The notes beneath the pieces were generated by a model that made no database searches, was not told the origin of the DNA, and was given only the letters and a program-made list of their open reading frames with translations. From positions 104,385 to 168,384 of the forward strand of contig JADKKE010000007.1 in NCBI GenBank assembly GCA_016720655.1: 64,000 bases of DNA, given 5' to 3'. Both the position numbers and the translations under genes were made by a program. Below are positions 1 through 64,000 of the stretch, one piece after another (position 1 is the first letter of the stretch; each line of letters begins with the position of its first letter). This DNA comes from Bacteroidota bacterium. Lineage in GTDB: Bacteria > Bacteroidota > Bacteroidia > AKYH767-A > 2013-40CM-41-45.

Positions 1-999
1 AACACTGCACACGTTGAATATGCTACGGCTAATCGCCACTATGCACACGTTGACTGTCCGGGTCACGCTGACTATGTAAAGAACATGGTAACAGGTGCTG
101 CCCAAATGGATGGTGCAATCCTCGTTGTTGCTGCGACCGATGGTCCGATGCCACAAACACGTGAGCACATCCTTCTTGCTCGTCAGGTTGGTGTTCCTAA
201 AATCGTTGTGTTCATGAATAAAGTGGACATGGTTGATGATCCGGAACTTCTTGACCTCGTTGAAATGGAAATCCGCGAACTTCTTAGTTTCTATGAGTTC
301 GATGGTACAAACACTCCGGTTATCCGTGGTTCTGCTCTTGGTGGATTGAACAAAGATCCAAAATGGGTAGATGCAATCATGCAACTCATGGATGCTGTAG
401 ATACATTCATTCCGATTCCTCCTCGTGATGTTGATAAGCCTTTCCTTATGCCTGTTGAAGATGTATTCTCGATCACTGGTCGTGGTACAGTTGCAACCGG
501 TCGTATTGAGCGTGGTGTAATCAACTCCGGTGACGATGTTGAAATCATCGGAATGCAGGAAAAATCACTGAAGTCAACTGTAACAGGTGTGGAAATGTTC
601 CGCAAAATCCTGGATCGTGGTGAAGCTGGTGATAACGTAGGATTACTCCTTCGTGGTATTGAAAAGAACGATATCCGTCGTGGTATGGTTGTCGCTAAGC
701 CTGGTTCAATCACTCCACATACTCTCTTCAAAGCTGAGATCTATGTGTTGAAGAAAGAAGAAGGTGGACGTCACACTCCATTCCACAACAAATACCGCCC
801 ACAATTCTATCTGCGTACTACAGATGTAACAGGTGAAATCACACTTCCGGAAGGACGTGAAATGGTGATGCCTGGTGATAACGTAACTATCACTGTTGAA
901 TTGATTCAACCGGTAGCAATGGACAAAGGTCTTCGTTTCGCGATTCGCGAAGGTGGACGTACCGTTGGTGCAGGTCAGGTAATTGAAATTGTAAAATAA
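1..999 (+). CDS. tuf: Elongation factor Tu (5' end cut by window edge)
   Basis: Frame 1 is open from base 1 ([43 protein letters not shown]...). It shows the EF-Tu G-domain motifs DCPGH and NKVD plus domains II/III. Stop at 997-999. Confidence 0.97.
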
Positions 1000-1021
1000 A
1001 TCAATTGATTCTACAGGCTGA

Positions 1022-1052
1022 CAGCAGGTGATGGTAACATCTCCTGCTGTTT
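1022..1052 (+). terminator. Putative hairpin terminator after tuf
   Basis: cagcaggtgatg-gtaa-catctcctgctg forms a 12-bp stem with one mismatch, followed by only a short ttt. The T tract is weak. Confidence 0.35.
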
Positions 1053-1153
1053 CCTGTGAATACGAGGCGCATAGAAATAGGGTTTATAGACTGAAAAGGG
1101 CGATAGAATTTGTACTCTGGCAGAACAAATGAAATTCTCTCACAGCCGGCCAT

Positions 1154-1226
1154 ACGGGTGTAGCTCAATTGGTAGAGTAGCGGTCTCCAAAACCGTTGGC
1201 TGGGAGTTCGAGTCTCTCCACCCGTG
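1154..1226 (+). tRNA. tRNA-Trp (anticodon CCA)
   Basis: A 73-nt cloverleaf folded by hand. Acceptor acgggtg/cacccgt, D arm gctc..gagt, anticodon stem gcggt/accgt with loop ctCCAaa, T arm gggag-ttcgagt-ctctc. It sits in the classical position between tuf and secE. Confidence 0.92.
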
Positions 1227-1315
1227 CTAAAGTGTAAAAACAGATTTCTTTCTCTCGATTGATAATCTGATAGTTTTTGTGGTGTTCACCCATAATACAA
1301 AACGAATAATCCAAC

Positions 1316-1510
1316 ATGAGCAAAATCTCTGCTTATATTAAAGAAAGCTACACCGAATTGGTCGACAAAGTAAGTTGGCCTAGCTGGGAAGAGCTCCAAA
1401 GTAGTGTGATCGTAGTCATGGTGGCGACTGCCATCATTGGTCTGCTGATCTTCGTGATGGACTTTGGTTTCCAGGCCGTCATGAACCTGTTCTATAAAAT
1501 GATTGCCTAA
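1316..1510 (+). CDS. secE: Preprotein translocase subunit SecE
   Basis: A 64-aa protein with a single C-terminal TM helix (VIVVMVATAIIGLLIFVMDF) and the conserved KVSWPS motif, immediately upstream of nusG. Confidence 0.88.
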   Translation: MSKISAYIKESYTELVDKVSWPSWEELQSSVIVVMVATAIIGLLIFVMDFGFQAVMNLFYKMIA

Positions 1511-1522
1511 TTCACCCAAGAA

Positions 1523-2086
1523 ATGTCCGAAGCACAACAGCAGAAAGAACTGGTGAGAAAATGGTATGTCGTACGTGCCATCAGCGGTAAGGAGAAGAAA
1601 GTAAAACAATATATCGAATCAGAAATCAACCGCCTGAAGTTGAACGATTACGTTGCGCAGGTATTGATTCCGACCGAGAAGTTTTACCAGATTCGGAATG
1701 GAAAAAAAGTAAGTAAAGAAAGAAATATTCTCCCCGGTTACGTCCTAATCGAGGCCGCACTCGTAGGGGAAATTCCACATATTATTGAAAATATCTCCGG
1801 GGTGATTTCATTTCTCGGAGCGAAAGGCGAAGCTCCTGCTCCTTTGCGTCAGTCTGAAGTAAACCGAATACTCGGCAAGATGGATGAACTGGCCGATAGC
1901 GAAGCAGTAATGAATGTACCTTTTGTAGTAGGAGAAACAGTAAAGGTGATTGATGGTCCATTCAACAGTTTCAGTGGAGTGATCGAAGAAATTAATGAAG
2001 AAAAGAAAAAGCTCAAAGTGATGGTGAAAATTTTCGGAAGAAAAACACCTCTTGAGTTGAGTTATATGCAAGTTGAAAAAGAGTAA
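1523..2086 (+). CDS. nusG: Transcription termination/antitermination factor NusG
   Basis: NGN domain (KWYVVRAISGKEKKV) plus a C-terminal KOW domain (GETVKVIDGPFNSFSGVIEEIN). Conserved secE-nusG-rplK synteny. Confidence 0.95.
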   Translation: MSEAQQQKELVRKWYVVRAISGKEKKVKQYIESEINRLKLNDYVAQVLIPTEKFYQIRNGKKVSKERNILPGYVLIEAALVGEIPHIIENISGVISFLGAKGEAPAPLRQSEVNRILGKMDELADSEAVMNVPFVVGETVKVIDGPFNSFSGVIEEINEEKKKLKVMVKIFGRKTPLELSYMQVEKE

Positions 2087-2168
2087 ATGAATCAATGGAA
2101 TGACCGATGCTGCGTGAGCTTCCACTCGCAAGGCGGAAATTCTACTGAATCCAAACAAACAAAGAGCC

Positions 2169-2606
2169 ATGGCAAAAGAGATAAGCACATACATTAAATT
2201 ACAGGTAAAAGGTGGTGCAGCAAATCCGGCACCTCCAATCGGACCGGCCCTCGGTGCAAAGGGTGTGAACATCATGGAATTCTGCAAGCAGTTCAATGCA
2301 CGCACGCAGGATCAACCCGGAAAAGTATTGCCCGTAGTTATTACGGTTTATACCGACAAATCTTTTGAATTCATAATCAAAACTCCACCGGCAGCAGTAC
2401 AGTTGCTGGAGTTGGCGAAACTGAAAAGCGGTTCCAAAGAATCTAACCGTAACAAGGTTGGTTCGGTGAACTGGGATCAGGTGCGTCAGGTTGCTGAAAT
2501 AAAAATGCCAGATCTTAACTGCTTTACAATTGAATCAGCAATGAGCATGGTAGCAGGAACAGCGCGCAGCATGGGTATCACCGTAGATGGTGATCGTCCT
2601 TTCTGA
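2169..2606 (+). CDS. rplK: 50S ribosomal protein L11
   Basis: [36 protein letters not shown] is the canonical L11 N-terminal domain. Confidence 0.97.
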
Positions 2607-2739
2607 GACGTTTGCATTCATCCTGATACCTATCCGGTTGAAAAGATATCCTGAATCATCAGGTTCTTTATAGTCCAGATATTAACCGAAGGAGGGGGAG
2701 ATCCCATCAATCCCGTTCGTACTTCAAAACTTAAATACA

Positions 2740-3432
2740 ATGGCAAAAATCAGTAAGAAAAGGAAACAAGTTCTGGGCAAAGTTGACCAGAGCAAGGTTT
2801 ACAATTTGGCTGATGCTTCCAAAATTGTGAAGGATATTACCACCACAAAATTTGATGCATCTGTCGATCTTAGTATCCGTTTGGGAGTAGATCCCCGGAA
2901 AGCGAACCAGATGGTCCGCGGTGTCGTGACGCTTCCTCACGGAACCGGTAAAACCAAAAAGGTACTTGTACTCTGTACACCTGACAAAGAAGCTGAGGCG
3001 AAAGAAGCCGGAGCAGACTACGTTGGACTGGATGAGTACATTCAGAAAATCGAGCAGGGCTGGACAGATATCGATGTCGTTATTACAATGCCGAGTGTGA
3101 TGGGCAAAGTAGGGAAACTCGGTAAAATCCTCGGTCCAAGAAACCTCATGCCAAACCCGAAAACCGGTACTGTTACTACCGATATCGCAAAGGCGGTGAA
3201 TGAGGTGAAAGCCGGTAAGATCGACTTCAAAGTCGACAAGCAAGGCAGTATTCATGCTTCTATTGGAAAAGTATCTTTTGATGCAACCAAAATTGCGGAT
3301 AATGCACACGAATTGCTTCACACGATTATCAAGTTGAAGCCTTCTTCTGCTAAAGGTACCTACCTGAAAAGTGTTTATTTGTCTAGTACGATGAGCCCTT
3401 CGGTTCAAATCGATACGAAAACCTTATCGTAA
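2740..3432 (+). CDS. rplA: 50S ribosomal protein L1
   Basis: 230 aa. [34 protein letters not shown] is the L1 signature. Confidence 0.97.
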
Positions 3433-3473
3433 TCCGGGAGATTTTCCGGTTAAACCTTAAACGTTAATCCATC

Positions 3474-4001
3474 ATGAAAAGAGAAGAAAAGGACGTGATC
3501 ATTGGCGAGATCGCGGAACTCCTCACCAAATATCCGAATGTCTATATCACCGATACATCGGCACTCACTGTTGGTAAAACCAATCAGTTGCGTCGCTTGT
3601 GTTTTGCAAAAGGTGTAAAGATGCTCGTTGCCAAAAATTCATTGATTCAAAAAGCAATGGAGAAAAAAGATGCAGCTGCTTATGAAGGCATATTTTCTGC
3701 ACTTTCTGGAACCAGCGCTTTGTTGTTCAGTGAAATCGGAAATGAACCGGCTAAACTCATCAAAGCATTCCGCAAGACTGGAAATGAAAAACCACTTTTG
3801 AAAGGTGCCTGGATTGATACAGCTGTTTTCCTCGGCGACAATCAACTGGATACCCTTGCTACCATTAAATCCAAAAATGAATTGGTGGCAGACATTATCG
3901 CTTTGTTACAATCTCCTGCACGCAATGTTATTTCTGGTCTTCAAGCCAGTGGTGGCAAACTTGCAGGTATCATCAAAACACTTTCGGAACGGGCTGCATA
4001 A
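3474..4001 (+). CDS. rplJ: 50S ribosomal protein L10
   Basis: 175 aa. The position between rplA and rplL and the L10-like N-terminal region support the call. Confidence 0.93.
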   Translation: MKREEKDVIIGEIAELLTKYPNVYITDTSALTVGKTNQLRRLCFAKGVKMLVAKNSLIQKAMEKKDAAAYEGIFSALSGTSALLFSEIGNEPAKLIKAFRKTGNEKPLLKGAWIDTAVFLGDNQLDTLATIKSKNELVADIIALLQSPARNVISGLQASGGKLAGIIKTLSERAA

Positions 4002-4112
4002 ACAGCTGCTGTACTCAGTTAGTGTCAGTAAAAGAATGCTTCCAAGAACAACATAATTCAATTTTAAATTAACCCTAACAAGAAATCTCTAACAATTAAA
4101 ACCTCATAAAAA

Positions 4113-4490
4113 ATGGCAGATCTCAAAGCATTCGCTGAGCAGTTGGTCAACCTGACAGTGAAAGAAGTAAATGAACTCGCAAAGATCCTGAAGGATGAAT
4201 ATGGTATCGAGCCTGCAGCTGCTGCTGTAGCTGTAGCCGCTGCTGGCGGTGGTGATGGCGCTGCTGTTGCTGCTGAAAAATCAACTTTCGATGTGATCCT
4301 GAAAGCACCAGGTGGTGCAAAATTGAACATCGTTAAATTGGTGAAAGAAATCACTGGTCTCGGTTTGAAAGAAGCGAAAGACCTCGTTGATGGCGCACCA
4401 AAAGCAGTAAAAGAAGGCATTTCTAAAGAAGAAGCAAATGCTATTAAATCACAATTGGAAGAAGCAGGAGCTGAGATTGAACTTAAGTAA
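4113..4490 (+). CDS. rplL: 50S ribosomal protein L7/L12
   Basis: N-terminal dimerisation helix, Ala/Gly hinge ([20 protein letters not shown]), and C-terminal domain [28 protein letters not shown]. Confidence 0.97.
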
Positions 4491-4517
4491 GGAACCGGCT
4501 TCTGTCCGCGAGCAATT

Positions 4518-4564
4518 ATAGACCTTTCCCCGTCAAAAACGGGGATAGGTCTATATCCTTTTTT
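4518..4564 (+). terminator. rplL-rpoB intergenic hairpin (attenuator / partial terminator)
   Basis: atagacctttccccg-tcaaaaa-cggggataggtctat forms a 15-bp stem with one mismatch, followed by atccTTTTTT. Confidence 0.6.
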
Positions 4565-4632
4565 AACAGGTGAAGGTTTCCGGAAACATTTCATCGTTAA
4601 AAATTCTAATTCACTTAATAAACCCCAGCACC

Positions 4633-7600
4633 GTGTCCACAGCCATAACTCCTACCAAAAGATTCAGCTTCTCGACCAACAAGCATACAATCGACTATCC
4701 TGATTTTTTGGATGTCCAACTGAAATCTTTTCAAGATTTTTTCCAGCTTGAAACTACTTCTGACAACCGTCAGAAAGAAGGTCTTTATAAAGTATTTAGT
4801 GAGAATTTCCCGATCACGGATTCTCGGAACAATTTCGTTCTTGAGTTTCTGGACTACTTCATCGATCCACCAAGGTATTCGATCGAAGAATGTATCGAAC
4901 GCGGATTGACTCATAGTGTTCCTCTGAAAGCAAAACTTAAATTGTATTGCACAGATCCGGAACATGAAGATTTCGAAACGATCGTCCAGGATGTTTACCT
5001 GGGAACCATTCCGTACATGACACCAAAGGGAACTTTCGTGATCAATGGTGCGGAACGTGTTGTCGTTTCTCAATTGCACCGTTCTCCCGGCGTGTTCTTC
5101 GGACAAAGCCGACATGCGAATGGTACAAAACTCTATTCTGCCCGAGTGATCCCATTCAAAGGATCCTGGATTGAATTCGCGACTGATATCAACAATGTCA
5201 TGTATGCTTACATCGATCGGAAAAAGAAATTTCCGGTAACGACTTTGCTGCGTGCCATCGGATATCAGACCGACAAAGAAATCCTGGAAATCTTCGGACT
5301 CGCCGATGAATTCAAAGTAACCAAATCAGGTATCAAAAATGCAAACAACCGCAAACTCGCTGCCCGGGTTTTGAAAACATGGGTGGAGGATTTCGTTGAT
5401 GAGGATACCGGTGAAGTGGTTTCTATCGAGCGTAACGAAGTGATCATCGAGCGTGAAACAATTCTTGAAGAACATCATTTGGATCTGATTGTTGAATCGG
5501 GTGTGAAATCCATTATCCTCCACAAAGAGGATATGAACACCAACGATTACGCGATCATTTACAATACACTTCAGAAAGATACATCGAACTCAGAAAAAGA
5601 AGCGGTGGAGCATATTTATCGTCAGTTGCGTAATGCTGAACCACCGGATGAAGAAACCGCCCGTGGTATCATCGACAAACTTTTCTTCTCTGATAAACGC
5701 TATGACCTTGGAGATGTTGGCCGTTACCGGATCAACAAAAAACTCGGTCTGGAAATCGCTGAAGATACCCGTGTACTTACAAAGCAAGACATCATTGAAA
5801 TCATCCGTCAGCTCATTCAGCTGATCAACTCCAAAGCTGAGGTGGATGATATCGATCACTTGTCGAACCGACGTGTACGTACTGTTGGCGAACAATTGTA
5901 TGCTCAATTCGGAGTTGGACTTGCCCGTATGGCTCGTACCATCCGTGAACGTATGAACGTTCGTGACAATGAAGTATTCACGCCTGCAGATTTGATCAAT
6001 GCCAAGACACTCTCTTCGGTGATCAATTCTTTCTTTGGGACAAATCAATTGTCTCAGTTCATGGATCAAACAAATCCACTCGCGGAAATCACGCACAAGC
6101 GCCGTTTATCGGCACTCGGGCCTGGAGGTCTCTCCCGTGAACGCGCAGGATTTGAAGTTCGTGACGTACACTATACACACTACGGTCGTCTCTGTACAAT
6201 TGAAACACCGGAAGGACCAAACATTGGTTTGATTTCTTCCTTGTGTGTATTTGCAAAAATTAACAATCTCGGATTTATCGAAACTCCATACCGTAGCGTT
6301 TCTAATGGTAGAGTAGATGTAGATAAGCCGGTTATTTATCTGACGGCAGAAGAAGAAGACGGAAAAGTAATTGCACAGGCGAATGCAGGTGTCAATGAAA
6401 AAGGAGATTTCGAAGAGCTGAAAGTTAAAGCCCGGTACGAAGGTGACTTCCCGATTGTTGATCCTGATAAAATTCACCTGATTGACGTAGGTCCGAATCA
6501 GATTGCTTCGATTGCCGCATCCCTGATTCCATTCCTGGAACATGATGACGCCAACCGTGCCCTGATGGGATCGAACATGCAACGTCAGGCAGTTCCATTG
6601 CTTCGTCCACAGGCTCCAATCGTTGGAACCGGTCTTGAAGGTTTGGTTGCACGCGATTCCCGAGTGCTGATCAATGCGGAAGGTGATGGAGTTGTTGAAT
6701 ATGTAGATGCGAATGAAATTATCATTCGTTACAACCGCAAAGAACATGAGAAACTCGTGAGCTTTGAAGACGATGTAAAATCGTATAACCTTACCAAGTT
6801 CCAAAAGACCAACCAGAGTACATGTATCAATTTGAAACCAATTGTTCTCAAAGGACAAAAAGTGAAAAAGGGTCAGGTACTTTCTGAAGGGTATGCAACA
6901 CAAGGTGGAGAACTTGCATTGGGTCGTAACTTGAAAGTGGCTTTCATGCCATGGAAAGGTTACAATTTTGAAGATGCGATTGTAATTTCTGAGAAAGTAA
7001 TCCGTGAAGATATCTTTACTTCTATACACGTTGATGAATACAGTCTGGAAGTTCGCGATACCAAGCGTGGTATGGAGGAACTCACTGCTGATATTCCAAA
7101 CGTAAGTGAAGAAGCTACACGGGAGCTTGATGAAAACGGAATCATTCGTGTTGGAGCAGAAGTAGGAGAGGGCGATATTCTCATCGGTAAAATCACACCG
7201 AAGGGAGAAACAGATCCTTCACCTGAAGAAAAACTCCTTCGTGCGATCTTCGGTGATAAAGCCGGGGACGTAAAAGATGCTTCCCTGAAAGTTCCACCAT
7301 CCGTTAAAGGAGTTGTGATTGACAAACGTCTGTTCTCTCGTGTTGTTGCAAAAGACAAAACGCAGAAGAATGACGAGAAAGTTCAACTCGAAAAACTGGA
7401 TAAGGAATACAATCAGCATGCTGCTGAACTGAAAGAAAAACTGATCGATAAATTATTCTTACTGGTGAGTGGAAAGACTTCTCAGGGTGTTACTGACCTC
7501 TTCAAAGAAGTCATCATCCCGAAAGGTGCCAAGTTCACGCAAAAGATGCTCTCTGAAATCAACTACGAAACCGTTAATCCGGATAAATGGACGACAGACA

Positions 7601-8448
7601 AAGAGAAAAATGATCAGATCAAGCAATTGTTACACAATTTCAACATCAAATACAACGATGTGACAGGGATCTACAAGCGTAAGAAATTTGCTCTTACTGT
7701 TGGAGATGAATTGCCTGCCGGAATTGTACAGCTTGCCAAAGTATACATTGCTAAAAAGCGTAAGCTGAAAGTGGGTGATAAGATGGCGGGTCGTCACGGT
7801 AACAAGGGTATCGTTGCGAAAATTGTTCGCGATGAAGATATGCCATTCCTCGAAGATGGAACTCCTGTAGATATCGTATTGAATCCACTGGGTGTACCAT
7901 CACGGATGAACCTTGGACAGATTTATGAAACGATCCTTGCATGGGCCGGAGAAAAACTGGGGATGAATTTTGCAACCCCGATTTTTGACGGAGCTACCAT
8001 CGAGCAGATCGATGATTATGTATTGAAAGCAGGTCTTCCAAAATTTGGTTCTACGTATCTCCACGATGGTGGAACAGGTGAGCGCTTTGACCAGCCGGCT
8101 ACAGTGGGTATTATCTATATGATGAAACTGGGTCACATGGTTGATGATAAGATGCACGCCCGTTCAATCGGACCATACTCGCTCATCACACAACAACCGT
8201 TGGGTGGTAAAGCGCAGTTCGGAGGTCAGCGATTCGGAGAAATGGAAGTTTGGGCATTGGAAGCATTCGGTGCTGCCAATATCCTACAGGAAATTCTTAC
8301 AGTGAAATCAGATGACGTCATCGGTCGTGCGAAAACGTACGAAGCGATTGTTAAAGGCGACAATCTGCCAACACCGGGAATTCCGGAATCCTTCAATGTA
8401 TTGCTCCATGAACTTCGTGGATTAGGCCTGAAGATTACCCTCGAATAA
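4633..8448 (+). CDS. rpoB: DNA-directed RNA polymerase subunit beta
   Basis: Full-length RpoB. The ORF-track start at 4570 (GTG) lies only 5 nt after the hairpin T tract. An in-frame GTG at 4633 gives (M)[32 protein letters not shown], which has the usual Bacteroidota N-terminal spacing before DYPDFLD. Confidence 0.95.
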
Positions 8449-8519
8449 TGTTTGTTGTTTAGAAAGTACAAGCGTTCACGCTAAACATTCTTTAAACCTC
8501 AAACTAAAAATCAAAAAAG

Positions 8520-11500
8520 ATGGCAACCAGAAAAGAAATAAAGATCAAATCAAATTTCACCAAGATCATCATCAGTCTGGCATCTCCGGAACATATCCTG
8601 GAGCAGTCGAGTGGTGAAGTTCTGAAGCCAGAAACAATCAATTACAGGACGTATAAACCCGAGCGTGACGGATTATTCTGCGAGCGGATTTTCGGACCGG
8701 TAAAAGATTGGGAGTGTCATTGCGGTAAATACAAACGGATCCGTTACAAAGGAATCGTTTGTGATCGCTGCGGTGTTGAAGTAACAGAGAAAAAAGTACG
8801 TCGTGAACGGATGGGGCATATCACCCTGACGGTTCCCGTTGCACACATCTGGTATTTCCGTTCCCTGCCGAACAAAATCGGTTACCTGTTGGGACTTCCT
8901 ACAAAGAAGCTCGATATGATTATTTACTACGAACGGTATGTAGTAATTCAGGCAGGTATCAAGGGAGCAGACGGAATTAATTATCTCGACTTCCTCACAG
9001 AAGAAGAATATCTCCAGATTCTCGAAGCACTTCCAAAAGACAATCAACATCTGGATGAAAAGGATCCGAATAAATTCATCGCGAAGATGGGAGCGGAAGC
9101 ATTGTATGATCTGCTTTCCCGTTTGAATCTTGATGAATTGTCTTACAACCTTCGTCACCAAGCCAGCAATGAAACTTCCCAGCAACGTAAAAATGAAGCG
9201 TTGAAACGCCTCAATGTTGTGGAAGCTTTCCGTTCTGCAAATACGCATATTGAAAATCATCCGGAATGGATGATTGTAAAAGTAGTACCGGTGATTCCAC
9301 CGGAATTACGTCCACTCGTTCCTCTGGATGGTGGCCGTTTTGCTACTTCGGATTTGAACGATCTGTACCGTCGTGTGATCATCAGAAATAACCGCTTGAA
9401 ACGTCTTCTTGAAATCAAAGCGCCGGATGTAATCCTGCGGAATGAAAAGCGGATGTTGCAAGAGGCGGTGGATTCTTTGTTTGACAATTCACGTAAAGTG
9501 AATGCTGTGAAAACGGAATCCAACCGTGCACTGAAATCATTGTCGGATTCATTGAAAGGTAAACAAGGACGGTTCCGTCAGAACCTGCTTGGTAAACGTG
9601 TCGATTATTCAGCACGTTCTGTCATTGTTGTAGGACCTGAAATGAAACTTCACGAATGCGGTCTGCCGAAAGATATGGCAGCCGAATTGTTCAAACCTTT
9701 TATCATCCGTAAGATGATCGAAAGAGGTGTCGTGAAGACAGTAAAATCAGCGAAGAAAATTGTTGACAGAAAAGACCCGATTGTTTGGGACATTCTTGAA
9801 AACGTATTGAAAGGTCATCCGGTTCTTCTGAATCGTGCCCCGACTCTTCACCGTTTGGGAATCCAGGCATTCCAGCCGAAACTGATCGAAGGAAAAGCAA
9901 TTCAATTGCACCCTTTGGTTTGTACTGCCTTCAACGCTGACTTTGACGGTGACCAGATGGCTGTACACGTTCCACTTGGACATGCTGCCGTTCTGGAAGC
10001 ACAAATGTTAATGCTTGCCTCTCACAATATCCTGAACCCTGCTAACGGAGCGCCGATTACAGTTCCTTCTCAGGACATGGTACTTGGACTTTACTACATC
10101 ACGAAAGAAAGAAAGACAGAAGGAAAAGTGAAAGTAAAAGGAGATGGAATGCGTTTCTATTCTGCCGAAGAAGTAATTATCGCTTTCAACGAAGGCATTT
10201 GTGAACTGCATGCACCAATTCAGGTAAAAGCAAATGTGCTGACTGAAGATGGTGGACTATCCAGAGAAATGATCAAGACCACTGTTGGTCGTGTATTGTT
10301 TAACCAGGTGGTTCCCGAAGCAGCAGGTTACATTAACCAATTGTTGACGAAGAAAGCACTGCGTGATATTATCGGAGAAGTATTGAAGAAATGCGGAGTT
10401 GCTGCAACTGCGAAATTCCTCGATGATATTAAAGATCTCGGATTTAAAATGGCCTTCAAAGGCGGACTTTCGTTCAATCTTGAAGACGTAAAAATTCCGG
10501 AAGTAAAAACAGAACTGATCGGTAAAGCGAATCTTGAAGTAGATGAAGTGATGAATAACTATAACATGGGATTCATCACCTACAACGAGCGTTACAACCA
10601 GATCATTGATATCTGGACACGTACCAGTTCACGGATCACAGAAACGCTGATGAAGCAACTGTCGACCGATAAGCAGGGATTCAACTCGATTTACATGATG
10701 TTGGATTCCGGAGCCCGTGGTTCCAAAGAGCAGATTCGTCAGCTTGGTGGAATGCGCGGTCTGATGGCGAAACCACAAAAAAGTGGTTCTACCGGAGGAG
10801 AAATTATCGAGAACCCGATCCTGTCTAACTTTAAAGAAGGATTGTCGATCCTCGAGTACTTTATCTCGACTCACGGTGCGCGTAAAGGACTTGCCGATAC
10901 AGCCTTGAAAACGGCTGATGCCGGTTACCTTACACGTCGTCTCGTGGATGTGGCTCAGGACGTGATTATCACAGATGAAGACTGTGGTACTCTTCGTGGA
11001 CTTGCAGAAACAGCGCTGAAAAATAATGAGGAAGTTGTTGAATCCTTGTACGACCGTATTCTTGGTCGTGTATCCCTTCACACAATTTACCATCCGTTAA
11101 CAGGTGCTGTGATCATCGAATCCGGAAAAGAATTTACGGAAGAGATTGCTGCTCAGATCGAAGAATCTCCGGTTGAAACTGTTGAAATTCGTTCTGTTCT
11201 GACTTGTGAATCGGATCGTGGTGTTTGTGCTAAATGTTATGGCAGAAATCTTGCGACCGGAAGAATGGTTCAAAAAGGAGAAGCTGTAGGTGTCATCGCC
11301 GCGCAATCCATTGGTGAACCTGGAACACAGCTTACACTGCGTACCTTCCACGTGGGTGGTGTGGCACAAAAAGGTGCCAACGAATCTGAACTGAAAGCGA
11401 AATACAGTGGTAAACTGGAATTCGAAGAAGTGAAGACGGTTACTCACAAGGATGGAAACAAATCTCATGAATTGGTGATTGGTCGTTCCGGTGAATTCAG

Positions 11501-12815
11501 AATCGTAGATACAAATACAGGAACTGTTTTAACAACCTCCAATATCCCTTACGGTTCAAAACTGTTTGTGAAAGCCGGAGATATTCTTGAAAAAGGAACT
11601 GTGATCTGCGAATGGGATCCGTACAATGCGGTTATCCTTTCCGAGTTTGCTGGAAAAATCGAATTCGAACACATTGAAGAAGGGATAACCTTCCGTGAAG
11701 AATCCGATGAACAAACCGGTTATAAAGAAAAAGTAATTATTGAAACCCGCGATAAGACAAAGAACCCTGCCATCCGGATTCTGGATGAAAAGAAAGAAGT
11801 TGTCAAAGGGTATAACATTCCGGTTGGAGCACACATCATGGTGAACAAAGGACAGAAAATTCAGTCCGGAGACATCCTGGTTAAAATTCCTCGCGCGACA
11901 GGTAAATCCGGTGATATCACCGGTGGTCTTCCACGTGTAACGGAATTATTTGAAGCTCGTAACCCAAGTAATCCTGCTGTTGTTTCTGAAATTGACGGTA
12001 TTGTTTCTTACGGTGGTATTAAGCGTGGTAATCGTGAAATTGTCATCACTTCCCGTGATGGTGAAGTCAAGAAATATCTCGTTCCACTGTCCAAACATAT
12101 CCTCGTTCAGGACAATGACTTTATTAAAGCCGGTGACGCCCTTTCTGATGGTGCAATTACTCCAAGCGATATCCTCGCTATCAAAGGACCAGCAATGGTT
12201 CAGGAGTATCTTGTAAATGAAGTACAGGAAGTTTACCGTCTTCAGGGTGTGAAGATTAATGACAAGCACTTTGAGGTTATCGTTCGTCAGATGATGCGTA
12301 AAGTAGTCATCGAAGATCCGGGCGATACAATTTTCCTTGAGCGTGAATTTGTCGATCGTGTTGATTTCATGAAAGAGAATGATTCGATGATGGACAAAGT
12401 TGTAGTCCTTGAACCGGGAGATTCTGCTGAAGTGAAAGCCGGTCAGATCATTACACTTCGTAAGTTGAAAGAGGAGAATTCTCTCCTGAAACGTAAGGAC
12501 CAAAAGCCTATTGATACAAGAGATGCTATTCCGGCAACTTCTTCTCCGATTCTTCAGGGTATTACGCAAGCCTCTCTCCATACGAAGAGCTGGATTTCGG
12601 CTGCTTCCTTCCAGGAAACAACTAAGGTTCTCAACGAAGCTGCTGTTAATGGAAAAGTTGATGACTTGCTCGGCTTGAAGGAAAATGTAATCGTTGGTCA
12701 CCTCATTCCAGCAGGTACCGGATTGCGTGAGTACGATCGACTGATTGTGGGTTCACAGGAGGAATACGACCTTCTGATGGCTTCCAAACAGGAAGAGGAA
12801 GTTTCTGCACGTTAA
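8520..12815 (+). CDS. rpoC: DNA-directed RNA polymerase subunit beta'
   Basis: 1431 aa, with the zinc finger [23 protein letters not shown] and the catalytic NADFDGDQM motif. Confidence 0.98.
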
Positions 12816-12836
12816 TCGTCATTAAACATAAAAAAA

Positions 12837-12869
12837 AGGTCCATTCGGAAGAGTGGACCTTTTTTATTT
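12837..12869. terminator. Rho-independent terminator after rpoC
   Basis: aaaaaaaa-GGTCCAT-tcggaaga-GTGGACC-ttttttatttt. The flanking A tract on one side and T tract on the other make it potentially bidirectional. Confidence 0.8.
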
Positions 12870-12942
12870 TGAAAGATGTTGAGATAAAGATTACCGATTT
12901 TTTTACGACCTTTGATATAAATATTTTAATACTCAAATTTCC

Positions 12943-13257
12943 ATGGATGAAAATCAGAACCCTGCCAACCAACTGAACATTGAGTTGACTGAAGAAATTG
13001 CCGATGGTATTTATTCGAATTTAGCTATCATCACACATAGTAATTCTGAATTCGTTATTGATTTTGTCAAAGTTTTACCGGGTGTTCCGAAGGCAAAAGT
13101 GAAATCAAGAATTCTGCTCACCCCTCAACATGCAAAACGATTGCTGGCAGCCATGCAGGATAACATCGCTAAATATGAAGCTGTACATGGTGCAATCAAA
13201 CAAACAGAAGGAATCGGCATCCCAATGAATTTTGGTGGCCCTGCTGCTCAAGCATGA
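12943..13257 (+). CDS. DUF3467 family protein
   Basis: 104 aa. YSNLAIITHSNSEFVIDFVKVLPGVPKAKVKSRILLTPQHAKRLL matches my memory of the small protein conserved downstream of rpoC in Bacteroidota. Confidence 0.8.
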   Translation: MDENQNPANQLNIELTEEIADGIYSNLAIITHSNSEFVIDFVKVLPGVPKAKVKSRILLTPQHAKRLLAAMQDNIAKYEAVHGAIKQTEGIGIPMNFGGPAAQA

Positions 13258-13330
13258 TACGAGTGGATTGATTTCTAAATTCAAAAGCTTGTGAATACCG
13301 ATTTTGAAAATCGTGTTTAAAATATTTTCA

Positions 13331-13354
13331 GGATGTCAACAATGACATCCTTTT
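13331..13354 (+). terminator. Putative hairpin terminator
   Basis: Perfect 8-bp stem ggatgtca-acaa-tgacatcc followed by ttttcacttt, 74 nt after the DUF3467 stop. Confidence 0.4.
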
Positions 13355-13721
13355 CACTTTGTGGTATTTTAGTTTCTGAATACACCTGACTCACGATCAC
13401 CCTTGTAATATTTTAAGCGGTTGATTCAATTTTCAATTCAAAAAATTTTCGTCTTAAGAGAAATCTATTTTTTCTGAGAATTAATGACATGACCTTCTCG
13501 TCCCAATGAACGAGTTTATACCCCTTTTTTTCCGTTTCCGGAGACGTGAGTATCCTGAACACCTTCCGGGCAGGGTAGTACAAGTACGTTGCTTCCATAA
13601 GATTTTTCGCAGGAAAGGTGGGGGGCAAGAGAAAAGCAGTGGTACAAGTGTACAAAAAGGAAATTATGAATGAATGAATTTTCTATGACTTTAATGAGAA
13701 ATATCATTGCATTTTCAAGAG

Positions 13722-14097
13722 TCAGGTATTGTTTTCGGCACTTTTGCCCTTTTTTCGAATTCTTTGAGGTAAATCAACAATCAAATAATAGTAAGAGATT
13801 GAAATCAATCCGGCAATGAAGAAGAACATGGCCAAACCTCTGGTTCTGTCGTCGAAATAGAATTCACCAATCATCCAAACCGAATTGGCGCAAATCCAGA
13901 AGCAAATAGCCAGATTATGCAGTAATTCAGACCTGTCAAACCTGTTTCTCCAGGTAATATAGATAGCAAATGCAAGGGGTAGGAACTATCATTATCACTC
14001 CCATCATCTTCGAAAGGCTGACCCAGCATAAGTCCTTTACCAACCATAGCAGTATATGAAAATTCTCTATTTTTCGGATGTCGTGGATGGATTTCAT
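13722..14097 (-). pseudogene. Small multi-pass membrane protein, interrupted by one +1 indel
   Basis: Hand translation gives MKSIHDIRKIENFHILLWLVKDLCWVSLSKMMGVIMIVPTPCICYLYYLEKQ, then a shift near 13935-13944, then FDRSELLHNLAICFWICANSVWMIGEFYFDDRTRGLAMFFFIAGLISISYYYLIVDLPQRIRKKGKSAENNT*. The total of 376 nt equals 3n+1. The ORF track shows only an off-frame 92-aa ORF here (13871..14149). Confidence 0.4.
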
Positions 14098-14202
14098 GGT
14101 GATAAATGTAGAAAATTTGGAATGTGTTAAGGGGGAGCAATAAAAGCAAATTTTATAAATTTACCTCAGCCCTGAAAATCAAGGTCCTAAAAATTGCCCG
14201 AA

Positions 14203-14841
14203 ATGGATCACAAAAATTTCCTTGAAAGGTTCTATAAAAATGAAAGAGTAGAAATGTTGAGCGACGGTGTTTTTGCGATTGTCGTAACCCTGTTGATCCT
14301 TGAGCTAAGAATTCCGCAACTCCCGGAGGGACATTCTCCCGATGCCTTGTGGATCGAATTAATTCACATGAAACCAAAACTCACAAGTTTTGTGTTGAGT
14401 TTCTTGTTTGTGATAAACCTTTGGTTCAGTCACAATGTATTGTTCCGTGTTTTTGTGAGGGTAGACAATGTAATGCTATGGCTGAATAACCTGTTCCTGC
14501 TGGTTGTCTGCTTCGTGCCGTTTCCAACAGGACTAATCGGTGAGTATCCCGAAAGTTCAGTAGCAATGTTCCTGTTCGGAATCCCCTGGCTGCTGATTCC
14601 TGTTTTGGTGTATTCAATTGGAACTTATGCTATGAAAAAAGGTCACCTTTCGTCATTGGTTGACATGAAACGTTACAAAGAAAACAGCAAGGCAGTACTT
14701 TCTTTTATTCCTGTGGCAATTATTCCACTTGTAATTTCGATCTGGTATCCGATGGTAAGTTTCGGAATCTATATCGTTCTTTTATTCGCAGGAATTATTC
14801 TTGGTTTCCGGGTGCGTTTGATCAAAGGGGAGTTGGACTGA
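14203..14841 (+). CDS. TMEM175/DUF1211 family potassium-channel-like membrane protein
   Basis: RVEMLSDGVFAIVVTLLILELRIP is the DUF1211 signature helix, and there are about six TM segments. The ORF opens with TTG at 14194; the first ATG is at 14203. Confidence 0.8.
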   Translation: MDHKNFLERFYKNERVEMLSDGVFAIVVTLLILELRIPQLPEGHSPDALWIELIHMKPKLTSFVLSFLFVINLWFSHNVLFRVFVRVDNVMLWLNNLFLLVVCFVPFPTGLIGEYPESSVAMFLFGIPWLLIPVLVYSIGTYAMKKGHLSSLVDMKRYKENSKAVLSFIPVAIIPLVISIWYPMVSFGIYIVLLFAGIILGFRVRLIKGELD

Positions 14842-14856
14842 TGGAATTGCCCTGAA

Positions 14857-15399
14857 TCAATTTTTTTGTATTGCATCCAGTAAAATCTGACTGTCCGGTT
14901 TGACTTTACTCCTGAAGCGATGGATTAATTTTCCATTCTCATCCAAAAGAAATTTCTCGAAATTCCAGTTGATATCTCCGGTAAAGTCAGGATTGGTTTC
15001 GGTTGTCAGCCACTTGAACAGATCGGTGATATCATTTCCTTTCACAGATACTTTTGACATCACAGGAAATGTAACAGAATAATTTTTTTGACAAAAAGTA
15101 GCGATCTCTGCATTGGAACCGGGTTCCTGTCCACCGAAATTATTTGCCGGAAAAGCAATGATGACAAGTTTGTCCTTTTGTTCTTCATACAGTTTTTCCA
15201 AACCTTCGTATTGAGGAGTGTATCCACATTCTGAAGCAGTATTGACAATAAGTATTTTCTTTCCTTTGAATTGAGAAAAATTGAATTCTTTGCCATTCAC
15301 ATCTTTCACCTGGAAGGAGTAAATGTTTTGTTCCGGAATTGTAAGCATGGTAATCAAGAGAATGAGCAAATTCATGTGATGAAGTTTATACGTTAACAA
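14857..15399 (-). CDS. Glutathione peroxidase (Cys type)
   Basis: LIVNTASECGYTPQYEGLEKLYEEQKDKLVIIAFPANNFGGQEPGSNAEIATFC matches the GPx family. The active-site residue is encoded by TGT, not TGA. The start may be the internal MNLLILL at 15375. Confidence 0.9.
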   Translation of the reverse strand: MLTYKLHHMNLLILLITMLTIPEQNIYSFQVKDVNGKEFNFSQFKGKKILIVNTASECGYTPQYEGLEKLYEEQKDKLVIIAFPANNFGGQEPGSNAEIATFCQKNYSVTFPVMSKVSVKGNDITDLFKWLTTETNPDFTGDINWNFEKFLLDENGKLIHRFRSKVKPDSQILLDAIQKN

Positions 15400-15431
15400 A
15401 AGGAGAGTGAAATTGTTTTCACTCAGAAATA

Positions 15432-17723
15432 TTACTCCAGGGCACTGTGATTGTAGATCAGATAACCGATCTGGAAGAGGAAGGAGAAGGGATTTTTTCT
15501 ATCGTCATAATAATTCAGGAATGCACCAACAGGCCCAAGCGGACTATGAAAAACAGTTCCCAGAGAACCTATATAAAACCTTCTCGAGAGCACTTCGCCG
15601 TACTGGGTTTTTAAATCCGGTGTTCGAACCAATTCTTCATAGGGTTGAAATACGTATCCCTCAATTCGAAGATCGAGATTGGAAGTAATCATGATCACGT
15701 TTCGCAAACCTCCACCGGCAAAAATATGGGAATGAAAATTCGGAAGGAAAAGTGTTTTTGTTTCCTGGATTGGATTAAACGACGGTGCATTGAGAACTGT
15801 AGAAGTGTAATTGGCAAAAAAAGGACTGTTGGAAGCAGCACCTTCAAAATAGAACCCTAATTTTAACCAACCTTTTCTTTTGTAATAATTTTCATAAGCG
15901 ATTTTGAACTGAAACCAATCGTGGTAATCTTCTTCAAGTCTACGGTCGATCGAAGTAGAACCCGGGATTGTATATTCATTTGCATTCACATATCGCAGCG
16001 AGATATTCAGAAATGTTCCCTGGTTGGCATATTGTTTACGATTTAAAGTGCTTCGCTCAAAAGTCAATGAACCGGTTCCTCCTTTTAGGATGGATTTATC
16101 AGCTGTGTCATTTTGCAGGAAATTGGAAGTTTGATAGTAATTATCAGCCACTCTAAAATACGCGGCAGAAGCAATTACTTTGCCCTTGTTCCTCGCTGGG
16201 ATTCCGAAATTCAATCCATAATTCTGATCAGACTTCACAATGTAGGCGGGTTTTTGATCCGTGAAAAAAGCATTGCTGCTGCGAAAGAAATCGTATTGAT
16301 TCAATGTGATTTCTGCTTCCAGAAAATAAGGAAAACTGGACGGTGAATCCATTCGGATTTTACCCTGTCCGGAAGTATACAATTTCCCGAAGTAGAAATT
16401 TCCGCTGAACGAATATGCTTTTCGGTGCCATAAATTGTATTGGAGACCAATGAAAGCTTCCGAAATTGGTCGAGAAGAAACACTACCACCAAATTGTGTA
16501 ATGAGATCCTTTTCCCTTTGTACGCGAACCTTCATATCATAAAAACCTGTAACCGTATTGTATTTTAAAGTAGGGAAAATGGATTTTACATTTTGGTCTG
16601 CTACAAGCTGGTAATAGGAAGCTTTCAATCGACTCAAGGGAATGGGAGAATACGATGGCTTTAATACCCGACGAATGTAATCCGCCTGTTTACTGTTCAC
16701 TCCTTCAATTACAACATTGTCGACGAGCACTGGATTCAAATTATTCCGAAAAGCTTTTCTTTTCATTTTTAAAGAATCCTTATCGACTCGTCTTTGAATA
16801 TTAAATTGAAGGCGACTCAATTGATCCATGGCGGCTTTATAGCCCTCTGCAATTAAGCCTTCAATATTTGAGAAATCGAACAGTCCAAATTTGTCAGTAT
16901 TGGGCTCGATAAGAATTCCATTTTCACAGATAACGGAAAAATTTGTAGGCGTAGTCATCATCGCCCGGATCTGCGAAATGATATTGGTCTCCGAAGTTGC
17001 CATCGTGCTTCCACCTGCATTGATTCCAATGATGATGTCCGGTTGAAAGTCGGCAAGCATTACATCGGCAGGGAAATTATTATACATTCCACCATCGTAA
17101 AGAATTTTTCCATCGAAAATGACCGGTCTGAAATAAAATGGGTAAGCAGAGGAAGCTCTAACTGCCATACCAAGATCTCCATCTTTGAAGATTACAGTTT
17201 TCTTATTTTCAATATCTGCTGCAACACACCGGAAAGGGATGAAGAGAGAATCGAAATTGTAATTTGCTGCAGCGATAACAGCAGCAGTATTTTGCATTAA
17301 AGCGTAATCTATGGGAACAGAGCTGACCAGACTTGTAGGCAAGGTTGTCTGAATGATTGAATCGAGTGAAAATTTAAGATTGATCCAGGAAGCATTTTCT
17401 TCTCTTTTTCGAAAGTAGTAGGAGTAGTCTTCATCAATGGTGCCTGTAGCCCAACTGTAGAATTCTTCCGTGCGAACAAGAGAGTCCATTTGATTTGGAG
17501 AGAGTCCCATGGCGTACATACAGCCAACAATCGACCCGGCCGAAGTACCTGCGATATAATCAATTGGAATTCCATTTTCTTCCAAGGCCTTCATTACTCC
17601 GATATGAGCCAAACCACGGGCACCGCCGCCACTCAATACAAGCCCGACTTTTTGAGCCGATAAGGAATTCACTTGAAATAGAAGAGAGCAAACCAGAAGA
17701 ATCCGGATGTATTTGTTCTTCAC
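15432..17723 (-). CDS. Patatin-like phospholipase fused to an Omp85/surface-antigen-like beta-barrel
   Basis: Signal peptide, then GGGARGLAHIGV (oxyanion hole), GTSAGS (GxSxG nucleophile) and the DGG catalytic Asp. The roughly 450-aa C-terminal region is rich in alternating aromatic beta-strands and ends in an aromatic-rich terminal strand. Confidence 0.85.
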   Translation of the reverse strand: MKNKYIRILLVCSLLFQVNSLSAQKVGLVLSGGGARGLAHIGVMKALEENGIPIDYIAGTSAGSIVGCMYAMGLSPNQMDSLVRTEEFYSWATGTIDEDYSYYFRKREENASWINLKFSLDSIIQTTLPTSLVSSVPIDYALMQNTAAVIAAANYNFDSLFIPFRCVAADIENKKTVIFKDGDLGMAVRASSAYPFYFRPVIFDGKILYDGGMYNNFPADVMLADFQPDIIIGINAGGSTMATSETNIISQIRAMMTTPTNFSVICENGILIEPNTDKFGLFDFSNIEGLIAEGYKAAMDQLSRLQFNIQRRVDKDSLKMKRKAFRNNLNPVLVDNVVIEGVNSKQADYIRRVLKPSYSPIPLSRLKASYYQLVADQNVKSIFPTLKYNTVTGFYDMKVRVQREKDLITQFGGSVSSRPISEAFIGLQYNLWHRKAYSFSGNFYFGKLYTSGQGKIRMDSPSSFPYFLEAEITLNQYDFFRSSNAFFTDQKPAYIVKSDQNYGLNFGIPARNKGKVIASAAYFRVADNYYQTSNFLQNDTADKSILKGGTGSLTFERSTLNRKQYANQGTFLNISLRYVNANEYTIPGSTSIDRRLEEDYHDWFQFKIAYENYYKRKGWLKLGFYFEGAASNSPFFANYTSTVLNAPSFNPIQETKTLFLPNFHSHIFAGGGLRNVIMITSNLDLRIEGYVFQPYEELVRTPDLKTQYGEVLSRRFYIGSLGTVFHSPLGPVGAFLNYYDDRKNPFSFLFQIGYLIYNHSALE

Positions 17724-17729
17724 AGGGGT

Positions 17730-18575
17730 TTAGAATTGGGTCAGGATAATGAATCCAAAGTTACGAAGGAGAATCGATTTGTTAACTACGGGGGGGGGCA
17801 GAAGGTTTTTCAAATATTCAGGAGTATTCAATAAGCGGGGGCCGTACCAGGAAAATAGTTCGCCGTCAGCCAAGGCAACCCGGGCTCCACTCAGTTGGCT
17901 TTTCACTTCAGCGATGTGTTTCTCTTCGAAGGGATAGGGTTCAGTGGCTAGCAGGATTACATCTGGCTCCAGCTTTTTGATTTCCTGTAGATCGGTTTTC
18001 GGGTAGCGTGGAATCTTTTCAAAGACGTTTATACAGCCGCATCGTACAATCAAATCATCAATAAAAGTTTCGGAGCCGGCAACCATCCAGGGTTCTTTCC
18101 AAATAACATAGGCTACTCGTAGGGATTTATTGTTGATCCGTTTTTCGAGACTTTTGAAACGAAGCGAAATTTCTGAAACAAGTTCACTTGCTTTTTCAGG
18201 TTGTTGAACCAAAGTTCCAATCGCCTGGATCATTTCACAGGCTTCATCGAGGTTGCTGATGTCACTCATCCACACCGGGAATTCCTCCATGAGTTCAGTG
18301 ATCTGAGTAACATCATTTTCTTCTTTGTTCCCAATGATCAAATCCGGTTGAAGGCTTCTTATTTTTTGAAGATCCGGGTTTTTAGTACCACCGACTCTTG
18401 TTTTTGTATGGAACCACGATTCAGGATGAATACAAAATTTCGTAATCCCTACTACACGTTCCTGCAATCCTAAATAATACAAAAGTTCGGTCTGTGAGGG
18501 AACCAGGGATACGATTCGCTGAGGCCGGAGTGGATGGGTTATTTCTCTTCCAAGCTGATCCGTTGAGGTCACCAT
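17730..18575 (-). CDS. BtuF-like periplasmic binding protein (helical-backbone metal/cobalamin receptor)
   Basis: RIVSLVPSQTELLYYLGL...VVGITKFC...GGTKNPDLQKIRSLQPDLIIG fits the PBP type-2 (PF01497-like) pattern. The C-terminal 21 aa follow a C9 homopolymer (see findings). Confidence 0.75.
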   Translation of the reverse strand: MVTSTDQLGREITHPLRPQRIVSLVPSQTELLYYLGLQERVVGITKFCIHPESWFHTKTRVGGTKNPDLQKIRSLQPDLIIGNKEENDVTQITELMEEFPVWMSDISNLDEACEMIQAIGTLVQQPEKASELVSEISLRFKSLEKRINNKSLRVAYVIWKEPWMVAGSETFIDDLIVRCGCINVFEKIPRYPKTDLQEIKKLEPDVILLATEPYPFEEKHIAEVKSQLSGARVALADGELFSWYGPRLLNTPEYLKNLLPPPVVNKSILLRNFGFIILTQF

Positions 18576-18634
18576 CGCTGCAAGAATTTGGAATCTTTCT
18601 CCTGGAGTTTAGAAGAAAGATTCCACATAAAAAT

Positions 18635-20020
18635 TTATCGTGCCAGAGCTTCTGCAATATCACTTTTCGTGATAATGAAACTTCTGTTTGCTTTAAAATC
18701 TTTTACTAAAACCGCTGTACGATCATCGGAAATCATTTTCGATAAAGTTTCCAGAGGTGTAGAAATATCAACAAATGGAAGCGCTTCCTGCATGATTGAT
18801 TCAACAGCATCGTTCTTGGCATTCGGATTCTCCATGATGGTGTTAAAAACAAGATTTTCATAAATCGATCCGATAATTCGGTCGCCGGAAGTAACCGGGA
18901 TCTGAGAGAAATTGTGTTCGGAAATTAGTTTCAGGGCATTTGCAATTGAATCACTTTTTTCAATCGTCATTAACTCGGTGTTTTTTCTGGAAGCGACGAG
19001 GTCCTGTGCAGTCATACCTTTCTTGTCGAGGTATCCCATCTTTCTCATCCATTCATCATTGAATATTTTCCCGATATAACGAGTGCCATGATCATGGAAG
19101 ATAATTACCACTACATCTTTTTCTGTCAATTGATTTTTTAATTGCAACAAACCTGCAACCGCAGAACCTGCAGAATTCCCCACCCATATGCCTTCTTTCT
19201 GAACTATTTCACGGGTCATCAATGCTGCATCTTTATCAGTCACTTTTTCAAAATGATCGATGATGCCAAAGTCGTAATTTTTTGGAATAAAATCTTCACC
19301 AATGCCTTCGGTTACATATGGATAAATTTCATTCTGATCCATTTTTCCGGTATCACGAAAAACTTTTAGCACGGAACCATACGTATCAATCCCCCAAACT
19401 TTCACATTTGGATTTTTTTCTTTGAGATATTTACCTGTCCCGCAAATTGTACCGCCGGTACCGGCACCCACAACAAGATGCGTGATTTTACCATCGGTTT
19501 GATCCCAAATCTCCGGTCCGGTTTGTTCGTAATGTGCCTGACGGTTACTCAGGTTATCGTACTGATTTGGATAAAATGAATTGGCAATTTCTTTATTCAG
19601 TCGGGCAGCAACGGAATAATAGGAACGCGGATCTTCCGGTTCAACATTGGTAGGACAAACAATTACTTCCGCTCCAAAAGCGCGTAATGCATCCACCTTT
19701 TCTTTGGATTGTTTATCAGTGGTCGTGAAAATACATTTGTATCCTTTTACAATTGCAGCAATAGCCAGTCCCATTCCTGTATTTCCTGATGTTCCTTCTA
19801 TGATTGTTCCACCTGGTTTCAGTTGTCCTGATTTTTCAGCGTCCTCAATCATTTTTAAAGCCATCCGGTCTTTGATCGAGTTGCCAGGGTTGAATGTCTC
19901 TACCTTCGCATAAACGGTTGCTTTTACCCCGGTGACCACATGATTCAGACGGATCATGGGGGTATTTCCAATCGCATCCAGGATAGTATCACATACTTTT
20001 TTTGATGTACTCATTGCCAT
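18635..20020 (-). CDS. Cystathionine beta-synthase-like PLP enzyme with C-terminal CBS pair
   Basis: PLP-lysine motif NPGNSIKDR, glycine loop GTGGT, and a C-terminal tandem CBS domain (about 120 aa). Confidence 0.88.
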   Translation of the reverse strand: MAMSTSKKVCDTILDAIGNTPMIRLNHVVTGVKATVYAKVETFNPGNSIKDRMALKMIEDAEKSGQLKPGGTIIEGTSGNTGMGLAIAAIVKGYKCIFTTTDKQSKEKVDALRAFGAEVIVCPTNVEPEDPRSYYSVAARLNKEIANSFYPNQYDNLSNRQAHYEQTGPEIWDQTDGKITHLVVGAGTGGTICGTGKYLKEKNPNVKVWGIDTYGSVLKVFRDTGKMDQNEIYPYVTEGIGEDFIPKNYDFGIIDHFEKVTDKDAALMTREIVQKEGIWVGNSAGSAVAGLLQLKNQLTEKDVVVIIFHDHGTRYIGKIFNDEWMRKMGYLDKKGMTAQDLVASRKNTELMTIEKSDSIANALKLISEHNFSQIPVTSGDRIIGSIYENLVFNTIMENPNAKNDAVESIMQEALPFVDISTPLETLSKMISDDRTAVLVKDFKANRSFIITKSDIAEALAR

Positions 20021-20155
20021 AATGATTCAGATAATTGATAGAATTTTCGGTTAATGTATTCAGTATTGGAAAGCCATGCAATTTGAAATCCAAAGCCTTT
20101 CCGGCTTGCGAAGTTAATACTTCTGATGAACTTTATTTGGAATATAAAATACTGA

Positions 20156-21379
20156 TTAAGAGTATCTTAGTGCTTGTATGGGACTGATACGGCTGACAAT
20201 CATGGAAGGAATAACCAGCATCGCTGTACAAATGACAAGGGTTCCGAGATTCAATACAAGGATATGAAAGGGATCCAGTGAAATAGGAGCGTGACTAATG
20301 TAATAGGATTCCTGATCGAGGTGTATCCATTGAAATTTTTTCTGTAGCAAACACAAGCCAATACCAATGATATTCCCAACAATCAAACCCCGGAAGAGCA
20401 AGAAGCCGGAGATGTAAATAAAGATTTTACGGATATTGATATTCCTTGTCCCTAATGCTTTCAGTGTCCCAATCATCTTTACTCTTTCAAGAATTATAAT
20501 GAGAAGTGCTGAAATCATATTAATTCCTGCTACTATTATCATTAGAGTAATAATAATAATCGCATTGATGTTTTGGAGGTCCAGCCAATCGAAAATCTGC
20601 GGGTAAATTTCTTTAATTGTTTTTGCATTCAGCTCTGAACCGGAAGCTGCATATACTTTTTGACCTATCTGATCAAGTTCATCGAAATTTTTAATTTTGA
20701 TTTCGAACCCTCCGATCTGTTCAGGATTCCAGTCATTGAGTTTTTGAATTTGTGCAAGATCACAAAAGAGGTAGAGGTTATCGAATTCTTCGAGCCCGGT
20801 TTCATAAATTCCGCAAATCTGAAATTTCCGAACTCTGGGTGGTTGCTGAATAAAATACATGACAAGGTCGTCACCGGTTTTCAGCCTCAGTTTCTGGCTG
20901 AGTTGTTTCGAAATCACCACTTCATTACTTCGTGCAGAATCCTGAAAATGCATGATGCGTCCTTCAACCATGCGAGAACTGAAAAAGCTCCAATCGAAAT
21001 CACGATCGATTCCTTTGGCAACAACACCTTCTATGTCTTCTTTTGTTTTGATAATTCCGGCTTTTGTTGCAAATGCCTGAATGTGTTCTATAGCCGGGTC
21101 GCTCCTCAGCACTGTGAGGAAATGCTGATCTTTCGAAATTGGTTTTGTCTCGTAGGAATTATTTTCGTCATAATTACTCACTTGTATATGTGAACCGAAT
21201 CCAATGACTTTTTCGCGTATTTCCTTCTTGAAACCGGTCACAATTGCAAGTGCTATCACCATCACAGCGAAGCCTAAAGCAACACCTGCCATGGCGATCC
21301 AGATGATCGGACGGGAAATAAATGTTCCACCTTCCTTAGAAAAGGCAATTCTTCTGACGATGAATAATTCGTAGTTCAA
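20156..21379 (-). CDS. LolC/E-family (FtsX-type) ABC transporter permease
   Basis: 407 aa. TM1, then a roughly 220-aa periplasmic domain, then three TMs with the MIGTLKALG motif typical of FtsX/LolE. TTG start. Confidence 0.85.
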   Translation of the reverse strand: MNYELFIVRRIAFSKEGGTFISRPIIWIAMAGVALGFAVMVIALAIVTGFKKEIREKVIGFGSHIQVSNYDENNSYETKPISKDQHFLTVLRSDPAIEHIQAFATKAGIIKTKEDIEGVVAKGIDRDFDWSFFSSRMVEGRIMHFQDSARSNEVVISKQLSQKLRLKTGDDLVMYFIQQPPRVRKFQICGIYETGLEEFDNLYLFCDLAQIQKLNDWNPEQIGGFEIKIKNFDELDQIGQKVYAASGSELNAKTIKEIYPQIFDWLDLQNINAIIIITLMIIVAGINMISALLIIILERVKMIGTLKALGTRNINIRKIFIYISGFLLFRGLIVGNIIGIGLCLLQKKFQWIHLDQESYYISHAPISLDPFHILVLNLGTLVICTAMLVIPSMIVSRISPIQALRYS

Positions 21380-21403
21380 AACAGAACCGTATTTTGCAGT
21401 GAT

Positions 21404-22651
21404 TTGCGGTTAAAGATATTTGATTCAATGAAGTCCATGAACAGTCCGATGAAATTCTTTTACAGTCTTTTTATGCAGATGATGCTGATGGTTCACATCG
21501 GCTGCACACAGCCCGGAGTGCAAACAAGTTCGGTTTCTAAGGAATCAGGTATGCGCACAGGTGCAGAACAGCTCAATGCGTATTTGCCATTGTTGACAGG
21601 CAAGAGAATAGCAATAGTAGCCAATCAGACATCCAGAATCAATGGGTGTCATTTGGTTGACTCTCTTAAATCCAGAGGAGTGCAAATCCAGTGTGTATTT
21701 GCTCCGGAGCACGGGTTCAGAGGGGAGCAGGGTGCAGGCGAAAAAGTAAAAAATGGCGTGGATACTAAATCCGGAATTCAGGTAATTTCACTTTATGGAA
21801 AGCATTTAAAACCAACACAAGAGGATCTAGAAGGAATAGATCTTGTGATGTTTGACATTCAGGATGTGGGAGCACGATTTTATACCTACATATCCACATT
21901 ACAATATGTAATGGAAGCATGCGCGGAGCAAAACAAAATGCTCCTCATTCTTGATCGTCCGAACCCGAATGGTGATTATGTTGACGGTCCTGTTCTCGAT
22001 ACAAATTTCCGTTCCTTTATTGGAATGAATCCAATTCCTGTTGTTCATGGAATGACGATTGGCGAATATGCAAAAATGCTCAATGGAGAAAAGTGGTTGA
22101 AAGGGAAAAAGACATGTAAGATCCAGGTGATCCCTGTAAGCAATTACACGCATCGAGATTTGTATTCTCTTCCTGTGGCTCCATCTCCAAATCTGCCGAA
22201 TATGGCAGCAGTATATTTATATCCTTCCTTATGTTTTTTTGAAGGAACAAAAGTAAGTGTCGGGCGTGGTACCGATTTTCCTTTCCAGATGATCGGATAT
22301 CCGGGTTTTAAAGGTGGCGATACTGCATTTCGACCCACCAGCATCCACGGAAAAGCCCTGGATCCACCGTATGAAGATTCCTTGTGTGAAGGGTTGAATT
22401 TGCGGGAATTCATGGCTAGTTCCAATAAGAAGCAATTGCATTTGGGATGGTTGATCCAAATGTATCGGCAGTATCCCAACAAGGGATCATTTTTTACTCC
22501 GTTTTTTGAAAAGTTATCGGGTACAGAAATGCTCAGAAAACAGATCATTCTGGGTGAAAGCGAGAGTGAAATTCGCCAAAGTTGGCAGAAACAACTGGAT
22601 CAGTTTAAACAAATTCGTAAAAAGTATTTGTTGTACGAAGACTTTGAGTAG
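21404..22651 (+). CDS. DUF1343 family protein (NamZ-like exo-beta-N-acetylmuramidase)
   Basis: GAEQLNAYLPLLTGKRIAIVANQTS...VFAPEHGFRGEQGAGEKV...DIQDVGARFYTYISTL. The likely true start is MKFFYSL at 21449, which gives the lipobox-like HIGC. Confidence 0.85.
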   Translation: MRLKIFDSMKSMNSPMKFFYSLFMQMMLMVHIGCTQPGVQTSSVSKESGMRTGAEQLNAYLPLLTGKRIAIVANQTSRINGCHLVDSLKSRGVQIQCVFAPEHGFRGEQGAGEKVKNGVDTKSGIQVISLYGKHLKPTQEDLEGIDLVMFDIQDVGARFYTYISTLQYVMEACAEQNKMLLILDRPNPNGDYVDGPVLDTNFRSFIGMNPIPVVHGMTIGEYAKMLNGEKWLKGKKTCKIQVIPVSNYTHRDLYSLPVAPSPNLPNMAAVYLYPSLCFFEGTKVSVGRGTDFPFQMIGYPGFKGGDTAFRPTSIHGKALDPPYEDSLCEGLNLREFMASSNKKQLHLGWLIQMYRQYPNKGSFFTPFFEKLSGTEMLRKQIILGESESEIRQSWQKQLDQFKQIRKKYLLYEDFE

Positions 22652-22783
22652 TTGAATATTATAATCAAGGTTCCGAACACAGGCTGTTGATGGACGGTTG
22701 TAATTCAATATTCAGAACTTTGCCAGATTCAATGATTTTTTTATTTTTGAGAACACTTTGTTCAATCAAATTAAAACCAAGAG

Positions 22784-23191
22784 ATGAAAAAACTTTACCT
22801 GATTATTTTCTTAATGCTTTCGATGTGTCTGGTTCAAGCCCAGGATCGCACATGTGGAACGATGACTTCCCTGGAAGACAGAATGGCCAAGGACCCTTCT
22901 TTGAAACAAAAACATGAAGCCTATGAACAGGCTACGCAGGAATGGATTCGAACACATTCGACAACGAATACTGCTCCGGTGTATCCGGCGATTAAAGGAT
23001 TTGTTCCCACAGGAGACAGAGTGCAGGATCAACAAAATTACGCTACTGCAAAAGCAGCGCTCTTGAGCGACCCTGGAAATAAGCAAAGGAGCAGCAATAT
23101 TTCAAAAGCTCCGGCAAAGAAGTCTGTAAGTACTAAAAAGAAGAATTCCCAGAGTGTTGGATTTCAAACAATGAAAGGAGGCTCAAAATGA
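22784..23191 (+). CDS. Secreted hypothetical protein (propeptide-like, Lys/Ser-rich tail)
   Basis: Signal peptide [20 protein letters not shown] followed by [18 protein letters not shown]. The stop overlaps the next start (ATGA at 23188-23191). Confidence 0.55.
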
Positions 23192-24639
23192 AAAACATTT
23201 TTAAAGCTCTTTCGGTTCTGTCTCTTTTGTTGTTAAATACAATTCATTCTTCCGGACAATGTCCTTACGATAATACTGCTTATCTGCAAGGTACTGCACC
23301 TACAGTCATTGGCAATTTCATAGAGGCTGCAGAAACCTGGGCAGGAGAATTCAATCGCGTAACCGGGATGGTAGCCGGAAATACATATCGCATTTCGACA
23401 TGCAACACGCCGACATATGACAGTCAGATTTCGATTTATCCTGCCGGTGGCGGAACTTTAATTGCAAGTGATGACGACGGTTGTGGAACATCCGGTGGTC
23501 CATCTTCTATTGATTTTACGCCAACAGTGAGTGGTGATTATGATGTACTCCTGGATTATTATCAGGATGCACAAAATCCTTGTGAAAGCAATACCATTGA
23601 TATGACAATGCGGGTCACTTTAATAAGTACGGGAGGAAGTCAGAACCCACCTGATCTCACCATTCCTGTGGTGGTGCATGTTGTTTACAATGATCCAAAT
23701 ACTGAGAATATTTCAGACGCACAGATTTTTTCTCAGATTCAAGTTCTGAATGCAGATTACCGCAGGCTCAACGCTGATTTTTCTATAGTACCCGGAGCAT
23801 TTTCAGGTATAGCAGCCGATATGAAAATTGAATTTTGCATGGCATCACGCACTCCATCCGGATCCGCAACAAATGGAATCACCAGAACACAAACAAGTGT
23901 GCTCGAATTTACGGGTGACAATGCAGTAAAATCAAGTGCTACAGGCGGCAAGGATCCCTGGAACCCACAAAATTATTTGAATTTTTGGGTGTGTAACCTT
24001 GGTGGAGGTTTATTGGGTTATGCTCAATTTCCCGCTGATCTGGCAACTTCACCAGAAACTGATGGTGTAGTGATAGGATATAAATATTTTGGAAATACAG
24101 GTCCGGCAGTAGCTCCGCCATACAATCTTGGACGAACGGCAACCCATGAAGTGGGCCATTGGCTCAACCTTCGCCACATTTGGGGTGATGCATCTTGTGG
24201 TGATGATTTTGTGAATGATACACCAACACAGGAAGACCATAATTATCAATGTCCCAACTTTCCACATATCACTTGCAGTAATGGTCCGAACGGTGACATG
24301 TTTATGGATTATATGGATTATGTAAATGATAATTGCATGGCTATGTTTTCAGAGGGGCAAAAGGTGCGTGTACAGGCGACTATTGCCGGAGCAAGAAGTG
24401 GATTGAGTTCATCCCTCGGATGTCAGGTTGTAGGTATCGATGAAATCGGTTGGCTTTCCGGCCTAAGCATTTCTCCGAATCCGGGTAAAGGTGAATTCAG
24501 AATTTCTGGATCTTTTCCGGCAGGAGAAAAACTCAATGTCACCGTTTATAATTTGATGGGACAAATTGTTAATGAAACAAAAGTTGTAGATCAGGCAGGA
24601 TTGAAAATTGATCTTAGCAATAGTTCTGCAGGGATTTAA
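23188..24639 (+). CDS. M43 (pappalysin/cytophagalysin-like) zinc metalloprotease with T9SS C-terminal domain; 3' tail frameshifted
   Basis: Signal peptide, a pre-peptidase-like domain (GNTYRISTC...DDDGCG...[11 protein letters not shown]), the catalytic [15 protein letters not shown], and a CTD beginning [10 protein letters not shown]. The ORF stops at AGI*. The next frame (24632-24688) reads [18 protein letters not shown], which looks like a typical last CTD strand. This implies one extra G in ggg at 24631-24633. Confidence 0.85.
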
Positions 24640-24741
24640 CACGTTTTGTGAGGCCGGCCTTTTCGTGAGAAAAGTCGTGAAAGAATAATTGTAATTCTTC
24701 ATTTTGAAAAAGAAAAGCAAAAGGATTCAACCAAAACAAAA

Positions 24742-24772
24742 AACGCCGGTGATTTTCTCACCGGCGTTTTTT
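24742..24772. terminator. Bidirectional rho-independent terminator
   Basis: aaaaACGCCGGTGA-ttttc-TCACCGGCGTtttttt, located between convergent genes. Confidence 0.85.
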
Positions 24773-24790
24773 ATGAATGTTTTTAAGCAA

Positions 24791-26016
24791 TTAGTTCATT
24801 GCTTTCGCTTCGACATGTTCCAGCGTACGGCCCGGGTAGACTTTTAAAGCTTCATCAAGACATTTCATTGCACGTTTGAGTGCATCCTGATTCAAGACGT
24901 AAGCAATACGAACCTGGTGTTTGCCCAATTCCGGTTTGGAATAAAATCCGGTTGCAGGAGCGAGCATGACAGTTTCATTTTGATATGCAAATTTTTCGAG
25001 TAGCCATTGGCAGAAGACATCAGAATCATCAATTGGAAGTTGTGCAATGCAATAAAAAGCTCCATTCGGCATGGGGCAGAATACGCCTTCCATTTTGTTC
25101 AGACTTTCAACAACGAGGTTTCTTCGGCTGATATATTCTGATTTAACTTTTTCAAAATAACTATCCGGGTATCAACTGCGCTTCCTGCTGCCACTTGTCC
25201 GAATGTTGGAGGACTCAGTCTGGCCTGAGCAAATTTGAGGGCCGTAGCCATCAAATCTTTGTTTCTCGATATAAGCGCTCCAATTCGCGCGCCGCATGCA
25301 CTGTAACGTTTGGAAATAGAATCGAGGAGGACAACATTATTTTCAATCCCACTGAGGTGCATGACTGAGGTGTAGGGATTTTCAACATAACAAAACTCCC
25401 GATAAACTTCATCCGAGAAAAGCCAGAGATCGTATTTTTTTACCAGATCGCGCAAAGACTCAAGCTCCGACTTACTGTATAAATAGCCTGTTGGATTGCT
25501 TGGATTGCAAATGAGAATCGCTTTTGTTTTTGGTGTGATCAGTTTTTCAAATTCAGAAACAGGAGGTAAGGCAAATCCCGATTCAATGCTGGAACAAATC
25601 GGCACCACCTTAACGTTTGCCTGAGTAGAGAATCCATTGTAATTCGCATAGAATGGTTCGGGGATAATAATTTCATCTCCCGGATCCATGCAACTCATCA
25701 TTGCAATTTCGATTGCTTCTGAACCACCGGTAGTGATCATGATTTCCTGGTAATCCAGATCGATATTGAATCGCTTGTAATAGGTTGTGAGTTTTTTCCT
25801 GTAAGATTCGATGCCGGCAGAATGGCTGTATTCAACCACTTTAGGTGCAAAGGAATGGATCGCGTTGATCATTGTTTCCGGTGTTTCAATATCCGGCTGA
25901 CCAATATTCAGGTGAAATATTTTTTTTCCTTCTTTTTTAGCTTTTTCAGCAAAAGGGACCAGTTTTCTGATCGGAGAAGGAGGCATTTCTTTGCCTTTTA
26001 AGGATGTCTTGGGCAT
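24791..26016 (-). pseudogene. Class I/II (aspartate/aromatic-type) aminotransferase, split by a 1-bp deletion
   Basis: ORFs 25099..26016 and 24791..25093 are the N- and C-terminal parts of one roughly 400-aa PLP aminotransferase (SPIRKL..., NPSNPTG, SISKRYSACGARIG). After ...AAGSAVDT the alternative frame continues PDSYFEKVKSEYISRRNLVVESLNKMEGVF. The shift lies at the C3/G3 run 25167-25169. Confidence 0.85.
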
Positions 26017-26103
26017 TTCCTGTCAAATTTTAATTCACAAAAGTCATATAATAAATAAGCCCTCCAATTGAGGGCTTAAAAATACAAATATTTCAGATGA
26101 TAA

Positions 26104-26581
26104 TTACTTCACTTCTGTGCCTGCAGGAACGTCTGTTTGGACCGGAGCAGGAGCTTCAACATTTCCTTTCAGGTGAAGAACTTTCGCACCACCTTTGCAT
26201 TGGAAGTGATGGTAACAGTTTTATCCTGCATACCCATTTTCCAGTAGAATTAAATTCAACGTGGATCATTCCTTTTGCACTTTTTGCAATAGGTTCTTTT
26301 GGCCATTGAGGAACAGTACATCCACAAGATCCGTGAGCTTCAGTGATGATCAGGGGTTCTTTACCTACGTTGGCAAAATTGAAGTCATAGGATACTTTTT
26401 CACCCTGCTTAATTGTTCCGAAGTTAAATTCTTCAACATCGAATTTAAAATCAGGAGCATTTTTGTTGTCCTGAACAGCAGGAGCAGGGCTTGCAGCCGG
26501 CGTGGCCATTTTGCTGTCTTGCTGTGCATTCGCTGCAACAACAAAAAGGAACATCGATACTGCTAAAATTGCTTTTTTCAT
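26104..26581 (-). pseudogene. DUF1573 protein, paralog 1, with two -1 indels
   Basis: Signal peptide plus the HGSCGCTVPQWPKEPI motif. After ...EFNSTGK the paralog-like sequence MGMQDKTVTITSNAK is in the -1 frame (run at 26237-26240). GGAKVLHLKGNVEAPAPVQTDVPAGTEVK* is in the next -1 frame (run at 26204-26206). Confidence 0.8.
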
Positions 26582-26643
26582 TCTTGTGGATTGTTTTTGG
26601 ATTGTTTGTTATATAGTTAGATTTGAATCTAAATTCGTGCCAC

Positions 26644-27096
26644 TTATTTTTTTGTATCCACTGCAGGCTGCTCTATGGGTTTCTCAACTGTGCCTTTCAT
26701 ATGGATAATCATCGGGTTTTGTTTCGCATTGGAAGTTAAAGTAACTGTCTTGTCCTGAACACCCATTTTACCTGCAGAATTGAAAGTGACTTTGATCACT
26801 GAAGATTGACCTTTCATAATCGGCTCCTTTGGATAAATGGGTACTGTACAACCGCAAGAACCTTCTGCTTTTGAAATAATGATTGGTTCACTACCTGTGT
26901 TCGTGAATTTGAATTCATACGTAACAGATTCACCCTGAGTGATGGTTCCAAAATTGTGTTCCTCGGTTTCAAATTTAAAGGAAGCCACATTGGTATCATC
27001 ATTACCGATGTTTGTGAGTACTTTCTTTTCATCCTGAGCAAAACCTGCAAAGGAACCAAGAAGAAGAAATGCAAGTAGAAGGGAACGGATTTTCAT
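26644..27096 (-). CDS. DUF1573 protein, paralog 2
   Basis: 150 aa. Signal peptide, FKFETEEHNFGTITQGE, EGSCGCTVPIYPKEPI. Confidence 0.85.
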   Translation of the reverse strand: MKIRSLLLAFLLLGSFAGFAQDEKKVLTNIGNDDTNVASFKFETEEHNFGTITQGESVTYEFKFTNTGSEPIIISKAEGSCGCTVPIYPKEPIMKGQSSVIKVTFNSAGKMGVQDKTVTLTSNAKQNPMIIHMKGTVEKPIEQPAVDTKK

Positions 27097-27126
27097 AATT
27101 TGAAGAGGCTTGTTTTAATTATTAAA

Positions 27127-27621
27127 TTATTTTGAATTTTCCAGAGGTAATCCTGAAGTTTTCTTGATCGGCATTGTTTGATCTGAATTGTCTTCCGAAG
27201 CTTCTACAACACCTTTGATGGTGAGTACTTTGGTATCGGATTTGGCATTGGAATTCAAGGTTACTGTTTTGGTGAATGCACCCACGCGTTTTGTATCGTA
27301 GTGTACTTTAATTGAACCTGTTTGACCTTTCATGATTGGTTCTTTAGGCCATGTTGGAACGGTGCATCCGCAGCTTCCTTTGGCATTTGAAATAATCAAA
27401 GGTTCTTTGCCGGTATTTTTGAATTTGAATTCGCATGTTCCATCGGCTCCTTGTTTAATGGTGCCGTAATCATGCGTTTCATTTTCAAAAGTAATTTCAG
27501 CAGCATTTGGATTGTCAGCTTTTACTTCAACTGTTGCAGGGGCAACATCTTGAGCAGTAGCATTGTGACCGGCACCCAGAAGCAGGGCACATGAGATAGC
27601 GAGGTATTTAACAGTTTTCAT
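27127..27621 (-). CDS. DUF1573 protein, paralog 3
   Basis: 164 aa. Signal peptide, ITFENETHDYGTIKQGA, KGSCGCTVPTWPKEPI. Confidence 0.85.
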   Translation of the reverse strand: MKTVKYLAISCALLLGAGHNATAQDVAPATVEVKADNPNAAEITFENETHDYGTIKQGADGTCEFKFKNTGKEPLIISNAKGSCGCTVPTWPKEPIMKGQTGSIKVHYDTKRVGAFTKTVTLNSNAKSDTKVLTIKGVVEASEDNSDQTMPIKKTSGLPLENSK

Positions 27622-27862
27622 AGTTGAGATAGTATTTTAGGTATTACAAAAATAGCCTTTCCTGTGAATATGGCTCTAATTGTCGCCTGCTCATACAAGA
27701 TTTTTGCCAAAATTAGAGCTATGCAATGAAGGCTGAATGAAAATACTTTAGAACACCTCTAAATACCTATTTTGGTTGATGTGCGCAGAAAAGGGTAAAG
27801 CGCGCATAAAAGTAGATATAAATTAAAAGCGCCCGAAAGAGGTTTTTGGAGGTGCGCTTTAT

Positions 27863-27870
27863 TAAATTTG
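27863..27870 (+). promoter_or_regulatory. Candidate Bacteroidota sigma-A -7 box (TAnnTTTG) for tRNA-Gly
   Basis: TAAATTTG lies 20 nt upstream of the mature tRNA 5' end, with a TTG about 15 nt further upstream. Confidence 0.3.
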
Positions 27871-27890
27871 TTGATTAAATGAACAAAAAT

Positions 27891-27963
27891 GCGGCAATAG
27901 CTCAGTTGGTAGAGCATCAGTTTCCCAAACTGAAGGTCGCGGGTTCGATTCCCGTTTGCCGCT
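27891..27963 (+). tRNA. tRNA-Gly (anticodon CCC)
   Basis: A 73-nt cloverleaf. Acceptor gcggcaa/ttgccgc, D arm gctc-agttggta-gagc, anticodon stem tcagt/actga with loop ttCCCaa, T arm gcggg-ttcgatt-cccgt. Confidence 0.92.
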
Positions 27964-27987
27964 CCCTGGTGGTTTTCGGAAAAATTA

Positions 27988-28020
27988 AAGACCCTGTCTG
28001 CATAGATTGACAGGGTCTTT
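27988..28020. terminator. Hairpin terminator between tRNA-Gly and porX (convergent)
   Basis: aaaGACCCTGTC-tgcatagat-tGACAGGGTCttt. Confidence 0.65.
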
Positions 28021-28046
28021 AAGTCGAAAGAAGAATTATCCGGTTT

Positions 28047-29603
28047 TTATTTGGTTGTTAACACAGCGAATGGAATGATCATTTCTTCAAGTGAAATGCC
28101 GCCATGTTGCAAGGTGTTTTTGTAATAGGTCACATAATAATTGAAATTGTTAGGGTAGGCAAAGAAGTTATCCTGTTTGGCAAAAACGAATGCCTGCGAC
28201 AGATGTTGTCGTGGCAACATAGCATCGGCCGGATTTTTCACTTCAAATACTTCCTTCTTGTCATAATTCAGATTCCTTCCTTGTTTGTAACGAAGATTGG
28301 TATTCACTGTCTTGTCACCAACAATTTTTGTTGGTTCTTTCACGCGAATTGTGCCATGATCAGTTGTGATAATCAGTCGGATTTTCTTTTCTGCCATTTT
28401 CTTTAGTGCTTCAAACAATGGCGAGTGCTCAAACCAGGATAAGGTGATCGACCTGTAAGCTGCTTCATCATCCGCAAGTTCGCGGATCATTTCCATTTCT
28501 GTGCGGGCATGTGATAACATATCCACAAAATTGTAAACGATGACATTGAATTTATTCTGCAATAAATTGGGAACATTTTCAACAAGATCTTTCCCTTCCT
28601 GATGATTGGTTACTTTGGTATATGAAAATTTATATTCCTTGCGAAAACGTTTGATTGTATCCGCAAGAAAATCATGTTCGTGTTTATTTTTTCCGCCTTC
28701 GTCCTCGTCGTTTAACCATAAATTTGGAAAACGAGCCTCTATCTCTGAAGGCATCAAACCGGCAAAGATGGCATTACGGGAATACTGGGTTGCTGTAGGA
28801 AGAATACTAAAGTAAAGTTCGTCCTCATTGATGCGAAAATATTCCGATAAGATAGGCTGCAGTATTTTCCATTGATCGTAACGCAGGTTATCGATGAGGA
28901 TCATAAAGACCGGATCCGGTGATTCATCAATGACCGGAAGAATTTTCTTCTTCATCAATTGATTTGACATCACCGGAATATCTTTATCCGGATTTTTCAA
29001 CCACGATAAATAATTGTTTTCGATAAATTTCGAAAATAATTTGTTGGCTTCGCTCTTTTGTGTCGTGAGTATATCATACATGCTCTCGTCATTGGATTTC
29101 TGCAATTCAAGTTCCCAATAAACGAGTTTCCTGTACACATCGATCCATTCTTTCCAGCTAAGTTTATCACTCAGTGTCATCCCGATATTTCTGAATTCCT
29201 GTTGGTAAGCAGATGCAGTTTTTTCACTGATCAGACGTTTGTTTTCCAGATTCTTCTTGAGTGAAGAAAGGATCTGATTCGGATTTACCGGCTTGATAAG
29301 AAAATCTGCGATCTTGCTTCCGATCGCTTCTTCCATAATGCTCTCTTCTTCGCTTTTGGTAATCATGATGACCGGTATTTCCGGTTTCAGATTTTTTATC
29401 CGCGACAGTGTTTCGAGACCTGACAATCCTGGCATATTTTCATCCAGGAAGACAATATCAAAATTGTGTTTTTTAAATTGTTCAAATGCATCACCACCAT
29501 TTGTTGTAGTTGTGACATCGTAACCTTTCTCCTGTAAGAAAAGCAGGTGGGGTTTCAATAAATCTATTTCATCGTCGGCCCAAAGTATTCGAATTGTATC
29601 CAT
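28047..29603 (-). CDS. porX: PorX-type T9SS response regulator (receiver + PglZ/alkaline-phosphatase-superfamily domain)
   Basis: REC domain (ILWADDEIDLL...DIVFLDENMPGLSGLETL...PVIMITKSEEE) followed by a roughly 390-aa PglZ-like domain. The ORF opens at 29666. The internal MDTIRIL start at 29603 gives 518 aa, which is the PorX length as I recall it. Confidence 0.8.
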   Translation of the reverse strand: MDTIRILWADDEIDLLKPHLLFLQEKGYDVTTTTNGGDAFEQFKKHNFDIVFLDENMPGLSGLETLSRIKNLKPEIPVIMITKSEEESIMEEAIGSKIADFLIKPVNPNQILSSLKKNLENKRLISEKTASAYQQEFRNIGMTLSDKLSWKEWIDVYRKLVYWELELQKSNDESMYDILTTQKSEANKLFSKFIENNYLSWLKNPDKDIPVMSNQLMKKKILPVIDESPDPVFMILIDNLRYDQWKILQPILSEYFRINEDELYFSILPTATQYSRNAIFAGLMPSEIEARFPNLWLNDEDEGGKNKHEHDFLADTIKRFRKEYKFSYTKVTNHQEGKDLVENVPNLLQNKFNVIVYNFVDMLSHARTEMEMIRELADDEAAYRSITLSWFEHSPLFEALKKMAEKKIRLIITTDHGTIRVKEPTKIVGDKTVNTNLRYKQGRNLNYDKKEVFEVKNPADAMLPRQHLSQAFVFAKQDNFFAYPNNFNYYVTYYKNTLQHGGISLEEMIIPFAVLTTK

Positions 29604-29836
29604 AAGATCAGTGGAAGTGTCTGCCGTTTTTCGGCTCTCAAAGGTAGCAAAGTTGTTTCGATTCATGGGAATGGTTTAAAATTTCTATTGGTGTAATGGG
29701 CGCATTCTTCAATGCCCTCTCAGTTTGAAACGGGAAGACTTGGTTTTTATTGGCAGAAAGTTGGAATAGCTTCAGATTCATGGTGTAAAATCATTTTTGA
29801 ATCCGGATATTTGCAAACAAGAATAAAAACGTTGCT

Positions 29837-31060
29837 GTGAAATCTGCCCATTTAAAGATTGTGAACGACCCAATTTATGGGTTCATCCAAATTCCTTTTG
29901 AAAGTGTTTTTCGACTTATTGAGCATCCCTTCTTTCAGCGATTGAGAAGGATTCGTCAATTGGGCATGACTCATCTTGTGTATCCCGGCGCGCACCACAC
30001 ACGATTTCATCATGCATTGGGTGCCATGCACCTGATGGGTGAAGCAATTGAAGTATTACGATCGAAGGGACATGAAATTACGCCGGCAGAAGCAGAAGCT
30101 GTAACCATAGCGATTCTACTTCATGATATCGGGCATGGACCATTTTCACACGCACTTGAGGATAGTATTGTTCCCGGGATTCGTCATGAGGAAATTTCGA
30201 GCTTGTTCATGGATCGTCTGAATTCCGACTTCAACGGAGAATTATCGCTTGCAATCAAAATTTTTAAAGATCAATATTCGAAACGATTCCTGCATCAGCT
30301 GGTTTCCAGTCAGCTCGATGTTGATCGACTGGATTACCTGACAAGAGATAGTTTTTTTACCGGTGTTTCAGAAGGTGTGATTAGTCATGACCGTATTATA
30401 AAAATGCTGGAGGTTTGTGATGATGAGCTGGCTATTGAAGAAAAGGGGATCTATTCCATTGAGAAATTTATTGTTTCGCGCAGACTCATGTACTGGCAGG
30501 TATACCTTCATAAAACTGTAGTATGTGCCGAACAACTACTCATTAATATTTTACGCCGTGCAAAGGAGTTAAGAAAAAAGGGAGTAGGATTATTTGCAAC
30601 ACCCGCGCTGGCCGTTTTCCTGGAACGAGTTTATACAAAAGACGATTTCAATAAGGATTCATCTTTGTTGTTCACTTTTGCGGAATTGGATGACAGTGAT
30701 ATTACAACTGCAGTGAAACAATGGAGCAAGCACAAGGATACCGTTCTCTCTGAATTGTGTGTGCGGATGATGAACAGACAACTCTTTAAAATCATTTTGC
30801 AAAGAGAGAAATTCTCTGATGAATTGATCGAAGAGAAACGAAATTTGGTTTCCGGACAATTCGGTTTGAAAGCTGATGAAATTGATTATTTCGTAGTTCA
30901 TGGTACTTTGGTCAACAATGCATACGACACACGGAGCGACAGGATCAATATACTTTTGAAAAACAGGACGATCCGGGATATTGTGGAAGCGGCAGATACA
31001 CTGAATATTAAATCCATCAGCGGTCCACTGGAGAAATATTATCTTTCATTCCCAAAATAA
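29837..31060 (+). CDS. HD-domain phosphohydrolase (YdhJ/dNTPase-like)
   Basis: INDPIYGFIQIP...RLRRIRQLG...HTRFHHALGAMHL...LLHDIGHGPFSH...DVDRLDYLTRDSFFTG. GTG start. Confidence 0.88.
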   Translation: MKSAHLKIVNDPIYGFIQIPFESVFRLIEHPFFQRLRRIRQLGMTHLVYPGAHHTRFHHALGAMHLMGEAIEVLRSKGHEITPAEAEAVTIAILLHDIGHGPFSHALEDSIVPGIRHEEISSLFMDRLNSDFNGELSLAIKIFKDQYSKRFLHQLVSSQLDVDRLDYLTRDSFFTGVSEGVISHDRIIKMLEVCDDELAIEEKGIYSIEKFIVSRRLMYWQVYLHKTVVCAEQLLINILRRAKELRKKGVGLFATPALAVFLERVYTKDDFNKDSSLLFTFAELDDSDITTAVKQWSKHKDTVLSELCVRMMNRQLFKIILQREKFSDELIEEKRNLVSGQFGLKADEIDYFVVHGTLVNNAYDTRSDRINILLKNRTIRDIVEAADTLNIKSISGPLEKYYLSFPK

Positions 31061-31076
31061 TCATAAGCGTTTCGCT

Positions 31077-31778
31077 GTGAAAACCACTCTGCTTTTCCTT
31101 CATGGTGCTCTTGGGAGTACTGAACAAATGAGCTTTTTGGGAAAGGAGTTCAGTCAATTCAATACTCTGTTTTTTGAGTTTTCCGGACATGGAAAAACTC
31201 CAGATGTTGATCGAAACTGGTCAATTCAGGAATTCAGTGAGCAACTTTTATCCTTTTGCAAGAAACACAATACTCCATTGCTTGTATTCGGATACAGTAT
31301 GGGAGGTTATATTGCCTTACATCTTGCATTGCGACATCCTGAACAATTCAAAGGGATCATCACTTTCGGAACAAAACTGGATTGGTCGCCTGAAGTTGCT
31401 TCCAAAGAGATTTTAAAACTGGATCCTGAAAAAATTCTGCTGAAGATTCCTCAGTTTGCAGAAGAACTAAAAGCACGCCACGGTGAAAACAGATGGAAAG
31501 ATGTGTTGAGGAAGACTTCAGAGCTGATGATTTCCCTGGGAGACCATCCTGTATTATTCCCGGGAGAAATGAAGTCCATGACAGTACCTGTATTGTATGG
31601 TCTCGGTGAGAAGGATACTCTTGTGAGTTTGGAGGAAACAAAACTTTTTCAAAATGCAACACCGGGATCAGAATTAAAATATTTCACGGATACACCACAT
31701 CCGATTGAGCGGGTAAATCCCGGTATGTTCCAAAAGGAAACAATGAGGTTTATTGAAAGTATAGAAAGGAATTCCTGA
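31077..31778 (+). CDS. Alpha/beta-fold hydrolase
   Basis: LLFLHGALGS, nucleophile elbow GYSMGG, C-terminal His region. GTG start. Confidence 0.8.
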   Translation: MKTTLLFLHGALGSTEQMSFLGKEFSQFNTLFFEFSGHGKTPDVDRNWSIQEFSEQLLSFCKKHNTPLLVFGYSMGGYIALHLALRHPEQFKGIITFGTKLDWSPEVASKEILKLDPEKILLKIPQFAEELKARHGENRWKDVLRKTSELMISLGDHPVLFPGEMKSMTVPVLYGLGEKDTLVSLEETKLFQNATPGSELKYFTDTPHPIERVNPGMFQKETMRFIESIERNS

Positions 31779-31929
31779 TTTATTCTTTTTTTTTTAAAGG
31801 AGTTCTTAACGGCAATTAACAGGATTTAACCTCGTTTTAACTAAGGCGTGTTGCTGATGAATCTATATTAACGTTCTGATTCAACAATCTTCTGTTTTTT
31901 TAAAAACATGAAAATAGATCTTCGGCCCC

Positions 31930-34364
31930 ATGAAAAAGATACTCTATTCTTTCCTTCTCCTGTTGTGTTGCAGTTTTTTAGTCCATGGCAAAAAGCCCGG
32001 GAATATCAGCGGAATAGTTTTGGATATTCAAAAAAAGCCGCTGGAGTTTGCGACAGTTGTTTTGCTTTCGGATAAAGACAGCTCCATTGTGAAAGGAGTT
32101 TTCACGGATGATAAAGGAATGTATTCGTTTGAAGAAATTCCTTCGGGAACATATCGGATCATGGTTTCTCAGTTGGGTTTTAATAACCAGTATTCTTCAT
32201 CATTTACCGTGGCAGATTCTCAGGAAAACGTGGTTGTTCCGGAATTAAAAATTAGTGAAAAATCTGTTCAGTTAAAAGAAGCAACTGTCACAGCTCTGAA
32301 GCCATTCATTGAAAGAAGAGTAGATAAAACAATTGTGAATGTTGAAAACAGTATTGTGAGTGCCGGATCAACAGCGCTGGAAATTTTAAAGCGCTCTCCG
32401 GGTGTGATTGTAGACAATGATGGAAATATCAGTATAAAAGGAAAGCAGGGAGTTCAGGTTCTAATTGATGGGAAGCCAACTTATTTATCCGCTTCTGATT
32501 TGTATACAATGTTGAGGAATATGTCTTCCGATCAATTGGCAACAATTGAGATTATTACAAATCCTTCAGCCCGTTACGATGCAGCAGGAAATTCCGGCAT
32601 TTTGAATATCCGTTTGAGGAAGAAGCAGAATCTGGGTATGAACGGATCTTTAAATTTGAGTTACGGACAAGGCGTGTATCCTGATTTTGGAGCGGGATTT
32701 AGCCTGAACTACTGCAATGAAAATTTTCAATGTATTTGGGAGTTACAATTTCACAAAAAGGTTTTTATTTTGAACGGACTGATTTGCAAAGACGATTCAA
32801 GGAGTCCACATACACTTCACAGTTTATTCAGCATAATTTTGATAAAGGACATTACGATACTCATGAATTCCGGGGTGGTCTGGATTATTTTTTAAATCAA
32901 AAACAAACTCTCGGCGTCCTGGTGAAAGGTTTCTACAATACGAATACCGACAATACCACCAGTCAAACCGATATTCTGAACACTACCGATGTATCTGATT
33001 CAGGTTATGTGACATTGAATCACAGTGAAAGTTCATGGAACAGTCTTACCGGAAACCTGAATTACACTTACCAGATTGATACCTCAGGACAAGAACTGAG
33101 TGTGGATTTGGATGTTGCGCATTATACCAACCGTGCAGATTTCAGATTTGAGACGAATCATTACTATCCGAATTCGCTGAATACATACACTGAACTGGCA
33201 ACCAACAAGCAACCTGCAAGTATCAATGTGCAGTCTATCAAGGCGGATTATGTGAAACCGATTCGAAAAACAATGAAAGTGGAGCTGGGTGCTAAATCCA
33301 GCTTTGTGAAAACCGATAACGATGTGAAGTATTACAATTATGAAGATGATTTACCGATGATAGATACAAGCAAAACAAATCATTTTAATTACTCCGAAAG
33401 GATTTCGGCTGCTTATGTTAGTTGGTCCGGTGAATTTGAAAAGCTGGGTTTGCAAGTAGGTTTGCGCGGAGAACAAACTATTTCAGAAGGAGACCAAGTA
33501 ACAACCAATGCAGTTTTTAAAAGAAACTATCTGGAATGGTTCCCCAGTGCATTTTTAACTTACAAATTCACCGGAAATTACGAGGTCAAACTTTCTTACA
33601 GCAGACGCATTGATCGTCCGGCATATCAGCAGTTGAATCCGTTTAAATATTTCCTTGATCCGTATACATACCAGCAAGGCAATCCTTTTTTACAACCACA
33701 ACTGACCCATTCCTTTGAAGTGGCACAAACATTTTTGAAAATGTTCACACTGAGTGTGAATTATAGCATGACCTCGGACGTAATGACGCAGATTACAAAA
33801 CAAATTGATTCAACCAGAACAACTTTTATCACCACTGAAAATGTCAGCAACAGTGACAATTTCGGCATCGGATTAAGTGTTCCTGTCCAGATAACTCCCT
33901 GGTGGTATTCGAGCAATAATGTGAATGTTTTTAATAATGAAATCAGCGGAACAACAAGCAGCGGAACCATTACCAAAGAGATTACTGCATGGTCTTTTAA
34001 TTCCTACAATTCATTTCAGTTGCCCAAAGGTTGGGCGATGGAATTGAGTGGCTATTACAATTCCCGAATGATTTGGGGAACCTGGCTTGTTTCACCACAA
34101 GGATCCATCAGTGCCGGATTCAGAAAATCTTTGTTCAAAGACAGGATGGCTCTTCGGGTCAATGTGAATGATATTTTCCATACGGATATTATCACATCAG
34201 AAATCAAATACATGAACGTAGACGCAAATTTCTACAGGATCTATGACAGCCAGTTTGTTCGTTTTCACCTGTCTTACAAGTTTGGGAAAAGAACAGTAGC
34301 GAAAGCCAGACAAAGGGCAAGTGGGGCAGAGGATGAATTGAACAGGGTGAGAACAGGCCATTGA
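31930..34364 (+). pseudogene. Outer-membrane beta-barrel receptor (CarboxypepD_reg + plug-like + TonB-dependent-receptor-like barrel) with two +1 indels
   Basis: ORFs 31930..32895 and 32730..34364 are one gene. ...SLNYCNEN is in frame 1. FNVFGSYNFTK is in frame 2, after the T4 run at 32724-32727. GFYFERTDLQRRF is in frame 0, after the A5 run at 32755-32759. The C-terminus ends ...RFHLSYKFG. Confidence 0.82.
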
Positions 34365-34534
34365 GTTCGTTTTTTAAATCAACCCGACCCCGTCAAAACA
34401 AGGAATTTACGATGCCAATGTTTTAAGTAATTCTTAAAATAAATGGGCCTAAATATCGTTATTTCAAAGGAATAGCACCTTTGGGTTGACTCCTATTGAT
34501 AAAAAAACTTACCTTAGAGCCTCATTTAAAATCC

Positions 34535-35578
34535 ATGGAATTTACAGCCAGGCAAATCAGTGATCTTCTTCATGGCAAAGTTGAAGGAAATGAAGATGTC
34601 AAAGTCGGCAGTTTGAGTAAGATTGAAGAAGGAACACCGGGATCCTTAAGCTTTTTGGCAAATCCCAAGTATTCATCCTTTATCTATTCAACCAAGGCTT
34701 CTGTCGTCATTGTGAATGCTGATTTTGTTCCCGAACAGGCGGTGAGTGCCACATTGGTACGTGTAGAAAATGCATACCAGGCTTTTGTTAAACTTTTGGA
34801 ATTGTACAATCAGATTCAGAGGGACAAAAAAGGAATCGAACAGCCAAGTTTCATTGCTACGAATGCACAAATGGGAGAGAATTGTTATGTTGGTGCTTTC
34901 GCTTACATCGGACAAAATGCAAAGATTGGTAATAATGTTAAGATTTATCCCCAAGCTTTTGTAGGTGACAATGTGAGTATTGGCGATAACACAACCTTAT
35001 TCGCAGGAGCAAAAGTTTATTCCGACTGTGTGATCGGAAAAGAATGTACACTTCATACAGGAACTGTCATTGGTGCTGATGGATTTGGGTTTACACCGAA
35101 CAGTGAGAATCAATACAACAAAGTCGCACAGATTGGAAATGTGGTGATTGAAGACTATGTTGAAATTGGAGCAAATACAGCCATCGACAGAGCAACATTG
35201 GGTTCTACAATCATTCGCAAAGGTGTGAAGCTTGACAACCTGATTCAGATTGCCCACAATGTTGAAATTGGGGAGAACACTGTAATTGCAGCACAAACAG
35301 GTGTTGCCGGATCAACGAAAATTGGAAAAGATTGCATGATCGGTGGACAGGTTGGAATTGTTGGTCACATCACAATCGCAGATAAAGTAAAAATTGCGGC
35401 GCAATCCGGAATTGGATCCAGCATCACTACTGAAGGTGAAATCGTACAAGGCTCACCTGCATTCAACATTGGAGATTACAAGAGAACCTATGTTGTTTTT
35501 CGCAAGCTTCCCGCTCTGGAAAAAAGGATCAAAGAACTCGAGCAAATGATTGCAGAGTTGAAACAGATTCCTTCCTGA
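34535..35578 (+). CDS. lpxD: UDP-3-O-acylglucosamine N-acyltransferase
   Basis: N-terminal LpxD domain ([20 protein letters not shown]) and left-handed beta-helix hexapeptide repeats. The ORF opens at TTG 34496; the first ATG is at 34535. Confidence 0.92.
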
Positions 35579-35605
35579 TTTTTTTAGCATACAAATCTTT
35601 TGACC

Positions 35606-38534
35606 TTATCGAAGAATCGAAAATCGTTTTGTCAAAATTGATTTTTCTTTTTCAATTACAAGAAAGTACAAGCCTTCCTGCAAGTTTGAAATCTCCAGTA
35701 CAAATTTCGAGTTTCCAATTTTTTTCTGAATTTGTAATTCACCGATCGAATTGTGTAGGTACAAATATCCATCGAGATATTCTTCAGACAATTCAATGTT
35801 GATAGCATTTTGTGCAGGGTTCGGATACATTAGAAAAGTTGTGCCGGAAATTCCTTTGTTCATGCCTGTAAGAAAGTGATAGAGTGTAGAAGTTGTGGTA
35901 CATCCATTTGTATCCAAAACTTCAACAGTATAATTTCCATCCAAAGGGTTAGGATAGGAAGATCCGGAAATTGCAGTATCGAGTATTCCATTAAAATACC
36001 AGTTGTAGCTCACAAAACCCGGCAATGTCCACAAAACGTTTGGTCCTTCAGTTATGAACAGCGCTGAGGTATAGAATACGGACACTTGGGTAGGAGCGGA
36101 GGCTGTGCATTGATTGCTATCTGTCACAGTGAGTGTATATACTTCTGTTGAATCCGGAGAAGCTGTAGGATTCGGGACATTTGGATCATCTAAAAAATTA
36201 AAAGGTGACCAACTGAATATATACGGAGGGATACCTCCATATCCGGAAGGGCTTCCACCGAGATCTACACTTCCACTGGTGCAATACGATGCAGCCAATC
36301 CGGGGTTTGTAATCAATTGTGGAGGCTGGGTGATGCTGATCAATTTTGTGTCGAAGCAGGAATGGATATCATTCACAACAACAAGATAATTACCGGCTCC
36401 GAGACCTGAAAGAGTGTTTGAATGAACAGATGTATCCGATTGCCAGGAGTATGTATAAGCGGGAGTTCCACCAGTGACATTGAGTACCACACTTCCGTTT
36501 GATTCACCGTAACAGGAAACATTTGTTTGACTCGCATTAATGCTGAGTTGTCCCGGTTCATGAATTGCAATAAATTCCTGGACAGTACATCCATTCACAT
36601 CCGTTATTGTAACTGTATATGTTCCTGCCAATACATTCGAAATTTGATTTGTAGTATTGTTGTTCGACCAGAGATAGGTGTATCCCGGAGTACCACCGCT
36701 CACTTGTATAGAAGCGGCAGAACCAAGAGTCGAGCCATTGCAATCCACTGAATCAACTGAGCTTTGAACAATCATTGCCCGGTGGAGCCTGAACAATTCC
36801 GGTGCTGGTTGATGTGCAATTGTGAGCATCTGTAATGATAACTGTGTAAGTGCCCGCTGCCAAATTAGATGCCGTATCATCGGTTTGAACAGGATTTGTA
36901 TTCCAGTCAAAAGAATATGGAAGTGTACCTCCGGAGGCTGTGACAAACAAGCCACCTGTAGCCTGACCCTGGCAAGCTGCATCAAGTACAGTAATTGACG
37001 AATTCAGTATATCAGGTTCAGAGATGGAATATACATCGACAAAAGAGCATCCGGAGTTATCTGTAACGGTAACGGTATAATCACCGGGCGATAAAGCACT
37101 CGCATTTTCAGTTGTACTTACATTGGGTACCCATGAAAAAGTATAAGGAGTGGTACCTCCTGTTGTAGTGAGTTGAATGGATCCATTGTTATTTCCAAAA
37201 CATGTAATCTGATTAATCGTTTGAACCTGCACAGATAAACTTGAAGGTTGCGTGATTGTTTCTGATGCAGTATTAGTGCAACCGATATTGTCAGTGACCA
37301 CTACAGTATATGTACCACTTGAAAGTCCTGTTGCTGTTTGAGTTAATGCACCACCGGGCGACCATTCATACTGATAGGGAGGAGCTCCACCGGAAGGTGT
37401 TGCTGTTGCAGTGCCATTGGCAAGTCCACATGTTGCAGCGGTAGAACTGGTATTAATGATGATTTCTGTAGGCTGTGTTATGCTAACCGTTGCACTTGCA
37501 GTACACCCGATTGCGTCCGATATTGTAACGGTATAAGTTCCACTTGTCAATGAATTTGCAATTGCATTTGATCCTCCCTGAGGTAACCAGGAATAGGTAT
37601 AAGGACTCGTCCCACCATTTGGAAACCCGGCAGCCGAACCATCATTTCCACCGAAGCAGGTAACATGGGTGGGATTGATCGTAGGTCCCATCGCAGGATC
37701 GACATTTATGAACAGAGTACTGAAAAGTCCATCTCCACATGCGTTGGATGCGTACACAGATATTTCACCAATTGTGCTGTTTGAAGTTGCATTGATTGAA
37801 TTTGTTGTCGAATTTCCTGTCCATCCCGGAGGCAAGGACCAAACGTAGGAGGTCGCTCCGGAAACCGGATTAATAAAATAGGTATTTGTAGAGCCCCCAC
37901 AGATGGTTGTTGCACCTGAAATGGAACCCGCCGGACCCGGAACATTGCATACATTTTCCGCGATCGTAAGTGTGGATAAAAAGGTTGTATCTCCTAGTGA
38001 AGTGTATACTGCTCCGCTACCCTCACATGCCAACAAGGAGCCATAGAAGATCACAGTACCGCTTCCTGCGGCGGGAGCGATCCAGTCAAAGGACCAGGAA
38101 GCTGAATTTGTGTTGGCGACACCGTTTCTTTTATGCGTTATATAACCACCACCGGGATAAGAAGCATAGGTACGGTTTGCATCAGTGACCACCAATGTGC
38201 CCAGTATTTGCGCGCCATTCTGAGGGGAAATTGAAAATCCAAAATGAGTATGGCCCGGACGGTTCAGAGATGCGGTGAGTGAATAAGTTACGCCGGGTGT
38301 ATACCCTGCAGGTGGAATGTTGGACGTGATAAGTCCGGGAATTGTGATGGGCGCAGCTCCGGTATGACAACCAGTAAAAGCACAGGATTTTCCATCCAGT
38401 GGAGAATTGGTGCAATTGTAATTGGTTAGAAATACATCGGAATAGGAGCGCGCAACATTTTGAACAGAATCAATGATGATGAGAAAAATAAAAAAGCAAA
38501 AAAGACAAAAAATAATTTTGTTTCTGGCAAGCAT
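35606..38534 (-). pseudogene. Large T9SS cargo protein: Reeler-like N-terminal domain + about six SprB repeats + T9SS CTD; one indel
   Basis: ORFs 36753..38588 and 35606..36985 join at about 36778-36782 (...STGIVQAP | AMIVQSSVDSVDCNG...). SprB-type repeats follow the pattern CxGxxxGS...GGTxPYTYSW. The CTD is MYPNPAQNAINIEL...GLYFLVIEKEKSILTKRFSILR. The likely start is MLARNKII at 38534. Confidence 0.8.
36430..37680 (-). repeat. Tandem SprB-type repeats (about 75-80 aa each, at the protein level)
   Basis: The repeat heads are HVTCFGGNDGS, ATCGLANGT, QITCFGNNNGS, DAACQGQATGG, DCNGSTLGS and NVSCYGESNGS. Each is followed by GG(T/A)xPY(T/Q)(Y/F)xW and ...GxYTVT(I/V)TD. Confidence 0.7.
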
Positions 38535-38741
38535 AATTTCAGAATTTAAAATGTTGAAGGAGAGGAATTCAAAAATGCACTTTAGCAAATTTAGGTTTTA
38601 AGCTGTATTTTCCAAATTCATTTTTCAATTAATTTCCTATTGCCTTGATTTGAGTCAAAGTGGAACTTTCAAAGGGTTAATGGAATAGTGTTTGGACCAT
38701 TTATTATTTTTTATTTGCATCCCCAATACCAAAATTTTACT

Positions 38742-38749
38742 TATGTTTG
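38742..38749 (+). promoter_or_regulatory. Candidate -7 box (TATGTTTG)
   Basis: Matches TAnnTTTG, about 55 nt upstream of the ATG at 38804. Confidence 0.25.
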
Positions 38750-38803
38750 AAATCATTAAAGGTTTTCCAAAAACCAACTTCTTAAGATTTTTTATTCAAA
38801 GAA

Positions 38804-41800
38804 ATGCTCAAAATGTACAAGACCTTCTCGTTAGGATTGCTCTTTATTCTCAATTTTTTGCAATCAAGTTCTGCCCAAAATTTCTGCATCCCAGACTATT
38901 CGAATTCGTCCGGAAATCCCCTGAGAATCGGAGAAGTCAATCTTGGTGATTTACGGGATACAGCGTTAACAGCGCATGATACAGCACAGTATCTGGATTA
39001 TTCCAGTGTCATCGCAGTGGATACGAACTTTTATCTGGTCACGACAGAGCTTATCCGGGGAAAAAATCAAACACTTAAAATTAATGCCAATTCAACCACT
39101 GCTGCTTTTTCCGCCTGGATTGATTATAATGAAAATGGTTCTTTTGAAGATGCGGATGAAAAGCTTGGAATCGAATATATGCCCGATACTTTTGGTCAGA
39201 TTCAGTTTCATATTCCCTCGTGGGTAATTCCGGGTACAAAGAGAATGCGAATTTCACTTGCACCTGTATCGGATTCATTAGGTCGGCGATTTGATTTTCT
39301 TCCGTGTACACCCATCGATCCAACTGTGGGGCAAACCATAGATTATTCAATTGAGATTCATGCAGATTATTGTTTTCCGTTCCTGACTTCAACATGTGAC
39401 CAGAATTTCATGATCGATGGATTTGAAATCAACAGAATGCAAAACCTGAACAATGGAAAGGATCTTGCCAACTGTCACAGTGACTTTACCACTGATCCGA
39501 CTTTGCTCGCTGAACTGGTGCGAGGGACTTACGACTCCATCAAAATTCATTTTAAAAATCTGGTCAACCCTGTGGCTTATTTTAATATGTGGGTGGATGG
39601 CGACGATGATGGTGAATATGAAAGTTATGAGACACCGATTAGTAATTTAAGCATTCCGGTTACTACTACTTTGGACACAACCCTGGTGTTTCCTGTTTTT
39701 CCTGTGCCCAATGAAACAGGATATAAGAGAATACGGATTCAGGTTTCGAATTCATCGATCACCAATGGTTTTGAGGATGAAGCCTGTAATCCATTTGCTT
39801 CCGGTGAGTATGAGGATTACCTGATTTATATTGGTAGTTCCGTTTGTGTGCCCACTAATTCCGCCGGAACTGTGAACGGGGCGTATATTAATTCTGTGAC
39901 AATGGATGCCACATCGATTACTTCGAATTCAGGTGGCACTGTACATTACCAGGATTATTATTATGCTCCGGCAACGTTCATTAATCTTCCTCCCGATAAG
40001 AATCACACGCTAACGATTCAATCTGTAAATGCAACTGGCAATTCTGTGTATTTGGGCGCATATGCGGATTTTAATAACGATGGTATATTCAATGTTGAAA
40101 GTCCATATGAAAATCTTGTTCTCAATTCCAACGGACTTGATTATTTAACGCATTCAACTGCATCTTCATTGGACGTTCTAACATTTCGTTCACCATCGAT
40201 TTTATCGGATGGGCCGGTTCATTTGCGGATAATTGTTGCTGACTCGACAGAAGAATTTTATTGTTCTCTAAATAACCCAATAAATATCGGAGAGATCGAG
40301 GATTATAAACTTATAATTTTAAATGATGATAGTCTGGCTCCAATCGCAGATCTGATTCCAAGACTCGGGCAGGGAACATATACCGGAGGAGCACATGAAT
40401 TTTGTCCGGGTGCCATCCAGTTCTTTGATGCGAGTTACCATCATCCGGATCAATGGCATTGGGAATTTCCAGGAGGGAGACCTTCTGTTTCAGATTTGCA
40501 GAATCCTGTTGTATTTTATGATAGTGCAGGTTATAAATCAGTTAAATTGAGAGTGACAAATTCTTTTGGTCTTGATTCAGTATCATTATCAAATTTAATT
40601 TATGTTAATTCGAATGGTATCCATTTCCGTGATGTCACCGGTAATTTATTGAATGACACAGTTGTTGTTTGCGGTACCAACAATTCATTTTATATCAACG
40701 CCGCCGACGATCCCTATTTTCAAACATATTTATGGAGTACATCATCAACAGATACAGCTGTCAATTTTACTGCTGTGCTTCCCGATACGAATTCAATTTA
40801 CCTGACTGTTCAAACGAGAACGGCTCCTTCCTGTACCTTAAAAGACACCCTTTTTCTTATTCAGAATTCTACACTTCAAGTGGACCTCAATGTGTCACCT
40901 ACTGCCAATGATATTTGTGCGTCGACTGCATTTATTGATACACTGAACTGTACAAATTCCAATGCTTTACTGGACACTTATCAATTTTCGACTCATTTTA
41001 ATTCAGATGCACCAACATTTCTCAACAATGCAGGTTCGAATCCATTGCAGTTGATCGATACCATTGACCTCAGTGCTCATGCCGGGGGAACAATTAGTTA
41101 TCTGGTCAGTTACAATGCGGTTTCCGGAAACGCAACAAACTTTGGTTGTGCTGTTGTTTCAGATTCGCTCACACTCGCCATTCATGCACAACCTACAGCT
41201 TCCCTTCACACTTTAGATTCATCTTTGTATTGTGTTGGAGCAACTTTAACAACAGTCGCAACTTCATCCGGTGGAACGGGTTCACCATCCTATCAATGGT
41301 CCGCAATTGGATCTGTACTAAATCAAAATCAGGATAGCCTGGTTTTGCAAGACATTTCTGTTGTGCCGGGTCCGATCGCAATCCAGTATATTTATTCTAC
41401 CAATGGTCCGGGTTGTATTTCCGATACTGCTGTATATACAGAGCAATTACTTTCGCGTCCTCTTGTGCAAGTATCAACCTCATCGGACTCAATTTGTAAT
41501 CAGGCCAATCTTTCAATTCTGGGAACCCTCAATCCTCTTTTTGGAAACGGAGAAGCCGGAACTTATGAATGGTCGTGGAGCTCTGATCAGGGAGCGAACT
41601 GGAATATTCTTGGTTCGGGAACAGATACATTTTTTGTTGGCCCCTTTTATATTCCGGGTTTGTCTGGAACGGATACTACTGTTCAGGTTCGTGTTCAGTT
41701 TACAGGAGCCCAACCGGAACTGGGATGTATGTCTGACCCAGCAAGCAGTAATGTGATTATTCAGGCAACTCCGGATGTCACAAATAGTTCCTTCACGGAG

Positions 41801-42910
41801 TCAATTTGTTCCGGATCAGGACTCTTAAGTCCGGTGTCACTTCAAGCGAATATTCCGGGTTCAACCTTCCAATGGAATTTCAGTTCCGGAAATCAGGTAC
41901 AGGTTACACCATCGAGTGGTAGCACTACACAAATTAATCCTGTTTTTACCAATACTAGCAATCAGCAAGACACCACCCGATTGTTTGTTACTGCTACCGG
42001 ACCGGGAAGCACGGCATGTCCCGGCATTACACGATCAATTGCCTTCCTTACCATTAATCCGGTTCCAGGGGCACCTGTTGTAAGTATTCTTGATTCTGCT
42101 GTTTGCAGTGATGCCCAAAATGTATTTATTTCCGTTGTTCCTCAGCCTGGAATTGTTTCGATCTGGGATAGTACTGAAACAACTTTGCATGAATTGAATG
42201 GAGTAGAATCCGGTGGTTTTGCTGTTTTCGATTTTAAACCAGTGAGTGCTTCGACAATTGATTCTGCCGGTGTACAATCGCAGTATGCGTTTGCACCGGA
42301 ATGTCCGAGTGCTACTACATTTGCGCATTTTACTATTTCTCCGGAACCTGCACCTCCCGGTGATATCAAAATACAATTTCAGAGTCTCGGAAATACCTTG
42401 GTATGTATGAGAAATGATGTAGACGGGTATCAATGGGGATATGATAGCCTTCCGGATTATCAACCACATCTTCAGTCAGGCCAGGTTTTTCAATCGTGTT
42501 CGTTTGGAAATTCATTTGACGTTACCCGGTTTTATTATTGGGTGATTGTTACTCAGGGAAATTGTGAAAGTAAATTTTATTATGGCGGTGATAATGGTGA
42601 ATTTTTGCCTCCGTATGTTAGAAACTCTGTTGTTCCACTTCCTGTAAAAGGTTTTCCATTACTGGAAGTGTTTCCTAATCCGAACAATGGGGAATTCACA
42701 GTTTCTCTGAAAAATTTTACTGGAACTTATGCGAATCTGCAAGTCTATGATGCCATCGGAAAATGTGTACGAAAGCAGGACATGGATTTAAACCAAAGCG
42801 ATGAATACCATCTAGTATTGAAGGATAATAATTTGCGGAAAGGAATTTATTGGTTGAGAGTAAATACTTCACAGGAAGAATCAGCTTTGGTGTCATTTAT
42901 TATCCAATAA
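38804..42910 (+). CDS. 1368-aa T9SS cargo protein with multiple GEVED domains, a PKD domain and Ig-like repeats
   Basis: Signal peptide, GEVED-like endings (GQTIDYSIEI, SGEYEDYLIYI, IGEIEDYKLII), a PKD motif (WHWEFPGGRPS...GYKSVKLRVTNSFG), and a T9SS CTD (LEVFPNPNNGEFTVSL...GIYWLRVNTSQEESALVSFIIQ). Confidence 0.85.
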   Translation: MLKMYKTFSLGLLFILNFLQSSSAQNFCIPDYSNSSGNPLRIGEVNLGDLRDTALTAHDTAQYLDYSSVIAVDTNFYLVTTELIRGKNQTLKINANSTTAAFSAWIDYNENGSFEDADEKLGIEYMPDTFGQIQFHIPSWVIPGTKRMRISLAPVSDSLGRRFDFLPCTPIDPTVGQTIDYSIEIHADYCFPFLTSTCDQNFMIDGFEINRMQNLNNGKDLANCHSDFTTDPTLLAELVRGTYDSIKIHFKNLVNPVAYFNMWVDGDDDGEYESYETPISNLSIPVTTTLDTTLVFPVFPVPNETGYKRIRIQVSNSSITNGFEDEACNPFASGEYEDYLIYIGSSVCVPTNSAGTVNGAYINSVTMDATSITSNSGGTVHYQDYYYAPATFINLPPDKNHTLTIQSVNATGNSVYLGAYADFNNDGIFNVESPYENLVLNSNGLDYLTHSTASSLDVLTFRSPSILSDGPVHLRIIVADSTEEFYCSLNNPINIGEIEDYKLIILNDDSLAPIADLIPRLGQGTYTGGAHEFCPGAIQFFDASYHHPDQWHWEFPGGRPSVSDLQNPVVFYDSAGYKSVKLRVTNSFGLDSVSLSNLIYVNSNGIHFRDVTGNLLNDTVVVCGTNNSFYINAADDPYFQTYLWSTSSTDTAVNFTAVLPDTNSIYLTVQTRTAPSCTLKDTLFLIQNSTLQVDLNVSPTANDICASTAFIDTLNCTNSNALLDTYQFSTHFNSDAPTFLNNAGSNPLQLIDTIDLSAHAGGTISYLVSYNAVSGNATNFGCAVVSDSLTLAIHAQPTASLHTLDSSLYCVGATLTTVATSSGGTGSPSYQWSAIGSVLNQNQDSLVLQDISVVPGPIAIQYIYSTNGPGCISDTAVYTEQLLSRPLVQVSTSSDSICNQANLSILGTLNPLFGNGEAGTYEWSWSSDQGANWNILGSGTDTFFVGPFYIPGLSGTDTTVQVRVQFTGAQPELGCMSDPASSNVIIQATPDVTNSSFTESICSGSGLLSPVSLQANIPGSTFQWNFSSGNQVQVTPSSGSTTQINPVFTNTSNQQDTTRLFVTATGPGSTACPGITRSIAFLTINPVPGAPVVSILDSAVCSDAQNVFISVVPQPGIVSIWDSTETTLHELNGVESGGFAVFDFKPVSASTIDSAGVQSQYAFAPECPSATTFAHFTISPEPAPPGDIKIQFQSLGNTLVCMRNDVDGYQWGYDSLPDYQPHLQSGQVFQSCSFGNSFDVTRFYYWVIVTQGNCESKFYYGGDNGEFLPPYVRNSVVPLPVKGFPLLEVFPNPNNGEFTVSLKNFTGTYANLQVYDAIGKCVRKQDMDLNQSDEYHLVLKDNNLRKGIYWLRVNTSQEESALVSFIIQ

Positions 42911-42921
42911 ACATTCAGGAC

Positions 42922-44580
42922 ATGAAACAACATTTGTATACAAGAATTTTCGCGCTTATTTTATTTCCTTTTTTCTGTGCTGGTCAAAATACCGGTTCAA
43001 AGAAAGCACTCATGAATAATCTGGATGATTTCCTGAGTGAATTTGCAAGTGTATCTTCTTTTCGTGAAATCGGTGGGACCGAGTTCTCGGAAACTCAGGC
43101 GACAAGGTTCAAAGAAATGTTTGTGGAAAATGCAATCATCTTTGATGACATCAATGCCTCTATTGTTGAAGATTTACTTGGCGGTAGTCCTTATCAACTG
43201 AAGAACAAACCACTCGACGAATACATCGCTGATGTCAGAAAAGGATTTCCTACAGGAATCCGTGTTGATATATTGAATTCGGCAATTGATTTTAGCAGAC
43301 TTGACAGCAATCTCATCAATATTGTCATCAATAAAAAAGTTAGCGGGAAATCATCAAGTCTCAACAGGTTTGAAAATAACGACACATTGCTTCTTGAAAT
43401 GATCGTCACCGCCGACAATCATTTTCAGATAAAGAAAATTAGTATGATCGGATCAAATTTTTCATGTGCAAATGATAAGGACAATGATGGAATTATCGAT
43501 GAACAGGATGCTTGTCCAGGCGTGAAAGGAGAAATGCGTTTCAAAGGATGTCCGGACCGCGACCGTGATGGTATTGCCGACAATGAAGATCAATGTCCGG
43601 ATGAATACGGTACATTTTTTAATAAGGGCTGTCCGCAGGAAGTGTTTACAAATAAATACGGAATCGATTTGTTTATAGGCTTTGTGTTGAATACGCCTGA
43701 GAATCTTATTCTGGAAAATTCGGCATTGGCATTTAACGAATTGGATGCTGAGAGAAGTACAATTGGTACCCTGACATATTCTTCAAAATCGGTTTCCAGC
43801 TTAATTAACGGATTGGAATTTTCCATGAGTTTGGATACGAACAAAACAATGGCGCTGGCTATTGGTGTGAACTATACTAAATTCAGCAGTGATTTAACCT
43901 GGGCTGGATTTCATGCAGAATACAAGGAGGTCGATAATAGCCTCGTTCAAACACCGTTCAGGAGAGTATTGACATTGAAGCAAACCAAAGAACATCTTGA
44001 ATCACAATATTTAACTGTTCCACTTCTTTTGAAATTCCGAAAAAGATTGAATGAAAAATTTGGAATCTATTATGAGTTAGGTCCTGCCTTCGATTTGATT
44101 AATTTGAATTCGGCAACAAGTTCTGTTGCTGATGAGGAAGCGATTTATGTATACAGCTCAATCTCCGGCGTGAAATGGACGTACTCGAAAAATTATTCGC
44201 CCTCCCCAACAGATTGGATAATCACCAGAGATATGGTAACTTCAAATTCAACAGGCGGAGCGAATGCATATTTTGCACTTTTACAGAATAATGGATTTGA
44301 TGTCGCCCTTGATAAACCATTGTCCGGTACTTCAGAGAAAATTTCGCGCATTGGTTTCAGTGGAATAGCCAGGGTTGGCGCTTTCTATATGGTTGACCGA
44401 TCCATAAGTATATTTGCAGGGATTGTTTATTCGTATCATTTTTCTTCCAAGAAACAAGATGGAAAGTATACGCCAATCGGAGAATCTCAGAATTATCAAT
44501 CTGTTATGAATGGAGTGAAAAAATACAATGGTCAGTCGATGGGAATGATGTTGGGAATAAAATATGGTTTTGGAAGATAA
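42922..44580 (+). CDS. P1: outer-membrane beta-barrel protein with N-terminal alpha+beta module and thrombospondin type-3 repeats
   Basis: Signal peptide MKQHLYTRIFALILFPFFCAGQ. TSP3 repeats DKDNDGIIDEQDACPG...DRDRDGIADNEDQCPDEYG. The roughly 320-aa C-terminal region has alternating strands and ends GIKYGFGR. The ATG is 11 nt after the upstream stop. Confidence 0.7.
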   Translation: MKQHLYTRIFALILFPFFCAGQNTGSKKALMNNLDDFLSEFASVSSFREIGGTEFSETQATRFKEMFVENAIIFDDINASIVEDLLGGSPYQLKNKPLDEYIADVRKGFPTGIRVDILNSAIDFSRLDSNLINIVINKKVSGKSSSLNRFENNDTLLLEMIVTADNHFQIKKISMIGSNFSCANDKDNDGIIDEQDACPGVKGEMRFKGCPDRDRDGIADNEDQCPDEYGTFFNKGCPQEVFTNKYGIDLFIGFVLNTPENLILENSALAFNELDAERSTIGTLTYSSKSVSSLINGLEFSMSLDTNKTMALAIGVNYTKFSSDLTWAGFHAEYKEVDNSLVQTPFRRVLTLKQTKEHLESQYLTVPLLLKFRKRLNEKFGIYYELGPAFDLINLNSATSSVADEEAIYVYSSISGVKWTYSKNYSPSPTDWIITRDMVTSNSTGGANAYFALLQNNGFDVALDKPLSGTSEKISRIGFSGIARVGAFYMVDRSISIFAGIVYSYHFSSKKQDGKYTPIGESQNYQSVMNGVKKYNGQSMGMMLGIKYGFGR

Positions 44581-44611
44581 TGTAGTCAGGTCAACTCTAA
44601 TAGAATAAAAA

Positions 44612-45541
44612 GTGGATAAAAGTGTACATGTAACATTTGCAATTACCTGCCTGTTGGCAATCGTACTTCTTGGACTGAAAATGAATGCGCCCGTCCCATG
44701 CGTTGAACCGGGAATTGTATTCACATCTGAATTTCCGAAGATCGGGGAGTCGGTTATATTTAAAGCGACAGGAACGGATAGCTCGGGAGTACTGTGGGAT
44801 TTTGGTGATGGGTCTGAGACTACAAAGGAATTCTGGCGACTCATAGTTATTCAAAACAGGGTAAATATACAGTGATGGCAAAGACAGCTACAGGTTGTCT
44901 GGCTGCGCGGAGTTGTATCAATTAGCCCGAAGGAACCGGAAACCAAATCCGTATTTCCGATTGTTAAATTGTCTTCAACTACCGTGTTTGTCGGTGATCG
45001 TGTATTGATTGAGGATCAAACCCCGGGAGCGAATTCTTGGTCATGGGATTTGGGAGAAAACGGACAAGTATCTGTTGAGCGTCGTGTATCGATGGCCTAT
45101 CTCACTCCGGGTAAAAAGGAAATAAGTCTTGCAATTAAAGGGGATGGAATTTCAGGAACATCGAGTTCAATTATAAATGTTCGGGAAAGACCGGAACCGG
45201 GAAAGAAACCGGTACCTTATACACCGCCAGCACCATCAGCCTTAAGTTACAAATACCATCCAATTTATTCGCCAAAATTTAAAGCCGCGGCAAATAGTAG
45301 AAACAGGGATGCAGCACTGCGACCTTTGGTACAAATGCTTTGCAATCAAAACGGAACGCATGTAAAATTGAATGTGGGTGTGCTGGATGAAAAGTCTTAT
45401 AATTTTTATGATTTCCGAACCAAGCTGAGCAATGACGAGCAAAGCAACTGGGTTGTTGACAGTGTCTTGATGCGATGGAGGAAATCAGATGGTGACGAAT
45501 GTATTGAAGATATTTATTTTATTATCAGTTCACATCGATAA
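44612..45541 (+). pseudogene. P2: membrane-anchored/secreted protein with two PKD domains and a C-terminal alpha+beta module; compensating -1/+1 indels
   Basis: WDFGDGSETT is in frame A. KGILATHSYSKQGKYTVMAKTATGCLAARSCIN is in the neighbouring frame, between about 44824 and about 44922. Frame A then resumes with SPKEPETKSVFPIVKLSSTTVFVGDRVLIEDQTPGANSWSWDLGENG, which is the second PKD domain. Confidence 0.7.
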
Positions 45542-45543
45542 GT

Positions 45544-46191
45544 ATGAAAAACCTGTACAAAATTTTTGGAATTTTATCAGCCTTGTTTTCAGTTCAGGCT
45601 GTTGCCCAAGAGGGTGCCCATGTGAAAAAATCATACACTACATATGATTTATTTTACATGGATAATAATCATGGGGCCAATGCAATTGGATTGAATGATT
45701 CACTGATTGAAAAGATGGCACAGGATGTTCGAAAATTATTAAAACAAGGAGAGGCAGGGTTTCTTCTTTTCCGTAGCAATGGAGATAGGGCACAGGTAAC
45801 GGAAAGAAAGGAAGATATTTTTACTTTTGAGTTCCGGGATGGAATTTTCGAGCAGAACACTGCGATCCCAAATTTTCTGGAAGATAAAAAGCGTCTCCGC
45901 GAAGAATTGTACGATTCCATCGGTGTCATCAGTGACAAATTAAACCTTCATTTTTATTTGTCAGAAAATGCCCTTCGAAGTTTACCCGAAGATCCGAATT
46001 CCATTCTCACGAATTTTGCCAGAGAATTTTCTGAATTATTTTCAGCAAAGAATGCTGAAGTGAATGTATACCTCTATTACAATCGTGATATCACTACATT
46101 GAATGAAAGTGCTCTGTCAAATTATCTGAATTTCTTTAATGGATCTACATATGCCGCAAGGAGAATTAATTTTACGATTATCAAAGGTTGA
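45544..46191 (+). CDS. P3: secreted hypothetical protein (215 aa)
   Basis: Signal peptide MKNLYKIFGILSALFSVQAVAQ. No recognisable family. The start is 2 nt after the P2 stop. Confidence 0.6.
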   Translation: MKNLYKIFGILSALFSVQAVAQEGAHVKKSYTTYDLFYMDNNHGANAIGLNDSLIEKMAQDVRKLLKQGEAGFLLFRSNGDRAQVTERKEDIFTFEFRDGIFEQNTAIPNFLEDKKRLREELYDSIGVISDKLNLHFYLSENALRSLPEDPNSILTNFAREFSELFSAKNAEVNVYLYYNRDITTLNESALSNYLNFFNGSTYAARRINFTIIKG

Positions 46192-46210
46192 GTTGAAAAG
46201 TAAAACTGTA

Positions 46211-48640
46211 GTGAATTTCCAATCTGTCAGTATTAACAGGAGGCCGGTTGCAACCCTTTTGCTATTGGGCATATTCTTTTGTCTGCCATTCATTTCACTC
46301 GCACAAGATCACGTGAAGGGGATGAAGGTAAAGCGAATGCCGAAAGATTATCTTGAACCAACAGGAAAGTTGGTTCCCGAAAATTCCAAGGCTTCCGAAG
46401 GGGAATATAGTTATTGGAGAGTGTATTCCGACAGAGACAATAATCAGACATTTAAAGATCCTTACTTGAAGACTCCATTCAAGACGATTCAGTTCATGGA
46501 TGCTTTTTTTGTCGTTCAGGAAAGGTGGAATGCCGTTCGTATTGCGAAATACGATGGGGCCCTTGGCGATAAATACACCATCCAACACGATTCATTGGAT
46601 TATGGATGGATTGAAAAGACACGCTTATTGTTGTGGAAGAAATGCCTGATCGATACTGTGAAGACAAATTTTAACCTGAAGGGTTTGGTTATCAGAAGTT
46701 ATAAGGTATTTGAGAATGCAGAAGAGCTGAAGCGACTTTCTCAGGAAAAATTTCCGCTCTATGCTTCTCCTGCATTAAAGTCCCGCACACAGAACGACAT
46801 CAATCTTTTTGATTTCTTGTTTATATATAAATACGAAAAGGGTGCCTACCTGATCGGTAAGCGGGAAGAGATCTCTGTGATGAGCGCTAAAACAGATGTC
46901 CTTGGCTGGGTACCGGAAGTTAATCTAAGGCCCTGGGGTCAACGCTTGTGTCTGGAACCGAATTCTAAACCGGATGCTGTAACAGAAAGAAAAACGGCAG
47001 GCTTGCGTGCAGGATTATTTGAATCAGAAGAAAAGGCAAAAAAATATCAGGCAGGAGATAAAATTAACCCGCTTCCGTATCAGGATCCATATGAAAAAGG
47101 TATGCAAATGTCTGAAAAGAGATTTCCTGTGATTGCGGATCAGAAAAACGGAATTCTGAAAACCGGCTTCATTACTTCGGTTCTTGATAAAACCGGAAAA
47201 GCAATTATCACAACAGATCAGCAAGCGGATATCGAAAAGAAATACAATCAGGCAAGAGAAGATTATCGGGTGATCAATATTGTATTTGTAATCGATGGCT
47301 CTGAGAAAGTTCAGCCCTATATGCAAAGTGTCATTAGTTCCATTCAGAATAGTATGAGTTTGCTAAAGATGGATACACGGAATAAATTTAATTTCGGGGC
47401 TGTTGTTTATCGCAATTACAATTGTCAGGATGATCAAATAGTATCACTTCAGGATCTCTCACCGAATATCAGTACGGTCACCGGTTTTTTACAAAAGCAA
47501 ACAACTACTGCCCAGCCATGTTCGAAAATGAAATCGGATGGAACTTCTTTGTATTACGGAATTTCCAAAGGAGTAAAATTGTTTCGGAAGAAAGAGCAGA
47601 ATAACATTATCATGGTTGTGGGTTGTGGTGGGAATTACCTGATCGACAAATATAATTTTGATGAAACAAATGTGAGTTCCGCTTTGGCTGACATGCAGTG
47701 CAGTCTTGTTTCGTTTCAGGTGAAATATTCAGGCGATGATGAGCAACGCTTTGTGAGTCAATCGAAAGAGTTGATCAAGCAATCGGCAAAAAAAATCCGG
47801 GATCGGTTGGATGATGTAAGACTTTCAAAGGCAGAAAGGCCAACAAGTATTAAGTTTGAAAGCACCGACAAGCGAATTCAAAACGAATATTCATTGGTTT
47901 TCCCGGGAGGGGATAGTCCGGTTCCGGGAAAATTAACTGCGGCTTCACCGAACAGACCCAATTCGCCATCGTACATTCAAGAGCAAATTGAAGAGATCAT
48001 TACAAACAGGAATGAAGACAATGAGAAAATTCTTGGGAAATGGGATGCGAAAGTAAAGGGGAGAGGAGCGACCACCGTGAAAATGGATGAAGAGTTGTAT
48101 TTGCTCCTTAAGAATTCAAAAATCGATCCTTCGGCATTTCAGAAACTTGATGTGAATACCAATTTCCAGATATTTGTCGAAGCATATGCATCAGTGAAAC
48201 AGAGTAAATTGAAAAAACCGCTTTTCAATTTCGTGCTGTTTATGGATGATGATGATTTGTACGAACTGATTATCCAATTCAGGAAACTTGGGAATGCAAC
48301 AACGGAACAGGAACTCAGAAAAAATCTGGTTGATTCGTATAAGCAATTGGCAATTTCTTATTATGGAGCTAGAGAATCCAAATCAGCAATCAACAAAAAG
48401 ACATTGTCTGAAATAATGGGACTAATCACGGGCCTGCCGTCAAGAAGTGATTTGTTTACAAAATACACTATTTCCGATTTGGAAAGTTCACGAGCAGTTA
48501 CGGTCCAAACATTGAAAGATATCGCCGGTGAAATCAACGATATCAAAACCGACCTTGAACGAATTCGATCACGCAAATCCTATTCATTTACCAGCTATGA
48601 TCAAATGTATTACTGGATCCCTGCTGAAGCGTTACACTAA
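46211..48640 (+). CDS. P4: about 810-aa secreted protein, SH3-like N-terminal region + vWA-like domain + helical C-terminal domain
   Basis: The in-frame GTG at 46211 gives MNFQSVSINRRPVATLLLLGIFFCLPFISLAQD (the ORF track opens at ATG 46139, inside P3). vWA-like INIVFVIDGSEKVQPYM...FGAVVYRNY...SDGTSLYYG...IIMVVGCGGN with a non-canonical MIDAS site. Confidence 0.65.
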   Translation: MNFQSVSINRRPVATLLLLGIFFCLPFISLAQDHVKGMKVKRMPKDYLEPTGKLVPENSKASEGEYSYWRVYSDRDNNQTFKDPYLKTPFKTIQFMDAFFVVQERWNAVRIAKYDGALGDKYTIQHDSLDYGWIEKTRLLLWKKCLIDTVKTNFNLKGLVIRSYKVFENAEELKRLSQEKFPLYASPALKSRTQNDINLFDFLFIYKYEKGAYLIGKREEISVMSAKTDVLGWVPEVNLRPWGQRLCLEPNSKPDAVTERKTAGLRAGLFESEEKAKKYQAGDKINPLPYQDPYEKGMQMSEKRFPVIADQKNGILKTGFITSVLDKTGKAIITTDQQADIEKKYNQAREDYRVINIVFVIDGSEKVQPYMQSVISSIQNSMSLLKMDTRNKFNFGAVVYRNYNCQDDQIVSLQDLSPNISTVTGFLQKQTTTAQPCSKMKSDGTSLYYGISKGVKLFRKKEQNNIIMVVGCGGNYLIDKYNFDETNVSSALADMQCSLVSFQVKYSGDDEQRFVSQSKELIKQSAKKIRDRLDDVRLSKAERPTSIKFESTDKRIQNEYSLVFPGGDSPVPGKLTAASPNRPNSPSYIQEQIEEIITNRNEDNEKILGKWDAKVKGRGATTVKMDEELYLLLKNSKIDPSAFQKLDVNTNFQIFVEAYASVKQSKLKKPLFNFVLFMDDDDLYELIIQFRKLGNATTEQELRKNLVDSYKQLAISYYGARESKSAINKKTLSEIMGLITGLPSRSDLFTKYTISDLESSRAVTVQTLKDIAGEINDIKTDLERIRSRKSYSFTSYDQMYYWIPAEALH

Positions 48641-48651
48641 GTGCCTGGTTC

Positions 48652-51130
48652 ATGGAGGAGAATTCTTTGGTTGATGAAAGTGTATTTTATATTTCTGATC
48701 TGTCGTGTTCCTACGACCGGACAGTTGAAAACCGGGTGCTTTACATCCGTGAATTCGGGATACCTCGTGGTAAGCTGACATTTTTATTGGGAGCATCCGG
48801 TTCAGGGAAAAGCACATTGCTGGAGACCCTGGGATTAATGAACAATACTTTTGCTGGAGGGGAAGCACATTTTGTTCCGGGCGCAAATGCTGAAAAATTT
48901 GCTTTGGATACTGTTTGGAATTCTGAAAATCAGGAAATTTTAAACAAGATTCGAAAACTTCACTATAGTTTTATTTTTCAGGAAAATAATCTGATGGATG
49001 ATTTTTCTGCTTTTGAAAAATATTTGTCTTTCTCAAATGGTGAAAGACAAACGTACATTTTCAGAAGTGGTTAAGCCTGCAGAATTAATTTTAAAACGAA
49101 TAGGATTAACCGCAAAGGAAGTGAACGAACACACAATGGCTACTAATCTATCTGGTGGTCAGCGTCAACGTTTGTCTTTTGTACGTGCGCTCAATGTAAA
49201 TTATTCGGTTTTGTTCTGCGATGAGCCGACGGGTAATCTCGATGAAGTGAATGCTCACGAGTTGATGGAGATTGTAAAAGGTTCCTGTTCTTTTACCCGC
49301 TCAGCAATTGTCGTTTCACATGACATTAACCTTGCAATAAAATATGCTGATCAGATTGCTGTCATCACCAAACCACCAGGAGAGAAGTATGGTGTAATCG
49401 ATTCGGGAAATATTTTTAACCGGAGTGAATGGGAGAATCAGTCGAGCGAAGACCGTGGTGTATTCCGTGAGAAATTGCGGGCTTTGTATTTTTCCAAAGA
49501 GAAACACCAGGAAGCCGAGGTGCAAACCAGGGCCGTTCCGCTTTCTGAAACAGGTTTTACAAAATTGTTTATCCGGAATGAATTGCGATCACTGTATGGA
49601 AAAAAGTATGTAAATTATTTTATCCTTTTATTTCTCACTGTTTTTTCATTGCTGGTTCTCGGATTTGCTAACGGCACGCTCAATTATATTGATCTTAAAT
49701 TGAAAGATGCTTTTGTGAACTGGGTGACAATTAAAATTCCCTGGGCGCAGTCGGGAGATCGTTTTCAGGAAATCAAGGAAAAACTGAATGAACCGGCAAA
49801 TGCCCAGCGATATCGGTATTCCTCAGCGACAAGTTATCCGGAGTTTTCCATGCCGATTTTCGATAAAAACTCTCATGATAAATACAGAGTTTTTTCTGAA
49901 AAGGGCCGGACTATTGAAAATGGTTCTCCACCAGATCCGATGCTCAAAGATATTTTGTCGGCAAGTAATCTGGTTCAAGGTTCTGTTTTTAGAAGTACTT
50001 CAGATTTTGGGCTGATCGTTTCCAGTCAGTTGCTTTCAAATTACCATTATTCGCTCAACGATCGATTCCTGTATGTTGGATTCAAAATTTTCGATGGACA
50101 TCAGGATGTTTATGAGCGGATTCCGGTTCCCATCAGAGCAGTTGTCCGATCCATTCCAGGAAAAAATTTATTTATTACAACGAATTATTTTAAAATGGCC
50201 TACGATCAGGCCGATGGAAACACTTTTGATCCACAGGTTCACCGGAACAAAATATGTTTGTATCTGGCCATTTCTGAACCCGAAATTCCTGCGATCACCA
50301 AAGACCTACGAAGCTCTGTTTCAGAAATGAAAGAGTTTTCAGAATGGAGCCCGGGTGTAGACATCGTTACAGATCAATCTGTCGATACAGGACAATCAAA
50401 AATCGCCGAAATTCGTTTTTCACCGGAACCGGAAGACACAATGGTAGCGGGAACATTCATCCGGAAACTTTTTTCTTTGCAATCCATGAAGAAATGGGAG
50501 GGAAGAGCAATACCCTATTATGACCTGTCACAATTCAATGAACAACTTCCGGAGTTGACGGATGATATTTTGTGCATTAATTTTAATGGCGATCTGGATA
50601 GTATCCGTTCCTTTAAACAATTTATTTTCAGTCTGAATAAACCGGAAGAAAAGGATGTAATTGAGTTGGATGATTCAGCGATCAGAGAAAAGGAGAATTA
50701 TAATTTCATGAGTAAAGTTACATTGATTATATCCTTTGGGCTTTTGTTTTTTGCTGTTTTTTGTATCGCTTTATTCATCATGAATGTACTCCGCTTGCAT
50801 TTGTTACAAGTGAAGATGAATCTTGGAACATTAAAGGCATTTGGATTGAATAACGCGGAGACAAATCAGTTGTACATAAAAATTATGCTTCTGTTTGTGA
50901 TCCTCGTCATGATCCCTGGTTTTACGATTGCTTATTTCATTGGTAAGTTGATTGACCGAATGATCGGATCATTCCTTGCGATGGATCAGAATTATACCTA
51001 CTTCCAGATTACAGATGGATTGATCCTGGGAATTATCCTGATCATCTTTTTGGTCTCAATGCTTGTAACCGGATTGGTTGCACGGAAGATACTCCTTAAA
51101 TCTCCGGGTGATCTGATCTATAACCGTTGA
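48652..51130 (+). pseudogene. P5: MacB-type fused ABC ATPase + FtsX-family permease; one +1 indel in an A5 run
   Basis: Walker A GASGSGKST, signature LSGGQRQR, Walker B LFCDEPTGNLD, H-loop VVSHD. Then TM1, a roughly 410-aa extracytoplasmic domain, and three TMs with GTLKAFG. ORFs 48652..49074 and 48998..51130 join at gaAAAAAt 49016-49020 (...DDFSAFE | NICLSQMVKDK...). Confidence 0.8.
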
Positions 51131-51168
51131 AAATAATATTTCTATTCAGACCACTTCATGCCTTTCAA

Positions 51169-53946
51169 TCAATGCAGGTACTGATTACAAATTGCGATAA
51201 AGTCTGAGTTTTTGGAAAGCGATGAGAGGAGGGGGTCGTTTTTAATAGCTTTTTTCGAAAATGAACCGGTGGCAAATGCTTCTTTAAAGCTATCCATTGC
51301 TTCACTATTTTTGTTTTGCATGGAAAGTGCAATCCCTTTGTACAGCAAGCCTTCAGAGTTTCTTGAATCGGTTTGTAAAATCTGACTGATGCAATCCATG
51401 GCACGAATAGGATCGTTTAGCTTCAGGTAGGAATACGCCATCTTCTTGTTGAGAACCGGTTCGGAAACATAAGACTTGTCAATTTTTTTAGCGCTCTTGA
51501 AATCTTCTATCGCCATTGGGTAATTCGCTTTTTGCACCAGGCACAAGCCACGCAAACGAAAGGCCTCCGGATCCATGCTATTCTTCTGGAGATATTTGTT
51601 CAGGTCAGTAAGTGCTGGGTCATAATCTTCCATTCGGATCAGGCATTGGGCTTTGTGAAATAATGCTTCTGATAATTCCGGATTGTGACCAAGAGCATGA
51701 TTGTAATCTTTGATCGCCTGTTTGTATTCGTTCAAATCAAAATAGACATTTCCTCTGCCAACATTGAAATCCGGATCGTCTTCGTCACGATCCAATGCTT
51801 TGGCATAAAAATCCAGAGCTTGCTGGGGTTGATGGAGCTGTGAATAGGCGTTCCCGATGTAATAATATATTCGTGCAGAATCTTTTTTCAAAGTTAGTGC
51901 CTCGTTAAAATAACTGATTGATTTTGCATATTCCTTTTCTTTAAAATAAGTATGTCCCAGATAAATTTTAGCCGGATAAAAGTTCTGTCGAATGTCCAGT
52001 GATTTCAGAAATGAGAATTTCGCACTATCAAGTTGCTCGTTTTCGAAATATGCAATTCCGAGGAGATAATGATTTTGAAAATCGGTATTTTCCAAATTGC
52101 AGGCGGTCCTGTAATCGGCAATGGCTTTCCGAAGGTCTCCCAATTTAGTATACGCATTGCCCCGGGCAACGAAATAATCTGGCTTGCTGTCGTATAACTG
52201 TATGGCGGAATTCAGAGAGACGAGTGAATTCTGAGGGTTACTGATGCCCTTCACACCTGTATAAAATTCGTCAGCTTTTTGCTGGATTTTATTTTTTAAA
52301 TCTGCATTTAATCCCTGAGAAATTGCTAACCTGAAATAATTTCCAGCTCGCTGATAACGATCGGATTTGGATTCTTTCATCGCAATTAATCCAAGATAAT
52401 AATTCGCTTCCGGATAAATTTTTCTTTTTTCTATTGCACGCGTGAAATTTTTGGCGGCGATTTCATTTTCGTTCGATAAAAATTCTACCTCACCCAATTC
52501 AAAGTAGGTAACCGGATTGTCGACATTTACCTGGAGAGCAGATTCGTAATCACGGATTGCTTTATCGTATGCTCCAATTTCTTTTTGTGCTCTTGCACTC
52601 GATAGAAAATAGTAGTCGTTTTTTGGATCCTTTGATTTGAGGATCGCGTAATCACTCAGTGCACCGGCACGATCTTCATTTTTCATTTTGGTTTGGGCTC
52701 TCAATTCGTAAGCATCCAGGTAATTTTCATCCATGGATGTCGCTTTTGAAAGATCTTCCAATGCCCGCTTAGGATTGTTAGAAGCTACGTAAGCCTTAGC
52801 TCTCCAGAAATACAGTTCAGGGGTCACTTTGTTGTCAGTTTGAATATCTTTCGAACAGCTGTTAATGATTTGATCGAACTGATTTCTACTGAACAATCCC
52901 TGCAAGCCCTCTGTCTTGGAAAGAATGGGTTGGATTTGTTGCTTGCGAAGTTCAGTATTCGGATCTCTGTATTTTGCATCCAGCAAAGCCAATTTAGAAT
53001 ACAAACTGTCGGTAAAGTGATAGCGACGGAATTTGTAAGCATAATCAGCTTGTTCTTTCCATTTTCTTGAATTCTGTTCGATGCCTGTAACAGTCGAGAG
53101 TTTTTCCTGGTAGTCTTTCAGTTTTAACTGATAGGCAGTATTGGAAGGATCAAAACTGATAGCTCTGCGTATGAAACTAACAGCATCTTCATACAAACCT
53201 CTGCGTGCAGCCTGTTCGGCTTTGTCGGCCTGCTCTGAAGCTTTACCGCCTGCAGTAGAAATCGGATCCGGTGCGGCATCGCAATCGATCGCTCGGGCAA
53301 TATCGGTGACTTCATTCTTCGTATCATTCTGGAAAGCATCGGCATTTGCATAACTGATGGAATTGATTGTGACTGTCCATTCGTTTTTACCGCTACCTGA
53401 TTTGCCTGTCAATTCTACCCGCATTTCTGCAACTCTCGAAAATTTTGGATAGGTCATTCCGGTTGCAGTATGCTTTGCTTTGTATTCGCAATCGTAATAT
53501 ATATTTACATAGTAATAACTTGTCTTCTTGAGGTTAGAGCATCGGATATTTTTGAAGAAGATTGTATTTTCATCATCATCGTTTTTCTGGTAACCGGAAT
53601 ACAATTGATTCAGATACTTTTTTACATACAAATTTTCATTCCATTTATTTGAAATGATTAATTGTGGATCCACATCATTGGAGATAATAACGGAATCATT
53701 ATAAAATAAACGTGCCTGTCCTTTGGTTGCAGTGGTATACGACTCATCGAAATCTTGTTTGGTAGTACTTCCCCAGGTGATGAAATTCATTCGGTCTTGC
53801 AAGGCCATGATGCGATTCTCAGCACGGAACCGAATGTTCACGGTGTCTTTGCAGGTAATCAGTCCTTCTTGTGCTGTTGAAGAATAATGAAAAGAAAAAA
53901 AGAGGAACACTACAATAACAATAGTCTTATTCATCTTGTGGAACAT
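51169..53946 (-). CDS. P6: 925-aa secreted TPR-repeat protein with unique N-terminal alpha+beta module
   Basis: Signal peptide (MNKTIVIVVFLFFSFHYSSTAQ). A unique region of about 240 aa is followed by more than 15 TPR-like repeats (recurrent A..y..Al..dP.n..a....g pattern). The start overlaps the P7 stop. Confidence 0.75.
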   Translation of the reverse strand: MFHKMNKTIVIVVFLFFSFHYSSTAQEGLITCKDTVNIRFRAENRIMALQDRMNFITWGSTTKQDFDESYTTATKGQARLFYNDSVIISNDVDPQLIISNKWNENLYVKKYLNQLYSGYQKNDDDENTIFFKNIRCSNLKKTSYYYVNIYYDCEYKAKHTATGMTYPKFSRVAEMRVELTGKSGSGKNEWTVTINSISYANADAFQNDTKNEVTDIARAIDCDAAPDPISTAGGKASEQADKAEQAARRGLYEDAVSFIRRAISFDPSNTAYQLKLKDYQEKLSTVTGIEQNSRKWKEQADYAYKFRRYHFTDSLYSKLALLDAKYRDPNTELRKQQIQPILSKTEGLQGLFSRNQFDQIINSCSKDIQTDNKVTPELYFWRAKAYVASNNPKRALEDLSKATSMDENYLDAYELRAQTKMKNEDRAGALSDYAILKSKDPKNDYYFLSSARAQKEIGAYDKAIRDYESALQVNVDNPVTYFELGEVEFLSNENEIAAKNFTRAIEKRKIYPEANYYLGLIAMKESKSDRYQRAGNYFRLAISQGLNADLKNKIQQKADEFYTGVKGISNPQNSLVSLNSAIQLYDSKPDYFVARGNAYTKLGDLRKAIADYRTACNLENTDFQNHYLLGIAYFENEQLDSAKFSFLKSLDIRQNFYPAKIYLGHTYFKEKEYAKSISYFNEALTLKKDSARIYYYIGNAYSQLHQPQQALDFYAKALDRDEDDPDFNVGRGNVYFDLNEYKQAIKDYNHALGHNPELSEALFHKAQCLIRMEDYDPALTDLNKYLQKNSMDPEAFRLRGLCLVQKANYPMAIEDFKSAKKIDKSYVSEPVLNKKMAYSYLKLNDPIRAMDCISQILQTDSRNSEGLLYKGIALSMQNKNSEAMDSFKEAFATGSFSKKAIKNDPLLSSLSKNSDFIAICNQYLH

Positions 53947-54814
53947 TTAAAAATTGTTTTTTATAAATTGGCTTTGAACTGTATTTTACAAACAAGAGAT
54001 TGCTGATCAACCAACCGGAATTTCTGGTGTTGCGGTTGAAATTCTCGACAACCATTACATAGTTTGGAATCTGAAGAAAATGGTAGGAGATGTGCTGTAC
54101 AAAGTCAAAGCGAAGTGATTTTTCTTTCACTAATTTGATCAACAGTTGCATCTGATCGGTGAGGGGTCCTTCGTACAGGTAATCTTTGAATTTATCAGGT
54201 TCTTCAAACGCCTGGTACAAGTTAACGAAATTTGTACCATGACTCATGGGATCAAGAAAAACGCTGGTCTGGTTTTCCGGGTCTCGTAAATCGGAACCAC
54301 ACAAGCGGGGAACTGGGACTTTCGATCCGGATTTTGGATATTTAAAATTCAGAAAATCTGCCATCGCACTTACAACAACCCATTTCGTTGAATGATCTAT
54401 TCCTTCTTCGATTTTAAGTGTAAGATCCAATTGCTTTGATTTGCCCAAATACGTTACTCGACAACGAACATGCGCAAACCAGTCTTTGTCTTTAAAATTC
54501 AGAAAAATTGGTGCGCCTCGTTTGGTTACTGTCATAGTAAAATGCTTCAATGTTGACGTATCCCATCTCTGGTTTCGGTCAAACAAAGATTTTACCATTG
54601 TCGAACGTAGTGGCAGTTTACCACGGTTGTAATTCTTCAGATTTTGCACGAATACAGAACTCGTGTCTTTATTGAACCTGTCAATAAATTCATCGAGTAT
54701 TTTTACTTCCAGGGCATGGTTTTCTTTCCAGCGCGTGTCTTCAACGAGACCCTGTGACTGAACTGAAAATGAAAGCAGAAGAAAAGTGTAAAGAAGAAAT
54801 TGTTTTTTATTCAT
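53927..54814 (-). CDS. P7: secreted hypothetical protein (295 aa)
   Basis: Signal peptide MNKKQFLLYTFLLLSFSVQSQ. No recognisable family. The start is 3 nt after the P8 stop. Confidence 0.6.
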   Translation of the reverse strand: MNKKQFLLYTFLLLSFSVQSQGLVEDTRWKENHALEVKILDEFIDRFNKDTSSVFVQNLKNYNRGKLPLRSTMVKSLFDRNQRWDTSTLKHFTMTVTKRGAPIFLNFKDKDWFAHVRCRVTYLGKSKQLDLTLKIEEGIDHSTKWVVVSAMADFLNFKYPKSGSKVPVPRLCGSDLRDPENQTSVFLDPMSHGTNFVNLYQAFEEPDKFKDYLYEGPLTDQMQLLIKLVKEKSLRFDFVQHISYHFLQIPNYVMVVENFNRNTRNSGWLISNLLFVKYSSKPIYKKQFLNVPQDE

Positions 54815-54817
54815 TCA

Positions 54818-55864
54818 CTAATTGGGGCTGGTTTCCTGTACAAGAACATCAACTAAGAAAACATCCCAGTAGTCCTGAGGAATGCCATTCTCGAATTTCT
54901 GAATTTTTTTTACGACAACTTTAATGCTCTTCGTAGTAAGATCTTCATAAGCAGGTAAATCTTTGACATAGCCGATAAAGCGTTGTTTAAAAGAAACCCA
55001 GCCGTAGAAATTACCATCCGGACCTTTTTTCAAGTCTTTCACCATGTAATAGTCCGAAGTTTTAATTTCTACTTTTTCATATTGCAACATGCGCAATCGA
55101 TTCAGATATTTTCGAACCTTCAATGGTTTTTGAGCCTGAGGCTGACGAATTGAAGTAACTCCGATCGTTGAATTTTCATTGAGGAAAAGATCAAGTGCAT
55201 TTAAAATACTTGTTTGTGCAATATCTTCAAGTGTTGATTTGTCTGCAATAATTCCAATCAGCTGGCCAAATGTCCTTGACTTGATAAGCGCTTTGTCTTT
55301 CAATTCCGCCATTGTAGTCTCGTCCAGTGTTGTTGTTGAATTATCCACAGGCTTTACATAAACGTCTTCCTTTGGTTGTTCAACCGGAGCCGTCGATCCT
55401 CCGTCACTAACTCCTGAATTCGTGTTGTCAGCGGGAGGTGGAGCAGGACTTTCAGTAGTAACAGTGTTCTCGGAGATTGCAGGCTCAGGATTCGAGCTCA
55501 TTGATGATGCAGTATAATCCACTGAAATATCATAAGTCGCTTTAGTTGTGAATACATCATTTCCAAGAAAGGTTTTTAAATCCCTGAGCTTTTTATTTGG
55601 AAAGGACATCGTGAATTTATTCTCATTTCCAAACATTGCTCTTTCCAGATAATAACGCACGGAATCGTAATCCTGGATCTTCAGATCGTTGCAAACCCTT
55701 CGCAGACAGAAATAGTAATCATCGTTCGGATCCTGATTCACAAAATCATCCATTTCTTCAGTAGAACAGGTTGGGGCTTCCTGAGCTCGAGTGGGTGCAC
55801 CGGAGAAAATGAAAAAGAAGAGAAAGAAAAAGAAGGAGAGAGAGGAGATGTTCTTAAATTTCAT
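54818..55864 (-). CDS. P8: secreted hypothetical protein (348 aa) with Pro/Thr/Ser linker
   Basis: Signal peptide MKFKNISSLSFFFFLFFFIFSGAPTRAQ. A Cys-containing N-terminal domain, a low-complexity linker (NPEPAISENTVTTESPAPPPADNTNSG) and a C-terminal alpha+beta module. Confidence 0.6.
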   Translation of the reverse strand: MKFKNISSLSFFFFLFFFIFSGAPTRAQEAPTCSTEEMDDFVNQDPNDDYYFCLRRVCNDLKIQDYDSVRYYLERAMFGNENKFTMSFPNKKLRDLKTFLGNDVFTTKATYDISVDYTASSMSSNPEPAISENTVTTESPAPPPADNTNSGVSDGGSTAPVEQPKEDVYVKPVDNSTTTLDETTMAELKDKALIKSRTFGQLIGIIADKSTLEDIAQTSILNALDLFLNENSTIGVTSIRQPQAQKPLKVRKYLNRLRMLQYEKVEIKTSDYYMVKDLKKGPDGNFYGWVSFKQRFIGYVKDLPAYEDLTTKSIKVVVKKIQKFENGIPQDYWDVFLVDVLVQETSPN

Positions 55865-56193
55865 GGGAAAGATTCATTTTAGGCAATATTATTAATTATT
55901 ATCTGAAGTCAAAAGAAAGCTGCTTCATAATCGCAGGGGAAATCAATGAATTCATACTGAAATCAGATATTGCTATTTTCTATCAGTATTTTCTAACTTA
56001 AACCATCATTTTTTTTATGCATTTTTAAATGAAAATGGCCTTATGGCAATACTGGTTTGAAGTCAATTTATCCTCAAGTAATAGGCTTGATTATAGGCGA
56101 ATGCACTGCCTCAGCGGTTTGGTTTAGATGGGTCGGGGAATGATTGTTCAATGAGGACTTTCAGCTTCTTAGGTGTTATTAAATTTTTATTTT

Positions 56194-56201
56194 TATTTTT
56201 G
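56194..56201 (+). promoter_or_regulatory. Candidate -7 box (TATTTTTG) for lpxC/fabZ
   Basis: Matches TAnnTTTG, 50 nt upstream of the ATG at 56252, within a 387-bp divergent intergenic region. Confidence 0.3.
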
Positions 56202-56251
56202 GCCAAAACCCCGGCATATCGTTCCGGTCTTGTTTTCTGAAATTTTACATA

Positions 56252-57739
56252 ATGGCTGAAAATCAGACAGTTGTAGAGGCTTCCGTAGTTAAGAAGGAAA
56301 GCCCGTTACCTTCTCCTGCCCCCGAAATCATCCGACAGACCACTATTCTGCATCCGGTGACCGCATCGGGCGTTGGATTGCATACTGGCGCTAGCGTCAA
56401 TCTTACTTTCATGCCGGCTCCGGAAAACCATGGATATCAGTTCAAACGAATTGACTTACCGGGTCAGCCTGTAGTTGAAGCAGATGTAGATAACGTGACT
56501 GATACCGATCGTGGTACCACAATCAGTAAAAACGGTGCCCGAATCAGCACTATTGAGCACGTACTGGCAGCTTTGGCCGGAATGGAAATAGACAATGTCC
56601 TGATGGAAATTGATGGTCCGGAAGTGCCGATTATGGATGGGAGTTCCAAGCCTTTCATCGACCTTCTTGAAAAAGCTGGAATCCAGGAACAACGCGAGGA
56701 ACGTCGGTACTACATGCTGAGTGAGAATATCACTTACGAAGATCCGAAGAGAAAAACTGAAATGCTTGCTGTTCCCAGTGAGGATTTCAGGATCACTGTA
56801 ATGGTTGATTACAACAGCGACTTGTTGGGTACGCAGCATGCGACACTTTACAATATCGGAGAGTTTAAAAATGAAATCAGTGATTGTAGAACGTTTTGTT
56901 TTCTACACGAACTGGAAATGCTCCTTGACAATAATCTCATCAAAGGCGGCGATATCAATAACGCGATTGTCGTGGTTGATAAACCCGTATCGCAGCAACG
57001 TCTCGATCATCTCGCGAAAATTTTCAATAAAGAAAAAGTAACAGCTGAACGCGGATTTCTGAACAATGTGAAACTTCATTTTCAGAATGAACCTGCCCGT
57101 CATAAATTGCTTGACATTGTGGGTGACCTTGCTCTTGTCGGAGCTCCGCTAAAAGGCCACATTCTCGCAGCCCGTCCGGGTCATGTAGCAAATGTTGAAT
57201 TTGCTCGAAAGATCAAGGACCTGATGAAACGTGACAGGTTCCGTGAAAAGTCACCGCGTGTTGATCTCAATGCGAAGCCGATTTACGATATCAACGGGAT
57301 CATGAAATTTCTTCCTCATCGTGCTCCATTTCTTTTCGTCGATAAGATCCTTGAATTATCCGATCGTCATGTCGTGGGATTGAAGAATGTCACAATGAAC
57401 GAATGGTTTTTCCCTGGACATTTTCCGGGTGCTCCGGTAATGCCCGGTGTGATTCAGATAGAAGCAATGGCACAGGTAGGAGGGATTCTGGTTTTGAATA
57501 CCGTTCCTGATCCGGAGAACTACCTCACGTATTTCATGAAAATCGACAATACCCGTTTCAGAGATATGGTGATGCCGGGCGATACAATTGTATTCCATCT
57601 CGAACTGATCTCGCCAATTCGCAGAGGGATCTGTCACATGAGAGGCAAAGCCTATGTTGGTGATAAAGTTGTCATGGAATCAGAAATGATGGCGCAAATC
57701 GTGCGACGCGACAAGAAAAAAAGTATTGAAGCCAGCTGA
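56252..57739 (+). CDS. lpxC/fabZ: Bifunctional UDP-3-O-acyl-GlcNAc deacetylase / 3-hydroxyacyl-ACP dehydratase
   Basis: N-terminal LpxC (GVGLHTGASVNLTFMPA...EHVLAALAGMEIDN...HKLLDIVGDLAL) fused to FabZ (LPHRAPFLFVDKI...FFPGHFPGAPVMPGV). This fusion is typical of Bacteroidota. Confidence 0.95.
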   Translation: MAENQTVVEASVVKKESPLPSPAPEIIRQTTILHPVTASGVGLHTGASVNLTFMPAPENHGYQFKRIDLPGQPVVEADVDNVTDTDRGTTISKNGARISTIEHVLAALAGMEIDNVLMEIDGPEVPIMDGSSKPFIDLLEKAGIQEQREERRYYMLSENITYEDPKRKTEMLAVPSEDFRITVMVDYNSDLLGTQHATLYNIGEFKNEISDCRTFCFLHELEMLLDNNLIKGGDINNAIVVVDKPVSQQRLDHLAKIFNKEKVTAERGFLNNVKLHFQNEPARHKLLDIVGDLALVGAPLKGHILAARPGHVANVEFARKIKDLMKRDRFREKSPRVDLNAKPIYDINGIMKFLPHRAPFLFVDKILELSDRHVVGLKNVTMNEWFFPGHFPGAPVMPGVIQIEAMAQVGGILVLNTVPDPENYLTYFMKIDNTRFRDMVMPGDTIVFHLELISPIRRGICHMRGKAYVGDKVVMESEMMAQIVRRDKKKSIEAS

Positions 57740-57773
57740 TTCAAGAGCTGAATCCGAATCAGAAATTCCATCC

Positions 57774-58562
57774 ATGAACAACAACCTCGTCGTCATACAT
57801 CCGAATGCCCGCATTGGTAAGAACGTAAAAATTGATCCGTTCACGATGATCCACGAAAATGTGGAGATTGGTGATGATACCTGGATCGGAAGTAACGTTA
57901 CCATTTTTCCCGGAGCAAGAATCGGAAGCAATTGCAAAATATTTCCCGGTGCTGTGATTTCTGCAGTACCACAGGATCTGAAATTTCATGGAGAAGATAC
58001 GATCGCTTCGATTGGTGACCATACGACAATCCGTGAATTTGTTACGGTGAACAGAGGGACTGAAGCGCTTGGGAAAACTGTTGTTGGAAGTCATAACCTC
58101 CTGATGGCTTATGTTCATGTTGCGCACGACTGCATCATCGGCGATCATTGTATTCTTGCCAATGGTGCTACTCTTGCAGGACATATTACCATTGCTGATT
58201 TTGCGATCATTGGCGGACTTTCTGCGATACATCAATTTGTTCAGGTGGGTTCGCATGTGATGATCTCCGGTGGATCACTTGTACGTAAAGATGTTCCTCC
58301 TTTTGTGAAAGCCGCGCACGAGCCATTGTCCTATGTGGGTATCAACTCTGTCGGTTTACGACGACGCGGTTTCAACAATGAAAAAATTGCAGAGATCCAG
58401 AATATCTACCGGACAATCTTCGTGAAAGGCTATAGCAATTCTCATGCACTGGATGTTGTGCAGAATGAAATGCAGGCTTCTCCTGAACGTGATCAGATCC
58501 TTTCCTTTATTCGCAGTTCCTCGAGAGGAATTATGAAAGGATATTCAAAAGATGAGGATTGA
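57774..58562 (+). CDS. lpxA: Acyl-ACP-UDP-GlcNAc O-acyltransferase
   Basis: Hexapeptide-repeat beta-helix plus a C-terminal helical domain (...LSYVGINSVGLRRRGF). The ATG at 57774 gives 262 aa; the ORF track opens at 57726. Confidence 0.93.
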   Translation: MNNNLVVIHPNARIGKNVKIDPFTMIHENVEIGDDTWIGSNVTIFPGARIGSNCKIFPGAVISAVPQDLKFHGEDTIASIGDHTTIREFVTVNRGTEALGKTVVGSHNLLMAYVHVAHDCIIGDHCILANGATLAGHITIADFAIIGGLSAIHQFVQVGSHVMISGGSLVRKDVPPFVKAAHEPLSYVGINSVGLRRRGFNNEKIAEIQNIYRTIFVKGYSNSHALDVVQNEMQASPERDQILSFIRSSSRGIMKGYSKDED

Positions 58563-58595
58563 TAATTTTCTGTTTAGAATTCAATCCATGTACTT

Positions 58596-59228
58596 GTGAA
58601 AATCGTTTTAGAAAAAGCCGGCAAGAAATTTTACCGCGAATGGATCTTCCGCAATCTCGATCTAAGTATCAATGTTTCGGAAAAAATTGCCATCCTTGGA
58701 CCTAACGGTTCCGGAAAATCTACTCTTTTGCAATTGCTTGCCGGAGCATCCATTCCTACAGAAGGGAAAGTATCTTACCTGGAAGGGAACACTCTTTTGG
58801 ATCCCGAAGAGATTTACGAGAAAGTCAGCATTTCGGCTCCATACCTCGATTTGATTGAAGACTATGATTTGGAAGAAACACTTTCCTTTCATTTTCATTT
58901 TAAGAAACCTGTTCTCAATCTCAGCGATGAAGCGATGATTGAGTTATCAGGATTGTCATCTTCCCGAAAAAAAATGATGAAGTATTATTCTTCCGGAATG
59001 AAGCAAAGAGTGAAACTGATTCTTGCATTATTGAGTGATGTAGATATCGTATTACTGGACGAGCCCTGCTCAAATCTCGACCGAAAATCCATCTTGTGGT
59101 ATCAGGACCTAGTAGAGAAATATGCTGCTTACAAAACGGTTATTGTTTGTTCGAACAGTCAGCAAGAGGAGTATAGCTTTTGCAAACGAGAAATTAATGT
59201 GATGGAGTGGAAGCCGGGAATTCTGTAG
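58596..59228 (+). CDS. ABC transporter ATP-binding protein
   Basis: Walker A GPNGSGKST, signature YSSGMKQRV, Walker B VLLDEP. GTG start. Confidence 0.85.
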   Translation: MKIVLEKAGKKFYREWIFRNLDLSINVSEKIAILGPNGSGKSTLLQLLAGASIPTEGKVSYLEGNTLLDPEEIYEKVSISAPYLDLIEDYDLEETLSFHFHFKKPVLNLSDEAMIELSGLSSSRKKMMKYYSSGMKQRVKLILALLSDVDIVLLDEPCSNLDRKSILWYQDLVEKYAAYKTVIVCSNSQQEEYSFCKREINVMEWKPGIL

Positions 59229-59262
59229 CCAGACTATTTTCAGCAAAGGAGATTGCTTAACG

Positions 59263-59697
59263 ATGATTAAAATGGAACCCAGGAAACTGATTGTAAATCA
59301 GGAACAGGACTTGAAAAAAGCTGCTCTTGAGCTCATCGAATTCAGCGGGAAAGATCGGATCCTTTGTTTTTATGGAGAAATGGGTGCAGGGAAAACAACT
59401 TTTATCCGCTATTTGTGCAGGGAATTAGGTGTTTTGGAAAACGTCAGCAGTCCTACATTTTCAATTGTCAACGAATACAGGACACAAAGCGGTGAAAGGG
59501 TCTATCATTTTGACTTTTATCGTTTAAACTCGGCTCAGGAAGCATTGGATATCGGGATCCATGAATATTTTGACAGCGGGAGCTATTGTTTAGTGGAATG
59601 GCCGGAAAAAATTCTAAATTTATTGCCTCAACCGCATACAATGGTCCGGATTGTACCGGATCAGGAAACAAGAACCATTACTTTTTCACATGATTGA
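59263..59697 (+). CDS. tsaE: tRNA t6A37 biosynthesis ATPase TsaE
   Basis: 144 aa. FYGEMGAGKTTF, SPTFSIVNEY, HFDFYRL. Confidence 0.88.
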   Translation: MIKMEPRKLIVNQEQDLKKAALELIEFSGKDRILCFYGEMGAGKTTFIRYLCRELGVLENVSSPTFSIVNEYRTQSGERVYHFDFYRLNSAQEALDIGIHEYFDSGSYCLVEWPEKILNLLPQPHTMVRIVPDQETRTITFSHD

Positions 59698-60919
59698 GAA
59701 ATTACCTTCAGGCTTATCTTCTCTTGCTGCATCTGCTGCAATGCAACCGCAGGAAGCCATGCTCGAAATAAAGAAAAAAGGGAAGCAGCTTTTTATTGGA
59801 ATCCCAAAAGAAACCTCTTTTCAGGAAAATAGAATTCCCCTGATTCCGGAATCGATTTCATTGCTGATCAATAATGGTCATGAAATTTTTATCGAAGCAG
59901 GTGCTGGTGCCGCTTCCAATATCCAGGATTCTGATTTCAGTGAAGCAGGTGCACGAATTGTGTACACTGCTGAAGAAGTTTACAAAGCAGACATTATACT
60001 GAAAGTAGCACCTCCTTCTCCTGCAGAGTTGGAAATGATGCAGCCCAAGCAATACCTCATTTCCATTTTGCAAATGAGTATGCAATCAACTGAATTCATC
60101 CGTCAGCTGGGTGCAAAAAAAGTGACTGCTATTGGTTATGAATTTATGCACGATGAATCGGGAGTGTATCCGATCATCCAGGCAATGAGTGAAATTGTTG
60201 GAAGTACCTGTATTCTTATTGCTGCTGAATACCTGAGTAATGCGTTCAATGGAAAAGGCGAATTACTTGGCGGTGTTGCCGGCATTCCTCCAACGGAAGT
60301 AGTCATTATCGGAGCCGGTTCTGTTGGCGAATATGCTGCCCGTACTGCAATGGGATTGGGTGCCAATATAAAAGTCTTTGATAATTCCATCCACCGTTTG
60401 CGTCGTCTGCAAAACAGACTGGGCCGACGTGTTTTTACATCTACTCTTGTACCGAATATACTTTTGAAAGAATTAAAAAATGCGGATGTCGCCATCGGTG
60501 CTTTGCGCAGCAACGAAGGCCGGACTCCTGTTGTTGTGACGGAGGAAATGGTTAGTGAAATGCGTGTGGGTTCTGTGATTGTGGATGTGAGTATCGACCA
60601 GGGCGGATGTTTTGAAACCTCTGAAGTAACCAATCATTCCCAACCGGTTTTCAGAAAATACGGAGTCGTTCATTATTGTGTACCCAACATTGCATCGCGT
60701 GTAAGCCGTACAGCGTCCACAGCATTGAGTAATATTTTCACCCCCATTTTAATTGATGCCGGCAATGAAGGTGGCATCGACGAAATGCTTTGGAAAAATA
60801 AAGCAGTCCGAAAAGGCGTTTACCTGTTCCGCGGTGCCATCACCAACCGATTCGTTGCCGAAAGCTGCAAACTTCCTTATAAGGATTTGGATTTGCTTAC
60901 GGCAGCGAGAATTTCGTAA
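59690..60919 (+). CDS. Alanine dehydrogenase / PNT-family NAD(H)-binding dehydrogenase
   Basis: IGIPKETSFQENRIPLIPES, Rossmann motif VVIIGAGSVGEYAA. The ATG at 59690 overlaps the tsaE stop by 8 nt. Confidence 0.8.
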   Translation: MIEKLPSGLSSLAASAAMQPQEAMLEIKKKGKQLFIGIPKETSFQENRIPLIPESISLLINNGHEIFIEAGAGAASNIQDSDFSEAGARIVYTAEEVYKADIILKVAPPSPAELEMMQPKQYLISILQMSMQSTEFIRQLGAKKVTAIGYEFMHDESGVYPIIQAMSEIVGSTCILIAAEYLSNAFNGKGELLGGVAGIPPTEVVIIGAGSVGEYAARTAMGLGANIKVFDNSIHRLRRLQNRLGRRVFTSTLVPNILLKELKNADVAIGALRSNEGRTPVVVTEEMVSEMRVGSVIVDVSIDQGGCFETSEVTNHSQPVFRKYGVVHYCVPNIASRVSRTASTALSNIFTPILIDAGNEGGIDEMLWKNKAVRKGVYLFRGAITNRFVAESCKLPYKDLDLLTAARIS

Positions 60920-60985
60920 TTGTTGATTTTTGATTTTAGATTTTTGATTGAGGACTTCTAACGTCTAATCTCTAATTTCTACTCT

Positions 60986-62170
60986 CTATTTCCCAACCAG
61001 CTTTCTCCTTTTCTTCTCCATCATCAGCAACGAAAGTTCTCGTCCCATTTGTCCGGCAGCGGAAGTGTTTTCCTGTGCTCTGCGAATGAGATAAGGTAGA
61101 ACGGATGTAACCGGACCGTACGGAACATATTTGCTCACATTGTATCCTTTCTTCGACAGATTGTATGAAATGTGATCACTCATCCCATACAATTGAGAGA
61201 ACCAGATATTGGGATGATTGTGTGGTAATTTTTTTTCTTCCATCAATGCAACGAGGTTCAGACAGCTTTGCTCATTGTGTGTTCCGGCGCATACAGCCAT
61301 ACGGTCGATGTGATCTACACAAAATTTTACGGAAGCATCATAATCTCTGTCGGAAGCTGCTTTATCGGCTTGGATAGGGGACGGGTATCCCATTTTTTTT
61401 GCGCGTTCCCGCTCTTTTTCCATATATGCGCCACGAACAATTTTAAAACCGGTATGGTAATTATTCGCAAGAGCATGCTGGTATTCTGCTTTCAAAAAAT
61501 CTAGTCTGTCGGTGCGGTACATTTGGATGGTGTTGTAGACCATCACCTTTTCTTTATTGTACTTCATCATCATTTCCCTGACTACATCATCCACTGCATC
61601 CTGGATCCAGGTTTCTTCAGCATCAACATAAATCGGCACATTGTTTTCAAAACCGGTTTTACAAATCGTATTCACACGGTTTTTGAAACGATCAAATTCT
61701 TCCTGTTCGGCAGTAGTCAATTCCTTGCCTGCATTTTTCTTTTCCAGCAATGCAAAACGAACAAAACCGGATGGTTTGAAAACAGAGAAGGGAATTCCTG
61801 AATCGCCCTTCGCACGTTGAACTGTTGCAAGTGTTTGTTTTAAACCCAAATCAAAATCTACTTCGGACTCTTTTCCTTCTACGGAATAATCGAGAATGGT
61901 ACCGATATGATATTTCGAAAGACTTTCAATTGTGCGCTGACAATCATCGATGGATTCCCCGCCACAGAAATGCCGGAAAATCGTAGCCTTGATAATGCCT
62001 TTTATCGGGAGATGTGCCCAGATGGCGAAGTTTACAAATGGCGGGCTCATCCTGACCAGCCAATTGTAACTGATCATTTTAAAAAGATAAACCGCACGGT
62101 TCAGATCAGCAGACGATTTGGAAATGAATGCTGTTTCTGTGTCATCAAAGGAGATCAGTTGATTCTTCAT
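60986..62170 (-). CDS. Proline dehydrogenase family protein
   Basis: 394 aa. Monofunctional PutA-like TIM barrel: ...VDAEETWIQDAVD..., FSQLYGMSDHISYNL, YVPYGP...YLIRRAQENTS. Confidence 0.85.
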   Translation of the reverse strand: MKNQLISFDDTETAFISKSSADLNRAVYLFKMISYNWLVRMSPPFVNFAIWAHLPIKGIIKATIFRHFCGGESIDDCQRTIESLSKYHIGTILDYSVEGKESEVDFDLGLKQTLATVQRAKGDSGIPFSVFKPSGFVRFALLEKKNAGKELTTAEQEEFDRFKNRVNTICKTGFENNVPIYVDAEETWIQDAVDDVVREMMMKYNKEKVMVYNTIQMYRTDRLDFLKAEYQHALANNYHTGFKIVRGAYMEKERERAKKMGYPSPIQADKAASDRDYDASVKFCVDHIDRMAVCAGTHNEQSCLNLVALMEEKKLPHNHPNIWFSQLYGMSDHISYNLSKKGYNVSKYVPYGPVTSVLPYLIRRAQENTSAAGQMGRELSLLMMEKKRRKLVGK

Positions 62171-62327
62171 ATTTTATGGGGAACAAACGTAATTCATTCC
62201 GCCCGAACGGCAAAGATCAAAAATCATGTGAGGTATCCACTTCCTATGACACTTGTTAGGGTTTGATTATCAAGAAAATACAAAAGTCATATTCGGTACT
62301 CCCCGAGAATCTTATCTTTGTACAAAT

Positions 62328-63440
62328 ATGAAAAGAGCCGAAATTAAAAGCTTGTCATTGGAGGAATGGAACTTAGGTTTTTCACACCCCTTGATTATCG
62401 CGGGACCTTGTGGAGTTGAATCTGAAGATCAGATTCACAAAGTTGCTCATGAATTAAAGGGAAGCAAGGTTCAATTGATGCGTGGCGGAATCTGGAAACC
62501 AAGAACACGACCGGATTCATTTCAGGGAATAGGTAAAGATGGACTGCGTTGGTTGAAGGAGGCCGGTTTTGAAAATAATCTTCCTGTTACAGTTGAGGTT
62601 GCTCATCCACGACATGTTGAAGAAGCTGTTGCAACAGGAATTGATGTCTTGTGGATTGGAGCCAGAACTACTGTGAATCCTTTTTTGGTTCAAGAAATCG
62701 CAGATGCATTAAAAGGTATAGATATTCCGGTGATGGTTAAAAATCCCATCAATCCTGATCTTGAATTGTGGATTGGTGCATTGGAGCGATTATCCAGAGC
62801 AGGAATCACAAAACTTGCAGCCATTCATCGGGGATTTTCTTCTTCTGAAAAATCTCGCTACAGAAATGTTCCGCAATGGCAAATTCCAATTGAACTGAAA
62901 CGGAGACTTCCTGCAATGCCTTTGATTTGCGACCCAAGTCATATTTCAGGAAATCGAAATCTTATTTCAAGTATTTCACAAACAGCGCTGGACCTGAATT
63001 ACGATGGACTTATGATTGAAGTTCATACTGATCCGGATCATGCTTTGAGTGATCGCGAACAACAACTTACTCCGGAAGCGTTTTTAAAAATTCTTGAAGA
63101 ATTGATAGTACGCCAGCCGCTGGTGGATGATGTTATTTTTCTGAGTTTGCTCGAAGAGTTGCATGACCGGATCGACAAGATTGATGAAGAAATTCTTGTG
63201 CTCATGGCAGAAAGAATGCGTGTTGCTCGTGAAATAGGTCAGTACAAGAAAGAAAACAACATGACCATCCTCCAGGTGGAACGCTGGACTGAAATTCTGC
63301 GAACCCGACTGCAATCCGGATTAACAAAGGAATTAAGCAACGAGTTTATCGTACGCCTTTATGAATTGATTCACCAGGAGTCGATCGAACATCAGACACA
63401 AGTGATGAACACAACCGAATCAACAGATCATTCTCAATAA
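62328..63440 (+). CDS. Bifunctional DAHP synthase (AroA(I-beta)-type) / chorismate mutase
   Basis: N-terminal DAHP synthase (IIAGPCGVES...RGGIWKPRTRPDSFQG...ICDPSH) and C-terminal chorismate mutase type II (RIDKIDEEILVLMAERMRVAREIGQYK). The ATG is at 62328; the ORF opens at TTG 62253. Confidence 0.88.
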   Translation: MKRAEIKSLSLEEWNLGFSHPLIIAGPCGVESEDQIHKVAHELKGSKVQLMRGGIWKPRTRPDSFQGIGKDGLRWLKEAGFENNLPVTVEVAHPRHVEEAVATGIDVLWIGARTTVNPFLVQEIADALKGIDIPVMVKNPINPDLELWIGALERLSRAGITKLAAIHRGFSSSEKSRYRNVPQWQIPIELKRRLPAMPLICDPSHISGNRNLISSISQTALDLNYDGLMIEVHTDPDHALSDREQQLTPEAFLKILEELIVRQPLVDDVIFLSLLEELHDRIDKIDEEILVLMAERMRVAREIGQYKKENNMTILQVERWTEILRTRLQSGLTKELSNEFIVRLYELIHQESIEHQTQVMNTTESTDHSQ

Positions 63441-63446
63441 TTTTTC

Positions 63447-64000
63447 ATGCACGTCATCAATCAAAATCATTCATCAGAAGTCATTCTTGGAGATGATGTT
63501 TTTTCGACGCTGGAACAATTTTTATCGCGCCAACATCGGGCATATACTGTATTTATCCTTGTTGACGAGAACACAGAAAAATTGTGTCTGTCATTATTCC
63601 TGAGTTGCATCCCATCGCTGAAAAATGCGATCCTGTTAAAGATCCACTCCGGCGAACAAAATAAAAACCTGGCAAGTTGTGAGAGTTTATGGAATCAACT
63701 TTCCCAACACAATGCAGACCGCCATTCTTTGCTCATCAATCTTGGTGGTGGAATGATCGGTGATGTGGGAGGCTTTGTCGCTGCAACGTTTATGCGCGGG
63801 ATTTCATTCGTGAATGTTCCTACAACTTTGCTTGCAATGGTTGATGCTTCTTCCGGTGGAAAGAACGGAATTAATCTTTCCGGACTAAAAAACCAGGTGG
63901 GTACCTTTACAAACCCTTTGGCAGTTTGCATTTCACCGCTTTTCCTGAAAACGTTGCCACCGCGTGATATTCGTGCCGGTTTCGGAGAATTAATAAAGCA
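63447..64000 (+). CDS. aroB: 3-dehydroquinate synthase (3' end cut by window edge)
   Basis: Hand translation from the ATG at 63447: MHVINQNHSSEVILGDD...LINLGGGMIGDVGGFVAATFMRGISFVNVPTTLLAMVDASSGGKNGINL. The frame is open to the window end and is absent from the ORF track. Confidence 0.88.
   Translation, partial: MHVINQNHSSEVILGDDVFSTLEQFLSRQHRAYTVFILVDENTEKLCLSLFLSCIPSLKNAILLKIHSGEQNKNLASCESLWNQLSQHNADRHSLLINLGGGMIGDVGGFVAATFMRGISFVNVPTTLLAMVDASSGGKNGINLSGLKNQVGTFTNPLAVCISPLFLKTLPPRDIRAGFGELIK

Follow-up and report, generated by a model that had tools for sequence, protein, structure and literature searches.

Between positions 42922 and 51130 of the window (the whole 64-kb stretch of DNA that was analysed) lie five closely packed, co-oriented genes on the + strand, P1 to P5, separated in order by gaps of 31, 2, about 19 and 11 nt. 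These coordinates and gaps agree with those in the earlier note on this DNA, as does the absence of a membrane-fusion protein gene at the operon. The five genes listed in that note are all part of the unit, but the conserved unit comprises six genes (P0-P5) rather than five, because only 11 nt separate the end of P0 (38804-42910, + strand) from P1, and other loci keep an equivalent gene upstream of P1; P0 is probably the first gene of the operon. The note had also asked whether P1-P5 are co-localised in other genomes. This order of genes is found again in dozens of Bacteroidota loci that are only distantly related, and the arrangement of P1-P5 therefore lies far beyond chance.

P4 (46211-48640, + strand, start codon approximate) gave Pfam matches well over threshold to all four TssR domains (TssR_VWA, 6.1e-32; TssR, 6e-18; TssR_C, 6.5e-15; TssR_M, 8.9e-12), in a layout of N-terminal barrel, middle domain, vWA domain and C-terminal helical domain. 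TssR domains are present in all P4 homologues (95/95), and from its sequence we assign P4 as a full four-domain TssR. P2 (44612-45541, + strand) has the architecture of TssP, with an N-terminal TM helix, two PKD domains and a C-terminal domain. The PKD domains claimed for it were recovered by Pfam (PKD_4, 8.6e-14 on the reconstructed protein) and match collagenase PKD entries, among them 2y72, the template cited for TssP (PMC10781749). In canonical T6SS-iii loci with the order TssN-TssG-TssO-TssO-TssP-TssR, the P2-family HMM matched the PKD protein encoded just upstream of tssR from end to end (E 7e-52 and 3e-48), and P2 is accordingly a full-length TssP orthologue. TssP and TssR are components of the Bacteroidota T6SS-iii membrane complex TssNQOPR, and both are essential in B. 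fragilis (PMC10781749). The view that the operon could not be assigned to any named system is thus superseded by the assignments of P4 and P2; it is also countered by the position of the block next to ClpV-TssB-TssC-Hcp-VgrG-TssE-TssF in many genomes, and by a T6SS-iii core on a second contig of the closest syntenic relatives. A match to a described system was found for P2 and P4 only, since P1, P3 and P5 lie outside the published TssNQOPR complex (PMC10781749).

Both P2 and P5 (48652-51130, + strand, 825 aa), each claimed as one gene, are interrupted in the window copy. The frame that opens at 44612 ends at a TGA (44873-44875), and the PKD domain of P2 switches frame at about 44824 and back at about 44909 through two compensating frameshifts, while in P5 one surplus A at about 49016 leaves two pieces, 48652-49074 and 48998-51130. 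Relative to L009, a contig that is 98.9% identical, each of these breaks is a single-base indel: the window lacks a T at 44824 and has one G too many at 44909 and one A too many at 49016. If the frameshifts are real, the window copy is non-functional and the locus is decaying, in a strain that has inactivated its T6SS membrane-complex module. Three indels across two of the five genes, one of them (44824) outside any homopolymer, are consistent with such decay, and known defective T6SS loci in Bacteroidota provide a precedent (PMC10781749). Nevertheless, we consider decay unlikely. Read in the shifted frames, the codons around the indels still give good sequence of PKD and ABC type, and both genes are unbroken in the 98.9-99% identical strains as well as in every other relative (306-309 aa for P2, 819-825 aa for P5); they are likewise intact in four contigs assembled independently from short reads of strains with about 99% identity. 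The numbers of synonymous and non-synonymous differing codons relative to L009 (17/2 for P1, 18/5 for P2, 10/0 for P3, 16/2 for P4 and 19/2 for P5) show a strong synonymous bias, which suggests that P1-P5 are under purifying selection. Indels also break two unrelated neighbouring genes in the window, one for a TonB-dependent receptor and one for a SprB-like adhesin, and homopolymers between genes vary in length too, a pattern typical of consensus errors. As both genes are intact in strains about 99% identical, indel errors in the assembly most likely account for the frameshifts of P2 and P5.

The other three proteins upstream of P5 lie outside the published complex. P0 is a surface protein of 1368 aa with three GEVED domains, PKD domains and a T9SS C-terminal sorting domain, or CTD (Pfam GEVED, 3.9e-30; Por_Secre_tail, 3.3e-11). 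A CTD-bearing equivalent precedes P1 in most related loci, and conservation covers the last ~290 residues only (1082-1368), in up to 25 loci. P1 (42922-44580, + strand, 552 aa) has a signal peptide and is built of an N-terminal domain, Ca-binding repeats of the TSP3 type and, at the C-terminus, an outer-membrane beta-barrel. The repeats and barrel named in the earlier note fall below threshold in the window protein (TSP_3, 21 bits; OMP_b-brl_2, 19.5 bits) but are backed at the family level, where OMP_b-brl_2 matched 15 of 29 orthologues (best E 1.8e-12), TSP_3 matched 8 of 29 and the family profile retrieved PDB 5wtl, an OmpA-family TSP3 protein (6e-20). A Saprospiraceae protein, fam11, is homologous to P1 (hhalign 99.2%). 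P3 (45544-46191, + strand, 215 aa), which has an N-terminal signal/anchor, was rightly described as an orphan: it has no match in Pfam, NCBIfam or PDB sequences, and its homologues form only 57 representative clusters among 1.84 billion proteins. Its AF2 model (pLDDT 89, pTM 0.83) returned vWA folds in Foldseek (E 5e-5 to 3e-3), so that P3 is predicted to be a small vWA-fold protein of alpha/beta type, with a degenerate MIDAS-like motif (YMDNN). The gene sits between tssP and tssR, outside the published set, and is linked to TssR by the fusion of the P3 domain to the C-terminus of short TssR-like proteins (P0373, P0380) in other organisms.

P5 matched both ABC_tran (9.8e-20) and FtsX (2.3e-10), as expected from the claimed fusion of an NBD to an FtsX permease. 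Walker A, signature, Walker B-Glu and H-loop are all intact in the N-terminal NBD; TM1 lies at residues 319-343, TM2-4 make up the FtsX part, and the extracytoplasmic region (residues 344-688) measures about 345 aa rather than the ~410 aa first proposed. Searched at full length with Foldseek, the AF2 model (pLDDT 84.9) had MacB structures as its top PDB matches (5LIL, 5LJ6, 5LJ7, 5GKO and 5NIK; E 7e-27 to 3e-22), and P5 is modelled as a MacB-fold ATPase-permease. It shares with MacB and type VII proteins the fused N-terminal NBD, four FtsX-type TM helices, a large periplasmic domain between TM1 and TM2 and a conserved C-terminal helix after TM4. It differs from them in the length of the periplasmic region (about 345 aa, against roughly 230 aa in MacB), in its genomic partner, TssR, and in a C-terminal (S/T)PGDLIYNR that is invariant in, and specific to, the P5 family (SPGDLIYNR in the tail of P5). 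Unlike MacAB-TolC, P5 loci have neither a MacA-type membrane-fusion protein nor TolC, and unlike LolCDE and FtsEX they have no LolA/B or EnvC-type partner.

The nearest matches to the P5 NBD are NBDs of the LolD, FtsE and MacB types, with LolD models scoring best (TIGR02211, 4e-33), and TssR of B. fragilis is a lipoprotein (PMC10781749). Both points would suit a dedicated Lol-like exporter, in which P5 would take TssR, or some other lipoprotein belonging to the complex, out of the inner membrane so that it can be delivered to the outer membrane. This seems very improbable. P4 has a signal peptide of SPI-type appearance (…SLAQD) and no lipoprotein signal, and across its P5-adjacent TssR subfamily the N-termini end ..AQ without a conserved lipobox Cys; lipoboxes do occur in distant TssR proteins that have no P5 neighbour. 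P1, P2 and P3 also lack lipoboxes, and the fold of P5 is nearer to fused MacB than to LolCDE.

In a neighbourhood survey of 79 loci anchored on P5, 66 of 72 loci had TssR encoded upstream of the P5-type ABC/FtsX gene at a distance of two genes at most, and the common order was CTD-P1-P2-P3-TssR-ABC-ClpV-TssB-TssC-Hcp-VgrG-TssE-TssF. When the 50 loci with at least five downstream genes were scored for ClpV, TssB, TssC, Hcp, VgrG, TssE and TssF, at least two of these core families lay within 10 kb in 21, usually directly downstream, and no core gene lay within 10 kb in 26. There is no T6SS core gene in the whole 64-kb window. Three MAGs (GCA_016714145.1, GCA_016720935.1 and GCA_016721635.1) carry a window-like operon on one contig, with 88% TssR identity, and on another contig a core locus, TssN-394aa-TssO-ClpV-TssB-TssC-Hcp-Hcp-PAAR-Hcp-VgrG-TssG, that has neither tssP nor tssR. 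T6SS-iii genes are often spread over several loci, with tssQOPR clustered together and tssN placed with tssK and tssG (PMC10781749). Based on the three syntenic MAGs, the operon is a detached tssP-tssR module of a split T6SS-iii; for the source genome itself we infer the T6SS link indirectly, from these relatives.

The 26 loci with no nearby core gene could also mean that P1, TssR (as a periplasmic adaptor) and P5 work on their own, as an exporter or an assembly device of the MacAB-TolC kind, with P0 or another surface molecule as cargo. The nearness of T6SS genes would then be due to later co-option or mark the ancestral source of TssR. Saprospiraceae and Portibacter loci keep a P1-like/TssR/ABC trio without TssP or P3, have no T6SS core gene within 10 kb and lie beside housekeeping genes (downstream in the Saprospiraceae form); a CTD-bearing protein is always encoded upstream. 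We judge such autonomy decidedly unlikely, given that the core locus of the window's lineage is without tssP and tssR, which makes the operon the sole source of both that was seen, that the module is contiguous with ClpV-TssBC-Hcp in 21 loci, and that a survey of 1253 complete genomes found no full membrane-complex gene set where all other T6SS genes were absent (PMC10781749).

The interpretation that we favour, and consider reasonably probable, is that P0-P5 (38804-51130) encode that half of a Bacteroidota T6SS-iii membrane complex which lies in the periplasm and outer membrane, with P5 as an ATP-driven motor. In the lineage of the window this operon would stand apart from the sheath, tube and baseplate genes. 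The P1 barrel would probably be the outer-membrane anchor, TssR having an ordinary signal peptide; P3 probably binds TssR, and the T9SS-sorted P0 is probably located at the cell surface, over the complex. P5 would be a homodimeric MacB-type ABC protein of the inner membrane in which cytoplasmic ATP hydrolysis moves the enlarged periplasmic domain (mechanotransmission), as in other type VII ABC proteins. This motion would do work on TssR, TssP or P3, and the periplasmic complex would be assembled, or else primed or gated for firing. The contact between P5, P1 and TssR is putative and drawn from gene context, while which way the mechanical work runs, and whether P5 has a structural or a regulatory role, we can only infer. 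The trans-envelope machine suggested in the earlier note fits the outer-membrane barrel, the periplasmic PKD/vWA proteins and the inner-membrane MacB-fold ATPase, but it is not an unnamed one.

Set against B. fragilis TssNQOPR (Bongiovanni et al. 2024, PMC10781749), P4 shares all four TssR domains, and P2 the TM helix, two collagenase-like PKD domains and C-terminal domain of TssP. As that paper describes for T6SS-iii genes, the system is split over several loci, with tssP and tssR clustered and tssN elsewhere with baseplate genes. The operon differs in its TssR without a lipoprotein signal, in the vWA-fold P3 inserted between tssP and tssR, and in the addition of P1, P5 and P0, which have no mention in that paper and are absent from the canonical loci L109 and L110. 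The tssO of the window's lineage lies in another locus, and no tssQ was identified in its system. No T6SS link for P5, P1, P3, P0 or a lipobox-less TssR was found in the literature searched; relative to the known T6SS-iii, the new elements are the MacB-fold P5, the barrel P1, the vWA-fold P3, the T9SS-sorted P0 and the TssR without a lipoprotein signal.

By analogy, the closest functional precedent is Pseudomonas TagQRST, which in the P. aeruginosa H1-T6SS consists of the TagT ATPase, the TagS permease, the outer-membrane lipoprotein TagQ, and TagR. Here too an ABC complex of the Lol/MacB superfamily lies inside a T6SS cluster, has outer-membrane and periplasmic partners and is accessory to the core membrane complex. 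TagS (a COG4591 permease) and TagT (a COG1136 ATPase) act in target recognition (PMC13584744; PMC7817224), and offer a precedent for P5 as a sensor or regulator rather than a structural component: with P1, P0 and TssR as envelope-side inputs, envelope contact or damage would be sensed and T6SS assembly triggered at that site. The kinship of the P5 NBD agrees with this, and contact sensing is a plausible task for a surface-exposed T9SS protein and an outer-membrane barrel. P5 also adds to TssN and TssO without replacing either; both are retained with P5-type loci, so that the known complex shows no obvious gap for P5 to fill, which speaks against the favoured reading. We find a sensory role doubtful, however, as the neighbourhoods examined hold no PpkA-type kinase, FHA protein, PppA phosphatase or TagR-like gene, no downstream signalling route is identifiable, and the regular placement of P5 beside tssR (66/72) suggests a stoichiometric partner rather than an upstream regulator. 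TagQRST further differs in T6SS class (i against iii) and phylum, in the absence of its PpkA, Fha and PppA pathway genes near P5, in TssR, P1 and P3 being unrelated to TagQ and TagR, and in P5 being a single fused polypeptide in most loci, TagS/TagT and P5 being compared here by description rather than by sequence.

Convergent to P5, on the - strand, lies a gene for a 925-aa protein that matches TPR families (51169-53946). Its membership of the module is uncertain: it is kept beside the operon only in close relatives (fam29 in L009, L013, L014 and L090), and in L008 a weakly similar TPR protein is encoded upstream of the module.

P4 (about 46211-48640, + strand), matches all four TssR domains above gathering scores, namely the Pfam TssR N-terminal barrel (6e-18), TssR_M (8.9e-12), TssR_VWA (6.1e-32) and TssR_C (6.5e-15). 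TssR belongs to the T6SS-iii membrane complex, a set of five T6SS-iii-specific proteins (TssNQOPR) first defined in B. fragilis in 2024, and is essential in that organism (PMC10781749). The reconstructed product of P2 (44612-45541, + strand), 309 aa long with a PKD_4 match of 8.6e-14, agrees in architecture with published TssP, in which a TM helix is followed by two collagenase-like PKD domains and then a C-terminal domain (PMC10781749). An HMM of 34 P2 orthologues also matches, end to end (positions 1-291 of 294; E 7e-52 and 3e-48), the PKD protein at the tssP position of two canonical loci, L109 and L110. These loci are ordered TssN-385aa-TssG-TssO-TssO-PKD-TssR, with the PKD protein of about 300 aa directly 5' of tssR; in the window, tssP and tssR are separated by P3. 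On this evidence, P2 and P4 are TssP and TssR.

The earlier note described P1-P5 as five co-oriented genes with gaps of 31, 2, about 19 and 11 nt, and this arrangement on the + strand holds in the window. As the sequence reads, two of the five genes are broken. The P2 frame opening at 44612 stops at a TGA (44873-44875), the first PKD domain runs on in another frame (…ATHSYSKQGKYTVMAKTATGCLAA…), and the original frame is regained near 44909, so that the window copy of tssP carries two indels and an in-frame TGA. In P5, an extra A in GAAAAAT (about 49016) shifts the frame and leaves two ORFs, 48652-49074 and 48998-51130. A 98.9% identical Logan contig (L009) differs from the window by single-base indels at exactly these break sites, and the lengths of intergenic homopolymers differ as well. 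Both genes are intact (P2 306-309 aa, P5 819-825 aa) in four contigs of approximately 99% identity and in three window-like MAGs (88% TssR identity). Between the window and L009, every gene shows a strong bias towards synonymous substitutions (18 versus 5 in P2, 19 versus 2 in P5).

Other genes in the window are split in the same manner. An adhesin gene with SprB-repeat, PKD_6 and T9SS-CTD domains on the - strand (35606-36985 and 36753-38588) is divided by a C at 36778 that L009 lacks, and is a single ORF in relatives, where it is cut at the end of each fetched locus. Two overlapping + strand ORFs (31930-32895 and 32730-34364), one with CarboxypepD_reg and Plug domains and the other with OMP_b-brl_3 and a TonB-dependent barrel, are halves of one frameshifted TonB-dependent-receptor-like gene, which is further evidence of an indel-prone assembly. 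Given the intact relatives, the other split genes, the homopolymer differences and the synonymous bias, the indels in P2 and P5 are most likely errors in the assembly consensus. Real frameshifts, reflecting a very recent inactivation of the locus, would also produce the frames as read, but we consider this quite improbable. Programmed frameshifting in P5 is ruled out, as the frame is uninterrupted in all relatives and the surplus base falls within an A-run.

The window holds the tssP-tssR module alone and not a complete T6SS-iii locus: BLASTP of the proteins of four related loci (L004 and L006-L008) against all window ORFs (E <1e-5) found no TssB, TssC, Hcp, VgrG, TssE/F/G/K, ClpV or TssN. All three window-like MAGs encode TssC (P0217), on a different contig from the operon. 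The core locus of these MAGs is ordered TssN-394aa-TssO-ClpV-TssB-TssC-Hcp-Hcp-PAAR-…-Hcp-VgrG-…-TssG, and contains neither tssP nor tssR. Orthologous contiguous blocks and the three syntenic MAGs thus place this TssR with, or in a genome with, a T6SS-iii core. The genes of T6SS-iii are frequently dispersed among several loci, with tssQOPR forming a cluster and tssN accompanying tssK and tssG (PMC10781749). From this published scattering and the separate core locus devoid of tssP and tssR, we infer that the operon is a tssP-tssR module detached from the rest of a split T6SS in the window's own genome. The core locus (L105-L108) also encodes candidate effectors with DNase_NucA_NucB and Pesticin domains near PAAR, Hcp and VgrG, and a GerE-domain response regulator.

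The C-terminal half of P5 was scanned against one genome per species, which gave 79 loci whose ORFs were then clustered. Nearly all are labelled Bacteroidota (Chitinophagales including Saprospiraceae, Flavobacteriales and 'Bacteroidia' MAGs). Of 72 loci, 66 encode TssR upstream of the ABC gene at a distance of no more than two genes, and at least two T6SS core families occur within 10 kb in 21 of the 50 loci with enough flank, with none in 26 of the 50. The linkage of P5, TssR and P1 is tight and widespread, and the operon is under purifying selection. Close relatives (L001-L003) keep the entire window neighbourhood. In more distant ones, the series CTD protein-P1-P2-P3-TssR-ABC lies directly upstream of ClpV-TssB-TssC-Hcp-VgrG-TssE-TssF; in the cultured Flaviaesturariibacter amylovorans JCM 17919 this locus is complete and contiguous. 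In one locus (L004) the block adjoins TssN and TssO and the ABC gene is missing.

P5 (48652-51130, + strand) combines ABC_tran and FtsX domains, with an N-terminal NBD fused to a four-TM permease and a large periplasmic domain between TM1 and TM2 (extracytoplasmic region about 345 aa). Its AF2 model (pLDDT 84.9) has as its best full-length PDB matches in Foldseek the MacB structures 5LIL, 5LJ6, 5LJ7, 5GKO and 5NIK (E 7e-27 to 3e-22). The ATPase motifs, Walker A GASGSGKST (47-55), signature LSGGQRQR (166-173), Walker B with its Glu VLFCDEPT (186-193) and H-loop SHD (222-224), are invariant in 66 homologues. P5 has both a MacB fold and intact ATPase motifs. The family C-terminus reads (S/T)PGDLIYNR. 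Its last eight residues, PGDLIYNR (window 51104-51127), are invariant in the 66 homologues, whose overall identity is 35-77%, and are specific enough to pull the P5 family from 185,579 genomes. We set aside the idea of an exotic docking motif, since in the model these residues form a short helix after TM4, which presumably sits where MacB has its minor coupling helix.

P5 as a substitute for TssN or TssO is also ruled out, because both co-occur with it: TssN (Pfam 2e-35) and TssO accompany P5 in seven loci (L015, L035, L040, L045, L054, L056 and L063) and are part of the core locus that the window's relatives carry. P5 therefore adds to the known complex and replaces none of it.

P1 (42922-44580, + strand) scores 19.5 bits against OMP_b-brl_2 in its window copy, below the 27-bit cut-off. 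Among 29 orthologues, OMP_b-brl_2 is found in 15 (best E 1.8e-12) and TSP_3 in eight, and the family profile matches PDB 5wtl (6e-20). At the level of the family, P1 is thus a predicted outer-membrane barrel with TSP3 repeats. The TssR of the window lacks an SPII lipoprotein signal, its N-terminus ending ..AQ. The same is true of the P5-linked TssR orthologues, which have SPI-type signal peptides without a conserved lipobox Cys. That Cys is present in distant TssR proteins (P0071, P0080, P0085 and P0089), and the TssR of canonical loci bear lipoprotein signals. Based on this difference, we propose that the barrel P1 would supply the outer-membrane anchor that lipidation provides in Bacteroides. 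Type VII ABC proteins (MacB, LolCDE, FtsEX) act by mechanotransmission, and on this model P5 may spend ATP in moving its enlarged periplasmic domain against TssR, P3 or TssP, a motion that would assemble or prime the periplasmic part of the complex. A Lol-like role for P5 is unlikely, as none of the operon's proteins has a lipobox.

The main alternative is that the module senses rather than assembles, in the manner of TagQRST, a role with a precedent in P. aeruginosa TagTS (PMC13584744, PMC7817224). Kinase, FHA and phosphatase genes were, however, not found nearby, and Pkinase, FHA, PP2C and TagR-like families are absent from every neighbourhood examined, which counts against a TagQRST-like role.

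A variant from Saprospiraceae and Portibacter (L060, L067, L068, L071-L073, L078 and L082) encodes a CTD protein, a 204-aa protein, a P1 homologue (hhalign 99.2%), TssR and an ABC protein split into separate NBD (about 275 aa) and permease (about 507 aa) genes, followed by housekeeping RuvX, Def, TatD, ExbB/D and LptD-like genes. No TssP, P3 or T6SS core gene lies within 10 kb, and the two families 3' of the split ABC genes (13 and 14) are unrelated to P3, TssO or TssP. This form could possibly be an autonomous machine resembling MacAB-TolC. MacAB-TolC itself has a cognate MacA/HlyD-family membrane-fusion protein and a TolC-type outer-membrane factor, and the earlier note's remark that no membrane-fusion protein is present proved correct: HlyD, MFP and OEP families are absent from the window operon and from the gene tables of the related loci. 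A broader idea is that P1, TssR and P5 form an ATP-driven trans-envelope module of their own, an energised part of T6SS-iii in some Bacteroidota and perhaps T6SS-free in Saprospiraceae, which could be the ancestral source of the T6SS-iii membrane complex; we regard this as a long shot. Bongiovanni and colleagues sought such an ancestral system and did not find one (PMC10781749), and forms of the module without nearby T6SS genes bear on the origin of the complex. A literature search for Saprospiraceae and type VI secretion gave nothing useful.

P3 (45544-46191, + strand) has no sequence-level relatives outside its own small family of 57 representative clusters. Its AF2 model (pLDDT 89) matches Rpn10, TFIIH p44, integrin I and vWF A1 in Foldseek (E 5e-5 to 3e-3, TM about 0.45-0.57), supporting a predicted vWA-like fold, with a degenerate MIDAS motif (YMDNN against DxSxS; family consensus Y[IV]DNS). 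There is no detectable sequence relation to the vWA domain of TssR (hhalign probability 2%). Two proteins of about 635 aa from the representative library, P0373 and P0380, are short and TssR-like, with an N-terminal barrel and a C-terminal P3-like domain; P0373 has a sub-threshold TssR_C match, and the TssR vWA model matches neither. This fusion argues for an interaction between P3 and TssR, and suggests that P3 may be a detachable vWA module of TssR. P3 as TssO or TssQ is ruled out, since the published proteins are elongated and helical whereas P3 models as a compact vWA-like alpha/beta protein; tssO genes are also separate from P3 in L004 and L105-L108.

T6SS-iii itself is already known. What appears to be undescribed in the literature searched is the combination of a non-lipoprotein TssR, an outer-membrane barrel, a small vWA protein, a MacB-type ATPase and a T9SS-sorted surface protein. 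Full-text searches, including TssR/TssP with MacB, returned nothing linking T6SS-iii with an ABC, FtsX or MacB protein, and the T6SS literature examined contains no ATP-driven membrane-complex component. For Bacteroidota, a 2026 review of T6SS accessory genes gives only TagA, TagB and TagC (PMC13584744). The window operon and approximately 80 related loci in species-representative genomes represent a recurrent variant in which a TssR without a lipid anchor is paired with both an outer-membrane barrel and a MacB-fold ATPase-permease; the small vWA protein and the T9SS-sorted surface protein frequently accompany them. Were P5 to act on the complex, a T6SS would have an envelope component powered by ATP, and Pseudomonas TagTS would have a counterpart in Bacteroidota. 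As the cultured F. amylovorans strain carries the complete contiguous locus, this role is directly testable.

The conserved unit also includes P0 (38804-42910, + strand), a 1368-aa protein with GEVED, PKD and T9SS-CTD domains that ends 11 nt before P1. Its similarity to the equivalent upstream genes of up to 25 other loci is confined to the C-terminal ~290 residues (1082-1368), which comprise an unannotated domain and the CTD; N-terminally these proteins vary in the way adhesins do. Convergent on the operon (51169-55864, - strand) are a 925-aa TPR protein and two proteins of 295 and 348 aa without family match, conserved in close relatives only (L009, L013, L014 and L090). TPR-like accessory genes, TagA and TagB, occur in Bacteroides T6SS loci. 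The flanks carry lipid A biosynthesis genes on the + strand, a fused LpxC/FabZ gene (56252-57739) and LpxD (34496-35578), which place the operon in a housekeeping envelope-biogenesis neighbourhood. In syntenic relatives, an LpxA-like acyltransferase follows LpxC/FabZ.

Follow-up and report, generated by a model that had tools for sequence, protein, structure and literature searches.

The C terminus of P8 (P8C) and the N terminus of P6 (P6N) are, by profile comparison, homologous copies (paralogues) of one previously unnamed domain family, and both lie in P8-P7-P6, an autonomous three-gene operon (the triad) that is conserved separately from the neighboring genes P1 to P5. The 13-kb region, which belongs to a 64,000-nucleotide stretch of Bacteroidota DNA (the window), thus consists of two units rather than one, which alters the annotation of the locus. 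The other unit, P0 to P5, is the membrane-complex arm of a T6SS-iii subtype, with an outer-membrane protein, TssP, P3, TssR, and a fused ABC/FtsX protein. Our preferred reading, to which we assign a probability of roughly 55%, is that the duplicated NTF2-like module may act in docking or oligomerization within a periplasmic P6-P7-P8 complex, which would be a facultative T6SS/signaling accessory. These results define a large domain family (>1,000 clusters at 50% identity) whose NTF2-like fold is predicted at high confidence and whose genomic partner set is fixed at three genes. They also make the triad a testable candidate for the missing envelope or regulatory parts of the Bacteroidota T6SS, whose T6SS-iii membrane complex was described only in 2024.

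Table 1. Features of the region, in window positions
Feature	Position	Strand	Description
P1 gene	42922..44580	+	N-module, thrombospondin type 3 repeats, outer-membrane beta-barrel
P1N module (P1 residues 21-190)	42982..43491	+	Probable distant NTF2-like copy at the N terminus of a T6SS-iii-associated outer-membrane protein
P2, TssP-like	44612..45541	+	Membrane anchor, two PKD domains, small C-terminal domain
P3	45544..46191	+	Conserved ~208-aa protein between TssP and TssR; not a detectable copy of the module
P4 = TssR	46139..48640	+	N-barrel, middle, VWA, and C-terminal Pfam domains
P5, fused ABC ATPase + FtsX permease	48652..51130	+	Frameshifted near 49004-49017
P6 gene	51169..53946	-	Signal peptide, P6N module, long TPR array
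P6N module (P6 residues ~29-200)	53347..53862	-	P8C paralogue at the N terminus of the TPR protein, by hhalign and hmmsearch
KKYLNQL signature of P6N	53602..53622	-	Y111 invariant
P7 gene	53927..54814	-	Conserved middle gene of the triad; synteny in 31 loci
P8 gene	54818..55864	-	Signal peptide, Cys-rich N-domain, Pro/Ser/Thr linker, P8C module
P8C module (P8 residues 175-348)	54821..55342	-	Predicted NTF2-like domain (AF2, Foldseek), founding member of the family
RKYLNRL signature of P8C	55094..55114	-	Helix 3 (H76-84) of the P8C model

When profiles that included diverse homologues were compared by hhalign, P8C and P6N aligned over 156 to 157 columns with a probability of 96.7% (E = 3.8e-10). 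A plain hmmsearch with the P6N HMM likewise matched >40 proteins of the P8C family (best E = 3.7e-9). Shallower comparisons returned far less. In BLASTP searches with single segments, the sole match was the 13-residue KYLN stretch shared by P6N and P8C (E = 0.077), and a deep P8C HMM run against all window open reading frames matched P8 alone, with P6 ranked third (E = 0.54). Shallow hhalign profiles built from close orthologues gave background values throughout and were uninformative, because their top score came from a control pair. The initial annotation had read a (K/R)xYLNxL signature in at least five proteins of the locus. The peptides that it quoted are all present in the genes named, but the literal form [KR]xYLNxL occurs only twice in the six-frame translation, once in P6 and once in P8; shuffled sequences are expected to yield 0.047 matches, and the probability of two or more is 0.003. 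In P8C, residues R77, K78, Y79, L80, N81, R82, and L83 were invariant in a five-sequence alignment (A2).

The AF2 model of P8C (pLDDT 96.1) has the element order H H E E H E E E E, with helices at residues 8 to 33, 39 to 52, and 76 to 84 and four long strands. Most of the PDB structures matched by Foldseek were members of the NTF2 superfamily, the top match being TraM (3wz3), and the model points to an NTF2-like alpha+beta cone with a VirB8-like fold. With the superfamily at large (NTF2, SnoaL/ketosteroid-isomerase-like proteins, the CaMKII hub, and the beta subunits of ring-hydroxylating dioxygenases), P8C also shares the basic plan of three helices and then an antiparallel sheet that is long and curved. 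However, its Foldseek TM-scores are only 0.45 to 0.6, helix 1 is unusually long, and two short additional strands precede helix 3. Because of its full-length profile homology to P8C, P6N is predicted to be NTF2-like as well, so the earlier guess at this fold holds for these two segments; for P1 the fold is plausible but unproven.

A search with the P8C profile among 1.84e9 representatives matched 1,037 clusters at 50% identity. Neither P8 nor the P6 N terminus had a Pfam match at E ≤ 0.1, 87 P8C-family members had none either, and NCBIfam gave none to the P8C/P6N family. No significant match linked P8C or P6N to the NTF2-clan families of Pfam or NCBIfam (SnoaL, DUF4440, and others), and the P8C profile found nothing of note among PDB sequences. 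Within the family, the domain is placed behind two kinds of N-terminal domain or stands alone (~190 aa).

The T6SS-iii membrane complex of Bacteroidota consists of TssN, TssQ, and TssO along with TssP and TssR, and TssP combines a membrane helix at its N terminus with two PKD-like domains and one further domain (PMC10781749). P4 is TssR, with all four TssR Pfam domains matched (E = 1e-11 to 7e-32). P2 stands beside it and has the TssP architecture, and it is assigned to TssP on architecture and adjacency to tssR. In the window P2 is frameshifted, with a 28-codon stretch (44827-44910) out of frame; an intact orthologue has two PKD stretches, and P2 lies upstream of TssR in at least 10 loci. In relatives, P5 is an intact protein of 819 aa. 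Relatives also have TssN, TssO, ClpV, TssB/C, Hcp, and VgrG genes next to this same block. A homologue search with a chimeric query gave 15 relatives, most of them close, and a genome-contig scan with a single TssR sequence gave three loci, all close. Compared with the described complex (PMC10781749), the subtype in the window adds P1, P3, P5, and P0, a T9SS-sorted surface protein, and the P8-P7-P6 triad falls outside it. By a term search, that paper mentions neither an ABC transporter nor OmpA nor a beta-barrel. Our literature searches found no paper on an NTF2-like domain in the Bacteroidota T6SS and, for T6SS accessory genes (ABC transporter, outer membrane), only unrelated genome papers.

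The triad has its own pattern of conservation. Its translations (roughly 925 residues in the case of P6) each begin with what we read as a signal-peptide-like sequence. Among 37 metagenome loci, P7 was seen in 31 and P6 in 24, and the P8-P7-P6 order was kept in every locus that extended far enough. These loci showed no further conserved neighbors, and all 37 had the triad without P1-P5. On the proposal that these proteins form one functional system, the picture is mixed. The two blocks are conserved separately, yet the triad adjoins T6SS-iii genes in three arrangements that differ from one another, and a distant copy of the module may be present in P1. It is thus plausible that the triad and T6SS-iii are functionally linked, but facultatively. 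The link is at best facultative because no T6SS gene lies within 10 kb in 14 of the ~16 long triad loci, and the triad is missing from 12 T6SS-iii loci.

Does the triad lie beside T6SS genes merely by chance? The duplicated module could instead belong to a separate envelope system linked to Ser/Thr kinases. Kinase, PP2C, or FHA genes neighbor the triad in five loci (Ser/Thr kinases in L007, L010, L016, and L039; PP2C phosphatases in L010, L016, and L018), whereas T6SS neighbors were seen in two metagenome loci, and the 12 T6SS loci without a triad fit this explanation too. Nevertheless, three independent, differently arranged juxtapositions with T6SS-iii in ~17 long loci exceed the chance expectation, which by a rough estimate is well below one. 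The arrangement in the window has the triad abutting P5, and the one in L004 has it divergent from ClpV-TssB-TssC-Hcp-Hcp-VgrG. In L018, where the triad is embedded in a T6SS run, the genes follow one another on the same strand: TssE, TssF, TssG, and TssN, then an unnamed gene, TssO, BatD-like and FHA genes, the triad, and PP2C. We consider a separate kinase-linked system, placed beside T6SS genes by chance, to be unlikely.

The preferred reading of a docking module would explain the arrangement as follows. The module would be a protein-protein docking or oligomerization domain rather than an enzyme, and the paralogous cones of P6 and P8 would pair with each other. Through this pairing, the TPR scaffold of P6 could be joined to P8 and its variable N-domain, P7 would be a third subunit, and the resulting assembly would form a periplasmic complex. 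Such a complex might serve as a facultative accessory of the Bacteroidota T6SS and of Ser/Thr-kinase/PP2C/FHA signaling. A precedent for the module is the periplasmic NTF2-like domain of VirB8 and DotI-TraM, which in the T4SS is an assembly and oligomerization module of a trans-envelope secretion machine. VirB8 proteins, whose NTF2-like domain comes straight after an N-terminal transmembrane helix, are bitopic in the inner membrane, and their genes lie in T4SS loci. The module here differs in its setting, lying after a signal peptide and another domain (P8) or before TPRs (P6) or a beta-barrel (P1), and no T4SS genes are found in the window. The resemblance to VirB8 and TraM is at the level of fold only, and the proteins do not belong to the VirB8 family.

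A second precedent is the threonine-phosphorylation pathway of the Pseudomonas aeruginosa H1-T6SS, TagQRST-PpkA-PppA-Fha1, in which the T6SS is encoded with accessory proteins of the periplasm and outer membrane, an FtsX-type ABC complex, and a Hanks kinase, PP2C, and FHA protein. P5 and the FHA, PP2C, and kinase neighbors of the triad recall this set by analogy alone; in contrast to that pathway, none of the window open reading frames scanned encodes a kinase, PP2C, or FHA protein. In a TagQRST/PpkA-like activation pathway, the P6-P7-P8 complex might represent the periplasmic arm. The fuller version of this idea is doubtful: that the triad makes up a periplasmic complex, so far undescribed, with an accessory or regulatory role in T6SS-iii, held together by hetero-pairing of NTF2-like domains and docked on the P1 copy, and that with P5 and the kinase, PP2C, and FHA proteins it would be the Bacteroidota counterpart of TagQRST-PpkA.

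NTF2-like cones frequently bind small molecules rather than proteins. The module might be a ligand-binding or enzyme-like cone that takes up a small hydrophobic molecule such as a lipid or an LPS precursor, with the triad acting in envelope biogenesis or sensing, unrelated to the T6SS. Enzymes and ligand binders account for many of the Foldseek matches of P8C (LinA, ActVI-ORFA, ketosteroid-isomerase-like proteins, and dioxygenase beta subunits), alongside oligomerization or docking members (TraM, the CaMKII hub, NTF2/NXT1, and LDB). The region lies between lpxD and lpxC/fabZ-lpxA, and in the majority of triad loci T6SS genes are absent from the vicinity. However, a link of the triad to the lpx genes was rejected, as this neighborhood is conserved in 0 of the 37 triad loci, and no catalytic-type Pfam family was matched. 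That the operon has two paralogous copies, and that each is joined to a domain of scaffold type or a variable one, also suits assembly better than catalysis, and we regard a ligand-binding role as improbable.

Returning to docking by the paired P6 and P8 cones, does P1 carry a further copy? P1N and P6N aligned by hhalign with a probability of 32 to 59% (E = 9e-5 to 5e-4), over 104 to 109 columns and in the same register, and their score of 30.9 compares with 16.0 ± 4.1 for the block-shuffle null. Although the hhalign probability is below the usual threshold, these values suggest that the P1 N terminus is probably a distant, far more divergent third copy. An AF2 model of P1N from five close sequences is unreliable (pLDDT 42.6); its elements run H H H H E E E E. 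The 50 Foldseek matches listed for this model are NTF2-like without exception and include VirB8, CagV, and TrwG. The P1N alignment, used as a search profile, returned one fragment.

The remaining segments that had been proposed as copies fared less well. The C terminus of P2 (P2C) aligned with P8C at 3.6 to 18% probability, with scores above the block-shuffle null, and is at most a marginal candidate. P3 aligned with the module profiles through signal peptides alone, its family alignment has, in our reading, an alternating beta/alpha pattern, and hhalign showed no relation to the TssR VWA domain. P7, for which a 25-sequence profile was available, stayed at background (8 to 10%) over 14 to 31 columns around one KW hairpin. 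The P2, P3, and P7 segments are thus not detectable as copies by profile comparison, and of the module first ascribed to five or more proteins, P6N and P8C are secure and P1N is probable. It is very unlikely that one module in at least five proteins (P1, P2, P3, P6, P8, and perhaps P7) makes the 13-kb region a single system with a shared docking domain: the homology of P6N and P8C, the above-null scores of P1N and P2C, and the three T6SS arrangements favor it, but the results for P2C, P3, and P7, the confinement of the signature to P6 and P8, and the independent conservation of the two blocks count against it. In one locus, L045, the P1N module is fused to the N-terminal barrel of TssR.

The region holds eight genes, P1 to P5 on the plus strand and, convergent with them, P6 to P8 on the minus strand. 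About 20 kb of secretion-related genes are bounded here by lpxD and lpxC/fabZ-lpxA. An NCBIfam search of P1 to P8 added no family names to those from Pfam.

Genes of the secretion-related region and its borders (window positions)
Gene	Position	Strand	Annotation
TonB-dependent-receptor-like	31930-34364	+	apparently frameshift-split; plug in one ORF, barrel in overlapping ORF
lpxD	34496-35578		
SprB-repeat/T9SS-tail	35606-38588	-	apparently frameshift-split into two overlapping ORFs
P0	38804-42910	+	1368-residue GEVED/PKD protein with T9SS sorting tail; immediately 5' of P1
P1	42922-44580	+	Pfam thrombospondin type 3 and outer-membrane-barrel matches, weak, both under curated cut-offs
P2	44612-45541	+	PKD protein (Pfam); TssP-like
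P3	45544-46191	+	no Pfam family
P4	46139-48640	+	TssR, 4/4 Pfam domains
P5	48652-51130	+	ABC ATPase and FtsX permease (Pfam)
P6	51169-53946	-	long TPR array (Pfam)
P7	53927-54814	-	no Pfam family
P8	54818-55864	-	no Pfam family
lpxC/fabZ-lpxA	56252-58562		

Is a common module present in these proteins? The initial annotation had proposed one, with a (K/R)xYLNxL-like signature, in at least five of them. Translated in six frames, the window has just two matches to the literal signature [KR]xYLNxL, one in P6 and one in P8 (chance expectation, 0.047). BLASTP between the segments aligned only 13 residues around KYLN in P6 and P8 (E 0.077), and hhalign with close-orthologue profiles gave background values for every segment pair, the top score coming from a control pair. 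As sequence evidence, single sequences and shallow profiles are insufficient to decide whether the module is common to the segments. With diverse sequences from metagenome loci, hhalign aligned the P6 N-terminal segment (P6N) and the P8 C-terminal segment (P8C) over essentially the whole domain (probability 96.7%, E 3.8e-10). A repeat profile comparison reproduced this result, and plain hmmsearch with a P6N HMM matched >40 P8C-family proteins. Judged by these profiles, P6N and P8C are homologous.

The AF2 model of P8C, built from 87 sequences, had a pLDDT of 96.1. It begins with two long helices and a pair of short strands; a third helix, which corresponds to the KYLN motif, comes next and leads into four long antiparallel strands. 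Foldseek matches in the PDB were predominantly NTF2-superfamily proteins, with the T4SS protein TraM at the top, followed by ActVI-ORFA, LinA, dioxygenase beta subunits, the CaMKII hub, and NTF2. The predicted fold of P8C is NTF2-like, as the initial annotation had guessed. At E <= 1e-3, a P8C profile of five sequences retrieved 1037 clusters from 1.84 billion representatives, and 256 of these reached E <= 1e-30. The domain either stands alone at ~190 residues or lies at the C terminus of 350-450-residue proteins, whose N-terminal domains are of two or more kinds. The family is unnamed because no Pfam model matches the domain in any of 87 members (alignment A3); the sole Pfam matches in these proteins were trypsin-like peptidase domains, in 2/87. 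P8C defines a new family of known fold, encoded in an uncharacterised conserved operon.

The other candidate copies fared differently. The P1 N-terminal segment (P1N) aligned with P6N at 32-59% hhalign probability (E 9e-5 to 5e-4) over 104-109 columns in the same register, scoring 30.9 against a block-shuffle null of 16.0 ± 4.1. Its AF2 model, built from close P1N sequences only, is unreliable (pLDDT 42.6); the element order is that of the module, and 50/50 listed Foldseek matches were NTF2-like, including VirB8, CagV, and TrwG, which lends the modeled copy weak support. The C-terminal segment of P2 reached 3.6-18% with P8C over 57-76 columns (score, 25.0; shuffle null, 13.0 ± 2.6). P7 matched P6N at 8-10% over 14-31 columns, with one common 'KW' hairpin. 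P3 gave background values with P6N and P8C over 7-19 columns of signal peptide only; its family alignment, read by eye, has an alternating strand/helix pattern. The diverse P1, P2, and P3 sequences came from 12 loci encoding TssR homologues (25-51% identity). Two of the proposed copies, P6N and P8C, are secure and P1N is a probable third; by sequence, the P2 segment is marginal and P3 and P7 stay at background. P1N is mobile. Extra 450-500-residue proteins with the TssR N-terminal barrel occur in L045 (5431-6819), L048 (3345-6232), and L049 (6321-7820), and in the L045 protein P1N is fused ahead of the barrel.

The order P8-P7-P6 was kept wherever contigs were long enough in 37 metagenome loci found by a DNA-pattern scan (P7 in 31, P6 in 24). 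No other neighbor was conserved across these loci, nor was the lpx neighborhood. Hanks kinases adjoin the triad in L007, L010, L016, and L039; PP2C phosphatases lie near it in L010, L016, and L018, and BatD-like genes in L012, L015, L018, and L031. A fourth gene, without a Pfam match, often lies 3' of P6 (L006 11351-12241, L007 14271-15323, L016 14583-15470, L019 14716-15633); one of its domains recurs ahead of the module in many P8-like proteins and is probably of the 'AQDVLYLxDG' beta-repeat type. L007 also carries a stand-alone P8C-like gene (6811-7482, minus strand) between two Ser/Thr kinase genes, L006 has two P6-like TPR genes (8312-15212), and the short contig L040 has duplicated P8 and P7 fragments.

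Most of the 12 TssR loci share a run of a T9SS-sorted protein, a P1-like outer-membrane protein, TssP, a P3-like protein, TssR, and ABC/FtsX. In several the run extends into ClpV, TssB, TssC, Hcp, and VgrG, and TssN and TssO lie close by. In examples such as L043 (3006-19042) and L046 (6573-22121), the P3-like protein has ~208 residues and ABC/FtsX is fused. L047, the most distant of the 12, lacks these additions and keeps a simple TssO-TssP-TssR-ClpV order. An earlier study (PMC10781749) described the TssN-Q-O-P-R membrane complex of T6SS-iii and the domain architectures of TssP and TssR; a term search of that article turned up no ABC transporter, OmpA, or beta-barrel. P1 to P5 make up the membrane-complex arm of one T6SS-iii subtype, and the window contains neither tail nor baseplate genes. 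A T9SS-tailed protein holds the position of P0 in L042, L044, L045, L046, and L051, a clue that this subtype may have a partner exported by the T9SS.

P1-P5 homologues were absent from 37/37 triad loci, and the triad from 12/12 T6SS loci. The triad adjoins T6SS-iii genes in three different arrangements: convergent with P5 in the window, divergent from ClpV-TssB-TssC-Hcp-Hcp-VgrG in L004, and in L018 (1034-15455) within one same-strand run of TssE, TssF, TssG, TssN, an unnamed gene, TssO, BatD-like, FHA, P8, P7, P6, and PP2C. By rough estimate, chance would give well under one such locus. Building on the homology, fold, modular use of the domain, and operon shown by these comparisons, we propose that the paralogous P6N and P8C cones pair, which would link the P6 TPR scaffold to P8, and that this pair and P7 may form a periplasmic complex; less probably, the cone may bind a ligand. 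The triad complex could serve T6SS-iii and Ser/Thr phosphorylation signaling as a facultative accessory, a role resembling the Pseudomonas TagQRST/PpkA pathway.

Two genes of the arm are broken in the window, P2 by a 28-codon out-of-frame stretch with an in-frame stop (44827-44910) and P5 by a single frameshift near 49004-49017. With four split or frameshifted genes within 20 kb, indel errors in the assembly are suggested; real gene decay is possible. Both P2 and P5 are intact in three relatives, L001 to L003 (TssR identity, 85-88%).
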